DNA from: a virus
Taxonomy: Duplodnaviria > Heunggongvirae > Uroviricota > Caudoviricetes
Length of the DNA: 55,363 nucleotides
Strand: one strand, 5' to 3'
Virus record (IMG/VR): IMGVR_UViG_2721755498_000004
Positions 1 to 55,363 of this stretch are shown here, piece after piece. The notes below the pieces were generated by a model. The model did not search any database. It saw nothing but the letters and a program-made list of their open reading frames with translations, and had not been told where the DNA came from. The position numbers and the translations under genes are program-made. The stretch's first letter is position 1, and every line of letters begins with the position of its first letter.

Positions 1-234
1 ATGAAATCAAAAGACACCCTAAAGTGGTTCCCTGCGCAGCTTCCTGAAGTAAGAATTATCCTAGGGGATGCTGTAGTGGAAGTAGCAAAACAGGGAAGAC
101 CTATCAATACCAGAACATTGCTTGATTACATTGAAGGAAACATAAAGAAAAAATCATGGCTGGATAACAAAGAATTATTACAAACAGCGATATCAGTTCT
201 TAAAGACAACCAAAATTTAAATGGTAAAATGTAA
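1..234 (+). CDS. ynaE: small prophage protein, YnaE/YdfK family (77 aa)
   Basis: Complete 77-aa ORF starting at base 1; sits outboard of pin as in the K-12 Rac order ynaE-pinR-tfaR-stfR. Assigned by synteny and size, not alignment. Confidence 0.5.
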   Translation: MKSKDTLKWFPAQLPEVRIILGDAVVEVAKQGRPINTRTLLDYIEGNIKKKSWLDNKELLQTAISVLKDNQNLNGKM

Positions 235-550
235 TATAATAAACTTACTTTTTTATCATTTTTCCACTTTAACAACATTTTGCTCCACTTTTCCACGACC
301 AAACAACTTGAAATCTGGTTAAAATAACACGCAACACTATTCTTCTTCCTTGAGTCCGCCCGGAACTCGAAAAACAAACCGAGTTAAAGCCATTTTTCAC
401 AAAATCGATTTTGGGTCTCACCAAAATTACGGGGTTGCATACGCATTCGTTTATTTTCGAACGTGTACATACAAATATGCACAAAAATAATCAAAATTAT
501 TTTCTGAGATGCATTATGATATGAACACCAATTTCGTATAGAGTCTCACT

Positions 551-1141
551 ATGTCTCGAATTTTTGCTTACTGTCGGATATCAACGCTGGATCAGACCAC
601 CGAAAATCAACGCCGGGAAATCGAAAGTGCAGGTTTTAAAATCAAACCTCAGCAAATAATCGAAGAACACATTAGCGGCTCAGCAGCAACCAGTGAGCGT
701 CCTGGTTTTAACCGGTTGCTTGCTCGCCTGAAATGTGGTGATCAATTGATTGTGACAAAACTGGATCGCCTTGGTTGTAATGCAATGGATATCAGGAAAA
801 CAGTGGAACAACTGACCGAAACAGGTATCAGAGTGCATTGCTTAGCATTGGGGGGCATTGACCTGACCAGTCCAACAGGAAAAATGATGATGCAAGTAAT
901 TTCAGCAGTCGCTGAATTTGAACGAGACCTTTTACTTGAACGCACTCATTCCGGGATAGTAAGAGCCCGGGGCGCAGGGAAACGTTTTGGTCGACCACCT
1001 GTGTTAAATGAAGAACAGAAACAGGTGGTATTCGAACGAATTAAGTCAGGTGTAAGTATAAGTGCCATTGCCCGGGAATTCAAAACCTCGCGGCAAACCA
1101 TTTTAAGAGCCAAAGCAAAACTTCAGACACCTGACATATAA
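551..1141 (+). CDS. pinR: serine recombinase / DNA invertase (Pin/Hin/Gin family)
   Basis: 196 aa; N-terminal catalytic motif YCRISTLDQ and C-terminal HTH typical of Hin-family invertases; adjacent to tfa/stf; size matches PinR. Confidence 0.9.
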
Positions 1142-1238
1142 AAAATAATCTCGGTGTGAGATGCTTTACGTCTTCCAAGCCACCTTCCTTGCCGTAAATG
1201 GAAAGATACATCTAATTATAGAATTTATATGTTTTACC

Positions 1239-1814
1239 CTACGGCAGTGCTGGCCATTCAATATCCTGTGCAGTTGACGTATCAACACGGTTCAGCAATA
1301 CCCGATACTTTTTCCATGCTTCCAGCAACGAGATTTCTTCCTCCGTTGCAATTTCCAGATCTGCAGCATCCTGAAGCGGCGCAATATGCTCACTGGCTAC
1401 CTGCATCAGGCTGTTTTTTGTTTCTTCCGCCTCCCGGATCCGGAACAGTTTTTCTGCTTCCGTATCCTTCACCCAGGCTGTGCCGTTCCACTTCTGATAT
1501 TCCCCTCCCGGCGATAACCAGGTAACATTTTCCGGTAACGGACCGAGTTCAGAAATAAATAACGCGTCGCCGGAAGCCACGTCATAAACCGTTTTACCCC
1601 GATGATCTTCAACGAGATGCCACGATGCCTCATCACTGTTGAAAACAGCCACGAAGCCTGCCGGAATATCTGGCGGTGCAATATCGATACTGTTTGCTGG
1701 CAGACCTGTATGAGGCGGAATATATGCGTCACCTTCACCAATAAATTCATTAGTTCCGGCCAGCAGATTATAAATTTTTATGGTCCGTGGTTGTTCACTC
1801 ATTCTGAATGCCAT
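1239..1814 (-). CDS. tfaR: tail fibre assembly protein (Tfa)
   Basis: 191 aa, immediately downstream of the side-tail-fibre C-terminus on the same strand (ATGA overlap at 1814); size and position match TfaR. Confidence 0.85.
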
Positions 1815-4800
1815 TATGCAAGCCTCACAATATAGTTAAATGCGATGTTTTTGACGGTGTTTTCCGCGTTACCAGCAGCGTTAACGGTGATGGTATGTCC
1901 ATGTGAACCAATCGCAACGGAGTGCGTATGAGCACCAATACCGACAGTATGTGCGTGTGCACCTGCGCTTGCAGCAGTACCCGATACAGAGTGCGTATGA
2001 GCGCCTGCAGAAGAAGTGTTAACACTGTATTTAGAATAATCAGATGCTCCACTTCCCGGAGCACCACTGGAACCACCTGAAACAAATGTCATCGAATGGG
2101 TATGTGCACCGGCTGAAGCAGCCGTACCGCTAACACTATGGGTATGCGCACCAGTGTTATTCGTGGATTTAGTGCCGTAATCAAACGACGATGTGGTTTT
2201 CGTCCCCAAATCCGTACTGGATACGCTGGCGCTGTGGGTGTGTGATTTAATGCCGTCCTGTTCCTGAGACAATACGGCCCGACCACTGGCGGGCTTGCCC
2301 TTAATCATCCAGCCACGCATATCAGGGATCACCCCTGACGGATAAGCCGCTGCAAGTTTCGGGTAAGCAGATTTGTCAAAAGTCTGCCCCTGCATCAGGG
2401 CATAACCAGACGGAACGGTATCTGATGGCCACGGGATTGGTGCGCCAACTGGGTAGCTTTCTGGTGGAAGATTTTTCGAGGTATAAACTTCTGCCCAGCC
2501 TTCCTCAAAACCATAGCCATCTCTTGAGGAACGGTAGAACAGACCTCCATTTCTGTAATGCGCCTTCATCTGCAGGGTCCGGCAACTTCCGACTCCGGTA
2601 TAGAAGTTAACCAGAATATAGGTGTCGCCAGAGCGGGTGACATTGTAAGCGCCTGATTCGGCATTCCAGGGAACGCCACCATCCGCATCGGCATATGTAT
2701 CCGTTGCCCTTCTGGCAAAAGCAGCCACATGCGCGGCGGTTAAAGTAATATCTCTGGAACCATCAAACTCAACACCAGAAACCAGTCTTGGCGTTTGCAG
2801 CTTTGTTGCTGTTCAATGCATTACCGTTCAGACTTGCGGACAGTTTGGTTCCAATAACCAGTTCGCCGGTTGCGTTATCAATAGCAAACGGTCTTAATGT
2901 ATTCCAGCCACCATAAACATCACCTTGATTGGTAAGCAGCAGGTAAGTTTTAGCGCCATCATTACGCCATAATGCACCATACTCCCCACCTATCATTCGA
3001 ATCTGATTACCACCACGCGCTACAATTTCGTCTGTGGCAAAAAGTTTTTTGCACGACAAGTTATCGTTAACGATTAACGAATGGGACTCATAAAAACCAC
3101 GCCCACTCTTAAAATCAAGGATAACGTCCGCCGCGATACATTCAGTCGCCGGATTTGTTGCCCCAAACTTATAGGTCGTATCATTAACAACGAGATCAGC
3201 ACCAGGTGCGGATATTGACAGGCCATCTTCGATGAACGCAAAAACAGGGAAAGCAGCGCCATCAACATAGAACACAGAGCGCAAATCATCGCCCTTATTA
3301 CTCATCATTATTGAGTGGATGGCTCGTTCATTGTTTTGATATTGCCAGAACATTCCATAAGCATAACGCCCCCTGTCAGTCCAGCCACCAGGCATAACAA
3401 ATCCGTTAAACTCGCAGTTATTCATCGGATCGTCTGCGGTTCGCGTTGCCGTGGTGATAATGACCCTTGATGCCAGTTCGCTTACTGAGCCAGCAGAACG
3501 CATAACAACAACAGGGTAATATTTTCCAGATGTTGCACCTGCAGGAGCGTTAACCCGCACATAACGCATACCACGCTTATCAGCAAAGTCTGTTTTACTG
3601 ACCGCGTTAATGTTGTTCAGGAAGCGTCCCTTATCGGGTATATCAGCGCCGTTCTGGTCTTTCTGCAGACGTTTCTCTGCATTGTCATAGGCTGCTTTTA
3701 CTGCCTTTGGCGTTGCCGCCAGCGTTTCAGACGTGCTGTTGGTCGCACTGCTGAGCTGTACTATCCCCTTTTTCGTCGTACTTGCATCCTCAAGCGCCAC
3801 GGCGGATGCAATATCCTCTGCCCGTTTTGCCGCTGTCTCGGCGCGCGTTGCCGCGGATTCCGCCGTACTTTTGCTCTGTGCTGCCGCCGTCGCACTGCCA
3901 GCTGCCTCTGTCGCCTTCGTGGATGCTGTCGTGGCGCTGCCCTTCGCTGCGGACGCTTGTCTGGTCGCCTCATCTTTTGAAGCAGACGCCGATGATGCCG
4001 ATGACGCCGCCGAACTGGCGGACGATGCGGCAGCCGTTTTTGAGGATTCTGCGCTGGTTTCCGACGCTTTCGCGTTCGTCTCGGATGTCTTCGCTGCGGA
4101 AGCAGACCTCGCTGCTGCGCTGGCCTGTTCAGTGGCTTCGCCAGCCTTCGTTGTGGCTGTTGAAGCAGACGATGCGGCACTTTCTGCCGATTTTCCGGCG
4201 GCGGTGGCACTGGCTGAGGCCTGCCCGGCACTTGTTGACGCTGCACTGGCAGACGACGCAGCCGCTGTTTTTGAGCCTGCCGCAGCCGAGGCGCTCTGTC
4301 CCGCTGCCGTTTCAGAAGACCTGGCGTTCGTCTCTGACGTTTTTGCCGCCTTCGCGGAATTTCCTGCCGCTGTTGCCGAGGAAGCTGCGCTACTGGCGCT
4401 CGAGGATGCGTTCGTTTCTGATGATTTTGCCGCCTCTTTTGAAGCCGCCGCATCCCGGGCTGAGGTGGCAGCTTCTGACGCTTTCGTAGTCGCGGTGGAT
4501 GCAGAAGTGGCTGCTGATTGTTGTGACGCTGCAGCATTCGTTTCTGACGTTTTCGCGGCACTGGCACTGGTAGCTGCCGCGCTTTTTGAGGACTCTGCAG
4601 CGGCAGCACTTTTTGATGCTTCAGTGGCCTTTGTTGATGCCGTTCCTGCGCTGGAAGTCGCTGACTGAGCCGACGACGCGGCCTGTCCGGCTGACGTGCT
4701 GGCTGCGCGTGCTGAGCCTGCAGCATCAGTCGCATGGGTTGCCGCCTCACGGGCTGATGTGCTGGCATCACTGGCTGACTTCTTCGCGGCTGCCGTGTTC

Positions 4801-5165
4801 TGTGCCACCACGGACGCGTTACGCGCCACCTCTTCCACCATCAGCTCAAAACGGCGCAGTGCCTCCGGACGGGCATCATCCTCCGTCATGGCACCGAGAA
4901 AATCATTCAGCGTACCGGGTCGGGAATCTTCATACACGGTGATGGTCCCGGCATGTGACGGCGGGAATCCTTCCACCAACAGAATAACGCTGTACTGACC
5001 GTACTCAACGTCCATGCTGTAACGCCCGGCTTCATCCGGATTTTCTGAGGCCAGCGTGTTCACCACCACCGCGGTGCTGTTACGTTTTGCTTTCAGCTGG
5101 ATTGTGCAGTTCTGTACCGGTTTTCCTGTGCCGTCTTTCAGTACACCTGAAATCTTTACTGCCAT
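1814..5165 (-). pseudogene. stfR: side tail fibre protein Stf, split into two ORFs by a frameshift
   Basis: ORF 2769..5171 (ATG at 5165, MAVKISGVLKDGTGKPVQ as in lambda Stf, long Ala/Ser/Thr-rich repeat core) and ORF 1814..2728 (Gly/His-rich distal part, frame open upstream to 2812) overlap in different frames between 2769 and 2812. Together about 1120 codons, the recalled StfR length. Confidence 0.7.
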
Positions 5166-5175
5166 ATTCACCCCA

Positions 5176-5203
5176 CAAAAAAGCCCGCCTGAACCGGCGG
5201 GCT
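5176..5203 (-). terminator. rho-independent terminator candidate between lom and stf
   Basis: GC-rich 8-bp stem agcccgcc/ggcgggct with 6-nt loop, followed on the minus strand by a run of 6 T. Hand-read. Confidence 0.5.
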
Positions 5204-5229
5204 GTCATAACACTGTGTTACCTGGCTAA

Positions 5230-5829
5230 TCAGAATTTATAACCAACACCAACGATGAACCCGTCAGTGCGCCAGTCGCCACTGCCGGAGCCTTCATAAG
5301 CGACATCAATGGCCACGGATTCGGTCGGGTTAAACTGCACGCCAGCCCCCCACGCCAGAGACGTGTTGCTGTGGCGACCGTCATCACTTCCGGTCAGCAC
5401 ATCGTGCTTTTTCCCCTTGTTGTCAGTTACGCGGAGATAATCCCCGGAGAAAGTCGACACACGGCTGTAAGCCACACCCGCCATCGCATACGCGCTGAAC
5501 CATTCATTCACGCGTACAGACGGCCCCGCCATCACGCTGAACCAGCGGTTACGAACGGAATCTTCATGCCAGCGGGTATCGCTGTAACGGGTAATCTGGC
5601 GATTCTTGTCTCCTGCATAGCTGAACGACGTCACCATCCCCAGTGTGTCCGTAAACTCATAACGGTATTTCACGTTAATCCCGTTCAGATCATCACTGCC
5701 GGGAACGTTCGTCCGGGCATGAAGATACCCCGCGCTCAGCGTGGACTGATGTTCAGACGCCCATGCAGGCGCACCGGATACGGCCAGACAAATGGCTGCG
5801 GACAAAATGGCGGCATAAAGTTTACGCAT
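5230..5829 (-). CDS. lomR: Lom/Ail-family outer-membrane beta-barrel protein
   Basis: 199 aa with signal peptide ([24 protein letters not shown]), aromatic-rich barrel strands and C-terminal GYKF; sits between J and stf as lom does in lambda. Confidence 0.85.
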
Positions 5830-5851
5830 AATTACCTCTCGCTTTTCTGCA

Positions 5852-5877
5852 ATAAAAAAGGCGTCATTTCTGACGCC
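5852..5877 (-). terminator. rho-independent terminator candidate between J and lom
   Basis: Stem ggcgtca/tgacgcc with tttc loop, followed on the minus strand by a T-run (plus-strand aaaaaa at 5853-5859). Confidence 0.5.
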
Positions 5878-5895
5878 CGTTCTGGGTTATAAAAT

Positions 5896-9295
<3,400 letters not shown>

Positions 9296-9355
9296 TCGTC
9301 ATGCTCCATAAACGATAAAACCGCCCGGAGGCGGTTTCACATAAAACGTTTTTCA

Positions 9356-10003
9356 TCAGCGACCAATCACCACAACCTGACCACCATCCCCTTCGTCTGC
9401 CGTGCTGATCTCCTGAGAGACCACCCGCGACCCCACGCGCATTTCACCGTACAGAACGGGCAGAACATTGCCCTGGGCAACCATGTTATCCAGTGACGAG
9501 AAATACGTGTTCTGTTTGCCGTTATCTGTACTGGCTGCCGTGGGCGTCGTGGCTTTCGGTGCCAACATCTGCGCCACACCGCCCAGGATCATACTGGCCC
9601 CTGCCGCATACATACCCGATACAGCCGTGGCCCCCAGCCAGCCCACAGGGTTCCACCATGCAACCGCAATCAGCGCCGCCCCCAGCACTGCCTGAAAAAT
9701 ACCGCCACTTTTAGCACCCGCCGGACGCGGTACGATGTGGATCACGGCACCATTTTCCAGCGGCTCATTAAGACGGGCAGACAATTCAGTTTCACCTGCA
9801 TCACGCCCGGCAATGCGTACCTGGTACCAGCCGTCGCTCAGTTTCTGACGAAATGCCGGGATCTGCATGGCCAGCGCCCGGATGGCTTCGGACCCCGTTT
9901 TCACTCGAAGGTCGATGCGGCGGCCAAATCGTTGTAAATCCCCGTAAAGGCAGATGCGTGCCATGCCCGGTGACGCCAGAGGGAGTGTGTGCGTCGCTGC
10001 CAT
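9356..10003 (-). CDS. tail assembly protein, lambda gpI-like
   Basis: 215 aa in the lambda I position between K and J; C-terminal hydrophobic/Gly-rich segment. Assigned mainly by synteny. Confidence 0.65.
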   Translation of the reverse strand: MAATHTLPLASPGMARICLYGDLQRFGRRIDLRVKTGSEAIRALAMQIPAFRQKLSDGWYQVRIAGRDAGETELSARLNEPLENGAVIHIVPRPAGAKSGGIFQAVLGAALIAVAWWNPVGWLGATAVSGMYAAGASMILGGVAQMLAPKATTPTAASTDNGKQNTYFSSLDNMVAQGNVLPVLYGEMRVGSRVVSQEISTADEGDGGQVVVIGR

Positions 10004-10644
10004 TTGTCGGTGTACCTCTCTCGTTTGCTCAGTTGTTCAGGAATATGGTGCAGCAGCTCGCTGTCACCACAGTAAATGGCGGCATGATTCGGCACCGATG
10101 AACCAAAACAGCACAGCAGCACATCGCCCGGCTGCGCCGCTGACAACGGCACCTGATACAGCCCTGTGGCCTCCAGATTATCCAGATAGAGATTCTGACC
10201 GTTACGCCACCAGTTATCCCCGCGATGAAAATCCGGCATCTCAATTCCCGCCAGATGGTAAGCGTCCCGGAACAGCGTGTAACAGTCCGTCACCCCGTGC
10301 TCAAAGCGCCGCCCGGTGAGATGCGGCACACAGCGGAATTTATGAATCGCCCCCCGGCAGACCAGCCACCACGGCAAATCACTCTGTACCTGCAGCCGCC
10401 GGTCGGCCTCACTCAGCCAGGGCAGACCACCGGGGTGGCTGTGGACCAGCGCCACAATCTCTCCCTGCATTTCTGCACTCAGCCAGTCCTCCGGCGACAT
10501 CCGGAAATACGCCTCCGGCTCACCGGAGATATTCACGCAGGGAAAATATCTTTCCTCCTCCGGCGTTCTCACCACGAAGCCGCACGACTCCGCTGGCGCA
10601 CATCGCCGGGCGTGCGCCAGAATCGCTGATTCTGTCTCTGTCAT
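9901..10644 (-). CDS. tail assembly protein, lambda gpK-like (MPN/JAB + NlpC/P60-like)
   Basis: 247 aa; HSHP metalloprotease-like motif and a Cys/His hydrolase-like C-terminal half; position between L and I. Confidence 0.7.
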   Translation of the reverse strand: MTETESAILAHARRCAPAESCGFVVRTPEEERYFPCVNISGEPEAYFRMSPEDWLSAEMQGEIVALVHSHPGGLPWLSEADRRLQVQSDLPWWLVCRGAIHKFRCVPHLTGRRFEHGVTDCYTLFRDAYHLAGIEMPDFHRGDNWWRNGQNLYLDNLEATGLYQVPLSAAQPGDVLLCCFGSSVPNHAAIYCGDSELLHHIPEQLSKRERYTDKWQRRTHSLWRHRAWHASAFTGIYNDLAAASTFE

Positions 10645-10649
10645 GGGAT

Positions 10650-11348
10650 TTACTGCGAAAGTTTGTTAATGGAAAGGAAGCTGCCAAAGTTGCCGACATT
10701 ATTGCGAAACTTACAGCCACTCAGGCATTTGCTGCATTTATCCTTCGTGATATCGGACGTCGGCTGGTCATATTCATCCGCGACCGCCGGACCGCTATAA
10801 CCGCACTCATCGCCGCGATAGGTCCAGGTGCAGGTGTTGGCCAGCATGATACGTCCCGGAAAAACAGCGCCATCCGTTTCAGTCGGCGTGGACAGTACAA
10901 AAGAGGCACTGACCGCGCTCAGTTCGCTGCACTGCTCGATGCGCCAGCGGCTGATCACCTCCTGCTCCGGATCGGCTTCGCTGTTTCCGTTGACGAAGTT
11001 CACCGCATCCAGAAAGCGGGCGTAAACCTTACGCCGGACCACCGTTCCGCCGACCAGACTCTGCAGATCTTCCGCCATCCCGGTGATCATGCCGTGCAGG
11101 TTAGAGACCGTCAGTGTCGGACGGGCAGCACTGCCCTTGCCGTTCATCTCAAATCCACTCCCCTGAATGGGATAGGCCTGATACTGCCGACTCTGCCAGG
11201 TGACAGACTCACCTTTTTCGTTCTGCTCATTACAGAAAAAGTAGCGATCCCCGCCTACCTCGGTCAGGTCGATTTCCCAGAGCACCACGCTGGCCGACTG
11301 CTCCGCACGGGTGCATTCATTCAGCGTTTCCTGTTGTATGTCCTGCAT
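10650..11348 (-). CDS. L: tail tip assembly protein, lambda gpL-like
   Basis: 232 aa (same length as lambda L); C-terminal Cys cluster (CSKCLSGCKF); position between M and K. Confidence 0.8.
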   Translation of the reverse strand: MQDIQQETLNECTRAEQSASVVLWEIDLTEVGGDRYFFCNEQNEKGESVTWQSRQYQAYPIQGSGFEMNGKGSAARPTLTVSNLHGMITGMAEDLQSLVGGTVVRRKVYARFLDAVNFVNGNSEADPEQEVISRWRIEQCSELSAVSASFVLSTPTETDGAVFPGRIMLANTCTWTYRGDECGYSGPAVADEYDQPTSDITKDKCSKCLSGCKFRNNVGNFGSFLSINKLSQ

Positions 11349-11686
11349 CAGATCACCACTTCGTCAAACTGACACGAAAAATCGGTATAGGTGATATGTT
11401 CTGTCGCTGACCACGTTCGACACACCACTCTGATTTTTCTGTTAATACCCGGCGGGCGCCAAAAAAAAGATTTATAGCCTTCATGCCGGGCTAAAAATTT
11501 TTCAAATGAATCACGTTCATTCGCCTCAACTTTGAAATCACAGGTGAAAACGCGCAGAGAATGATTAAGTCCATTTGGACTTCGTTGCTCATAACCATCG
11601 CCAAATCTTACAGTTTTTATCGATGGTTTATTTTCTGTTTTCATTCCATCCTCTGGTAACCAGTGAAATTCTTCCGTATTAGCCAC
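11348..11686 (-). CDS. M: minor tail protein, lambda gpM-like
   Basis: 112 aa; conserved VRFGDGYEQR and FxxFLxxHxGxKSFxWxPP-type motifs recalled from lambda M; follows the tape-measure gene. Confidence 0.8.
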   Translation of the reverse strand: MANTEEFHWLPEDGMKTENKPSIKTVRFGDGYEQRSPNGLNHSLRVFTCDFKVEANERDSFEKFLARHEGYKSFFWRPPGINRKIRVVCRTWSATEHITYTDFSCQFDEVVI

Positions 11687-13027
11687 TTAACATTCCCCCA
11701 TCACGTCGCATATTTAACAGATTGCCCTGCACCCGCTGATCAACCATCCCCATAAGTGCTTTTATTGCCTGAGGGCCAATCTCTCCATTCTGGCCGTCAT
11801 TTTGAATAGTGATTTGGTATACAGGGGCATAGGTAATATCTCCGCCTCCATTACCACTTTTACTATTAATAGCTCTGACACCAAGAGAACCATCGGAAGT
11901 TCGTGTTAATGGCATAATGGCTTCCGGACCAGCCTCACCAAAAACACCAGCCCCTCTTGCAAAAGCAAAAAATTGCGGGGAATCATAAATACCGTTCGAA
12001 TACGTGTTCAATGACGGAGACTCATAAACACCGCCCTTTGCATTCGGAATAAATTTACTAATAGCACTCCCGATAGTTCCTAAAATCCCCCCAGAAGAAC
12101 TGTTACTAATGCTGTCGAAAATCCCAGTAATTGAAGCCTTTAATGCTATTCGACTAAGATCCGAAATCACGGAAGTAGCGAAAGAACGAAAATTTGCCTT
12201 GCCTGTCGTGACAAAATCACCCAGCGCATCGGTCATTCCATCAAACATCTGAGTCGTGGTTGATTTTATCTGCTCACTGATATCCTTAGTGTCATCCAGC
12301 CAGTTATTGAATCCCTGGGAGGCACCACTAACCCAGTCTCCTGCCTGAATATCGAGCTGCTCGTTTTTCTGTCTGACAATTTCTTTTTCTCGTTCCAGAG
12401 CATCATTCAGAGCCTGCATTTTCTCCTGAAAAACATGATTTGACATCCCACGGGATTTATCTGCATAGTCACGTTCAAGTTGCAGACGCTGATTGTTATA
12501 TTCACGTTCAATCCGCAGTAATTCCTGCTGGCGTTGCTGATTTTTATCGCCAACCCCATAACCAGCAATCTGAATATCATACCCCTGTTGACGATTATCA
12601 ATCGAAGCCTGCAATGAATCACGCCATGCAGCTATTTCGGCGGATTCCTTGATTAGCCTGTTATTTTTTTCAATCGCAACATTTTTCTCCATCAACGCGG
12701 TTATTTCTTCCCGGTGTAAGAGAAGCGATTTCTGATCCTGGGTTAATTTCGATGACGGTCGTGACTCCAGGTCGGCAATCTGCTGACGCCACTTAACCAG
12801 TTCCTGTTCAGAGGAACTTAATTTAACGGTTAATTCAGTTTGTGAACTTAGTAACGCACTCTGTTGATTCAGATGATCAATCATTCGTTGGGCAGCATCA
12901 TCCGAATAACCTTTCGCCTTTGGTTGCTTTGGATCTTTATAACGCTCATTTATTTGAGCGATAAAATTATTATATTCTTCCTTTGAATACTGACTCTTTA
13001 GCTTTTCCAGTTTTGCAAGTTCACTAG
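11679..13027 (-). pseudogene. tail tape-measure protein H, C-terminal fragment (gene split by IS5)
   Basis: Reading frame enters from the IS5 left end. With the IS and one CTAG copy removed the frame joins the upstream fragment exactly (..EQQRA|SELAKLEK..). Confidence 0.8.
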
Positions 13028-14222
<1,195 letters not shown>

Positions 14223-16111
14223 CTAGCTCTCTGCTGCTCCCGGGTCTGATATTGTTTTGAAAAGGCATCTGCTCTCTGTCTGAGTTCAATTCCTTCCTGT
14301 TGTCGCTTGTTGTAATCGTTTATTGATGAATTTAGGACGTCCTGAGCAATTTTTTCTGCTTGAAGTACGCCCAATTGCTGCTTTAATCGTGCCAGCCTTT
14401 TATTTTGAGCTCCGCCATCTCCAATGCCACCTAACCCGAAAACTCCGGGTCGGGTATTTTTTTCTATTTCATCAATTTGACGGAGAACATCTGAGATTTT
14501 TTGATCAAGGGAGGCCTCACGGCCAATGTCCAGCATGGAATCCCATGCCCATTTTGCGGAGTCTGCGACAGCTTTCCATGCAGTCTCAAGATAACCAAGA
14601 TTTTCTTTAATCTGGTTGGTGCGCTGGATCATTGAGGATGAGTATGCTTCTGTCGCAATGCGGGCGGCCTCCTGCTGGTTCCCTTCATCCTGTAGCGCCT
14701 TAATCTGGTTATAAGTCGCAATTGTCAGAAAATGGTACTGATCATTAAGTTTTGATATGGCACTGACAGGATCCTTTGCAATTTCATTGAAGTCATTAAC
14801 CAGTTGTTCGGTTGATATTCCTGTTACTTCGCTCGTTTTTACTATCGCTGTCGTCACTTGCTCCAGCGAACTGCTCGCTACCTTTCCCGAACGCACAAGC
14901 TGGTTTAATACTGCCGCCGCAGCGCCAGTTGTCGAATCAGCCGCATTCCCGGCACGTTGAGCTATATCGGCCAATTGCCCGCTGGTTGTCCCCAACTGAT
15001 TTCCGGTAAGAATAAGAGATTTATTAAATTCGTCCTGCTCCTGAGAGCCTTTATAGTAAGCCAGTCCTAAGACCCCAACGGCTGCTGCGGCCAGGGTAAA
15101 AGGATTAATTAATCCCAGCACATAAGAACCTACACCTTTGATCGCCGGGCCAATCCCACCGAACATATCTTTTAGCTGGCCGCCCTGCTGCATTAACACC
15201 ATAAATGGCGACTGACCAGTGGACAACCCAACAACAATATCCGTCATTTGTGCAGGCAACATGCGCATAGCAAAAGCCGTTTGTTTTGCCGACATTCCGG
15301 TTTTGCTTAATTGTGATTGAGTAACCTCAAGCTCACTCCGCATAGCACGAAGTTTTCCAGAAAGCTCCTCATACATTTCAGGAGAAAGCATCCCCTTAGC
15401 TTTTGCTTCATTGAGCTGTTTCTGTTGTTCTACCAGACGATTAAAAGCAGTTCCGACAGGATCAAGTTGAGCAATCAGACGTTGCAAAGCAACAACCTGT
15501 TCATCATGCGCTTTTGCTGCTTCTCGCTCTGCCTGAGCCTCTCCGGTAAGCTCTCGCCGTGTTTCCTGTATTTTTCGGCTATAATTCTCAAACTGAGAAC
15601 CATTTATTTTCCCGGATGCAAACGCAGCATTAAGTTCATCATGCTGTTGTTCAAGATTTCTTAGCGCCGCAGCCAGAGGGTCGATCTTGTCCAGCATTCT
15701 TTGAAAGGCCTGAGCCTGCGCTTCCTGCTGGGCGGCAGCAAGTTTTCCGGCCTTCTCGGCTTCTCTCTGCGCTTGCGCAACCCCGCTCAATTCCTCTGTG
15801 GTTTCATTAAGTTTACGGACAAGAAATTCATATTCTTCTTTATCAATAAGCCCTTTATCGAAAAATTTCTTTAATTCAGAATAGCGTCGACCGACAGTAT
15901 CAATTGCGGCACCAACTGGATCAATAGCTGCTTTTAATTTTGCGAGCGCGTTCTTCTCATCTTCTGTTGCCTTAGTCACTTTCCCTGCGCTATTTGCAGC
16001 AGTTTCCCCAGCCTGCGTCATTTTGACTAATGAGGAGGTCAGATTGTCAGCATTATTTTTCGCTCCAGTGCTATCAATAATTATTGCGAGACGCGAGGTT
16101 TGCTCTGCCAT
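14223..16111 (-). pseudogene. tail tape-measure protein H, N-terminal fragment (gene split by IS5)
   Basis: Long coiled-coil-rich ORF directly downstream of G/T; the annotated ORF runs 69 codons into IS5 before stopping at 14015. Confidence 0.8.
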
Positions 16112-16276
16112 TTATTAAAACTCCTGACAACAAAAAAACCACCGCGAAGTGGGTTTCAGGCGACATAATAGTAGATATAGCGATTACGAGGCCACGCAAT
16201 GCTTTTCTCCAGGAGCATCATCGATTTAATTAAAGACACCATCACATCTCTGTAACAGAGTGTACGTAATTAACAA

Positions 16277-17046
16277 CTACACACACTGCTCCTGAAAATA
16301 CTGGTCATCCAGTGCAAAGATCACTGCTTCAAATTCATCGCGCTCAATCAATACCGGATGAGTGGCTAAATATTCATTTATCTCTGTCAGAGATAAAGGC
16401 AAAGGCACCCCAGCCATTCCAGCATAACGTCGGGCACGGGATATTACCGAATAGGCGTACAACAACTCCTTAAGCACCGGGTCTATTTCTGGTTCCGGTA
16501 TCGGTGGCAACCTGAGTTTTTCTCGCTTCCATCTTGCCTTTTCCCCCCTTTCTCCCCCGAACTCCGATAACCACCGCTGGGCAGCTATGGCTTTTTTATC
16601 GTATCCTGCTTCTGCTGCTCTTTACCCTGGGCGATGCTGGCTGCTTCTGCAAGGATCTGCCAGTACAACTCTGGATTCTGCTTAAGCAGCGCGATCCCTC
16701 GTTCTGCCGTATATTCCAGTGCAACCTCAACACCATTAACCAGTTCACCAACCCCTTTCCAGTCTTTCAGCAGATAACGAGCGGCATTATCAATGAGTAA
16801 ATCATCAACAGAATCCACCTCGGAAACCTTTGAAATATCAAACTCCTTCGTTCCGACGTGCAAACTGGCATCCATTTTCTCAATGTGGCGACGGATTAAT
16901 GCATTACGGGAGCGATACTGATCGTTATCACTGCTTGCCACCAACAGTTTTAACCCGTCTACAGGTTTTAAGTCCTTCATTGGCGTAAACCAGCGTTCTC
17001 CACCAATGATAATTTTCTGATTAAGAATAAACATCCATAACCTCAT
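16277..17046 (-). CDS. tail assembly chaperone G-T fusion made by programmed -1 frameshift
   Basis: The -1 frame from the heptamer AAAAAAG (plus 16591-16597) stays open to 16277 and is the frame of ORF 16277..16510; same arrangement as lambda G/GT. Confidence 0.7.
16585..17046 (-). CDS. G: tail assembly chaperone G
   Basis: 153 aa between major tail protein and tape measure; ends ...IKKP with slippery A AAA AAG just before the stop. Confidence 0.8.
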   Translation of the reverse strand: MRLWMFILNQKIIIGGERWFTPMKDLKPVDGLKLLVASSDNDQYRSRNALIRRHIEKMDASLHVGTKEFDISKVSEVDSVDDLLIDNAARYLLKDWKGVGELVNGVEVALEYTAERGIALLKQNPELYWQILAEAASIAQGKEQQKQDTIKKP

Positions 17047-17094
17047 TCAATGCGTCCCCCTGTAGGGCAGTACCACAGGAGAAATAACGGAAAA

Positions 17095-18057
17095 TCAACT
17101 AATCGCCTCAGCACTGGCTTTAGCGATCACGGCAGCCGGGGAATTTTTTTTTCTGGTTATCGTAGGTGCTTCATCTGCTGCGGTAATGCTCAATTGAACC
17201 TGGATAATGTCGCTATTACCCCCATCAGGCCATTCACCTGACACCTGAACCTTCGAGAAACTGAAAGTGTATGCCCCCTCTCCATTCGAAAGCGTGAAGC
17301 TGAACGGAACTGTTTCTCCAGTCAGTGTTTTACTCCAGATTTCCCACGCGGCTTTAGACCATGAAAGCGTCACCGTACCGGACGGTGTAAAAGTAGTCGG
17401 AATATTTGCTCCTGCATAAGGCGAGCCAGTCCCGATACAACGCTGTGTCTGGAGTTTGTTATCGAACTGAATATCAAAACTGTCGATACAAAAACCGTTA
17501 CCTCCGGCAACACCATTCAGGCTTACTGCTGAAACCTCCTTAAACGAATAACGTAGCTTTCCTGCACTATCCACAGGTTCGCCTTTGATAAAATTCGTAT
17601 CATCGGCCTTTGATTCCCAGTCCAGTCCGGCAAAGGTTACGGTCGCTGTAATATCGCCGTCGTTAGGGATCTGCATTTTCCATGAGCCAACCTGCGCTCC
17701 TCTGACGACAGAGGCAATTCCGACATCGGACGCATAGGTCGCCAGAGAAAATGTTATTCGCTCATTCCCCATTGTCAGAGAATCGCCTGACCATTCCGCG
17801 CCGAAACAGGATGCAAGAAAATCATCATGTTGACCCCAGCGAAATTTGGTACCAACATCACCGCCGACATCCACAGTGCCAGGCGTCGCCCCCTGAGCCA
17901 TCCGGGAGCCACCAATCTCATTATTTTCGCCTTTATTCTGGGTGGGTTTTACTCCCCAGCTTGTGCGTTTTAATAAACTCCAGTCACCACTTGCTGGCGT
18001 AGTGCCTGCAACCGTCTCCCGGATAAATGCCGAGATAACCTTTGCACCTGAACTCAC
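17095..18057 (-). CDS. major tail protein (not lambda gpV-like)
   Basis: 320 aa immediately upstream of G/T; Gly/Thr/Ser-rich beta-type composition; does not match recalled lambda V. Called by position. Confidence 0.65.
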   Translation of the reverse strand: MSSGAKVISAFIRETVAGTTPASGDWSLLKRTSWGVKPTQNKGENNEIGGSRMAQGATPGTVDVGGDVGTKFRWGQHDDFLASCFGAEWSGDSLTMGNERITFSLATYASDVGIASVVRGAQVGSWKMQIPNDGDITATVTFAGLDWESKADDTNFIKGEPVDSAGKLRYSFKEVSAVSLNGVAGGNGFCIDSFDIQFDNKLQTQRCIGTGSPYAGANIPTTFTPSGTVTLSWSKAAWEIWSKTLTGETVPFSFTLSNGEGAYTFSFSKVQVSGEWPDGGNSDIIQVQLSITAADEAPTITRKKNSPAAVIAKASAEAIS

Positions 18058-18083
18058 AGGAGCCTCCTATGTCATTAATTGCG

Positions 18084-18476
18084 CTAGAGCGCGCGATATG
18101 GAATTTGAAGATTAAGCTGGAACCAGCCATTCTTTTCGCCAACGGCTATTGAGGAAACAGCCTGGTAACTGAGACGATCGTCATCCTGAAACTCAAACAG
18201 TTCCCGCAATTTATCGGCTGTCTCAGTAATGAGTTTTGAACCAGAACCTGCGGGGACAAATAACTGAATAATGATTATCCCCGTGCGATAAACAACCGGC
18301 CCCGCGCCAATTTCATTAACTCCAGCCTGCCCGGAAATATTACTTAACCGCGCCCAGATTAACTTACCGGAAGGATCGAACGTTGGCCCGTTCGGATACA
18401 ATACGTCTTTTCCATCAATAATCGTCTGTGCCGTCATTCTGGAAATAACCGTATTTCTGATTTCAGTAAACTTCAT
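18084..18476 (-). CDS. tail terminator protein, lambda gpU-like
   Basis: 130 aa, N-terminus MKFTEIRNTV resembles lambda U (MKHTELRAAV); directly upstream of the major tail gene. Confidence 0.6.
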   Translation of the reverse strand: MKFTEIRNTVISRMTAQTIIDGKDVLYPNGPTFDPSGKLIWARLSNISGQAGVNEIGAGPVVYRTGIIIIQLFVPAGSGSKLITETADKLRELFEFQDDDRLSYQAVSSIAVGEKNGWFQLNLQIPYRAL

Positions 18477-18853
18477 TTGTAAGCCTGTAAAACACCATGA
18501 AAAGCGTTGGCATACACGCCAGTTGGCGCTTGTTGTGAATGACCGTTTTCAAGAGCCTCTGCATAAGGAAGGTTATTCTGGATATAAATAACCCCGTAAT
18601 TTGCAGCTTTCGAAATAACCCCGATCCCACGCTGAACAGCAATCGTACCGTTCGGATCCACGTTATCAGATATACCAAAATCGGGATGCTGTAACGACAC
18701 CAGGTTGTTATTTCTGAAACGTCCGGTATCAACCGGAGCAGCAATATCAATAGCAGTAAGAATCTGCATAGCGATGTAGCGAATCTTCAGCCCTACATCT
18801 TCCTCAATCATCCCGGCAAATATTGACGGTTCTATATCCCATGCCTTTGCCAT
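18473..18853 (-). CDS. tail completion / head-tail joining protein (HK97 gp10-like)
   Basis: 126 aa in the head-to-tail joining block; TGRFRNN motif; function by position. Confidence 0.5.
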   Translation of the reverse strand: MAKAWDIEPSIFAGMIEEDVGLKIRYIAMQILTAIDIAAPVDTGRFRNNNLVSLQHPDFGISDNVDPNGTIAVQRGIGVISKAANYGVIYIQNNLPYAEALENGHSQQAPTGVYANAFHGVLQAYK

Positions 18854-19237
18854 TTACGCTCTCCTTAACTGGATAGAGTAAACTGATGCGGAAGGATCTA
18901 CACTTGCTGTAATTACCTCGTATCGTTGTAACTGCCTTGATACAGGATCATAAATCTCAATAATATGGTCGACAGCTGGTTTATCCGTAACCTCGCATAC
19001 CAGAGCGGTTAATTTAAGGTCACCATGCAAAATATTAATCCCATCAATTCTGCCCAGCTTATAACGTGTCAACACGCCTCGCCCGGTATAGATTGCGGTG
19101 GATTCGCCGCCAGTTTCCGTCACAGGATCCCAGTGCCGGTGCGTAACGTAAGAACCAGAAAAATCACTCACGGCGTCCGCTAAATCCTCATCAAAAGCAG
19201 CGGCAACCTCTGACTGAATCTCTTCACGAAGCCCCAT
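18854..19237 (-). CDS. head-tail adaptor / head closure protein
   Basis: 127 aa, in the small-gene block between capsid and tail genes. Confidence 0.45.
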   Translation of the reverse strand: MGLREEIQSEVAAAFDEDLADAVSDFSGSYVTHRHWDPVTETGGESTAIYTGRGVLTRYKLGRIDGINILHGDLKLTALVCEVTDKPAVDHIIEIYDPVSRQLQRYEVITASVDPSASVYSIQLRRA

Positions 19238-19632
19238 TATCCCCCCCTCACAACCCTGACTTGTGAGCGACTAAGTCCGTACGGTTTCAGCAGTGCTATC
19301 GCAAGCTGTAAATCGGGTTCAAGCAATGCAGTGCTGTTTGCTGGCAACTCAGAAAATGATTTCGATACACTGACCCCGTCAGCCGACACGGCTTTACTGA
19401 TAACAACGCCAGAATCATTTTTCTGCTGAAACAACTTACCGAATGAGGCAATTCTGGCTGCATATGCTCCCGCAAGTTTTACCTCTTCCGGAATACGGGA
19501 TGGGTTAATTTTCAGGTTGAAGCCATTAAGCCAGGCATTAGCCATTAAAACAGCTTTATTTTTAGCGTTCTCACTCGTCCAGGCGTTCCCAAACGCATTA
19601 TCAACGTCATCACAGGTCACGTAAGTGATCAT
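19237..19632 (-). CDS. head-tail connector protein
   Basis: 131 aa, ATGA-overlapped with the downstream gene; first structural gene after the capsid gene. Confidence 0.45.
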   Translation of the reverse strand: MITYVTCDDVDNAFGNAWTSENAKNKAVLMANAWLNGFNLKINPSRIPEEVKLAGAYAARIASFGKLFQQKNDSGVVISKAVSADGVSVSKSFSELPANSTALLEPDLQLAIALLKPYGLSRSQVRVVRGG

Positions 19633-19635
19633 GTG

Positions 19636-19812
19636 TTACTCCTGAGTTTTCCAGCCCATGGCCTTCCAGTTGTCAACTTCATCAGGATGAACATTAGCGA
19701 TAGTTGGTGCGCCGGGAAACATCTGATAATCGGTCACCATAACCACTAACTCAATTTGCGTTTTTTGTGCGGCTTCACGCTGTGCTCTTTGCTCTTTAGT
19801 TAATCCGGCCAT
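19636..19812 (-). CDS. hypothetical small protein (58 aa)
   Basis: Hand-found ATG..TAA ORF (MAGLTKEQRAQREAAQKTQIELVV...) below the ORF-track size cut-off, filling the gap between capsid and connector genes; weak RBS. Confidence 0.3.
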   Translation of the reverse strand: MAGLTKEQRAQREAAQKTQIELVVMVTDYQMFPGAPTIANVHPDEVDNWKAMGWKTQE

Positions 19813-19821
19813 ATGCCCCCC

Positions 19822-19847
19822 ATTAAAAATGGGGCCGAAGCCCCATT
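19822..19847 (-). terminator. rho-independent terminator candidate after the major capsid gene
   Basis: 8-bp stem aatggggc/gccccatt with cgaa-type loop, followed on the minus strand by a T-run; 8 bp past the capsid stop. Confidence 0.55.
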
Positions 19848-19854
19848 TGAATGT

Positions 19855-20994
19855 TTAACCAAGAATCAGACAACCATGTGCCGGCTTCACTGATGAAACA
19901 CCCCATGCCAGTCCAACTTCATAGCGCACCTGGCGATACTGACGATACAGTGCAATCTGGAACGTAATCCCTGAAATCGGGTCCGTAACATTCATTACAT
20001 CATCAGCATTATCGCCACCTTCCGGCATTGCCGGAGTACGGGATGCCAGCAGAAACGCGTTGCGATCAAACGCCATATTTGCAGTAAAGGCCCCAACAAC
20101 TGTGATGGCAGTATCATCGGCCAGATCCTGACGCAGTCCGGGCGCTGCAAGAGTAATCAGATTGCTGGTCGCTGCTGCCACAACATACTGATTCGGATCA
20201 CCAGCGAACGTAACAATCTGACCTGCAGAAATACTCCCCGAACCAGTATCAATGGAAATAAGAACATCGCCTTCTTTTTTCTCTCCATTCACGAGATAAC
20301 CAGTTGCAGCAACCTTTGGCGCTCGTTTCACACCTGCCGAACTGTGAATATTGAATCCCTCCAGACGCCCCAACACGCCCTCACGCAGTAGCTGTTCAGT
20401 GCCGGATTCATTCACTTTAAACAATACAGACTGTTTTCCACGCAAATTAGCAATGGCAGTGGAGCCAAGCACCATCTGCAGATCGGTTGTCGGTGCGCCG
20501 TTATCCTCCAGAACCTGACGAGCCAGAGCAGCATCAGAAAGATCATCTTTAACACCAAACGGCGTTGTCCCTGCGGTTCCCACGGCGCGGGAAGCACCGA
20601 AATACAACGCACCAAGATCAGCCTCAACCTCGTTTGCAAGGGCGCGAAAAGCCTGCTTGAACTGATCAGCCAGAATGGTGTTGTAAGTCCCTGAAGGGCC
20701 AAGAGCCAGTTGTTCTTCACCATTCCATTTAACCGGTGCCATTTTGGATTTAGTAATTTTTACATCAACAGTGCCAATATTTTGATCACCGGTATTCGGA
20801 GCTGACGGCCCCGGTACGATATCTTCGGTTTTCGCCTCAGGCGCAACTGGCGCGGTTACCGTCTGATCTTTTGCTGCGGCGTCAGCTTTTGCGTTTTTTG
20901 CTACCGCAGGGATAAAACCTACCTGCTCACGGGATACAACATCCAGGGCGGTATAAATAGTCGGGATCAACCCGGTCAGGGTATTTCCAGCCAT
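19855..20994 (-). CDS. major capsid protein
   Basis: Largest ORF after the scaffold gene. Start placed at internal ATG 20994 (MAGNTLTGLIP...), which has an AAGGA RBS; the track's earlier start at 21087 would overlap the scaffold gene. Confidence 0.75.
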   Translation of the reverse strand: MAGNTLTGLIPTIYTALDVVSREQVGFIPAVAKNAKADAAAKDQTVTAPVAPEAKTEDIVPGPSAPNTGDQNIGTVDVKITKSKMAPVKWNGEEQLALGPSGTYNTILADQFKQAFRALANEVEADLGALYFGASRAVGTAGTTPFGVKDDLSDAALARQVLEDNGAPTTDLQMVLGSTAIANLRGKQSVLFKVNESGTEQLLREGVLGRLEGFNIHSSAGVKRAPKVAATGYLVNGEKKEGDVLISIDTGSGSISAGQIVTFAGDPNQYVVAAATSNLITLAAPGLRQDLADDTAITVVGAFTANMAFDRNAFLLASRTPAMPEGGDNADDVMNVTDPISGITFQIALYRQYRQVRYEVGLAWGVSSVKPAHGCLILG

Positions 20995-21092
20995 AATTAA
21001 ATATTCCTTAAAAATTTGCGTAATTGTGAATAGATGGAGTAATGAGCTATCCAGCCCTGACACCAGCTCCCATCCGGAAGCTGACAAATGTG

Positions 21093-21857
21093 TTAATCAA
21101 CGATTGTGATACCGTCTTTCAATGCGTTTTGCTTACCTGCAACATCCAGTGCATCAAAAGCAGAGCGTTTCATCGTTTTCTGACCAATATCATGCTGTGT
21201 CGGACGGGAGCCGCCGCCATTGTTGCCACTGGCTTTCAGGATGTAGTCTTTCTGAGGGTTATTTTCGACAAGGAACTCCAGCGCCTCATCAAACTGCGCC
21301 AGTTCGCCAGGCTTCGCGCGGGAATAAATTTTGTTGCCGGAAGCGTCATAAGCAACGATCCTCCCTTCTTCCACTTTGAATGCCTGCCCGAAGCGGGCTT
21401 GTAATAAATCTGCCGGGATCGCAATTTTATCGGCAATATATTTTGAACCCGCAAAACTACCGCCAATCATAGAATCGTAAAGCTGCTTCTCCAGCATCTG
21501 AGAGCGTTGCTTTTCTTCATCTAATTGCTGCTGAAAATTTTTCGTAATTTCTGCCTTAACCTGGTCAACCTGTCCCGCATCGAGCAGCTTTTTCTGGTCG
21601 ATTTTTGACAGCATTTCCAGTGCCTCGATCGCCTTCTTCGGGTCTTCGATAGCGGCAAACTTAGCCAGTTTTTCCTCTGCAGCTTCTTTAGCCAGGCGAT
21701 GATTTTTTGCCTCGCCATTAAGCTCTGTAATTTTTTTTGTCGCCAGCGGTGCATCGAAGCCAATTTCTTTACCATCGTCGTGCACATAAACTGGCAGGCC
21801 AGCAGTATCAATTTCTGCGTATTGTTTTCCGTTAATCTCGACCGTTTTCAGTTTCAT
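21093..21857 (-). CDS. capsid scaffolding protein
   Basis: Charged, helix/coiled-coil-rich (many E/K/Q), directly upstream of the capsid gene; start chosen at MKLKTVEING with RBS. Confidence 0.65.
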   Translation of the reverse strand: MKLKTVEINGKQYAEIDTAGLPVYVHDDGKEIGFDAPLATKKITELNGEAKNHRLAKEAAEEKLAKFAAIEDPKKAIEALEMLSKIDQKKLLDAGQVDQVKAEITKNFQQQLDEEKQRSQMLEKQLYDSMIGGSFAGSKYIADKIAIPADLLQARFGQAFKVEEGRIVAYDASGNKIYSRAKPGELAQFDEALEFLVENNPQKDYILKASGNNGGGSRPTQHDIGQKTMKRSAFDALDVAGKQNALKDGITIVD

Positions 21858-21961
21858 ATTAGTACCTGGTTTAAGTCTTCCGACAGTTACGCTGCTCACC
21901 ATCCGGATCGCAGCAATAAAAAAGGCCACCCGAAGGTAGCCTGTTGTAATAAATGATTTAT

Positions 21962-23077
21962 TTAAATCCCTGCTTTTCTGAATACCTGTGCATCACGCTC
22001 ACGGAGCTGCTTCAGCGTCAGCCATTCGCCTTTATCGGTGTAAAATTCATCTGGCGACATACCACCATCCCGAATCAGCTTTGCTCGGGTTTCCCCCACA
22101 ATCTGTTTTTGTCTGGTGTAAGGCTGACGCAAAAACCATTCCCTGTAGGTTGTATCTCCGGCCACCACGCCATCCATGCTGGCCCGCTCAGCCGGGGAAA
22201 TATCGCGAACATCAATACCCAGTTCCTTCGCTGATTTCAGAATGAACGTTTCCGTTGAGCGGCAGCAGAAATGAATTTTTCCCGGCCCCTGCAAATAAGG
22301 CACGCTGTGACCTACAGGTTTATTATTCAGCGTATATTTGAGGCGATCCCTGATTCGACATTGTGGCGTAGTACGATTATCAAGCGTTGATAACCATTGC
22401 TTACCCTTAATCAAATCATTATTCGCGCTGGCAAAACTCTCACGGGCAGTAGCAGCAAGATGTCCAACCGCTGTTTTTGCAATGCTGGCCGCATTAGCCC
22501 GGCTCATCTGCAATGCACCATCCTGAAATCCCTTACTGACATGTCCCCGAATTTTTCTTGCGATCTGCTCATTGGTATCCCCCAGCAAAAAACCCTGACG
22601 CACTGTATTTGTTATGCGTCTGAGCCGATCCGCCTCAAGATTTGAGGCCCACTCACTGAGCAGTCGTCCCTGGAATGGTCGCGCCATTGCAGCGGCATAA
22701 AGTGCATCAGGAGAGATACCAACCAGAGGGTGAACATCAGCAACAAAATCAGGTAGCATAGAATCAAACAGACTTAACTGATAACCAGCCTCATAAATTG
22801 CCAGCTCGTTCAGCTCTCCGGAGAGACTGGTAAACATGCTGTTAATAGCAGTGCGGTTAACCTCTCTGACGCTCGCCAGAAGTGACTCCAGGCGCTTAAC
22901 GGTAAAACTACCTGGATCGAGGCTGTCCAGTGCTATCAGCAGGCGAGCAGTAAGTTCCGCATCGCTGTCATTCAGTATTTTCACCATTCTGGCAGCCACG
23001 CCAGTGCTATAGCGGGATATCCAGACTGCATGAGCAATTGATTCATCACGCAGCCGTTCATTCACGGTTTGCATCAT
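21962..23077 (-). CDS. head morphogenesis protein (Mu gpF / SPP1 gp7-like)
   Basis: 371 aa directly after the portal gene, the usual place for this family. Confidence 0.6.
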   Translation of the reverse strand: MMQTVNERLRDESIAHAVWISRYSTGVAARMVKILNDSDAELTARLLIALDSLDPGSFTVKRLESLLASVREVNRTAINSMFTSLSGELNELAIYEAGYQLSLFDSMLPDFVADVHPLVGISPDALYAAAMARPFQGRLLSEWASNLEADRLRRITNTVRQGFLLGDTNEQIARKIRGHVSKGFQDGALQMSRANAASIAKTAVGHLAATARESFASANNDLIKGKQWLSTLDNRTTPQCRIRDRLKYTLNNKPVGHSVPYLQGPGKIHFCCRSTETFILKSAKELGIDVRDISPAERASMDGVVAGDTTYREWFLRQPYTRQKQIVGETRAKLIRDGGMSPDEFYTDKGEWLTLKQLRERDAQVFRKAGI

Positions 23078-24464
23078 TGATTTCCATCAGCATTACACTC
23101 TGATTTTTTAATTCATCGATCACTTCCTCTGGACGGGAATCCTGATCGATAAATTTCAACGCCTGCAACACCCGAACCGCATCAATCTGACGTATATCAC
23201 CGCCCTGACGCAATGACTGAACAGCCAGCGCGGAGGATGAGTCAAACACCTGGGCAGATACATCCAGTTCAGTGCGCACATCAACATTGCCACCGCAACT
23301 CTCTCCGATCCATTCCGCCATTATCTGGAGAATATTATCGAGGGCATCTTCGAGGGAGTTCGCCATTGTATAAAGCGGCGAGTTTTCCTGCATTCGCTCT
23401 TCATTAGTCTGATCAACAGATTTGGTGGATGTATTTTCAGCACGCAGAAGTTTAGCGCCGGCATGACGCATCTGATTTTCCAGCTTCTCAAGTGATGTTT
23501 CGCCAGATTCTATCGCTGCGCCACTATGTTCAACATATTCGAGGCCATTTTTTGTTCTGTCCTCAAAAATCGTAGCGGTGGATGCACCAACCGTCAGTTC
23601 TTCATTCCTGTCCAGCCCGTAGGCCACCAGCAATGGAACGCGGGCAACATGAAGAATATTGTCCTGCTCGCTCTGGCTTTGCCAGTGCTTGATATTCAGC
23701 AAGCCAAGATTAAGCAATGGCGGTGTACCACGCATAAATCCTGTTTTCTTCGTGTACAGTGTTACCAGAGGAATATCATCACGGCTGGTATTCCATGACT
23801 CATGAAGCGTCCAGACAGATTCGCCATTAGTGCCTTCGCTACGTCGATAAATTTCAACTCGACGGGGCATAATATGGCGGATCTGCTCCACCTTCTTCTG
23901 CCCGAAATCATCACCATCAATAATGATGACCTCTTTTATACGCAAATCAGTGAGAACAACTTTCCCTTTTTCAACTTTCGATTTCCATCCAATAACCTGG
24001 CGTGGATTCAGCATCGTAACGTACGGACGACCACCGGTCGCGTTTTCATCGGCTTTTGTCCGAATCTCTTTCATATCCGTTCGTGGATAGTCCACCAGCG
24101 CATGTGCCACACCATACTGAAATGCGAGGCTGAAAAATTGCTGCGCCCACACATCCAGTCGGCTCCCCTCCATGTCGATATTTTCTGCATATTCCCTGAT
24201 TTTTGCCGGCGTTTCCTCACTCAATACTGTCGGCTCTGCAAATATGCGCCCAATATTTTGCTTGATGCTTTCTTCATACACAGGAAGTAGCGTAGCCACA
24301 GACAGGCGTTTTTTATAAGCGTCTTCATCTTCGTTAGGCCATTTTGGGAGATAATTTTCCCCCTGCCTGCGCATTTCAAGCGTACCGCCCATCAGTGCGT
24401 CGTTAATATCCCACGCCTCCAGCATATCGTTATAGTCGAGGTTGGGTGTTGATATATCAGCCAT
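23058..24464 (-). CDS. portal protein
   Basis: 468 aa immediately after the large terminase; acidic, helix-rich, portal-sized. Confidence 0.7.
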   Translation of the reverse strand: MADISTPNLDYNDMLEAWDINDALMGGTLEMRRQGENYLPKWPNEDEDAYKKRLSVATLLPVYEESIKQNIGRIFAEPTVLSEETPAKIREYAENIDMEGSRLDVWAQQFFSLAFQYGVAHALVDYPRTDMKEIRTKADENATGGRPYVTMLNPRQVIGWKSKVEKGKVVLTDLRIKEVIIIDGDDFGQKKVEQIRHIMPRRVEIYRRSEGTNGESVWTLHESWNTSRDDIPLVTLYTKKTGFMRGTPPLLNLGLLNIKHWQSQSEQDNILHVARVPLLVAYGLDRNEELTVGASTATIFEDRTKNGLEYVEHSGAAIESGETSLEKLENQMRHAGAKLLRAENTSTKSVDQTNEERMQENSPLYTMANSLEDALDNILQIMAEWIGESCGGNVDVRTELDVSAQVFDSSSALAVQSLRQGGDIRQIDAVRVLQALKFIDQDSRPEEVIDELKNQSVMLMEINDANRE

Positions 24465-24466
24465 AA

Positions 24467-25777
24467 TTAAATCCGAAGTGATGTGACTCTTCCGGTCGGT
24501 TTGACAATAGGGAATTGCTTAACGATGAAATAACCTCCGGCATCATTCGGGTGATCATTGCCAGATTTTTTATCAGGCTCCCCCTTCTCATCCCAGACCT
24601 GTTGCTCCAGAGATTCGGCATATAACGGGCAACGCTTCACATTAACTTTATAGCGACGCTCACCATTGGCATTGCAGAACATTGCATTCATTGAGTTAAC
24701 GCGATCTTTTACTGGCGGGTTCGAGCTGTTCACCACAACGTTAAAACCAGCCTGCTTAAGCTGGGCTATATCCGTCGTACTTGCGTTACTTGATTTTCTG
24801 GAATCCCCGGAAGCATCTGGATAAATATAAATTTCCCTCACTTTCCGGTAATCATTCCCATCATACAGCCAGAAGCGTTCTTTAATGATGCGGATCATAT
24901 CCGGCGTATCGTAGGCATTGATGATTTCAGTTACCGCACATGGAAGCCCCAAACGCAGCACATGGACGATTCCCGCCATCTTTCCAACGTTAAAATCCAT
25001 CCCAATATAAATCGGCTCCCCTGGCTGCTCCACTTCTTCGCAATTATTCAGTTTCCGGTCAAACTGATGGTAAACAGTACCACTTGTCAGGTTAGTAAAC
25101 TGTCCTCGAAGATAGGCTTTAATCAGCTCTGGAGGGTATGATTCAAGAAGCGAAGGAATGTAATCTGCTGGCAGGTTCTTTTCATTATCGAAAGTAGATG
25201 CCTGCACCAGACCATACAGTGAGGCCAGCTCTGTTTTTTCACGCACGGCTTTAACAAACTGCTCGTAGACAAATTTGAATCCTTCCGGCGTGGTTGTAAC
25301 GTCAATACCGTTGCGAAGTCCATCAATCTTATAACGCATACGTGCAATTATCTTGCGCCACGCCGTTCTGGCTTTTTCCTTCGGCAAAATGTCCAGTTCA
25401 TCCACCAACGCATTACCAATTTTGAAACCGACGATCGTTTGTGGCTTCTCCATCGATCTGCAGATAGTGGTTCCCCGATACTGGCGTCCGTAATAAAAGT
25501 GAACCTCTTTATTTCCCTCATTAATTTTTACGTTCAATCCCCAGTCAGCAGCAACTTCTTCCACTGTAGGGTAAAAAATATCGCGAATTTGGGGATACGT
25601 TGGCGCAAAATATCCCTGATTTATACCTGGATGCTCCCAAATCCCCTTGCATATGCCGCCACACCCAACCCATGTTTTGCCCGAGCCAAAACCAGCAATA
25701 TAGGCTTTAAATTTATGGGGCATTGAAAGAAATCGCGCCTGAGGCACATTAAGCGTCGGAGAGATCATCTTCATCAC
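24467..25777 (-). CDS. terminase large subunit
   Basis: 436 aa with N-terminal Walker A (GFGSGKT) and downstream acidic nuclease-type motifs; follows the small subunit. Confidence 0.85.
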   Translation of the reverse strand: MMKMISPTLNVPQARFLSMPHKFKAYIAGFGSGKTWVGCGGICKGIWEHPGINQGYFAPTYPQIRDIFYPTVEEVAADWGLNVKINEGNKEVHFYYGRQYRGTTICRSMEKPQTIVGFKIGNALVDELDILPKEKARTAWRKIIARMRYKIDGLRNGIDVTTTPEGFKFVYEQFVKAVREKTELASLYGLVQASTFDNEKNLPADYIPSLLESYPPELIKAYLRGQFTNLTSGTVYHQFDRKLNNCEEVEQPGEPIYIGMDFNVGKMAGIVHVLRLGLPCAVTEIINAYDTPDMIRIIKERFWLYDGNDYRKVREIYIYPDASGDSRKSSNASTTDIAQLKQAGFNVVVNSSNPPVKDRVNSMNAMFCNANGERRYKVNVKRCPLYAESLEQQVWDEKGEPDKKSGNDHPNDAGGYFIVKQFPIVKPTGRVTSLRI

Positions 25778-26843
25778 TCCTTACTCTGGCATCAACCACA
25801 TTAATATTGATCGCCACAGGCTGGGGATGTTCATTATCTTCCACCGTTTCGATCTCTTTGCGCAGCTTCTGGTTTTCCATTCTGCGCCGTTCAATTTCCA
25901 GTTCCTGTAGCCGCTTATCTGCACATAAAGCCCCGCCAGCAGAAAGCAAACGCAACAATTCACGCCGGGCGGCAGCCTTATCCTCCAGCAGGATCTCAAC
26001 GCCGAATTTTCCGAATTTTGCCCCTGCATATAATTGCCGCGCATCCCCATCAAGCAGAGTGGTATCAGCCATATAAAGCTGTCCCGTTCCCTCACCGCAG
26101 CACTTCGGGCAGTCCGGATTGGGTATGGCGTTATCAACAAAGCCGAGGCCTCCATATTCCGGTTCGGGTTTGCCATCTCTGGAAGCCTGCGCCGCTGCCT
26201 TGTCGAATTCTGCTATATCGCGCCACTGGTAGAGATGATTCTCGCCCCAGCAATAACGGCAGTTAACACGGCGAAATTGTGCAAGCTGATTGGGGTCGGC
26301 CAGGACAATGGCCATCAACTGACTCACTAGTAAATCCAGGTCTGCGGTATAGCGTTTCTGGTACTGATTGCGGAAGTAGCTGATAGCGCGAAAAACCCTG
26401 GCATTTCTAAGCATACGACTGGCGTTGCTGTTAGCTGTCGCACCTTGCCCCTCATAACCGGCTAGTCGGTACGCCTCTGTCGGCTTTTTACCCTGAGCAA
26501 CAAGCATCGCAAACTTAGCCTGCTGGTCAGAAATGCCGAATTCATCGGGACAGAACGAAAATTCCTCCGCGTCGCCCTCATTCAGGCCCGCATCGAATAC
26601 TGGCTTTTTTTCCTGAGATTTTTCGTTCCGCTTTTGTGCAGTCTGCGCAGATTTTTTCTGCGCACTTTTTTGCGCAGTTTTGCGCATTTCTGTCTGCGCA
26701 TTTTTCGGAGTTTTTTTGATGTAACGACGGGCTGTTGCGTAATTCAGTCCCCTTGCTTCACACCATGCCACCGGAGATATACCGGAGCGGGTGTATTCAG
26801 CAATATACTCCTGCTGCAACGCCCCCCAGTCCGGTCTGCTCAT
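25749..26843 (-). CDS. terminase small subunit (P27-family-like)
   Basis: 364 aa; N-terminal HTH-like segment, KRNEKSQEKK basic linker, paired CxxC..CxxC motifs, acidic C-terminus; immediately upstream of and overlapping TerL. Confidence 0.65.
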   Translation of the reverse strand: MSRPDWGALQQEYIAEYTRSGISPVAWCEARGLNYATARRYIKKTPKNAQTEMRKTAQKSAQKKSAQTAQKRNEKSQEKKPVFDAGLNEGDAEEFSFCPDEFGISDQQAKFAMLVAQGKKPTEAYRLAGYEGQGATANSNASRMLRNARVFRAISYFRNQYQKRYTADLDLLVSQLMAIVLADPNQLAQFRRVNCRYCWGENHLYQWRDIAEFDKAAAQASRDGKPEPEYGGLGFVDNAIPNPDCPKCCGEGTGQLYMADTTLLDGDARQLYAGAKFGKFGVEILLEDKAAARRELLRLLSAGGALCADKRLQELEIERRRMENQKLRKEIETVEDNEHPQPVAININVVDARVRSDEDDLSDA

Positions 26844-26846
26844 CAG

Positions 26847-27098
26847 TTAGTCCTGATTTTTATCCACCCTGAGTAGTTCGCGCAGAGCAAAGGCATCCCC
26901 TTTTCTGGCAAGCTTAAACAATGCCGCTCGTAACTCGGCTTCACCTTTCGCTCTGCCCTTACGGATGGCCGCATAAAAATCTGTCATTGCTTCCCGATTT
27001 TCTTTCAGTCGGTTCAGATCAACATCCAGAACGTCAGCGATTTGTTGTGCAGTCATCCGGCACGCTGCCAGAGACTCGACTTTCGAATACGGAATCAT
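26847..27098 (-). CDS. hypothetical protein (83 aa)
   Basis: Small helical, charged ORF upstream of TerS; overlaps the 3' end of the next gene by about 65 nt, so its true start is uncertain. Confidence 0.35.
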   Translation of the reverse strand: MIPYSKVESLAACRMTAQQIADVLDVDLNRLKENREAMTDFYAAIRKGRAKGEAELRAALFKLARKGDAFALRELLRVDKNQD

Positions 27099-27987
27099 TT
27101 GTCACCCCCATTGATATGCAGGGTGTCTTCTTCCTGTATTTTTCGTGAAGGATTTTTACTGCAGCGTTGTTCCAGGTGACCTGATGGTGAATGCGTTTAT
27201 GGCTGGCACCCATCAGTGAAATTTTTACGCACGACGGCGCATACATGACGGAGTAAAAACTTTTAACGTAGGTTCCGGAATCCAGATACAGCTCGGTCAT
27301 TCCGCCGCTGTTTTTCTGCGTCTGTTTCTGCCCTAACTGGACAGCACCGATCGTCATAAACAATTCACCACAGCGACCGAGATTCGTGTACGTATTCACA
27401 TCCTCGTTAATGCGCCCCATGAATGAGAACGGTCGATCAACCGAACAGATAAAGCTGTTCATTGCCTTGCGTTTCACCCACGAAGCATGGCCGCCATTGT
27501 CACCAAGAAAATCCCCGCCCTGCGACATAGCGATGGAAAGAGCAGGTATTGATTCGTAGTACGCCAGCATTTCAGAAAGGATCGCATCCAGTTTCCTTAT
27601 CGGAAAATAGGCCTGGTCATAGTTGCGATCCACCCGAAACTGGAACTCGTGATAATCATCATCGAGCTGAATGAAGTATTTACACCCGACCAGTTTTGCC
27701 AGGTCAAAACAGGCATTACGGGCGTAAAAAATTGAGCGGCGGTCACAGAAATTATCGGCTTCGTCAAAACGACTGGCGATATCGGCTTTGGAAAACACCA
27801 GCACCTGTTCACCAAATTCAGCCATGTACTGATGCCGTGTCTTATCTTCATCATCAACAACGATAAAAATTTTCCCGGTATAGCCAGCACGACGCAACGT
27901 CCGGTAAGTCAGAACTTTGTCTGGTCGCCCGTGAGTCAGAATAAAGGCGCAAAAATCATCACGCATATTCCTCCTCCTCACCACCAT
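27034..27987 (-). CDS. uncharacterised protein with GT-A-like glycosyltransferase motifs
   Basis: 317 aa; FILTHGRPDK near the N-terminus, VVDDED, a DXD-like QLDDDY about 100 residues in, and NEDV further on, spaced as in family-2 GT-A enzymes. No TM segments. Motif reading only. Confidence 0.5.
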   Translation of the reverse strand: MVVRRRNMRDDFCAFILTHGRPDKVLTYRTLRRAGYTGKIFIVVDDEDKTRHQYMAEFGEQVLVFSKADIASRFDEADNFCDRRSIFYARNACFDLAKLVGCKYFIQLDDDYHEFQFRVDRNYDQAYFPIRKLDAILSEMLAYYESIPALSIAMSQGGDFLGDNGGHASWVKRKAMNSFICSVDRPFSFMGRINEDVNTYTNLGRCGELFMTIGAVQLGQKQTQKNSGGMTELYLDSGTYVKSFYSVMYAPSCVKISLMGASHKRIHHQVTWNNAAVKILHEKYRKKTPCISMGVTNDSVFESRVSGSVPDDCTTNR

Positions 27988-28750
27988 GCATGATCTCCAC
28001 CATGCGCTGCGTCATCCGGACAAATCCATTTTCAATAGCCTGCTGATAATCAATGATCACCAGCGCCGACTCCTCGAAAAAACACTGAATTTCAGCGGGG
28101 GCGTGAGCGTAATAGTCCGCAATTCTGCTGAAATTAAACACCGTGTGACGTTCTGCCGCACACAGGAGGAATTTCTCAATATCAGGCTCAAGGGACGCCG
28201 AACGTATCCGGCTGATCAGCTCCTGAGTTTTCGTATCGTCGTACAGTTCACTGATATCCGGTTTACCGCCCGACGGCTCATAAACAGGCGTATCAATTTT
28301 CGTCGTATACGGCTCCTCCTCATTTCCTGTACCGGGCAAAACATCCGTCAACAGTTCATCAATTTCTGTCGGGATGAAGCCTGTCAGGGAGACATCAAAA
28401 TCAGCATTGATTAGGTCCGACAGCTCCATCCGCAACAGATCTTCATCCCAGCCAGCATTCATCGGCAGGCGATTATCTGCCAGGCGGTACGCCTTTTTCT
28501 GCTCATCCGTCAGGCCAGACAGAACAATGACCGGAACAGAATCCATTTTGAGCATTTCAGCCGCCATAACACGACCGTGACCCGCAATAATTTCGCCCTT
28601 TTCGTCAATCAGCACCGGATTAGTCCAGCCGAATTGCTTAATACTTTCTACCAGTTGTGCCACCTGCTCAGGGCTGTGCGTCCTGGCGTTGTGCGCATAC
28701 GGTGACAATTCTTGTAATGGGCGATAGACTATCTTTAATTTCTCGCTCAT
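27959..28750 (-). CDS. ParB N-terminal-domain (ParB/Srx-like) protein
   Basis: 263 aa; N-terminal block ...NPVLIDEKGEIIAGHGRVMAA... with the GxxR motif of ParB-like nuclease/NTPase domains; acidic C-terminus; overlaps the GT-like gene by 29 nt. Confidence 0.65.
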   Translation of the reverse strand: MSEKLKIVYRPLQELSPYAHNARTHSPEQVAQLVESIKQFGWTNPVLIDEKGEIIAGHGRVMAAEMLKMDSVPVIVLSGLTDEQKKAYRLADNRLPMNAGWDEDLLRMELSDLINADFDVSLTGFIPTEIDELLTDVLPGTGNEEEPYTTKIDTPVYEPSGGKPDISELYDDTKTQELISRIRSASLEPDIEKFLLCAAERHTVFNFSRIADYYAHAPAEIQCFFEESALVIIDYQQAIENGFVRMTQRMVEIMHGGEEEEYA

Positions 28751-28887
28751 ACAGCCTTGCTTTATGAATAAAACGCACCCCAGCAGCCAGTGCTACTGGG
28801 GGCGGAGGTGTTGCTGGTAAAGTTAGGTATTGGATCAATGAGTGAGTCAACATAATATTAAACTCACAATTATAAATCAGCCATATA

Positions 28888-30345
28888 TTAGGAGCGCCAA
28901 AAAAAACCTGAAAACAATATAATAACAGGATAAATTTCAAGGCGACCAAGAATCATAGCTATGCACATTAAATATTTTGCAATGTCATTAAGCACTCCGA
29001 ATGACGATGCAGTAGCCCCAAAACCTAATCCCATATTATTAATACATGCAGCCACTGTTGCAAATGATGTAAGAAAATCATATCCCATACCATTTAACAC
29101 CAGTATAAAAAACACCGTGAAGAGAGTATAAAGAAAAAAGAAACTCCATACAGACCTCATTACACGATCTGTAACTATCTTCCCTCCTACATTTACACTC
29201 AACAACGCTCTGGGATGAGAAAGCTGATTTATCTCGTGTTTGCTTTGTTTGAAAAGTATAAGAAATCGAAGTGACTTAATTCCACCACAGGTTGAACCTA
29301 TACATCCCCCAAAGAAACTTGACAACAGCAAAAACACTATCGTGTGCGTGGGCCAGTTTGCATAATCCTGCGTAGCTAAACCATTATCAGTGAGCATGGA
29401 GCTGGCAAGAAAAAACGAATGAATAAAACTTCCATGCAAGTCATACATACCTATATGCCAGACCTGGAAAGAGGTAACAATGATCACCCCTAAGGCTATT
29501 AACAGAAAGAAACGAAGTTCAATATCTCTGATTAAAGGTTTTATCGTTTTTCTGCTAATAACAATATACCAAAGAGTGAAGTTGAAAGCCGATAGCAGGG
29601 AAAAAGAACCAGCCACCAGCTCAACCAAATAGTTATTAAAATATCCGATACTCTCGCTATGAGTTGAGAAACCACCAAGCGAAACTGTGGAAATCCCGTG
29701 ACAAATAGCATCAAACAAAGGCATTCCTGCAAGTCTATAACAGACAATACAAGCAATACCTAATAAAGAATAAGTTATCCACAGTGTCCGTGACGTATCG
29801 GCCAGGCGGGGAGTGAGTTTGTCATCCTTAAATGGCCCCGGCATTTCTGACTGATAAAGCTTTGCACCACCAATACCCAATAATGGCAATACTGCAACCG
29901 CCAGAACAATAACTCCTAAACCACCTATAAAATTTAACTGTGACCGATAGTACAAATATGCCCGAGGTAATGAACTAACATCATCAATTACAGTTGCTCC
30001 TGTTGTTGTTATTCCAGAAACCCCTTCAAACAGAGCATCAATGAACGTTAAATTAAGTTCTGAGTCAATCCATAAAGGGAATGCACTAATAACAGAAAAC
30101 AAAATCCAAAACATTACAATTATAATAAACCCATCACGGGTACGTAATTGAATGCCAGATTTCTTAGTTGTATACCACGCTCCGCCACCAATGCAAAAAA
30201 ATATAACGAAAGTTATAAAGAAAACGAACAGGCTTTTTTCTTTATAAAACAATGCTACAACCATTGGTGGCAACATTGAAAGACTATAGAGCCAAACCAA
30301 GAACCCACACATATGAGTAACAACTCTTACATGAGATGTATTCAT
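28888..30345 (-). CDS. trkG: TrkH/TrkG-family potassium uptake protein
   Basis: Polytopic membrane protein; from MNTSHVRVVTH it is 485 aa, the length of K-12 TrkG, which is a known Rac cargo gene; AT-rich relative to neighbours. Confidence 0.9.
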   Translation of the reverse strand: MNTSHVRVVTHMCGFLVWLYSLSMLPPMVVALFYKEKSLFVFFITFVIFFCIGGGAWYTTKKSGIQLRTRDGFIIIVMFWILFSVISAFPLWIDSELNLTFIDALFEGVSGITTTGATVIDDVSSLPRAYLYYRSQLNFIGGLGVIVLAVAVLPLLGIGGAKLYQSEMPGPFKDDKLTPRLADTSRTLWITYSLLGIACIVCYRLAGMPLFDAICHGISTVSLGGFSTHSESIGYFNNYLVELVAGSFSLLSAFNFTLWYIVISRKTIKPLIRDIELRFFLLIALGVIIVTSFQVWHIGMYDLHGSFIHSFFLASSMLTDNGLATQDYANWPTHTIVFLLLSSFFGGCIGSTCGGIKSLRFLILFKQSKHEINQLSHPRALLSVNVGGKIVTDRVMRSVWSFFFLYTLFTVFFILVLNGMGYDFLTSFATVAACINNMGLGFGATASSFGVLNDIAKYLMCIAMILGRLEIYPVIILFSGFFWRS

Positions 30346-30482
30346 ATCTAAATATTCTTTCAATTATAACCACCTTGCTGCAATATTATGATTATACTGT
30401 ATAAAATTTAACTCCTCTTAGATCTTACTTCACTGTTCCTTATGAAACAATCATCAAAATGAATCATATTGTAGTTAAGATT

Positions 30483-30947
30483 TTACTTTAAACACTGCTC
30501 GGTTATGTATTGCTGAGCACCTTCAAGTTGGGCCTGCATCATTACCAGTCGTTCCCGGAGGGTGAAATAATCCCGTTCAGCGGTGTCTGCCAGTCGGGGG
30601 GAGGCTGCATTATCCACGCCGGAGGCGGTGGTGGCTTCACGCACTGACTGACAGACTGCTTTGATGTGCAACCGACGACGACCAGCGGCAACATCATCAC
30701 GCAGAGCATCATTTTCAGCTTTCGCATCAGCTAACTCCTTCGTGTATTTTGCATCGAGCGCAGCAACATCACGCTGACGCATCTGCATGTCAGTAATTGC
30801 CGCGTTCGCCAGCTTCAGTTCTCTGGCATTTTTGTCGCGCTGGGCTTTGTAGGTAATGGCGTTATCACGGTAATGATTAACAGCCCATGACAGGCAGACG
30901 ACGATGCAGATAACCAGAGCGGAGATAATCGCGGTTACTCTGCTCAT
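30483..30947 (-). CDS. rzpR: i-spanin Rz
   Basis: 154 aa, near-identical to recalled lambda Rz ([15 protein letters not shown]...); follows the endolysin gene. Confidence 0.9.
30542..30727 (-). CDS. rzoR: o-spanin Rz1 (lipoprotein), embedded in Rz in the +1 frame
   Basis: 61 aa with lipobox LVVVGC and Pro-rich mature part, entirely inside Rz. Confidence 0.85.
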
Positions 30948-31420
30948 ACCTCAATCTCTCTGACCGTTCCGCCAGCTTCTTTGAATTTTGCAATCAGACT
31001 GTCAGCCTTATGCTCGAACTGACCATAACCAGCGCCCGGCAGTGAAGCCCATATATTGCTGCAACGGTCGATAGCCTGACGGATATCACCGCGATCAATC
31101 ATCGGCAAAGCGCCACGCTCTTTAATCTGCTGCAGCGCTACAGCATCCTGACTTTCTGGAGAAAAATCTTTCAGGCCAAGTTGCTTGCGGTAGGCATCCC
31201 ACCAGCGTGAAAGAAGCTGGTAACGTCCAGCGGCTGTTGATTTGAGTTTCGGATTTAGCGTGACAAGTTTGCGGGGGTGATCGGAGTAATCAGTGAACAG
31301 TCCGCCACCGACAATAACATCATAACCGTGATTTCTGGTTTTCTGCCGTCCGTTATCTGTTCCTTCTGACCATGCCACCATATCAAGGAAAGCTTTACGC
31401 TGGGAATTAAGTGTCTGCAT
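30944..31420 (-). CDS. R: endolysin, lambda R-type lytic transglycosylase
   Basis: 158 aa, near-identical to recalled lambda R (…[32 protein letters not shown]…). Confidence 0.9.
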
Positions 31421-31423
31421 TAA

Positions 31424-31765
31424 TTACTCCTTATGGGCACCGAACTTGTTACCGATGACCCTCATTGCCGCACCACGAATAGCATCAACACCAATCAGCC
31501 CCACCCCACCACCAATGGCAACAGAAAGTGATTTAGGCCATCCGACATACTCAAGCGCGGATGCAAAGGTCAGCGTCAGAGCACCACAAAGCAGAATCTC
31601 AAGCGTTTTTCGTTTCCAGCCGCCGCCACAGCCAAAATAGGCAATGCGCAAACCAGCCATAATAATTGACATAACCACTGCACCCAGCGGCGTATCTCCA
31701 CGCCACCAACTTTGTAAGAGTTCCAGTAAGTCAGGCCAGGAATGAGGGGCATTGTGCATTTTCAT
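31424..31765 (-). CDS. holin (class I-like) with dual-start motif
   Basis: Three predicted TM segments, directly upstream of the endolysin. ATG codons at 31765 and 31759 give MKMHN..., a Met-Lys-Met dual start like lambda S; GGAGG RBS upstream. Track start 31774 is GTG. Confidence 0.7.
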   Translation of the reverse strand: MKMHNAPHSWPDLLELLQSWWRGDTPLGAVVMSIIMAGLRIAYFGCGGGWKRKTLEILLCGALTLTFASALEYVGWPKSLSVAIGGGVGLIGVDAIRGAAMRVIGNKFGAHKE

Positions 31766-31861
31766 AAGCCTCACCTCCGAGAGTTCGGATGGTGCTAAGT
31801 GTAAGATTCAGGCTCTCAGGCTTGCTAACAAGAAGTCGAGGATGTTTCCGGAGCCTAACAA

Positions 31862-31888
31862 CGAAAAAGCCCCGGGACATGCCGGGGC
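31862..31888 (-). terminator. rho-independent terminator candidate after the Q-S moron
   Basis: 7-bp GC stem gccccgg/ccggggc with 6-nt loop, followed on the minus strand by UUUUU. Confidence 0.55.
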
Positions 31889-31982
31889 CAGATGGAGTGC
31901 CAGATTAAGCTTCTGGCGGTATATACTCGTGTTTGATATCGTTAAATCGCCAAAAGTAACAATTCAAACAAAGAGGATTTTT

Positions 31983-32144
31983 ATGTCTGAAAAAAACAAA
32001 CCACAAGGTGAAAATAAACCTCAGCAACCCGTGGCACCAAAACCAACTCCAACACAAAGTACTACAGACTTTGCTACACGTCGTGTTTTTGTTGGAGATT
32101 CTGCCGACTCAGTCATTGAACATATAAAAAAACAGCCGAGATAA
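31983..32144 (+). CDS. hypothetical small hydrophilic protein (53 aa, Pro/Gln-rich)
   Basis: Internal ATG of ORF 31752..32144 preceded by aaagagga RBS; convergent with, and overlapping by 32 nt, the 3' end of the membrane-protein gene. Confidence 0.35.
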   Translation: MSEKNKPQGENKPQQPVAPKPTPTQSTTDFATRRVFVGDSADSVIEHIKKQPR

Positions 32145-32682
32145 ACATCGCCGCTACCGGAGCAAGGATGGTATACATCCTTGCTTTATCGAGACTCGTG
32201 CGGATTTTCTCATTTTCCAACAGTAACTCTCTTGCTGTATCACTCAAGTCAACAAGGCGATACCTTCGTATAAGCGGCAATAACTTATCAGGTCCTAAAT
32301 ATCCTGCATCAGCGAATATTTTAAAGCTCGAGGGCTCCATATCCTTATATTTTTCATGATATAGATGATCAGGAGGGGCATTGATCAGGCCCCTAACCTT
32401 CACAGATAAACCAGTACATACCAAGTAAATAGCGCACCATGTCCATAGTAATGTAAATGTGGTAATTCCGGCGGTGAGAAAATCGAAATTAGTTTTCTGT
32501 GTCAGCAATAAAAAAGATGAACCAATTCCAACAATCTGAATGTTCAGAAGTTTGTATCCATTCTCAACATTGGTTTTGTTAGAAAGATGAATCTCTCGTA
32601 TCGTCTCTTCCCCTTGTTTTTCAAGATAATCGACGAGCTCATCATCTACTCCTAAAAAATAATCTTTAGGTAGTTCTCTCAT
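32113..32682 (-). CDS. uncharacterised membrane protein (189 aa, about 3 TM segments)
   Basis: AT-rich ORF between the Q-like gene and the holin; acidic N-terminus, two central TM helices, soluble segment, C-terminal TM helix. No family recognised. Confidence 0.55.
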   Translation of the reverse strand: MRELPKDYFLGVDDELVDYLEKQGEETIREIHLSNKTNVENGYKLLNIQIVGIGSSFLLLTQKTNFDFLTAGITTFTLLWTWCAIYLVCTGLSVKVRGLINAPPDHLYHEKYKDMEPSSFKIFADAGYLGPDKLLPLIRRYRLVDLSDTARELLLENEKIRTSLDKARMYTILAPVAAMFISAVFLYVQ

Positions 32683-32790
32683 CTCACCTCCACATCCTGT
32701 ACTGAAAACAATTTTACCAGAATGTCTCGATTCTAGGTATTCCGCCAGGAATCGCGCTCCAGAAATGAAACATCAGGTTCGCCAGTACCA

Positions 32791-32820
32791 GAAACAACAA
32801 AACCCGCTCAATGGCGGGTT
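32791..32820 (-). terminator. rho-independent terminator candidate downstream of Q (tR'-like position)
   Basis: Stem aacccgc/gcgggtt with 6-nt loop, followed on the minus strand by ttgttgttt. Confidence 0.45.
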
Positions 32821-32903
32821 CTGGTAAAGTTCATGCGCTTGGTTCGCCTCGCGATACAGCTTTGCGAAGCATACCGGAATTGAAGCAGTTTATGCGTAAA
32901 AAA

Positions 32904-33106
32904 TCAAGCTATTTTTTGAGCAAATGATTCTCGCATGGGAATATATAGGGCATACTCAGCAACAGCCAACCAATTAGCAATTCGCTTTTCGCATGTGCTA
33001 AAACACCACTCAGGATGTGCATCATTTAGCAATTCAGCCATTTTGCGCTTAGTCATCCCCCGTCCTTCATACCGTTGCCGGAGGACACTAATCAATCCAG
33101 GATGCT
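32904..33106 (-). pseudogene. late antiterminator Q-like protein, C-terminal fragment (gene split by IS3)
   Basis: The frame of ORF 32904..33122 reconnects exactly with the fragment at 34365..34707 once IS3 and one GCT copy are removed. Q identity is from position after the nin genes, not a recognised motif. Confidence 0.5.
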
Positions 33107-33171
33107 TGATCTTACCCAGCAATAGTGGACACGCGGCTAAGTGAGTAAACTCTCAGTCAGAGGTGACTCAC

Positions 33172-33471
33172 ATGACAAAAACAGTATCAACCAGTAAAAA
33201 ACCCCGTAAACAGCATTCGCCTGAATTTCGCAGTGAAGCCCTGAAGCTTGCTGAACGCATCGGTGTTACTGCCGCAGCCCGTGAACTCAGCCTGTATGAA
33301 TCACAACTCTACAACTGGCGCAGTAAACAGCAAAATCAGCAGACGTCTTCTGAACGTGAACTGGAGATGTCTACCGAGATTGCACGTCTCAAACGCCAGC
33401 TGGCAGAACGGGATGAAGAGCTGGCTATCCTCCAAAAGGCCGCGACATACTTCGCGAAGCGCCTGAAATGA
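33172..33471 (+). CDS. insE: IS3 transposase OrfA
   Basis: [32 protein letters not shown]... recognised as IS3 InsE; ATG 9 nt inside the track ORF, which starts at GTG 33163. Confidence 0.9.
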
Positions 33472-34334
33472 AGTATGTCTTTATTGAAAAACATCAGGCT
33501 GAGTTCAGCATCAAAGCAATGTGCCGCGTGCTCCGGGTGGCCCGCAGCGGCTGGTATACGTGGTGTCAGCGGCGGACAAGGATAAGCACGCGTCAGCAGT
33601 TCCGCCAACACTGCGACAGCGTTGTCCTCGCGGCTTTTACCCGGTCAAAACAGCGTTACGGTGCCCCACGCCTGACGGATGAACTGCGTGCTCAGGGTTA
33701 CCCCTTTAACGTAAAAACCGTGGCGGCAAGCCTGCGCCGTCAGGGACTGAGGGCAAAGGCCTCCCGGAAGTTCAGCCCGGTCAGCTACCGCGCACACGGC
33801 CTGCCTGTGTCAGAAAATCTGTTGGAGCAGGATTTTTACGCCAGTGGCCCGAACCAGAAGTGGGCAGGAGACATCACGTACTTACGTACAGATGAAGGCT
33901 GGCTGTATCTGGCAGTGGTCATTGACCTGTGGTCACGTGCCGTTATTGGCTGGTCAATGTCGCCACGCATGACGGCGCAACTGGCCTGCGATGCCCTGCA
34001 GATGGCGCTGTGGCGGCGTAAGAGGCCCCGGAACGTTATCGTTCACACGGACCGTGGAGGCCAGTACTGTTCAGCAGATTATCAGGCGCAACTGAAGCGG
34101 CATAATCTGCGTGGAAGTATGAGCGCAAAAGGTTGCTGCTACGATAATGCCTGCGTGGAAAGCTTCTTTCATTCGCTGAAAGTGGAATGTATCCATGGAG
34201 AACACTTTATCAGCCGGGAAATAATGCGGGCAACGGTGTTTAATTATATCGAATGTGATTACAATCGGTGGCGGCGGCACAGTTGGTGTGGCGGCCTCAG
34301 TCCGGAACAATTTGAAAACAAGAACCTCGCTTAG
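33468..34334 (+). CDS. insF: IS3 transposase OrfB (DDE domain)
   Basis: 288 aa, recognised as IS3 InsF; overlaps orfA as expected for the -1 frameshift fusion. Confidence 0.9.
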
Positions 34335-34364
34335 GCCTGTGTCCATATTACGTGGGTAGGATCA

Positions 34365-34707
34365 GCTCTGCCAGCACCTCACTTATGACTCTATCAATAC
34401 ATAACGCCTCTGCATCAGTACAATGCGCCAGCCAGGTCTTTTGCTTGCCATTGATCATCTCTCGCAAAAACGCTTCCAGCTCAGGTTTCTCTATTCCCGC
34501 TTTTTTCATCCTGCGCAGGGCTTCATTGACGGCTGTTTTCGTCAATTTTTTGGATGCCAGCAACTGGTTAAACATATTTCCCGTCTTACCGCCGCCAATA
34601 TACGACCAGCGCCCCCACATGCGCAGTTTTCCCTGAATCCAGACACTTTCCAGCGTGGTGAGACGAAGGTGTTCCCCGCTTTTGCCTGTATTTGTTGGGT
34701 AAATCAT
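34365..34707 (-). pseudogene. late antiterminator Q-like protein, N-terminal fragment (gene split by IS3)
   Basis: Start taken at ATG 34707 (MIYPTNTGKS..., AGGAAGG RBS, ATGA overlap with the upstream stop); the frame runs into IS3 and stops after 5 IS-encoded codons at 34348. Confidence 0.5.
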
Positions 34708-34994
34708 AAATAACCTTCCTTTCTCCAGATTTCTTGTGTGCGAAAAACACCTTCTGCATGCATCAGGCGTAATTCTTCTTTGGTGTAATCGCTGGTTTTT
34801 ACCCGCCCGTCGATTAAATCGTGGCATGAGCTACAGGCAATCGCTGCCTGCATATCGTGTGGTTTTGTCGCTGTTCCGCACGTCCCCGCCAGCCTGTAAT
34901 GCGCCAGCACAGAGGTTTCGGGATTGTGATTGCAGTAGCCAGGGATTCTGATCTGGCACATCTGGCCTTTAGCCGCTTTACGTAAATTCACCAT
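34704..34994 (-). CDS. DUF1364-family protein, YbcO-like
   Basis: 96 aa with Cys cluster (..CQIRIPGYCN..ETSVLAHYR..C...IACSSCHD..) resembling recalled DLP12 YbcO; nin-region position. Confidence 0.7.
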   Translation of the reverse strand: MVNLRKAAKGQMCQIRIPGYCNHNPETSVLAHYRLAGTCGTATKPHDMQAAIACSSCHDLIDGRVKTSDYTKEELRLMHAEGVFRTQEIWRKEGYL

Positions 34995-35593
34995 TACGCA
35001 AACTCCAGTAGTTGTGCGGCCACATTTTCAACTTCCTCCTGAGAGGAGAATTTACGGAACAGAATCCAGTTCCACAGCACATTCAGAACAGATTTATAAA
35101 CCTGCTGAAACTCGGTTTCGTCCATATTCGCAAACGCGATGGATTTCGCCCTGCGCCCACGGCTACCGTCCGGATAAATATGCTCGGTGTAAAATCCGGC
35201 CTGAATGGTTACCCACTCGCGGAAAGCCTCAAACGACTTTAGCAATGCCGTATCCCGAGTTCTGCGTGTCGCAACTGTATTTAGATATTGCTCTGCGGCA
35301 TCACTCAGGGCTGGTGTGTGTTCCCGACCAACTGATTCGCACAAGTAATCCACGAAACCAGACAGCAGTTCTCGTTCGCGAGGTGTGATCGCCCCACCGA
35401 CCGGAGTCCAGTAATCGAATCCCAGTTGCAGGAGTTTGAAAAAACGCTTGTGGAATGCGTAGTTACGCACACGCTTAAAGTCTGCGTGTATCCACTCACC
35501 TATTTTGATTTGATGCAGAAAATCGCAACTCTCCGGCGTCGCCGGGAGAAGTAAACCAGAAGAGGTTTGTTTGACCAGTTGTATATGCGCCAT
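34994..35593 (-). CDS. nin-region protein (DUF1367-like)
   Basis: 199 aa immediately upstream of the YbcO-like gene; family assignment is from weak recall. Confidence 0.45.
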   Translation of the reverse strand: MAHIQLVKQTSSGLLLPATPESCDFLHQIKIGEWIHADFKRVRNYAFHKRFFKLLQLGFDYWTPVGGAITPRERELLSGFVDYLCESVGREHTPALSDAAEQYLNTVATRRTRDTALLKSFEAFREWVTIQAGFYTEHIYPDGSRGRRAKSIAFANMDETEFQQVYKSVLNVLWNWILFRKFSSQEEVENVAAQLLEFA

Positions 35594-35873
35594 TTCTCAA
35601 TCTCTCGATGGCGCAGCGCAGCAGATGCCAGTTGTTCAGGCTGACGAATAAAGTATAAATAAACTGGCTATGGTGTAAAGCCCCACATAGCATGAACAAA
35701 CACTACATATCAAATAGCTGGTACAAGGATAGAAATACGACATTTATTATTAAAAACGATTAGATAAATTACATTTTAATGTTATGCAAAAGTTCTTTTT
35801 TATCATAACATTTCAATAAAAGCATTACAGATGCAATCATCCCGTCATCATCAATTATTTAAGGTGGTTAAAC

Positions 35874-35960
35874 ATGGAAAATAACAAGTTCGCACATCTC
35901 GCTCCTTTTTTATCCGTAATCCTTTTCGCTTGTTGTTTTATATGGGCATTATTTTTATAA
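35874..35960 (+). CDS. candidate small hydrophobic membrane peptide (28 aa)
   Basis: Hand-found ORF MENNKFAHLAPFLSVILFACCFIWALFL preceded by AAGGTGG at 6-nt spacing, in a 790-bp AT-rich stretch with no other ORF. Confidence 0.35.
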   Translation: MENNKFAHLAPFLSVILFACCFIWALFL

Positions 35961-36406
35961 AGTAGCCACATGATAAGTTGCTGGAATCATATTTCCCACT
36001 CAAGTCATTAACATTTGATAAGATATATCTAAAAGGACGCCTTTACATTATTTATGTGTATATAATTTATTTATATACACAGTAAAGGTATCCTGGGAAA
36101 ATATTTATCGTTAAAAAATACATCATAAATAATTAAGCTGAAATTTCAGAACACAACTAATACACACAATAAGGTTCAGTAACAATAATCTATGTGGACT
36201 ACATCGAGATTTTTTGATTAAACTTTAATAACTTATTCCTAACACACAGAATGCATAAACTAAAAGTAAAACAAATAGTTATACGAAAAACAACCATATT
36301 TATTATATCTTCTCCTCTAATCAACATATCAATTATGTGTTTCATAACAGCTTGACATAACCCTCAAAAACACGCATTTATAATGCATGTTTTTGATGAG
36401 GTGGTT

Positions 36407-36745
36407 ATGACACACAAGAGAATTCCTAAAGATTGGGTAATCAAACGCTCAACTCCGTTCTTCACAAAAGAGAACGTACCTTCAGCGTTATTAACACATC
36501 ATAATACAGCAGCAGGTGTTTTTGGGCAGTTGTGCGTAATGGAAGGCACTGTAACATATTATGGTTTTACTGATGAGAATGCTACTGAACCGGAGATAAA
36601 AGTAGTCATTAATGCTGGCGCTTTTGCAACAAGCCCACCACAATACTGGCACCGTGTTGAACTAAGCGATGATGCTCAGTTTAATATTAACTTTTGGGTC
36701 GCTCCAGACTTCTCGGGCGAAAAAGTCTATAGCACCAAAAAATAG
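36407..36745 (+). CDS. YeaR-like protein (DUF1971)
   Basis: 112 aa from MTHKRIPKDW; shares RSTPF...VMxGxVxYxGxxDE...EP...AGxFAxxPPxxWH...FNIxFxVAP with recalled E. coli YeaR. Confidence 0.65.
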   Translation: MTHKRIPKDWVIKRSTPFFTKENVPSALLTHHNTAAGVFGQLCVMEGTVTYYGFTDENATEPEIKVVINAGAFATSPPQYWHRVELSDDAQFNINFWVAPDFSGEKVYSTKK

Positions 36746-36774
36746 ATGATCATATTAAAAATGCTTTAACAGTC

Positions 36775-36811
36775 AGACCCGGCAGGGCTATCCCCGACGG
36801 GTCTCATTTTT
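36775..36811 (+). terminator. rho-independent terminator after the yeaR-like gene
   Basis: Imperfect 12-bp GC-rich stem (gacccggcaggg / ccccgacgggtc) with 4-nt loop, followed by TTTTT, 30 bp past the stop. Confidence 0.6.
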
Positions 36812-37468
36812 GTAAATATATTGGTTCTACATTGACAGGAGACTTCAACCATAAGAAGTAATCTGAATACTTGAGCAATAAATTTACTTAAGATTAATGA
36901 GCGCACCTTGCCGGACAAAGATAAACCAAGGTAACACCTTTTTTCTAGCCAGTATGTAATCAATCAGAAAGCCGCTCCATAAGAACAACAGCAAGACAAT
37001 AAATTGCCATTACAGCCGCAATAGCTAGCGCACATTTGAGAACCAGCACGACAACCTCCTGTATTGGACGTACACCAGTTCTGATAAATATGAGGCTGTC
37101 TCATCATTGATTCAATATAACTATTGGGTATAGTTTCTGTGATTTTGTTCTGTAGAAATGGAACACAACAACCAGTCACCACCAGCACTTCTTTAAATAC
37201 GCCAAGTCCGACGCAAGCTAACCTTCTAGTCCGCTTTGAGCGAGGAGCGGACCAAACCCGGCCAACTGACTCTTAAAGGGGCCGCAGGAATTTTTCGTCT
37301 GAACTTTCGAAGCTCCTCTCCCTGAAGACAGAAAACTTCTGTGTGCTGTGGGAATATTGAATCTTTGCCTTAGATATAAATAATTTTATCCCGCCTGAAG
37401 TTTACATTATTTTATTTATCTGTTTTTCTAAATCAGACTGCACTCCTTACTTAAATCAGGAGCCAGTC

Positions 37469-38668
37469 ATGCCATTTGTTATTTATGTGTTTACTATCAG
37501 TGCCTTTGCGCTCGGACTCGCGGAATTTGTCCCCATTGGGCTGACAGACGTTATGGCTCAGGGGTTGTGTGTGGGTGTGGAGCAGACCGGGGCAGCGGTT
37601 ACAACCTATGCACTGGGGGCAACGTTCGCGGCACCCGTACTGTCTGCGCTGACAGCAAGCTGGAGCCGGAAAAATGTAATGCTTACAACTGCCGTTGTGT
37701 TTACTGCCGGTAGTCTGGCGGCCGCGTTTGCAGCCACATTACCTCAGCTCCTGTTAGCGCGGTTCATTGCTGGTCTGGGACACGGCCTGTTTCTGGCTGC
37801 GGCATCCAGTACCGCAGCTCGTCTTGCTGGACCGGGTAAAGCAGGCAGAGCGGTGGCTGTGGTATTTGGTGGCTTTACTCTGGCGATGGCAATCGGCGTA
37901 CCGCTGAGTACATGGTTGGGGGGGGTGGTCTCATGGCGTCCAGTTCTCGGCGCTATTGCCGCTTTTGGCGCGTTCGGATTCCTTGGACTGTTGTTCGGTA
38001 TGAAAGATCCCGTACGCAGCGTGCCCGGTGAACATAGTGACTCAGCAATGCAGAATATCGGCATGCTGTTTAACCGTAAGTTGCTGGCCGGCGCGCTGGT
38101 TACGGTGCTGGCGTATGCAGGCTCGTTTACGGCTTACACCTTTATCGCACCTATTCTGACGCAGGTGACAGGGGTTACCGGAGCAACGGTGAGTCTGTTT
38201 ATGCTGGTTTACGGTATTACAGCTGCGGTAGGTAATATTCTTGGTGGGAAACTTACCGACAGCATGGGGGTTAATCGTGCCAATATACTCATCATTAGCG
38301 GCATTGTTGTTGTCGTGCTTGGTATGTGGCTGCTGTCATCCTCACCGGTGAGCATGGGCATTCTGGTTGCGCTGCTGGGTATGGTGACATTTGCCGCAGT
38401 GCCGGCACTGCAGGCCCGTCTGATTGGTGTCGCTGAGCAACATGCTCCTCATGCGCATGGTGTTGCTGCCGGCCTGAATATTGCGGGCTTCAACTCAGGT
38501 ATAGCGCTGGGATCAGTACTGGGCAGCATTACTATAAGCCACGCCGGTATCGTGTATACCGGTATCAGCGGTGCGATTGTTTCTCTGCTCGGCCTGCTGT
38601 TGCTGCTTGCACAAATCCGTCGCAGCCACAGTCGTAAATTTCAACAGGTTAAAATCGTAGGCCAGTAA
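37469..38668 (+). CDS. MFS transporter (12-TM)
   Basis: 399 aa, hydrophobic throughout, Gly/Ala-rich helices typical of major-facilitator permeases; GC-rich relative to phage genes. Confidence 0.8.
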   Translation: MPFVIYVFTISAFALGLAEFVPIGLTDVMAQGLCVGVEQTGAAVTTYALGATFAAPVLSALTASWSRKNVMLTTAVVFTAGSLAAAFAATLPQLLLARFIAGLGHGLFLAAASSTAARLAGPGKAGRAVAVVFGGFTLAMAIGVPLSTWLGGVVSWRPVLGAIAAFGAFGFLGLLFGMKDPVRSVPGEHSDSAMQNIGMLFNRKLLAGALVTVLAYAGSFTAYTFIAPILTQVTGVTGATVSLFMLVYGITAAVGNILGGKLTDSMGVNRANILIISGIVVVVLGMWLLSSSPVSMGILVALLGMVTFAAVPALQARLIGVAEQHAPHAHGVAAGLNIAGFNSGIALGSVLGSITISHAGIVYTGISGAIVSLLGLLLLLAQIRRSHSRKFQQVKIVGQ

Positions 38669-38679
38669 AGGGAGGTTAT

Positions 38680-39372
38680 ATGCTTACCCGTGAAAATATG
38701 CTTAATGGCACATTTGTCAGGGTGCATGAAGCGCTGCTCCCGGCGAATATGCTCTGGGACGCTGAAAAAATACGCGCATCAATGAACTCTACTCTGGAGG
38801 AGCGCCCGACGGGTGCTCCTGTCTGGATATTTGCCTACGGGTCATTGATGTGGAATCCCGTGCTGGCGATTGAAGAAATGCAACGGGCCCGTCTGAAAGG
38901 ATGGCAGCGCAGTTTCTGCATTCGTTTGATATCCGGACGAGCGACTCCTGATGTCCCCGGCAGGATGTTATCGCTCGACGAAGGTGGAATTACCGAAGGT
39001 ATTGCGTTCAGACTGCCGGAATCGACTCTTATTAATGAGCTGGAAATTGTCTGGACGCGCGAGATGATAACCGGTCTTTACCGTCCGGTCTGGGCAGACG
39101 TTTCGCTAGGAAACGGTGAGGAAATTCAGGCGCTGGCTTTCGTATCAGACAGACTGCATCCGCATTATGAACAGGACAATCTTACAGCGACCGTAGCGTT
39201 GAGCATCGCATCTGCCCGTGGAGACATTGGCACGAATGCAGATTATGTATGGAAACTGCAGGCCACTCTGGGTGCGTTGGGAATACGGGATGATTACGTG
39301 AGTGAACTGGCCCTTGCTCTGCATGAGGCTCCCTGTAACGATAAACTTCATCAGCGAGGCGCTTCACTATGA
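38680..39372 (+). CDS. ChaC-like gamma-glutamylcyclotransferase family protein
   Basis: 230 aa with YGSLMWNP motif, collinear with recalled E. coli ChaC; 11 bp after the MFS gene. Confidence 0.7.
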   Translation: MLTRENMLNGTFVRVHEALLPANMLWDAEKIRASMNSTLEERPTGAPVWIFAYGSLMWNPVLAIEEMQRARLKGWQRSFCIRLISGRATPDVPGRMLSLDEGGITEGIAFRLPESTLINELEIVWTREMITGLYRPVWADVSLGNGEEIQALAFVSDRLHPHYEQDNLTATVALSIASARGDIGTNADYVWKLQATLGALGIRDDYVSELALALHEAPCNDKLHQRGASL

Positions 39373-40250
39373 GCCATCTGAGCCATCTGCGAACGTTTCT
39401 TGAGGCCTATCGCTCTGGCTCCTTTTCAAAGGCGGCAGAACTACTGGGCATCACTCAGCCCGCGGCGTCACAGCATATCCAGTCTCTTGAGACTCTGGTT
39501 GGTAAGCGTCTGTTTATCAGGCAGGCCAGAGGCGTGACGGCAACCGAAGCTGCGGATGAGCTTGCCCGCTCAGTTTCACCCTTCATTGATGGTCTGGAAG
39601 AAAAGCTGTCCTCTTTCCGGTCAGGCTCTGTACGCGGGGGAACAATTAATCTGGCAGGACCGCCAGATTTTATTCATTCCCGGCTTGGGACAGTAATGGC
39701 TCCACTAATGAAGGAGGGGTATCGCCTACGCTTTCATACCGGCAATAAGCAACGTATTTATTCCCTTTTGCATGACGGGAGCGCCGATCTCGCTGTTACC
39801 GCATCTATGCCTGATGACCGTCTGTACGGCTATGCACATCTACTGACTGAACGCATGCTCCTTGTTCATGCTCCCGCCATGTCAGAGATCATCGGATCAG
39901 AACCTGGTGCTGAAACGCTTGCCTCATTACCGCTGATTGCTTATGACGAAGAGTTGCCACTGATTAGAGCGCTCTGGGCCTCCATGTTTCAGAGAGCCCC
40001 TGAGATGCAGGCTACATTCACCATTCCGGATTTACGTATTATCCGCGACTTGGTCTGTGACGGCCACGGGTGGACAGTGCTGCCGGATTATCACTGTGAC
40101 AATGACCTGAAAAGTGGTCGCCTGATTTCAGTGACACCTGCAGACCTCGCTCCGACTAATCATCTTTATCTGGTCTGGAACAAAAGGACGGCTAATAACA
40201 GCCGAACCGCCTATGTTCGGGATTACATTCTTAAAACGTTTCCGCGTTGA
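39369..40250 (+). CDS. LysR-family transcriptional regulator
   Basis: 293 aa; N-terminal HTH (..FSKAAELLGITQPAASQHIQSLE..) and LysR-type substrate-binding domain; 4-bp overlap with the ChaC-like gene. Confidence 0.85.
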   Translation: MSHLSHLRTFLEAYRSGSFSKAAELLGITQPAASQHIQSLETLVGKRLFIRQARGVTATEAADELARSVSPFIDGLEEKLSSFRSGSVRGGTINLAGPPDFIHSRLGTVMAPLMKEGYRLRFHTGNKQRIYSLLHDGSADLAVTASMPDDRLYGYAHLLTERMLLVHAPAMSEIIGSEPGAETLASLPLIAYDEELPLIRALWASMFQRAPEMQATFTIPDLRIIRDLVCDGHGWTVLPDYHCDNDLKSGRLISVTPADLAPTNHLYLVWNKRTANNSRTAYVRDYILKTFPR

Positions 40251-40380
40251 TGTTTGAAACGGATGATTGGCGATGCGTATCATAAGTTACGTATGTCCGC
40301 TTCTGGCACAAAGCAGACGCCCACTCTCACGCGAATGCTTTGCCCTTGACTTGCCAACAACCGTATCGCTTGCTCCGCAA

Positions 40381-41673
40381 CTATGGTTTTTTATTAGAAT
40401 CTTCGCCACTAAATAAATTATAATAAATTGATTTTATTAGATATCTGTCAGAATCTATATGGTCAGCACGAGTAGCATGCTCTAATGTTTCAAATGCCAG
40501 AGTATGTGCGGCTTCAGCAAATATCCCAGGCCAACCCTTACTCAGCATCGACAGTCCTTTAAGTACCCTTATCTGAATTTCCCTCATACTGGCACCATCG
40601 CGCGCAACAGGTGAGAAAAAGTCTTCAAGTAGATCGTTATTCTGAAGTGGTGCAACATGTACAGAAGGATATTTCACTTCTATTTCATCAGATTTATTCT
40701 GCGCGTAAGCGGAAAGTATACGTACACCTCTGCCAATGACATCAATGGCGGTTCCAGGATCGTTCACTGCGGGGGAAAGGGCTCGGCAGGCTATTTCGGC
40801 CATGACGCTAAGACAAAATCGGGGGTCCTGAGCAAATGAACGTACATCCGAGACAATAATCGTCTCAAGTAAATCGGTGCTGATTGATGACTCCTGGCCC
40901 TGACTCAGGTACAAAACTGGCGTGGACGGATGTATGAAACTGCCCGGCTGCGCCACGAGGTATACATGACGGGGATCATTGGTCAGCAGCTTGCTGAGTT
41001 TCACCATATCAACATATTCAACATAGCCAATCTTTTTCGGATAAACTGCAACCGTTCCTTTCGGCTGTTCATTGTTCTCAAGCCATGGATATCCGCCGAG
41101 ACAGGGATTTCTTGCTCTCGCAATAAATGTTTCGATGGCCGCCTGTTCTACTTTTGCCGTTGTCTCACCAACCCTCCCCAGAGAGGTCAAATGCTGTATC
41201 CAGCGAAGCAATGTGATGAGGATTAAGGCAATGACAACCAGTGTTACAATGAATAAAATGACTCTCCCCCTTTCTCCATAAGCTCCCATATTGAGGGCAA
41301 TAATCCCTACCAGACTGAAGAGAAAAGAACCGATGAAGGTGGCCAGTACATTTTGTGTGGTGACGTCTTCAACAACTAAACGAGTAGCTCTGGGAGTCAC
41401 ATTAGTAGTGGCTGAACCGTAGGCTGTGACCATGATGCTCAGCGAAAATGTGGTCACTGCCAGCATACTCGATGCCAGTATGTTCAGAATGTTATCGACT
41501 GCTTCCGCACCAACCTTCACGGAAACCGACTCAGGTATCATTGATTTAAAAAGAATTGATAAAAGGGCCGTTATTATTGCGACAATTGCGAATAACGTTG
41601 CCCTGAACCATAGTTTTTTAAATGTCTGCTTCAGCATCCATTTCCAGCGTGAAATCATTCTGCATTCCCTCAT
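40381..41673 (-). CDS. DUF2254-like membrane protein
   Basis: 430 aa; N-terminal block of about 4 TM helices and a large soluble C-terminal domain. Family name from recall. Confidence 0.5.
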   Translation of the reverse strand: MRECRMISRWKWMLKQTFKKLWFRATLFAIVAIITALLSILFKSMIPESVSVKVGAEAVDNILNILASSMLAVTTFSLSIMVTAYGSATTNVTPRATRLVVEDVTTQNVLATFIGSFLFSLVGIIALNMGAYGERGRVILFIVTLVVIALILITLLRWIQHLTSLGRVGETTAKVEQAAIETFIARARNPCLGGYPWLENNEQPKGTVAVYPKKIGYVEYVDMVKLSKLLTNDPRHVYLVAQPGSFIHPSTPVLYLSQGQESSISTDLLETIIVSDVRSFAQDPRFCLSVMAEIACRALSPAVNDPGTAIDVIGRGVRILSAYAQNKSDEIEVKYPSVHVAPLQNNDLLEDFFSPVARDGASMREIQIRVLKGLSMLSKGWPGIFAEAAHTLAFETLEHATRADHIDSDRYLIKSIYYNLFSGEDSNKKP

Positions 41674-41685
41674 ATTGCAGCCGGG

Positions 41686-41714
41686 ATAAATAAATGCCGC
41701 CTCTGTGGCGGCAT
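41686..41714 (-). terminator. rho-independent terminator candidate after the BCCT gene
   Basis: Stem atgccgcc/ggcggcat with 5-nt loop, followed on the minus strand by ttatttat; between the BCCT stop and the DUF2254 start. Confidence 0.5.
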
Positions 41715-41721
41715 GTTGCTG

Positions 41722-43725
41722 TTAACGAACCAGATGCAGGAAGTGCAGGTGTTTTTCGTACTGGTCCAGTATGTCATTAATCAGCTGTTCCTGATTCCAG
41801 CCCATTACATCATAATTTTGGCCGCCCTCTTTGAGATAGACTTCAGCGCGATAATATCGATGTTGTTCACTCTGCTGCTCATCATTATCCAGCGCAGCGA
41901 GCGCGAAGGTCGGTGAGTTATACCCGCGAAGCCTCACTTCATATATATAATTCAGCTCGTTGCCCAAATCGACTTCAAGGCGAATACGATCCTCGGCGGC
42001 GTCACTGATGTGGCTTATCGTTCCCTGCTTGTTAAGTTCCTCCTGAACCAGCGTCATGGCGGGTTGGATAATGTCGTCCATAAAACGTTTCACAAGAGAG
42101 CGCTTCGGCAAATACGCGATATTGCGTAACCTTCTCTGCCAGGGAATTGGGTTACGTGCAGCCGTAGGAGCAATAGTCGCCATGCTAAGGCTTTCACGCT
42201 TGGTTAAATCCCGACGCAGGGCTTTTAACAGTCCGTATATGGATATTAATAAGATAACTGAGAAGGGCAATGCACTCGCTATCGTTACGGTTTGCAACGC
42301 ACTCAGCCCCCCTGCGATCAGCAGGGCAATAGCAACAACGCCCATGAGCGATGCCCAGAAAATTCGCTGCCAGACGGGCGTGTTTGCCACCCCACCTGAT
42401 GCCAGAGTATCCACAACCATTGCCCCCGAATCAGCAGACGTTACAAAGAAGACGATGACCATCGCCATTGCAATGAATGACAGCACGGAAGAGAACGGGA
42501 AATGCTCCAGGAAATTAAACAGGGCAAGCGCAACATCCTGCTGAACGGTATTGGCGAGGTCAGTGGCGCCCTGGTTCATGATGAGATAGATGGCGCTGTT
42601 TCCAAACACCGTCATCCACATGAGCGTAAAGCCGGCGGGAACAAACAACACGCCAGTCACGAACTCACGAATTGTCCTGCCGCGGGAAACGCGTGCAATG
42701 AACATACCTACAAACGGCGACCATGAAAGCCACCATCCCCAGTATAATAATGTCCAGCCCCCCAGCCAGTTGCTCGACTTGGGTTCATACGCGTAAAGGT
42801 TGAACGTTTTACTCACCAGTTCCGACAGATAACCACCCGTATTTTCCACAAATGACTTCAGCAGAAGCACAGTGGGACCCAGGCACAAGACCAGCGCCAG
42901 GAGCAACACCGCCAGGCCCAGATTAAGCTCAGACAGGATGCGTATTCCCTTGTCCAGGCCGGACACCACCGAAATCGTCGCTAACCCCGTGATGACCACG
43001 ATCAAAATGACCTGTACCGTTTCATTGATGGGCACGCCGAAAAGATGGTTCAAACCGGCATTCACCTGCAATACACCGTAACCCAGCGATGTTGCAACGC
43101 CAAAGACAGTGCCTATCACGGCGAAGATATCAACCGCGTGGCCTATAGGCCCGTAAATGCGATCGCCGATAATGGGATAGAGCGCAGAACGCAGCGTTAA
43201 AGGCAGACCGTGACGGTAACTGAAAAAGGCCAGAATCAGCGCCACGATGGCATAAATTGCCCATGCGTGCAGACCCCAGTGGAAGAACGTCAGGCGCATG
43301 GCTTCCTTCGCTGCCGCAACGGTCTCTGGAGTGCCGACAGGTGGCGAAAGATAATGCATCACAGGTTCGGCAACGCCAAAGAACATCAGGCCGATCCCCA
43401 TCCCTGCCGAAAAAAGCATCGCGAACCAGGAGTGGTAGCTGAAATCAGGCTGCGCATGGTCTGGGCCCAGCTTTATATCACCGTAACGTGAGAGTCCAAG
43501 GAACGTGACGCTCAGTAAAATCAGGGCCACAGCAAGTATGTAGAACCAGCTGGCATTCGTGAAGATTTGTTGCTGAAGTAGTTTAAAATTTTTGTCGGCG
43601 ACATCCGGGAATACGGCGGCAAAGGCGACAAGAAGGAAAATTAGCAAAGCAGATGTAAAGAATACCGCTTTGTTAATCTGGCTTGTAGACTTCTTTGGGG
43701 TTGTATCATTTTCACTCATAATCAT
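41722..43725 (-). CDS. BCCT-family transporter (BetT-like)
   Basis: 667 aa; 12-TM core with Trp-rich segment (WTLLYWGWWLSWSPFVGMFIARVSRGRTIREF) typical of BCCT carriers, plus a long cytoplasmic C-terminal extension as in BetT. Confidence 0.85.
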   Translation of the reverse strand: MIMSENDTTPKKSTSQINKAVFFTSALLIFLLVAFAAVFPDVADKNFKLLQQQIFTNASWFYILAVALILLSVTFLGLSRYGDIKLGPDHAQPDFSYHSWFAMLFSAGMGIGLMFFGVAEPVMHYLSPPVGTPETVAAAKEAMRLTFFHWGLHAWAIYAIVALILAFFSYRHGLPLTLRSALYPIIGDRIYGPIGHAVDIFAVIGTVFGVATSLGYGVLQVNAGLNHLFGVPINETVQVILIVVITGLATISVVSGLDKGIRILSELNLGLAVLLLALVLCLGPTVLLLKSFVENTGGYLSELVSKTFNLYAYEPKSSNWLGGWTLLYWGWWLSWSPFVGMFIARVSRGRTIREFVTGVLFVPAGFTLMWMTVFGNSAIYLIMNQGATDLANTVQQDVALALFNFLEHFPFSSVLSFIAMAMVIVFFVTSADSGAMVVDTLASGGVANTPVWQRIFWASLMGVVAIALLIAGGLSALQTVTIASALPFSVILLISIYGLLKALRRDLTKRESLSMATIAPTAARNPIPWQRRLRNIAYLPKRSLVKRFMDDIIQPAMTLVQEELNKQGTISHISDAAEDRIRLEVDLGNELNYIYEVRLRGYNSPTFALAALDNDEQQSEQHRYYRAEVYLKEGGQNYDVMGWNQEQLINDILDQYEKHLHFLHLVR

Positions 43726-44059
43726 TTATTCCATTAATTAAATCCGCACTGGATAGAAGGTACTACCTCTCACAGAGTAGCAAAGTTCAACTGGCTATGC
43801 GGGGTTAATCGGAATGCATGGTGGAATGAGTGCCGATACAAATCATCCTATATTCTAAGGAGTTTTAAGTTACTCAGCCTGCCAATTACTGGGGCATTTA
43901 ATTTGTATGATCTGTATCAAAGCTGGGATATAAGTTAAGTGAAGTATATTAGGCACGAATTACCAGCGTCTGCTCTTGGCACAAAGCGGACAACCACGCT
44001 AGCTCTACCCTGTGCCACAAAATGTCAATTTGCATCTGAACTAATGCACTTTAATCTCG

Positions 44060-44482
44060 TCACTTCAATAAATACCGAACATCCCCCTGATAAAACGACA
44101 ATATGCGCTGCATAACTTCGCTCTTCCGGCACTCGCGACAGATTATGTTTAGGCGACTGTCGTAGCGACGTATTTCTCCGTCAGGTAATGACCAGATAAG
44201 GTCCGGATCAACCACAACCGGTTTCTTCAGCTTTGCCCTCGATAATTTTTTGCGGACATTTTGCCAGTCTTTACGAGCCTGTTCAGACGGGAATAACCCG
44301 TAGCCAGAATTGTATACATCGCCACTGGCAACCAGCTCTCTGGCCAGAACGCTCATCAGATATCTTGTTGCCCCAGTTTTAGCTTCCAGTTGTCGTAACG
44401 TCTCGCGCCCACTCTGGCGTACGAGTTCAAGAACCTGCCCTTTAATTTTTTCCCGCTCTTCTTGTGTAAAAACTTTTGCCAC
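44060..44482 (-). CDS. hypothetical protein (140 aa), last gene of the replication-side block
   Basis: Basic protein with a CRECRK segment, downstream of the initiator-like gene; not DnaC-like. Confidence 0.4.
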   Translation of the reverse strand: MAKVFTQEEREKIKGQVLELVRQSGRETLRQLEAKTGATRYLMSVLARELVASGDVYNSGYGLFPSEQARKDWQNVRKKLSRAKLKKPVVVDPDLIWSLPDGEIRRYDSRLNIICRECRKSEVMQRILSFYQGDVRYLLK

Positions 44483-44522
44483 AAGCCCTCCTGAAAATTA
44501 CCTCATGACCAGAAATTAACAC

Positions 44523-45599
44523 TTACCCCCTGAAGCCCGGCGGAATTTCGTTATCCGGTTCAGAAATATGATTCACACAACGCTGGTTGTTCGTGCCGCT
44601 TACCGGGAGCAACCAGGGGTTCTCAAAATTCCGGTCCGGTCCAAAAAACGTCGTCGCTCGCTGAACAAATTCCGTTCCCGTTTTCCCGGTAGCCGCCAAG
44701 TATCTTGCGTAACGCCTCACGCCATCCAGCATGGCCTCTGGTGGCACCCCCTCGCGTAATCTGGCCTTCCAGGCACTGAAAGCGGATTTCTTCGGGTTTG
44801 CCCCAGCACGCAACGGGTACTCCCGCCAGACCTGTTCGAACACATCCGGATAATCCACTCGTCCCACAGACTGCCCGGTGTTTTCCGGGACTACCCGATC
44901 GGCTTCCCGCTGAATGGCGGAATCGGCTTCAGGCTGCTGCAGTTGGTGTGATTGCTCCGCCCTTGCGGTCATCACCTGCTGCACAGCGCCCGAATCGGCT
45001 TTCAGCGCATACGCTGAATCGGCTTCCGGTGTCGTGCCTGCTGGCTGACCAAGATTGACGGTCTGAACATCCCCTGCCTGGTTCGTGGCGTTTTTTACGC
45101 CATGGACCATAGTGTTTTGATCTTCTTGATCTGTATCTTTATCTGTATCTTTATCTGTCGTGACTCGTCGTGACATGTGCGTGACATTTCGTGACGCGCC
45201 GTGACAATCGCCATTTTGTTCCCGCTTTCTTTCCCTCTCTCGCTGCGCCCTCTTGCGCTCTGCAGGAGATTTTGCGGTTTGCGAAATATTGCCGTTGTCC
45301 TCTTTAAGCACCTGGCGTTTTTCCCATCCAGTGATTAAATCACCATCAAGTACCCGCCCCTGCATCGTCTGCAAAATTGAATCAATTACCTCTTCTGTCA
45401 CGTCGAGCGCACTTGCCAAATCTTCTGTCGTGACATCAATGTGACCTCGCGTGACATTTCGTGACGCGCTCACCAGGAGGTGGATATACACTGCCATCAC
45501 TGTTGCAATTGGCTGTCCTGACACCCTGGCAATTGTTCGCCACTTAGGGTCATTTGGCATGTCATGCCATAATCTGAGCCAGGCGTTAGCCATACTCAC
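44523..45599 (-). CDS. replication initiator-like protein (lambda O-position), contains iteron-like repeats
   Basis: 358 aa; N-terminal domain, internal acidic TDKDTDKDTD linker encoded by DNA repeats, C-terminal domain; located after the Cro-like and YdaT-position genes. Confidence 0.5.
   Translation of the reverse strand: MSMANAWLRLWHDMPNDPKWRTIARVSGQPIATVMAVYIHLLVSASRNVTRGHIDVTTEDLASALDVTEEVIDSILQTMQGRVLDGDLITGWEKRQVLKEDNGNISQTAKSPAERKRAQRERERKREQNGDCHGASRNVTHMSRRVTTDKDTDKDTDQEDQNTMVHGVKNATNQAGDVQTVNLGQPAGTTPEADSAYALKADSGAVQQVMTARAEQSHQLQQPEADSAIQREADRVVPENTGQSVGRVDYPDVFEQVWREYPLRAGANPKKSAFSAWKARLREGVPPEAMLDGVRRYARYLAATGKTGTEFVQRATTFFGPDRNFENPWLLPVSGTNNQRCVNHISEPDNEIPPGFRG
45129..45205. 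repeat. iteron-like array 1: tandem ATCTGTATCTTT x2 then five CGTGAC repeats at 10-11-bp spacing
   Basis: CGTGAC at about 45159, 45169, 45180, 45190, 45200; read directly from the sequence. Confidence 0.6.
45430..45470. repeat. iteron-like array 2: four (C/T)GTGAC repeats at 10-11-bp spacing
   Basis: Repeats at about 45430, 45441, 45451, 45461; the 21-bp block gcgtgacatttcgtgacgcgc (45450-45470) is identical to 45179-45199. Confidence 0.6.
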
Positions 45600-45664
45600 C
45601 TCTTTTGATACCGAATCTTTTTACTCACAAATTGCCGGAAGTGATCCGGTATGAATATTGCGAG

Positions 45665-46090
45665 TCAATGCACAGCCACAATATTTCCTGCAGGGCCACC
45701 ACGATTCATCTGGTTGAAACCAGCGATCGCCACTGCGACAAAATCATCAGCGTCTCTCACCAGTCGTTCCCGCGTCTCCACTAGTTCCCGAAAATAGGCT
45801 GAGCTATGGCTGCGCATTCGGGCCACCAGCAGAGGTGGCATTGCTTTTTCGATAGCTGGTAACAACGCCTGAATTTTTTCAACTGCATCAGGGGTGTCTT
45901 TCTCTACCCAGCGGAAAATTTTCTGGGTATTGCGAGCCAGGGCTTCCGGATGGCTGTCGTCATACAGTTCTGGGAACGTCATACCCAGTTCAAAATAAGC
46001 CCTGGTTATTTCAGCTGCCGGAACTTTTTCACCGTCCGGATGCGCCCAGGCATTCATCGCCATGCGGATGTGTTCATGCTTGATTTTCAT
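45665..46090 (-). CDS. early-region protein in the YdaT position (141 aa)
   Basis: Second gene of the rightward-early-like operon after the Cro-like gene; size matches K-12 YdaT (140 aa). Identity by synteny only. Confidence 0.45.
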   Translation of the reverse strand: MKIKHEHIRMAMNAWAHPDGEKVPAAEITRAYFELGMTFPELYDDSHPEALARNTQKIFRWVEKDTPDAVEKIQALLPAIEKAMPPLLVARMRSHSSAYFRELVETRERLVRDADDFVAVAIAGFNQMNRGGPAGNIVAVH

Positions 46091-46355
46091 GAATCAAGCT
46101 CCTAGAAAGTGGTTGTGTTAACATTTTGGTATCTTCCAGCTCGGGCCAAATATTCATCCAATCAAAAGGCCTTAGTTGCTGACGTGTAACTTCACCATTA
46201 CTGGCTCGCTCAATAAGGACACATAACGATGCCCCTAACACTTGACCTTTACTCAATGCCTTTCTTAGATAACCGATGCTGGTACCACACTCGCATGCAA
46301 ACATACGCTGTTCATCTGACGAAAGAGAATTGAGAAATATTCTTAATTCTTCCAT
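46074..46355 (-). CDS. Cro/CI-type HTH protein, divergent from the repressor gene (YdaS position)
   Basis: 93 aa with HTH-like segment (GTSIGYLRKALSKGQ); divergently transcribed from racR across an operator-bearing intergenic region. Confidence 0.55.
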   Translation of the reverse strand: MEELRIFLNSLSSDEQRMFACECGTSIGYLRKALSKGQVLGASLCVLIERASNGEVTRQQLRPFDWMNIWPELEDTKMLTQPLSRSLIHENQA

Positions 46356-46384
46356 AGCTACTCCTTAGTAAACACAGCAAAGAA

Positions 46385-46462
46385 TACCCATAGGTAAACA
46401 TAAGTCAATACCCACAGGTTGTTTACCTTGCAGTAATCGCATCTATTATTTACCTATGGACA
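46385..46462. promoter_or_regulatory. candidate operator cluster between the Cro-like gene and racR
   Basis: TACCCATAGGTA (46385-96), TACCCACAGGTT (46409-20), TACCTATGGACA (46451-62, overlapping the racR ATG); consensus palindrome TACCCATGGGTA. Confidence 0.55.
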
Positions 46463-46875
46463 AATATGAATTTAGACGACAGCAACTCATCAAAATTCGT
46501 GATGAGAAATGCGATGGTAAAGCGGTTAACGTGGCCAGAAAGATCGGGCGCGAGCCTTCTTATGTATCAAGAATGTTGTACCCAGAGGGGAAAAAGGGAA
46601 AAAAACGGATCGCTGATGATATGGTGGAGATTATCGAAGAGTCCTTTGGGTTACCCCGGGGATGGATGGATGGTATCGTTTCATCATCAACGAACACAGC
46701 CTCCAGTTATGAAACAAGGGTTCTTACGCCACGACAACGTATTTTTTTAGATCTCTTGGACGAACTGCCAGAAAGTGAAGCGGATAACTTATTAAAAACT
46801 CTTGAAGAGAAAAAACAGTATTACAATATGATCTACGAAGAAATCCGTAAAAAGAAAGCACAAAACGCATCATAG
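46456..46875 (+). CDS. racR: prophage repressor
   Basis: 139 aa, divergent from the Cro-like gene and flanked on both sides by palindromic operator-like sites. K-12 RacR is recalled as 158 aa, so start or identity may differ. Confidence 0.6.
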   Translation: MDKYEFRRQQLIKIRDEKCDGKAVNVARKIGREPSYVSRMLYPEGKKGKKRIADDMVEIIEESFGLPRGWMDGIVSSSTNTASSYETRVLTPRQRIFLDLLDELPESEADNLLKTLEEKKQYYNMIYEEIRKKKAQNAS

Positions 46876-46917
46876 CTCACCAAACAACTAGTCACCAGTT
46901 AAGACACCGTAAAAAGT

Positions 46918-46954
46918 TACCCATGGGTATTTACTTTTTAAATACCTATGGGTA
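46918..46954. promoter_or_regulatory. candidate operator pair downstream of racR
   Basis: Perfect palindrome TACCCATGGGTA (46918-29) and TACCTATGGGTA (46943-54), centres 25 bp apart, upstream of ydaG. Confidence 0.55.
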
Positions 46955-47129
46955 TCCTTCTTTTCATACCAACCCACCCCGCCCCACAGAATGCAGGGCA
47001 ATACTTCGAGTTACCAGGCAGTGGTCAGGGGTTAAGTAGCCAGCCCGAGGCGTAAGAACATGACGGCGGGATTCAAATTTTGCAGTGCAGCAGTTAGTTC
47101 CGCCACCCGGCGTTAAGGGGAGAGATAAG

Positions 47130-47264
47130 ATGGTGCATTACGAAGTAGTTCAGTATTTGATGGATTGTTGCGGTATCACTTACAACCAGGCTGTGCAGGC
47201 TTTACGCAGCAACGACTGGGATCTCTGGCAGGCAGAAGTCGCTATACGTAGCAACAAGATGTGA
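47130..47264 (+). CDS. ydaG: small protein YdaG-like (44 aa)
   Basis: Hand-found ORF (MVHYEVVQYLMDCCGITYNQAVQALRSNDWDLWQAEVAIRSNKM) with GGGGAGAG RBS; below the track cut-off; size and position match K-12 ydaG. Confidence 0.5.
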   Translation: MVHYEVVQYLMDCCGITYNQAVQALRSNDWDLWQAEVAIRSNKM

Positions 47265-47274
47265 GATTCGCAAA

Positions 47275-47430
47275 ATGCAAAAAATCGACCTCGGCAACAA
47301 CGAATCCCTGGTGTGCGGCGTGTTCCCCAACCAGGATGGAACGTTCACTGCCATGACGTATACCAAAAGCAAAACATTTAAAACCGAAACTGGTGCGCGC
47401 CGATGGTTGGAGAAGCACACAGTAAGCTAA
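47275..47430 (+). CDS. ydaF: small protein YdaF-like (51 aa)
   Basis: Hand-found ORF (MQKIDLGNNESLVCGVFPNQDGTFTAMTYTKSK...) 10 bp after ydaG; size and position match K-12 ydaF. Confidence 0.5.
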   Translation: MQKIDLGNNESLVCGVFPNQDGTFTAMTYTKSKTFKTETGARRWLEKHTVS

Positions 47431-47915
47431 CGATTAAAACGTCTACTCCTGCTGTTCCAGAATAACTTCATAAAATGGGAGTATTTTTCGGTGACGAGAT
47501 AATAAGAACAGTTTGCGCTATCACTCTGATGTTGAATGATGCCCTTCCGTTCTAATTTTTTCATAACCGGGTTACGGCAAGGAGAAGTGATAATAAGATT
47601 TCCTGTTTTAAGGAAATCTTTAAATACAGCGATTTCTTTCTCAGATAAACGAAGCAATACTCGTTGCTCTGGTAGTAATGAATAATGCTTTTGAATATGT
47701 GCTCGCAATCTTGAGAAGGAAATGGCGACCACGAAAGAAAAGGCAAAAACGATAATCTGAAAGAGCCAAGGTATTTCAGTATAAGCATTGAATGCGACAG
47801 TAAACTCTTTCGGTATCAGCCAGAGAGTGAGACCAAAAATGATAATCGTATACATAAGTCTTTCGAGTGGCTCGTTAGCAAAAAGTTTCAACAATGGAGT
47901 AAATACATCCAACAT
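47427..47915 (-). CDS. sieB: superinfection exclusion protein B
   Basis: Hydrophobic N-terminal half with basic C-terminus; 162 aa from MLDVFTPLLK (track ORF starts 5 codons earlier at 47930); position in the immunity region as in Rac. Confidence 0.7.
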   Translation of the reverse strand: MLDVFTPLLKLFANEPLERLMYTIIIFGLTLWLIPKEFTVAFNAYTEIPWLFQIIVFAFSFVVAISFSRLRAHIQKHYSLLPEQRVLLRLSEKEIAVFKDFLKTGNLIITSPCRNPVMKKLERKGIIQHQSDSANCSYYLVTEKYSHFMKLFWNSRSRRFNR

Positions 47916-47966
47916 ATCAATAACTCTCAACTGTAAGGGTATTGAAATGTTGGTAATGACTCCAAC

Positions 47967-48470
47967 TTATTGATAGTGTTTTATGTTCAGATAATGCCCG
48001 ATGACTTTGTCATGCAGCTCCACCGATTTTGAGAACGACAGCGACTTCCGTCCCAGCCGTGCCAGGTGCTGCCTCAGATTCAGGTTATGCCGCTCAATTC
48101 GCTGCGTATATCGCTTGCTGATTACGTGCAGCTTTCCCTTCAGGCGGGATTCATACAGCGGCCAGCCATCCGTCATCCATATCACCACGTCAAAGGGTGA
48201 CAGCAGGCTCATAAGACGCCCCAGCGTCGCCATAGTGCGTTCACCGAATACGTGCGCAACAACCGTCTTCCGGAGCCTGTCATACGCGTAAAACAGCCAG
48301 CGCTGGCGCGATTTAGCCCCGACGTATCCCCACTGTTCGTCCATTTCCGCGCAGACGATGACGTCACTGCCCGGCTGTATGCGCGAGGTTACCGACTGCG
48401 GCCTGAGTTTTTTAAGTGACGTAAAATCGTGTTGAGGCCAACGCCCATAATGCGGGCTGTTGCCCGGCAT
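47967..48470 (-). CDS. insB: IS1 transposase InsB
   Basis: 167 aa recognised as IS1 InsB. Confidence 0.9.
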
Positions 48471-48664
48471 CCAACGCCATTCATGGCCATATCAATGATT
48501 TTCTGGTGCGTACCGGGTTGAGAAGCGGTGTAAGTGAACTGCAGTTGCCATGTTTTACGGCAGTGAGAGCAGAGATAGCGCTGATGTCCGGCGGTGCTTT
48601 TGCCGTTACGCACCACCCCGTCAGTAGCTGAACAGGAGGGACAGCTGATAGAAACAGAAGCCAC
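48389..48664 (-). CDS. insA: IS1 protein InsA
   Basis: 91 aa with zinc-finger-like CxxC..CxxC N-terminus, recognised as IS1 InsA. Confidence 0.9.
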
Positions 48665-49133
48665 TGGAGCACCTCAAAAACACCATCATACACTAAATCA
48701 GTAAGTTGGCAGCATCACCTGAAATGTTAACACAAGCTCTCGCTGTAGGGGTATAGCCGAGACCACCGAAGCCCGGAGGTGGTGAAATAAAACCGGGCAC
48801 AACACGAAGGCGCATTTCCGATATCCATAAAGAGTCGGTCTTGTCTGTTAAATTTAAATGGTGGGAGTGCGCCTCCGGTTGTAAATAACGACATTGCTGT
48901 GTGTAGTCCTGGCGGCATCAGTTTTTTTCTTGAAGTTCGGCTGATGTCCGCCCTTTTTAAAGTGAATTTTGTGATGCGGTGAATGCGGCTAAGCGCACGT
49001 GGCACAGTTAAAAGTCATGTTAGTCCTTATTGGTTTGGGTGGGAAAGCCGACTGTAATTGTTAACTGGTTGCAGTCACCTGGAGGCACCAGACACCGCAT
49101 CAACAAAGTTCATTTGTAAAAATGGAGATAATT

Positions 49134-49355
49134 ATGATTGCACATCACTTCGGAACTGATGAAATACCACGTCAGTGTGTGACTCCTGGCGATTATGTTC
49201 TTCATGAAGGCCGGACATATATTGCCTCGGCAAACAATATTAAAAAGCGAAAACTATATATTCGTAACCTGACCACAAAAACATTCATTACTGACCGCAT
49301 GATTAAAGTCTTCCTCGGTCGTGATGGTTTACCTGTAAAGGCGGAGTCATGGTGA
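49134..49355 (+). CDS. kilR: cell-division inhibitor KilR
   Basis: 73 aa from [14 protein letters not shown] (GGAG RBS); size and position, first gene of the kilR-ydaE-racC-recET block, match Rac KilR. Confidence 0.75.
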
Positions 49356-49525
49356 TGACTAAGAAAATAAAATGTGCTTACCACCTTTGCAAAAAAGACG
49401 TTGAAGAAAGCAAAGCTATTGAAAGAATGCTTCACTTCATGCACGGGATTTTATCAAAAGACGAACCGAGAAAATATTGCAGTGAAGCTTGTGCCGAAAA
49501 AGACCAGATGGCACATGAACTTTAA
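49355..49525 (+). CDS. ydaE: small zinc-binding-like protein YdaE-like (56 aa)
   Basis: Hand-found [23 protein letters not shown]...CSEACAEKDQMAHEL, start overlapping the kilR stop; below the track cut-off. Confidence 0.55.
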   Translation: MTKKIKCAYHLCKKDVEESKAIERMLHFMHGILSKDEPRKYCSEACAEKDQMAHEL

Positions 49526-49599
49526 TTAATTGACTATTCGAAACTGAATTTATGCCAGAAATGGCAGGTATTCGCTCAACCTTAATTAAGGAGAAAAAC

Positions 49600-49875
49600 A
49601 TGATTACCAATTATGAAGCCACTGTTGTAACTACCGATGACATTGTTCACGAGGTGAATCTGGAAGGAAAGCGCATTGGCTACGTAATTAAAACAGAAAA
49701 TAAAGAAACCCCATTCACTGTGGTTGATATCGATGGTCCATCAGGCAACGTAAAAACACTTGATGAAGGTGTCAAAAAAATGTGCCTGGTGCATATCGGA
49801 AAGAATCTGCCCGCAGAAAAAAAAGCCGAATTTCTGGCAACTCTAATTGCAATGAAATTAAAAGGTGAAATCTGA
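49600..49875 (+). CDS. racC: RacC protein
   Basis: 91 aa from MITNYEATVV (AAGGAG RBS); immediately upstream of recE. Confidence 0.7.
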   Translation: MITNYEATVVTTDDIVHEVNLEGKRIGYVIKTENKETPFTVVDIDGPSGNVKTLDEGVKKMCLVHIGKNLPAEKKAEFLATLIAMKLKGEI

Positions 49876-49976
49876 AAGAAATAGCCTGCGTATGGCGCAG
49901 GCTATGAACAGTGTGTATCCGGCAAGATCATTCACTGAACAAAACGAATTTTAATCTGAGTTGAGGTTAAAAAACA

Positions 49977-52577
49977 ATGAGCACAAAACCACTCTTCCTG
50001 TTACGGAAAGCGAAAAAATCATCCGGTGAACCTGACGTCGTCCTGTGGGCAAGCAACGATTTTGAATCGACCTGTGCCACTCTGGACTACCTGATCGTTA
50101 AGTCAGGTAAAAAACTGATCAGCTATTTTAAAGCTGTTGCCACGAATTTTCCTGTCGTTAATGACCTGCCCGCTGAAGGTGAGATCGATTTTACCTGGAG
50201 TGAACGCTATCAACTCAGCAAAGACTCCATGACATGGGAACTAAAACCGGGAGCAGCACCAGACAACGCTCACTATCAAGGCAATACCAACGTCAACGGC
50301 GAAGACATGACTGAGATTGAGGAGAATATGCTACTCCCAATTTCTGGCCAGGAACTGCCCATTCGTTGGCTTGCTCAACACGGCAGCGAAAAACCGGTAA
50401 CGCACGTTTCACGCGACGGACTCCAGGCATTACACATTGCTCGGGCTGAAGAACTACCGGCTGTTACTGCCCTGGCTGTTTCCCACAAAACCAGCCTGCT
50501 CGACCCGCTGGAAATTCGCGAACTCCACAAACTGGTTCGTGACACTGACAAAGTTTTCCCTAATCCTGGTAATTCAAACCTGGGACTGATAACTGCTTTT
50601 TTCGAAGCATACCTGAACGCTGACTACACCGATCGAGGACTGCTGACAAAAGAGTGGATGAAGGGTAATCGTGTTTCACACATCACTCGCACGGCTTCCG
50701 GTGCTAATGCTGGCGGCGGAAACCTCACCGATCGCGGCGAAGGTTTCGTACACGATCTGACGTCACTGGCGCGCGACGTAGCCACTGGCGTACTGGCCCG
50801 TTCAATGGATCTGGACATCTATAACCTTCATCCGGCACACGCTAAACGCATTGAGGAAATTATCGCTGAAAATAAACCGCCCTTTTCTGTTTTCCGCGAC
50901 AAATTCATCACCATGCCTGGCGGGCTGGATTATTCCCGCGCCATCGTGGTTGCGTCCGTAAAAGAAGCACCAATTGGGATCGAGGTCATCCCCGCGCACG
51001 TCACTGAATATCTGAACAAAGTACTGACTGAAACCGATCATGCCAACCCTGATCCGGAAATCGTGGATATTGCCTGCGGTCGCTCCTCTGCCCCGATGCC
51101 GCAGCGAGTAACAGAAGAAGGAAAACAGGATGATGAAGAAAAACCGCAACCATCTGGAACAACGGCAGTTGAACAGGGAGAGGCTGAAACAATGGAACCG
51201 GACGCAACTGAACATCATCAGGACACGCAGCCGCTGGATGCTCAGTCACAGGTAAATTCTGTTGATGCGAAATATCAGGAACTGCGGGCAGAACTCCATG
51301 AAGCCAGGAAAAACATTCCATCAAAAAATCCTGTCGATGCCGATAAATTGCTTGCTGCATCACGTGGTGAATTTGTTGACGGAATTAGCGACCCGAACGA
51401 TCCGAAATGGGTAAAGGGGATCCAGACTCGCGATTGTGTGTACCAGAACCAGCCAGAAACGGAAAAAACCAGCCCGGATATGAATCAACCTGAGCCAGTA
51501 GTGCAACAGGAACCGGAAATAGCCTGCAATGCCTGCGGCCAGACTGGCGGGGATAACTGCCCTGACTGTGGTGCGGTGATGGGCGACGCAACATACCAGG
51601 AAACATTCGATGAAGAGAGTCAGGTTGAAGCTAAGGAAAATGATCCGGAGGAAATGGAAGGCGCTGAACATCCGCACAATGAGAATGCTGGCAGCGATCC
51701 GCATCGCGATTGCAGTGATGAAACTGGCGAAGTCGCAGATCCCGTAATCGTAGAAGACATAGAGCCAGGTATTTATTACGGAATTTCGAATGAGAATTAC
51801 CACGCGGGTCCCGGTATCAGTAAGTCTCAGCTCGATGACATTGCTGATACTCCGGCACTATATTTGTGGCGTAAAAATGCCCCCGTGGACACCACAAAGA
51901 CAAAAACGCTCGATTTAGGAACTGCTTTCCACTGCCGGGTACTTGAACCGGAAGAATTCAGTAACCGCTTTATCGTAGCACCTGAATTTAACCGCCGTAC
52001 AAACGCCGGAAAAGAAGAAGAGAAAGCGTTTCTGATGGAATGCGCAAGCACAGGAAAAACGGTTATCACTGCGGAAGAAGGCCGGAAAATTGAACTCATG
52101 TATCAAAGCGTTATGGCTTTGCCGCTGGGGCAATGGCTTGTTGAAAGCGCCGGACACGCTGAATCATCAATTTACTGGGAAGATCCTGAAACAGGAATTT
52201 TGTGTCGGTGCCGTCCGGACAAAATTATCCCTGAATTTCACTGGATCATGGACGTGAAAACTACGGCGGATATTCAACGATTCAAAACCGCTTATTACGA
52301 CTACCGCTATCACGTTCAGGATGCATTCTACAGTGACGGTTATGAAGCACAGTTTGGAGTGCAGCCAACTTTCGTTTTTCTGGTTGCCAGCACAACTATT
52401 GAATGCGGACGTTATCCGGTTGAAATTTTCATGATGGGCGAAGAAGCAAAACTGGCAGGTCAACAGGAATATCACCGCAATCTGCGAACCCTGTCTGACT
52501 GCCTGAATACCGATGAATGGCCAGCTATTAAGACATTATCACTGCCCCGCTGGGCTAAGGAATATGCAAATGACTAA
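49977..52577 (+). CDS. recE: exonuclease VIII (RecE)
   Basis: 866 aa, the length of K-12 RecE; the C-terminal nuclease-domain sequence is recognised. Confidence 0.9.
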
Positions 52578-53379
52578 GCAACCACCAATCGCAAAAGCCG
52601 ATCTGCAAAAAACTCAGGGAAACCGTGCACCAGCAGCAGTTAAAAATAGCGACGTGATTAGTTTTATTAACCAGCCATCAATGAAAGAGCAACTGGCAGC
52701 AGCTCTTCCACGCCATATGACGGCTGAACGTATGATCCGTATCGCCACCACAGAAATTCGTAAAGTTCCGGCGTTAGGAAACTGTGACACTATGAGTTTT
52801 GTCAGTGCGATCGTACAGTGTTCACAGCTCGGACTTGAGCCAGGTAGCGCCCTCGGTCATGCATATTTACTGCCTTTTGGTAATAAAAACGAAAAGAGCG
52901 GTAAAAAGAACGTTCAGCTAATCATTGGCTATCGCGGCATGATTGATCTGGCTCGCCGTTCTGGTCAAATCGCCAGCCTGTCAGCCCGTGTTGTCCGTGA
53001 AGGTGACGAGTTTAGCTTCGAATTTGGCCTTGATGAAAAGTTAATACACCGCCCGGGAGAAAACGAAGATGCCCCGGTTACCCACGTCTATGCTGTCGCA
53101 AGACTGAAAGACGGAGGTACTCAGTTTGAAGTTATGACGCGCAAACAGATTGAGCTGGTGCGCAGCCTGAGTAAAGCTGGTAATAACGGGCCGTGGGTAA
53201 CTCACTGGGAAGAAATGGCAAAGAAAACGGCTATTCGTCGCCTGTTCAAATATTTGCCCGTATCAATTGAGATCCAGCGTGCAGTATCAATGGATGAAAA
53301 GGAACCACTGACAATCGATCCTGCAGATTCCTCTGTATTAACCGGGGAATACAGTGTAATCGATAATTCAGAGGAATAA
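52570..53379 (+). CDS. recT: recombinase / single-strand annealing protein RecT
   Basis: 269 aa from [16 protein letters not shown], recognised as RecT; overlaps the recE stop. Confidence 0.9.
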
Positions 53380-53435
53380 TTCAGCCTGGCGGTGTAATGC
53401 ACCGCCAACTTGAAATATTTTTTATGAGAAAAATT

Positions 53436-53630
53436 ATGAGATATGACAATATTAAACCATGTCCATTTTGTGGTTGCCCATCAGTAACGGTGAAAGCCAT
53501 TTCAGGATATTACCGAGCGAAGTGTAACGGATGCGAATCCCGAACCGGTTATGGTGGAAGTGAAAAAGAAGCACTCGAAAGATGGAATAAACGAACCACT
53601 GGAAATAATAATGGAGGTGTTCATGTATAA
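53436..53630 (+). CDS. ralR: restriction-alleviation protein / toxin RalR (Lar)
   Basis: 64 aa from MRYDNIKPCPFCGC with CxxC..CxxC zinc ribbon; follows recT. Confidence 0.8.
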   Translation: MRYDNIKPCPFCGCPSVTVKAISGYYRAKCNGCESRTGYGGSEKEALERWNKRTTGNNNGGVHV

Positions 53631-53832
53631 AATTACCGCCACTATTGAAAAGGAAGGTGGCACTCCTACTAACTGGACAAGATATTCAAAATCTAAACTA
53701 ACGAAATCAGAATGCGAAAAAATGCTCTCAGGTAAAAAAGAAGCAGGCGTTTCCAGAGAGCAGAAAGTAAAACTGATAAATTTTAATTGCGAGAAACTTC
53801 AGTCCTCGAGAATTGCATTGTATTCAAATTAA
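53623..53832 (+). CDS. ydaC: small protein YdaC-like (69 aa)
   Basis: Internal ATG with GGAGG RBS (MYKITATIEKEGG...); overlaps the ralR stop; size matches K-12 YdaC. Confidence 0.55.
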   Translation: MYKITATIEKEGGTPTNWTRYSKSKLTKSECEKMLSGKKEAGVSREQKVKLINFNCEKLQSSRIALYSN

Positions 53833-53910
53833 AACTTCATAGCTGATTATTAATAATCAACATCGGGCGTCAATTTCAGTCTAACATTGGCGCCTGCCAG
53901 AGGTGATGCG

Positions 53911-54126
53911 ATGGCACAAGTAATCTTTAATGAAGAGTGGATGGTTGAATACGGCCTGATGCTTCGCACTGGTCTGGGGGCCAGACAAATTGAAGCATAC
54001 CGCCAGAACTGTTGGGTGGAGGGCTTCCACTTCAAACGAGTATCTCCTTTAGGTAAGCCAGACAGCAAACGAGGGATTATCTGGTACAACTATCCAAAGA
54101 TAAATCAGTTTATCAAAGACTCATGA
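53911..54126 (+). CDS. xisR: excisionase
   Basis: 71 aa from [21 protein letters not shown], immediately upstream of the integrase. Confidence 0.8.
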
Positions 54127-54127
54127 T

Positions 54128-55363
54128 ATGTCTAAATTACCAACAGGTGTCGAGATTAGAGGTAGATACATTCGCATCTGGTTCATGTTTCGAGGAAAAC
54201 GATGTCGGGAAACATTAAAAGGCTGGGAGATTACAAACAGTAATATTAAAAAGGCCGGAAATTTAAGAGCGCTGATAGTTCATGAAATAAACTCCGGTGA
54301 ATTTGAGTATTTAAGACGTTTTCCCCAGTCCAGCACTGGGGCAAAAATGGTGACAACGAGAGTCATAAAAACGTTCGGAGAGCTTTGTGATATCTGGACA
54401 AAAATTAAAGAGACAGAGTTAACAACAAACACAATGAAGAAAACGAAATCACAATTAAAAACACTCAGAATAATAATTTGTGAAAGTACCCCGATATCAC
54501 ATATTCGTTATAGCGATATCTTAAACTACCGGAATGAACTGCTGCATGGAGAAACGCTTTACCTGGATAATCCAAGATCCAACAAAAAAGGAAGAACCGT
54601 GCGCACAGTTGATAACTATATCGCCCTGCTCTGTTCGCTGTTGCGTTTTGCGTATCAGTCGGGATTTATATCAACCAAACCATTTGAAGGAGTAAAAAAA
54701 TTACAGCGAAACAGAATAAAGCCTGATCCGTTATCTAAAATAGAATTCAATGCATTAATGGAAAGTGAAAAAGGACAGAGCCAGAACTTGTGGAAATTTG
54801 CCGTTTACTCAGGACTTCGTCACGGGGAACTGGCAGCTCTGGCGTGGGAGGATGTGGATCTCGAAAAGGGAATAGTGAATGTCAGAAGAAACCTGACGAT
54901 ACTTGATATGTTCGGTCCCCCAAAAACAAATGCCGGGATCCGAACAGTAACACTACTGCAGCCTGCTCTTGAAGCACTGAAGGAGCAATACAAACTGACC
55001 GGGCATCATCGCAAAAGCGAAATCACCTTTTATCATCGGGAGTACGGCAGAACCGAAAAGCAAAAACTGCATTTTGTTTTCATGCCCAGGGTGTGTAACG
55101 GAAAACAAAAACCTTATTACTCGGTAAGCAGTTTGGGGGCAAGGTGGAATGCAGCAGTAAAACGTGCTGGTATTCGCCGCCGTAATCCGTACCATACGCG
55201 GCATACTTTTGCCTGCTGGCTGTTGACGGCAGGAGCGAACCCGGCATTTATAGCCAGCCAAATGGGGCATGAAACTGCGCAGATGGTGTATGAAATTTAC
55301 GGTATGTGGATTGATGACATGAACGACGAACAGATAGCCATGTTGAATGCGCGGTTATCGTAG
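54128..55363 (+). CDS. intR: tyrosine integrase
   Basis: 411 aa with C-terminal catalytic motifs (..HTRHTFACWL.., ..GHETAQMVYEIY..); stop codon is the last 3 bases of the window. Confidence 0.9.
   Translation: MSKLPTGVEIRGRYIRIWFMFRGKRCRETLKGWEITNSNIKKAGNLRALIVHEINSGEFEYLRRFPQSSTGAKMVTTRVIKTFGELCDIWTKIKETELTTNTMKKTKSQLKTLRIIICESTPISHIRYSDILNYRNELLHGETLYLDNPRSNKKGRTVRTVDNYIALLCSLLRFAYQSGFISTKPFEGVKKLQRNRIKPDPLSKIEFNALMESEKGQSQNLWKFAVYSGLRHGELAALAWEDVDLEKGIVNVRRNLTILDMFGPPKTNAGIRTVTLLQPALEALKEQYKLTGHHRKSEITFYHREYGRTEKQKLHFVFMPRVCNGKQKPYYSVSSLGARWNAAVKRAGIRRRNPYHTRHTFACWLLTAGANPAFIASQMGHETAQMVYEIYGMWIDDMNDEQIAMLNARLS

Follow-up and report, generated by a model that had tools for sequence, protein, structure and literature searches.

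Palindromic sites of the form TACC-N4-GGTA that surround the gene of a 139-aa prophage repressor are, in our reading, putative operators of this repressor in a lambda-like arrangement, and on the sequence evidence set out below we give this reading a probability of roughly 85%. The window, i.e. the whole stretch of DNA analysed here, comprises 55,363 nucleotides of a viral genome (Caudoviricetes; IMG/VR record IMGVR_UViG_2721755498_000004). A preliminary description of this DNA had proposed that the palindromes are candidate operators, which is strongly supported by phylogenetic footprinting, by the overlap of the sites with promoter-like sequences and by the boundary of a module swap. The parallel that it drew with the OR/OL layout of phage lambda also holds, as a cluster of intergenic sites and a second cluster beyond the repressor gene recur at fixed offsets across loci. 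The architecture of such a switch is already known; the present repressor/operator pair, on the other hand, was not found in the literature searched, which yielded nothing relevant on the motif strings, no mention of the repressor domain together with TTACC-YRYR-GGTAA, and no binding, footprint, transcription-start or reporter data on this repressor or on the CI protein of phage mEp043. The genes and sites concerned are the following.

46074..46355, minus strand: Cro-like gene, 93 aa, YdaS-like HTH (PHROG 35, E = 1e-22)
46456..46875, plus strand: repressor gene, 139 aa, an ORF matching PHROG 5736, transcriptional regulator (E = 4e-70)
47130-47264, plus strand: ydaG-like gene
47275-47430, plus strand: ydaF gene
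46385..46396: O1, candidate OR1-like operator, TACCCATAGGTA, an exact TACC-N4-GGTA with one mismatch to TACCCATGGGTA; the site at -73 +/- 3
46409..46420: O2, candidate OR2-like operator, TACCCACAGGTT, three mismatches to TACCCATGGGTA; the conserved -48 site
46424..46435: O3, candidate OR3-like operator, TACCTTGCAGTA; the conserved -33 site, absent from the preliminary description
46451..46462: doubtful site overlapping the repressor ATG, TACCTATGGACA, three mismatches, two of them in the outer eight bases
46918..46929: candidate OL2-like operator, TACCCATGGGTA, a perfect palindrome that directly precedes the PL-like -35 hexamer
46943..46954: candidate OL1-like operator, TACCTATGGGTA, one mismatch; situated within the PL-like spacer, with a 2-bp overlap with the -10 hexamer

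All five 12-mers that had been reported earlier are present at the positions and with the mismatch counts then given: the copy at 46918 is the single perfect palindrome, those at 46385 and 46943 differ from it at one position and those at 46409 and 46451 at three, and the downstream pair is indeed 25 bp apart, counted from start to start. Matches to TACCCATGGGTA with at most one mismatch number three in the whole window against 0.06 expected, a count reached in none of 100 shuffles. Exact TACC-N4-GGTA is also found three times in the window (0.29 expected), and all three copies flank the 139-aa repressor ORF. With up to one mismatch this pattern has 16 matches against 10.3 expected, five of which fall into 46385-46954, a segment that makes up 1% of the window. 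At up to three mismatches, matches to TACCCATGGGTA show no enrichment over the whole window (16 vs 16.5 expected), and the enrichment of the degenerate pattern TACCYAYRGGTA at up to two mismatches is marginal in the window. Because the three-mismatch total equals the expectation, the copies at 46409 and 46451 are not significant by count, and independent support for both therefore had to come from comparative analysis. In the window copy, O2 and O3 each carry one mismatch in the outer bases. A search of Rfam returned nothing at the palindromic sites.

The comparative set consists of 41 loci whose repressors share this DNA-binding domain, at 30-82% identity; 38 loci came from a scan of one genome per species, and a phage collection added mEp043 and CharmingMan. 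The hosts belong to the Enterobacterales, Aeromonas, Neisseria, the Burkholderiales (Ralstonia, Paraburkholderia), the Hydrogenophilaceae and other groups. The upstream regions were aligned on the start codon, and a site was defined as TACC-N4-GGTA with at most one mismatch in the outer eight bases. So defined, sites were found at the following positions relative to the repressor ATG.

Offset -73: site in 35 of 41 loci
Offset -48: site in 24 of 41 loci
Offset -33: site in 31 of 41 loci
Over the ATG: site in 0 of 41 loci

When two outer mismatches were allowed, the -48 site was found in 30 of the 37 loci analysed. The 61-bp intergenic stretches of these loci, 2.5 kb in total, hold 90 sites where about one is expected. 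Downstream, 31 of the 41 loci have a pair of sites 24-26 bp apart, with a -35 hexamer directly after the first site. Throughout the 41-locus alignment the outer bases are near-invariant and the central four are variable, and the consensus reads TTACCyrtrGGTAA at the O1 position and TCAATACCyrtrGGtt at the O2 position. The presence of sites follows the recognition helix of the repressor: all 37 loci with a helix of the SYVSRML type (with minor substitutions) have them, and none of the four loci with a diverged helix does, two of these four showing another palindrome instead. The central four bases differ by site class, as a YRYR centre is found in 89% of O1, 81% of O2, 55-61% of the OL pair and 8% of O3 sites (6% by chance), which is consistent with a difference in affinity that is built into the sites.

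Variation within E. coli was examined in 87 near-identical copies (99-100% identical) collected in a scan of viral contigs. In the three intergenic sites 9 of the 12 central columns vary vs 3 of the 24 outer columns (p = 4e-4), and 6 of the 35 non-site columns to the right of O1 vary; segregating columns to the left of O1 are inflated by a 1-bp indel haplotype, so that the reliable comparisons are that of centre with outer bases and that with the columns right of O1. The site centres are more variable than their neutral-looking surroundings, and the YRYR pattern is preserved in the central changes. O3 reads TACCTTGCGGTA, with perfect outer bases, in about two thirds of the near-identical E. 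coli copies.

Three promoter-like sequences and the two modules that they form with the sites were delineated as follows.

46381..46408, minus strand: PR-like promoter of the Cro-like/YdaT-like operon, -35 TTGACT (46408-46403), 16-nt spacer, -10 TATTCT (46386-46381), from a consensus scan
46422..46449, plus strand: PRM-like promoter of the repressor gene, -35 TTTACC (46422-46427), -10 TATTAT (46444-46449), from a consensus scan
46930..46958, plus strand: PL-like promoter of ydaG-ydaF and on to kilR-recET, -35 TTTACT (46930-46935), 17-nt spacer, -10 TATCCT (46953-46958)
PR-like module, minus strand: O2, then -35 TTGACT, six bases to O1, then -10 TATTCT
PL-like module, plus strand: OL2, then -35 TTTACT, seven bases to OL1, then -10 TATCCT

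These consensus-like hexamers overlap the sites, and promoter-like matches in the region are no commoner than in shuffles. The PL-like hexamers are weak, agreeing with the consensus at 8 of 12 positions, and fall below the threshold of the scan; they were read from the sequence, with a predicted start at about 46965. In the relatives, TTGACn/TAGACA and TAnnnT stand at the equivalent places of the PL module, and between O1 and O2 the bases TCAA, TTGA on the other strand, are nearly invariant across the family. O1 lies inside the PR-like spacer with a 2-bp overlap with the -10 hexamer, and O2 abuts the PR-like -35. The PR-like and PL-like modules have the same geometry, and in both the final TA of the second site begins the -10 hexamer. 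O3 overlaps the PRM-like -35, and the PRM-like -10 ends 6 nt upstream of the repressor ATG, so that the predicted PRM start falls at or beside the A of this ATG (46456). The centre of O2 lies about -41.5 (about -42) from this start. CI of phage lambda, bound at OR2, activates PRM from about -42.

A TAnAAT-like hexamer at -12 to -7 of the ATG is conserved across the family, in the alignment of which no Shine-Dalgarno sequence is seen upstream of the repressor ATG. The repressor mRNA is probably leaderless, as the position of the -10, the conserved hexamer and the lack of a Shine-Dalgarno sequence together suggest. Leaderless mRNAs have been reported for lambda cI and paaR2 (PMC8630535) as well as for racR (PMC9638921).

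The cassette is further delimited by comparison with the Rac prophage of E. coli K-12. The window and K-12 Rac are unrelated over the repressor gene, the two operator regions and the greater part of the Cro-like and YdaT-like genes, and near-identity begins at 46965 (CATACC...), 7 nt after the PL-like -10, i.e. at the predicted PL start. It is because homology resumes precisely at this point that we regard the segment as a swapped immunity cassette. At the equivalent places K-12 has RacR-type sites, TAGGC-N3-GCCTA, four of them intergenic and two downstream of racR, and the downstream two are 25 bp apart around TTGACA/TATAGT; this motif was not found in the equivalent region of the window. It has been reported that depletion of RacR in K-12 raises the expression of ydaF, ydaG, kilR and other leftward genes 40-70-fold (PMC11014345), which fits a repressor-controlled PL in that prophage. 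Judged by these sequence comparisons, the window carries a heteroimmune Rac variant: the repressor and its sites have been swapped along with the Cro-like gene, and such a joint exchange classically marks an immunity region. RacR or PaaR2 operators were rejected as an explanation of the sites, as the repressor is unrelated to RacR and the motifs TAGGC-N3-GCCTA (PMC9638921) and GTTTAGTAA (PMC8630535) differ from that of the window.

The repressor gene had previously been called racR, a name that does not hold, since its product has no sequence similarity to K-12 RacR (BLASTP E = 2.3) and shares only its position. The 139-aa protein is labelled "hypothetical protein" in RefSeq, has no match in Pfam, and no Pfam or NCBIfam model covers its DNA-binding domain. 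The AlphaFold2 model (pLDDT 85.5) shows an HTH domain at the N-terminus (residues 1-75), joined by a disordered linker (77-87) to a helical hairpin (92-138); block means of pLDDT in the N-domain exceed 90 up to about residue 70, and the domain is a confident five-helix HTH fold, with helices at 3-18, 23-30, 34-40 and 54-63 among others. A Foldseek search with this domain returned XRE-type HTH proteins and phage repressors, including SPC32H Rep, C.Esp1396I, HigA and TP901-1 CI. Its first ~72 residues (MDKYE...REPSYVSRMLY...LPRGWMDG) share 50-82% identity with the N-terminal part of many Peptidase_S24 repressors of 221-242 aa, in which PF00717 is present, and the domain is common to many phage CI repressors, that of the lambdoid phage mEp043 included. 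A sequence search of the PDB matched the S24 domain of these relatives and nothing else. No S24 domain was found in the 139-aa protein, which has no Pfam match and ends in a DicA-like helical hairpin; its C-terminal part is 33% identical to DicA, the repressor of the Qin prophage (E = 1e-7), and matches the DicA model of NCBIfam. With an HTH N-domain and a DicA-like C-terminus, it is a repressor-type HTH protein that lacks an autocleavage domain. By sequence, then, the repressor family is distinct from RacR and combines a DNA-binding domain of the mEp043-CI type with a DicA-like C-terminal domain.

Several other explanations of the sites have to be weighed against this reading. The downstream pair (46918-46954) might mainly be an intrinsic terminator of the repressor transcript that stops PRM read-through into kilR-recET, which we consider unlikely. 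In RNA, the two palindromes pair with each other over 16 bp, their TTTA/TAAA flanks included, and UCCUUCUUUU follows this hairpin; the 16-bp stem contains 5 G-C pairs and closes a loop of 5, after which comes TCCTTCTTTT. The predicted fold has an energy of -24.1 kcal/mol (z = -3.9), the hairpin is the sole element reported by a terminator scan of 46200-47300, and from the stop codon (46875) to the pair there is no further hairpin. However, two copies of any palindrome form such a hairpin automatically, the stem has no more than 5 G-C pairs, and the T-run that follows is absent in the close relatives L047 and L048 and in many loci of the family. The conserved elements of the downstream pair are a -35 hexamer, placed between the sites, and a -10 where the second site ends; moreover, the two-site module recurs at PR, within the intergenic region, and a terminator is not expected there. 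Repressor on the downstream pair could itself block read-through. Termination was rejected as the main role of the pair, the T-run not being conserved, and a secondary role as a terminator or as a repressor roadblock is possible.

A second alternative concerns the identity of the third intergenic operator, which the preliminary description had placed at 46451-46462, over the ATG, as is the case for O3 of RacR in K-12. This assignment is improbable and is not borne out by the comparison. The site does share its left half TTACC and a YRYR centre (TATG) with the family consensus, it is invariant among the E. coli copies, and O3 of K-12 RacR is known to cover the racR ATG (PMC9638921). Against it, none of the 41 loci has a site at this position; the site is degraded in a Salmonella relative (84% identity) and absent in a Serratia relative (57% identity), in both of which O1-O3 persist; the codons ATG GAC AAA dictate its right half; and matches with three mismatches, such as this one, occur at chance frequency in the window. 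It is probably at most a weak, lineage-specific half-site and not the conserved third operator. That role appears to belong to 46424-46435, over the PRM-like -35, which is present in relatives at 91%, 84% and 57% identity. The comparison hence supports the earlier list of intergenic sites at 46409, the conserved -48 site, but not at 46451, and the list did not contain 46424-46435.

It could also be supposed that the main ligand of the sites is the Cro-like protein, or another factor, instead of the 139-aa protein. Cro-like homologues do accompany the sites in most loci, where their genes are divergent from and adjoin the repressor gene, and in CP-933P both PaaR2 and YdaS footprint one region (PMC8630535). 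Five Klebsiella loci, on the other hand, lack a divergent Cro-like gene and yet retain both the sites and the repressor domain, so that the sites follow the repressor rather than Cro, and site presence tracks the recognition helix of the repressor (37/37 vs 0/4 loci). Binding mainly by a factor other than the repressor is thus very improbable, and the Cro-like protein is probably a second ligand of the same sites. Finally, chance or a non-regulatory repeat as the source of the palindromes would agree with the window-wide count at up to three mismatches, which equals expectation, but is effectively refuted by the comparative data: enrichment is strong locally, the positions are fixed between distant taxa, and the sites co-vary with the recognition helix.

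In the repressor-operator switch that we infer, including repressor binding, the hierarchy of the sites, activation, the leaderless start and binding by Cro, a repressor dimer would recognise 12-14-bp dyads of the form TTACC-YRYR-GGTAA. It would make direct contacts with the outer TACC/GGTA bases, and affinity would be tuned through the four bases at the centre. O1 and O2 bracket the PR-like -35, O1 covering the spacer and the -10, and their occupancy would turn off the Cro-like/YdaT-like operon. Occupancy of OL2 and OL1 at the PL-like promoter would likewise turn off ydaG-ydaF and, further on, kilR-recET. O3, 3 bp from O2 and over the PRM-like -35, may mediate negative autoregulation at high repressor levels; its centre is atypical, and it is probably a weaker site. 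Since O2 is at about -42 from the PRM start, the position of lambda CI at OR2, positive autoregulation is plausible as well. The Cro-like protein would bind the same sites as the repressor.

The cassette with its repressor gene is present in 821 of 5426 complete E. coli genomes (~15%). It is conceivable, though we hold this more extended proposal only tentatively, that an SOS-insensitive repressor, with a DNA-binding domain of the mEp043-CI type, a DicA-type oligomerisation domain and no S24 domain, shares its operators with the inducible CI of mEp043-like phages, and that ~15% of E. coli are in this way non-inducibly immune to that group of phages. If that is true, the downstream operator pair would also act on the leaderless repressor transcript, as a terminator or a roadblock, and the hypervariability of the YRYR centres in O1 and O2 would be the mark of selection for tuned affinity or for the escape of phages from immunity. 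Two predictions follow from the operator reading, cross-immunity with phage mEp043, and the release of toxic genes, namely kilR and the Cro-like/YdaT-like genes, upon loss of the repressor. A gene annotated as "hypothetical protein" thereby receives a putative function and a precise map of candidate operators, and a recognition motif, TTACC-YRYR-GGTAA, is proposed for a widespread repressor domain that lies outside the Pfam and NCBIfam models. The result also shows at least three immunity types among Rac-like prophages (RacR, PaaR2 and the present one), all on one scaffold of promoters and operators. The concept is that of a standard lambdoid switch and overturns nothing; the prediction is sharp, widely applicable and easily tested.

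Among known systems, the OR/OL regions of phage lambda provide the general model. As in lambda (summarised in PMC8630535 and PMC9638921), three dyad sites lie between divergent repressor and cro genes, sites cover PR as well as the promoter of a leaderless repressor mRNA (in the window, promoter-like hexamers and a predicted leaderless start), and further sites cluster beyond the repressor gene at the early leftward promoter (PL-like in the window). The centres of adjacent sites are 24-25 bp apart, and the middle site is at about -42 from the repressor promoter start, a predicted one here. Unlike those of lambda, the sites measure 12-14 bp (TACC-N4-GGTA) rather than 17 bp, and only two OL-type sites are present. 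The centres of O2 and O3 are 15 bp apart vs 23 bp in lambda, and for this reason the hierarchy of the lambda operators may not transfer. The repressor of the window differs from lambda CI in lacking S24, the DNA-binding domains of the two are dissimilar, and it is only the S24 domain of the relatives that matches lambda CI.

The RacR-YdaS-YdaT switch of K-12 Rac, described by Negri et al. in 2022 (PMC9638921) and again in 2025 (PMC11879457), shares with the window its prophage backbone and gene order, with a YdaT-like gene and ydaG, ydaF, kilR and recET in common; KilR is 100% identical between the two. Both have intergenic inverted repeats and a downstream 25-bp pair that is equally far from the shared leader. 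The repressors, however, are unrelated and the Cro-like proteins only weakly similar, the operator in K-12 is TAGGC-N3-GCCTA, given as (T/A)TAGGC-N3-GCCTA(T/A) (PMC9638921), and one K-12 operator covers the ATG. The PaaR2/YdaS switch of CP-933P (PMC8630535) is likewise that of a lambdoid cryptic prophage, with intergenic OR-type repeats, an OL/PL region, a leaderless repressor mRNA (predicted here), a Cro of the YdaS type and a repressor without S24. It differs in the consensus of its repeats, GTTTAGTAA, in having four 18-bp palindromes and in a toxin-antitoxin pair downstream of the repressor gene (PMC8630535); furthermore, it has been characterised by EMSA, footprinting and reporters (Jurenas et al. 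2021, PMC8630535). DicA/DicC of the Qin prophage resembles the window in its C-terminal helical domain (33% identical), in the DUF1391 gene (ydfA/ydaF) downstream and, as read by eye, in intergenic inverted repeats together with a repeat pair downstream of dicA, while its N-terminal DNA-binding domain and its operator sequence are unrelated.

A further relative is mEp043 (PV340537, JQ182734), a functional lambdoid phage with cI, cro, cII and N, for which we found no paper describing the operators in the literature searched. Its CI is 228 aa long and contains S24, unlike the repressor of the window, and cII and N take the place of the YdaT gene and ydaG/ydaF of the prophage. In contrast, the DNA-binding domain of mEp043 CI is 65-76% identical to that of the window repressor, its recognition helix is identical, and mEp043 Cro is 73% identical to the Cro-like protein. 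In the phage, cI is preceded by sites at -72, -47 and -32 and N by a 25-bp pair, with an equal PL module, and from these sequences mEp043 and the repressor of the window are probably of one immunity specificity.

The candidate operators TACC-N4-GGTA differ even among nearly identical prophages, with variation in the following columns and also in a half-site.
46389-46392, centre of operator O1, variable columns
46413-46416, centre of operator O2, variable columns
When 87 near-identical prophage copies are compared (seen across L043-L046 and L051-L130), no intergenic columns vary more than those of the 4-bp operator centres (9 of 12 varying), and a YRYR pattern is preserved despite this variation, which could be caused by selection, recombination or mutation bias. 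A common G/A polymorphism also falls in the right half of O3, at 46432, where the window and about one third of the copies carry A (AGTA) and the others the consensus GGTA; this polymorphism could alter autoregulation of the repressor.

Some database homologues of the repressor (proteins P0015 and P0018) start in the +1-frame ORF (MNLDDSNSSKFVM...), which is the alternative frame of 46466-46750 in the window, and re-enter the repressor frame near A-runs at about 46603-46617, suggesting that some E. coli genomes hold frameshifted repressor alleles that are probably inactive.

Among more distant loci, five from Klebsiella (L006, L008 and L010-L012) encode repressors of the S24 type that share their DNA-binding domain with the window's repressor, and have sites at -73 relative to the repressor ATG, some also at -33, as well as the downstream pair. 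All five were found to be without the divergent Cro-like gene and the -48 site, and four have an extra site about 1150-1180 bp upstream. Possibly these loci belong to another type of element that uses the same repressor/operator pair. In two Advenella loci (L037 and L038), whose repressors are distantly related (35-38% identity) and have an altered recognition helix, the palindrome ATACCGC...GCGGTAT replaces TACC-N4-GGTA, lying between about -60 and -40 relative to the repressor start codon.

The comparison with Rac of E. coli K-12 MG1655 (L001) involves three further repeats.
46080-46097 (window), perfect inverted repeat TTGATT-N6-AATCAA, spanning the ydaT-like start codon
3631-3643 (L001), RacR-type site TAGGC-N3-GCCTA, 3' of racR
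3656-3668 (L001), second site of the same type, 3' of racR
The first agrees with the published YdaT box (PMC9986795, PMC11879457) and, in the alignment with K-12 Rac, lies inside a small island of identity, the rest of the cassette having diverged. The K-12 pair, spaced by 25 bp, flanks TTGACA...TATAGT with ydaG downstream, and looks like an OL/PL-like module; in the RacR literature searched, intergenic operators are the only ones described, and the RacR regulon is called uncharacterised.

The predicted PL operon of the window is interrupted between sieB and kilR.
47952-48719, full-length IS1 bounded by 23-bp terminal inverted repeats
47943-47951 and 48720-48728, its 9-bp target duplication, TGAAATGTT
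From this placement, IS1 should exert a polar effect on kilR-racC-recET expression, and loss of the repressor could therefore be less harmful in this strain. Just upstream of kilR, a DicF-like RNA match at 48898-48953 scores 39 bits and so falls short of the gathering score (48), and 48955-49141 gives a weak match of STnc100 type; in K-12 Rac this is the position of the sRNA gene kilS.

Follow-up and report, generated by a model that had tools for sequence, protein, structure and literature searches.

Insertions of IS1 are polar in both orientations via Rho, and in the classical polar cases, those of the gal and lac operons, the element lies between a promoter and the genes downstream of it. 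For the Rac prophage of E. coli, the sbcA mutations and the Tn5/IS50 insertions that activate recE work by making or unmasking a promoter that reads into it. In the same early operon, kil is expressed by transcription arriving from the racR side (PMC4150792), which is normally held off by Rho and NusG (PMC4150792, PMC5793797). Since K-12 remains viable when a deletion from sieB to ydaU takes away racR and leaves kilR in place (PMC5700373), kilR would seem to be without a strong promoter of its own.

The DNA analysed here (hereafter the window, a whole stretch of 55,363 nt) is a Rac-like prophage with ttcA as its integration site; it carries a single copy of IS1, whose transposase is encoded on the minus strand. 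The original prediction had placed an IS1 with a 9-bp duplication between sieB and kilR, and this is confirmed by the terminal repeats, the reading frames, the duplication itself and the empty site in K-12. The interval 47943-48728 consists of exactly the duplication, IS1 and the duplication, with the following anatomy.

47943..47951, unstranded: left copy of the target-site duplication, TGAAATGTT, present as a single copy in the K-12 empty site (L003 3544-3552)
47952..48719, minus strand: complete IS1 of 768 bp, IS1A-like by sequence comparison with IS1 copies
47952..47974, unstranded: IRR terminal inverted repeat, GGTAATGACTCCAACTTATTGAT, facing sieB (repeat search)
47967..48470, minus strand: insB' frame, open to 47967, DDE_Tnp_IS1 match at 2.3e-78 (Pfam)
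48389-48664, minus strand (read from 48664 to 48389): insA, 91 aa, Zn-ribbon and HTH (open reading frame and Pfam)
48407..48413, minus strand: A6C programmed -1 frameshift motif leading from insA to insB', nucleotides 307-313 of IS1
48685-48712, minus strand (read from 48712 to 48685): inward promoter-like site inside IRL, CTGCCA-16-TATGAT
48697..48719, unstranded: IRL terminal inverted repeat, the reverse complement of GGTGATGCTGCCAACTTACTGAT, facing kilR (repeat search)
48720..48728, unstranded: right copy of the target-site duplication, TGAAATGTT

The ends of the element are the imperfect repeats of about 23 bp that are expected of IS1, beginning GGTGATGCTGCC and GGTAATGACTCC. Its low-coordinate tip (IRR) starts GGTAATGACTCC and its high-coordinate tip (IRL) finishes GGCAGCATCACC, and 18 of the 23 positions (78%) agree between IRL and IRR. 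The insA and insB' frames are both intact and joined by the A6C motif, with Pfam matches to PF03811, PF12759 and PF03400 (InsA Zn-ribbon, InsA HTH and DDE_Tnp_IS1, respectively), and RefSeq labels an identical IS1 copy 'programmed frameshift'. Only 3 nt separate this IS1 from IS1A of K-12, with which it shares its length of 768 bp, terminal repeats, insA, A6C frameshift, insB' and 9-bp duplication, and from which it differs in kind only by its location. It is 100% identical to the IS1 of strain H7, and identical also to copies in other E. coli. Being intact by sequence, it may be able to transpose.

The 9-bp direct repeat TGAAATGTT is perfect on both sides of IS1, and in MG1655, where the Rac site is uninterrupted, the two flanks overlap by exactly these nine bases: window positions 46965-47951 align to positions 2567-3552 of the K-12 locus (L003), and 48720-52400 to positions 3544-7224, with flank identity of ~99.5-99.9%. 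The insertion is real and no chance similarity. An intact IS1 has recently transposed, without further complication, into AT-rich DNA (GC around the insertion is 35-40%) between two genes of a Rac-like prophage at ttcA; the element is a known one and the event, an ordinary transposition, is unremarkable. The distances originally given are also correct, the offset to the sieB start (47915) being 37 bp, with 36 bases between the ATG and the tip of IRR, and the distance from the tip of IRL to the kilR start (49134) being 415 bp.

The annotation of a close relative reads intR, xisR, rcbA, ralR, recT, recE, racC, ydaE, kilR, sieB, ydaF and onwards, and the same gene names are found at the K-12 MG1655 locus. 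Along the window, the features that matter for the effects of IS1 are these.

46918..46958, plus strand: repressor-distal operators overlapping the predicted early-left promoter pL (repeat search and promoter scoring)
47427..47915, minus strand: sieB, 162 aa (Pfam SieB, PF14163, 1.5e-31)
48706..48733, plus strand: weak candidate for a hybrid outward promoter, TTGGCA (in IS1)-16-TG-n-TAACAC (in the flank), 7.5 bits
48898..48953, plus strand: terminator-like DicF-type element, a GC-rich hairpin with a CCUUUUU tail (39.1 bits, E 4.2e-7, below the Rfam gathering score of 48)
48955..49141, plus strand: STnc100-like structured leader directly upstream of kilR (28 bits, E 2.9e-4, below the Rfam gathering score of 47)
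49134..49355, plus strand: kilR, 73 aa, 415 bp downstream of the IRL tip
49355-49525, plus strand: ydaE
49600-49875, plus strand: racC
49977-52577, plus strand: recE, starting 1258 bp from the IS1 tip
52570-53379, plus strand: recT

The part of the early-left block that follows kilR (ydaE-racC-recE-recT) thus spans 49355..53379 on the plus strand. The DicF-like element, the hairpin of which has a predicted folding energy of -21.9 kcal/mol and lies ~180 bp before kilR, is common to K-12 Rac; its 3' hairpin and U-tract are conserved and its 5' seed region is unlike that of DicF, and the empty-site search found this stretch to be ~80% identical to regions near dicB in many genomes. The STnc100-like leader terminates at the kilR ribosome-binding site, and its outer helix is an inverted repeat (I1) with arms at 48954-48981 and 49093-49120.

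Several other features of the prophage may be recorded here. At Rfam gathering thresholds, the only match within 44000-55363 is the RalA antitoxin sRNA of the RalR/RalA type I toxin-antitoxin pair, full length at 53629-53807 on the minus strand (225 bits). Between racC and recE lies a hairpin with a perfect 10-bp stem (49881-49905), which is terminator-like on the minus strand alone, where TTCTTTC follows, the plus strand being without a U-tract; it may halt antisense transcription out of recE. Still inside the prophage, the replication genes are separated from the late region by a cargo block (~36300-43725) encoding an MFS transporter, a gamma-glutamylcyclotransferase, a LysR regulator, a DUF2254 protein and a BCCT transporter, according to gene names taken from an annotated relative.

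K-12 homology begins at 46965, and the repressor, a protein of 139 aa with no Pfam match, is a different immunity allele from K-12 RacR; the immunity region also encodes a 93-aa YdaS-like protein. The same allele is found in strains H7, HCP17S3_I4 and 2017.15.01CC. A repeat search revealed one family of 12-bp palindromes, with TACCCATAGGTA and TACCCACAGGT between the repressor and cro-like genes, and TACCCATGGGTA (46918-46929) and TACCTATGGGTA (46943-46954) just downstream of the repressor gene, the palindromes of this repressor-distal pair matching those of the repressor/cro-like intergenic region. Altogether, the family of operator palindromes (of the TACCCATGGGTA type) occupies 46383-46462 and 46918-46955. 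A reading of 46918-46954 as a terminator-like hairpin was discarded, the stretch being reread as two adjacent operator palindromes common to the repressor/cro region. The top sigma-70-like site within 46850-49140, at 10.6 bits, overlaps this pair on the plus strand (TTTACT at 46930-46935, a 17-bp spacer and TATCCT at 46953-46958), and its K-12 counterpart, TTGACA-17-TATAGT, is flanked by TTAGGC...CCTA repeats of its own.

This layout is the expected oL/pL arrangement, with pL a predicted promoter. In the direction of pL lie ydaG and ydaF, sieB (which is crossed antisense), the insertion site, a leader of ~400 nt and then kilR-ydaE-racC-recE-recT, which puts IS1 between a predicted operon promoter and the downstream genes, as in gal and lac. 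The published entry of transcription into kil from the racR side (PMC4150792, PMC5793797) and the viable sieB-ydaU deletion (PMC5700373) are in line with this path. The operators and pL, upstream of IS1 and pointing through it, therefore support the place in the path of the operon that the original prediction had given the element, between the racR-distal operators and the kilR-to-recT block; the name racR in that claim has to be given up, the repressor being of another allele.

Transcripts from pL (~46965) would thus have to cross IS1, antisense to insAB', before reaching kilR-ydaE-racC-recE-recT, and would acquire 768 nt that are not translated and in large part rich in C and poor in G, which would lead to more Rho-dependent termination. 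When the plus strand was scanned from pL to kilR (46965-49133) in 78-nt windows, a measure that serves as a heuristic for rut sites and not as a prediction of terminators, the sole run with a C content of at least 25 and a C/G ratio of 1.3-1.6 was ~47990-48320, inside IS1. A further short stretch of IS1, 48642-48680, has a C/G of 1.7-2.0. Beyond the element, these values are attained by no window but the first, at pL (46965), and the IS-free untranslated path from pL to kilR mostly has more G than C. The locus thus shares with the gal and lac insertions the presence of C-rich, G-poor untranslated RNA in the direction of transcription. Given this rut-like composition and the known Rho-dependent polarity of IS1, added termination is the likelier direction of any effect, which indirectly favours the suggestion that the element could terminate transcription. 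IS1 is more likely to block the silent kilR-recET genes than to switch them on, and would silence them further upon prophage derepression or when Rho/NusG is compromised.

Unlike gal and lac, this is the early operon of a repressed prophage, already attenuated by Rho, and polarity here is a prediction from sequence. The IS-free path already has a terminator-like hairpin and ~930 nt of RNA that is not translated, so that IS1 may add little, and since pL is repressed in a stable lysogen the insertion may be without phenotype in ordinary growth. An N-like antitermination system, if present in the prophage, would override IS1 polarity; no N-like antiterminator was found between pL and kilR, where YdaG (UBA-like) and YdaF (DUF1391) give no sign of being one.

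The most direct consequence, which the original prediction overlooked, likelier falls on sieB. This gene is codirectional with insAB', and IS1 splits the sole promoter-like site (TTGTGT-17-TACAGT) that lies directly upstream of it when the empty site is reconstructed. A leadered sieB mRNA must start upstream of the GAGAG Shine-Dalgarno, and the -35 therefore lies beyond the insertion point, so that any promoter for such an mRNA would lose at least its -35 region. The upstream promoter region of sieB has thus probably been lost, though the promoter could be of the extended -10 or of a distal type. sieB would be left reliant on weak read-out from IS1, the likeliest remaining source of its transcription because of the shared direction of sieB and insAB'.

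How common such insertions are was assessed in 5,426 complete E. coli genomes, 1364 of which have the uninterrupted 1224-bp sieB-kilR segment at a coverage of at least 80%. None carries the IS1 insertion in the orientation of the window. Strain HCP17S3_I4 has IS1 at the identical 9 bp, with the same duplication, in the opposite orientation and with 4 nt differences in the element, and this must therefore have been an independent event. About eight further genomes have IS1 elsewhere between sieB and recE. Simple insertions with a duplication are found (i) inside sieB in strain 573 (AGTTTGCGC), (ii) 7 bp before the kilR ATG in APEC_AN-25 (AAAATGGAG), (iii) inside kilR in H7 (GGCCGGACA) and (iv) inside ydaE in EEC_W5 (GAAGAAAGC). 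In four strains, IS1 stands at the locus without a duplication and adjacent DNA has been lost or replaced: the 5' part of sieB is missing beside it in WEM25, the DNA from recE to abgT in CAVP776 and that from racC to int in TUM9757, while in GDSC2239PM the left flank of IS1 has been replaced. The insertions in these other strains share their element family and their ~1.8-kb segment with that of the window, and HCP17S3_I4 its 9-bp target as well, but they differ in position or orientation, and several have disrupted sieB, kilR or ydaE or deleted recET. By analogy with these strains, the IS1 of the window would be a potential source of IS1-mediated deletions of adjacent DNA. Exact junction patterns, in both orientations and for both sides, had no match in metagenome contigs or in contigs of species-representative genomes. 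In the closest relative among complete genomes, strain 2017.15.01CC, IS1 lies beside tolA-like fragments near the lysis genes (L012 3042-3739), which is another independent insertion in Rac-like prophages.

Taking these observations together, we consider it probable, with some reserve, that a plain, recent transposition of IS1 has created a barrier in cis to kilR-recET, cost sieB its promoter and provided a source of deletions. Activation has nevertheless to be weighed, in the form of an outward or hybrid promoter at IRL that would drive kilR and recET independently of the repressor, as in sbcA strains. Clark et al. are said to have described, in 1994, the switching on of recE from a promoter in Tn5/IS50, in the same operon and likewise upstream of recE. 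The passages of PMC8764528 and PMC9330008 that cite Prentki 1986 indicate that the outward -35 box in the inverted repeats of IS1 can make hybrid promoters, which function only given a good -10 at the correct spacing. Outward boxes are present in both repeats, TTGGCA at the IRL end and TTGGAG at the IRR end, each 8 bp from its tip, but a good -10 at 16-18 bp is absent from the flanks: the kilR side offers just TAACAC, preceded by TG and set off from TTGGCA by a 16-bp spacer across the IRL junction, and on the sieB side no hybrid promoter scores 5.5 bits or more. TAACAC matches at 3 of 6 positions and misses the conserved last T, and the candidate reaches 7.5 bits against the 10.6 of pL; the DicF-like hairpin with its U-tract and the structured leader stand between it and kilR, and the start of recE lies beyond kilR, ydaE and racC. 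KilR is, moreover, toxic if made constitutively, so that selection would act against a strong promoter at this place. Unlike the sbcA and Tn5/IS50 cases, the window IS1 thus offers a weak hybrid candidate followed by 1.26 kb and one terminator-like hairpin before recE. With no strong promoter apparent and a terminator-like hairpin intervening, sbcA-like activation of recET appears unlikely, the notion that IS1 could re-drive transcription into kilR/recET finds little support, and an IRL promoter acting independently of the repressor has, in our estimate, very little chance of being the explanation.

A barrier to kilR-recET combined with loss of the sieB promoter is also to be set against the possibility, which we regard as real if doubtful, that IS1 is a neutral passenger in an early-left operon that is repressed and attenuated by Rho and the DicF-like element anyway, with sieB fed by IS1 read-out or dispensable. 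That pL is overlapped by operators, that Rac kil/recET have been reported silent in normal growth (PMC3945230, PMC12482147) and that IS-free Rac too has a terminator-like hairpin ahead of kilR all fit this. So does the number of IS1 at the locus, ~10 seen in the 1364 genomes for ~5 expected from ~11 IS1 copies per 5-Mb genome and a 1.8-kb target; this excess is unconvincing, and an enrichment of IS1 was accordingly rejected. However, IS1 has physically taken the place of the -35 region that a proximal sieB promoter would have, insertions of the element inside operons are classically strongly polar, and KilR-dependent phenotypes emerge under Rho/NusG compromise (PMC4150792, PMC5793797), so that a barrier should be detectable in those conditions. 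At the other extreme, the site might be hit again and again because it pays to cut sieB or kilR off from their control regions, as a form of domestication. HCP17S3_I4 and the window do share their 9-bp target in opposite orientations, a coincidence for which ~1% would be expected under uniform targeting of six simple insertions in ~1.7 kb, and elsewhere IS1 has entered sieB or kilR, or landed immediately ahead of the kilR ATG. Yet the passage of PMC9330008 that cites Zerbib et al. 1985 describes a preference of IS1 for AT-rich DNA and specific hot spots, which the coincident target fits at the local GC content; occupancy is within ~2-fold of random expectation, and the metagenome and species-representative scans brought no further examples. 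Nor is there an orientation bias: an apparent one, from four other genomes that all had the orientation of the window, would have hinted at selection against transposase-sense read-out into kilR, but it arose because matches are joined on one strand only and was dropped when a query with inverted IS1 added five in the opposite orientation, giving a split of 5 vs 5. Selection for a hot spot is hence most improbable, and it is unlikely that IS1 recurrently targets TGAAATGTT, 27-36 bp upstream of sieB, in Rac-like prophages and works there as a domestication switch, insulating kilR/recET, uncoupling sieB and forming a first step to deletions of the module. It is mildly notable that unrelated strains have taken up IS1 at one and the same 9 bp in opposite orientations.

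If the preferred reading of IS1 as a polar barrier is true, the strain would (i) better tolerate inhibition of Rho/NusG or derepression of the prophage, since less KilR would be made, (ii) be harder to convert to RecET proficiency, in the sbcA-like manner, by operator mutations and (iii) possibly have lost superinfection exclusion of the SieB type. These consequences would be modest and strain-specific, and leave our knowledge of IS1 or Rac unchanged, but together with the other strains the locus offers a few naturally occurring IS1 insertions and IS1-linked deletions in series, from which the decay of a lambdoid early-left module can be read.
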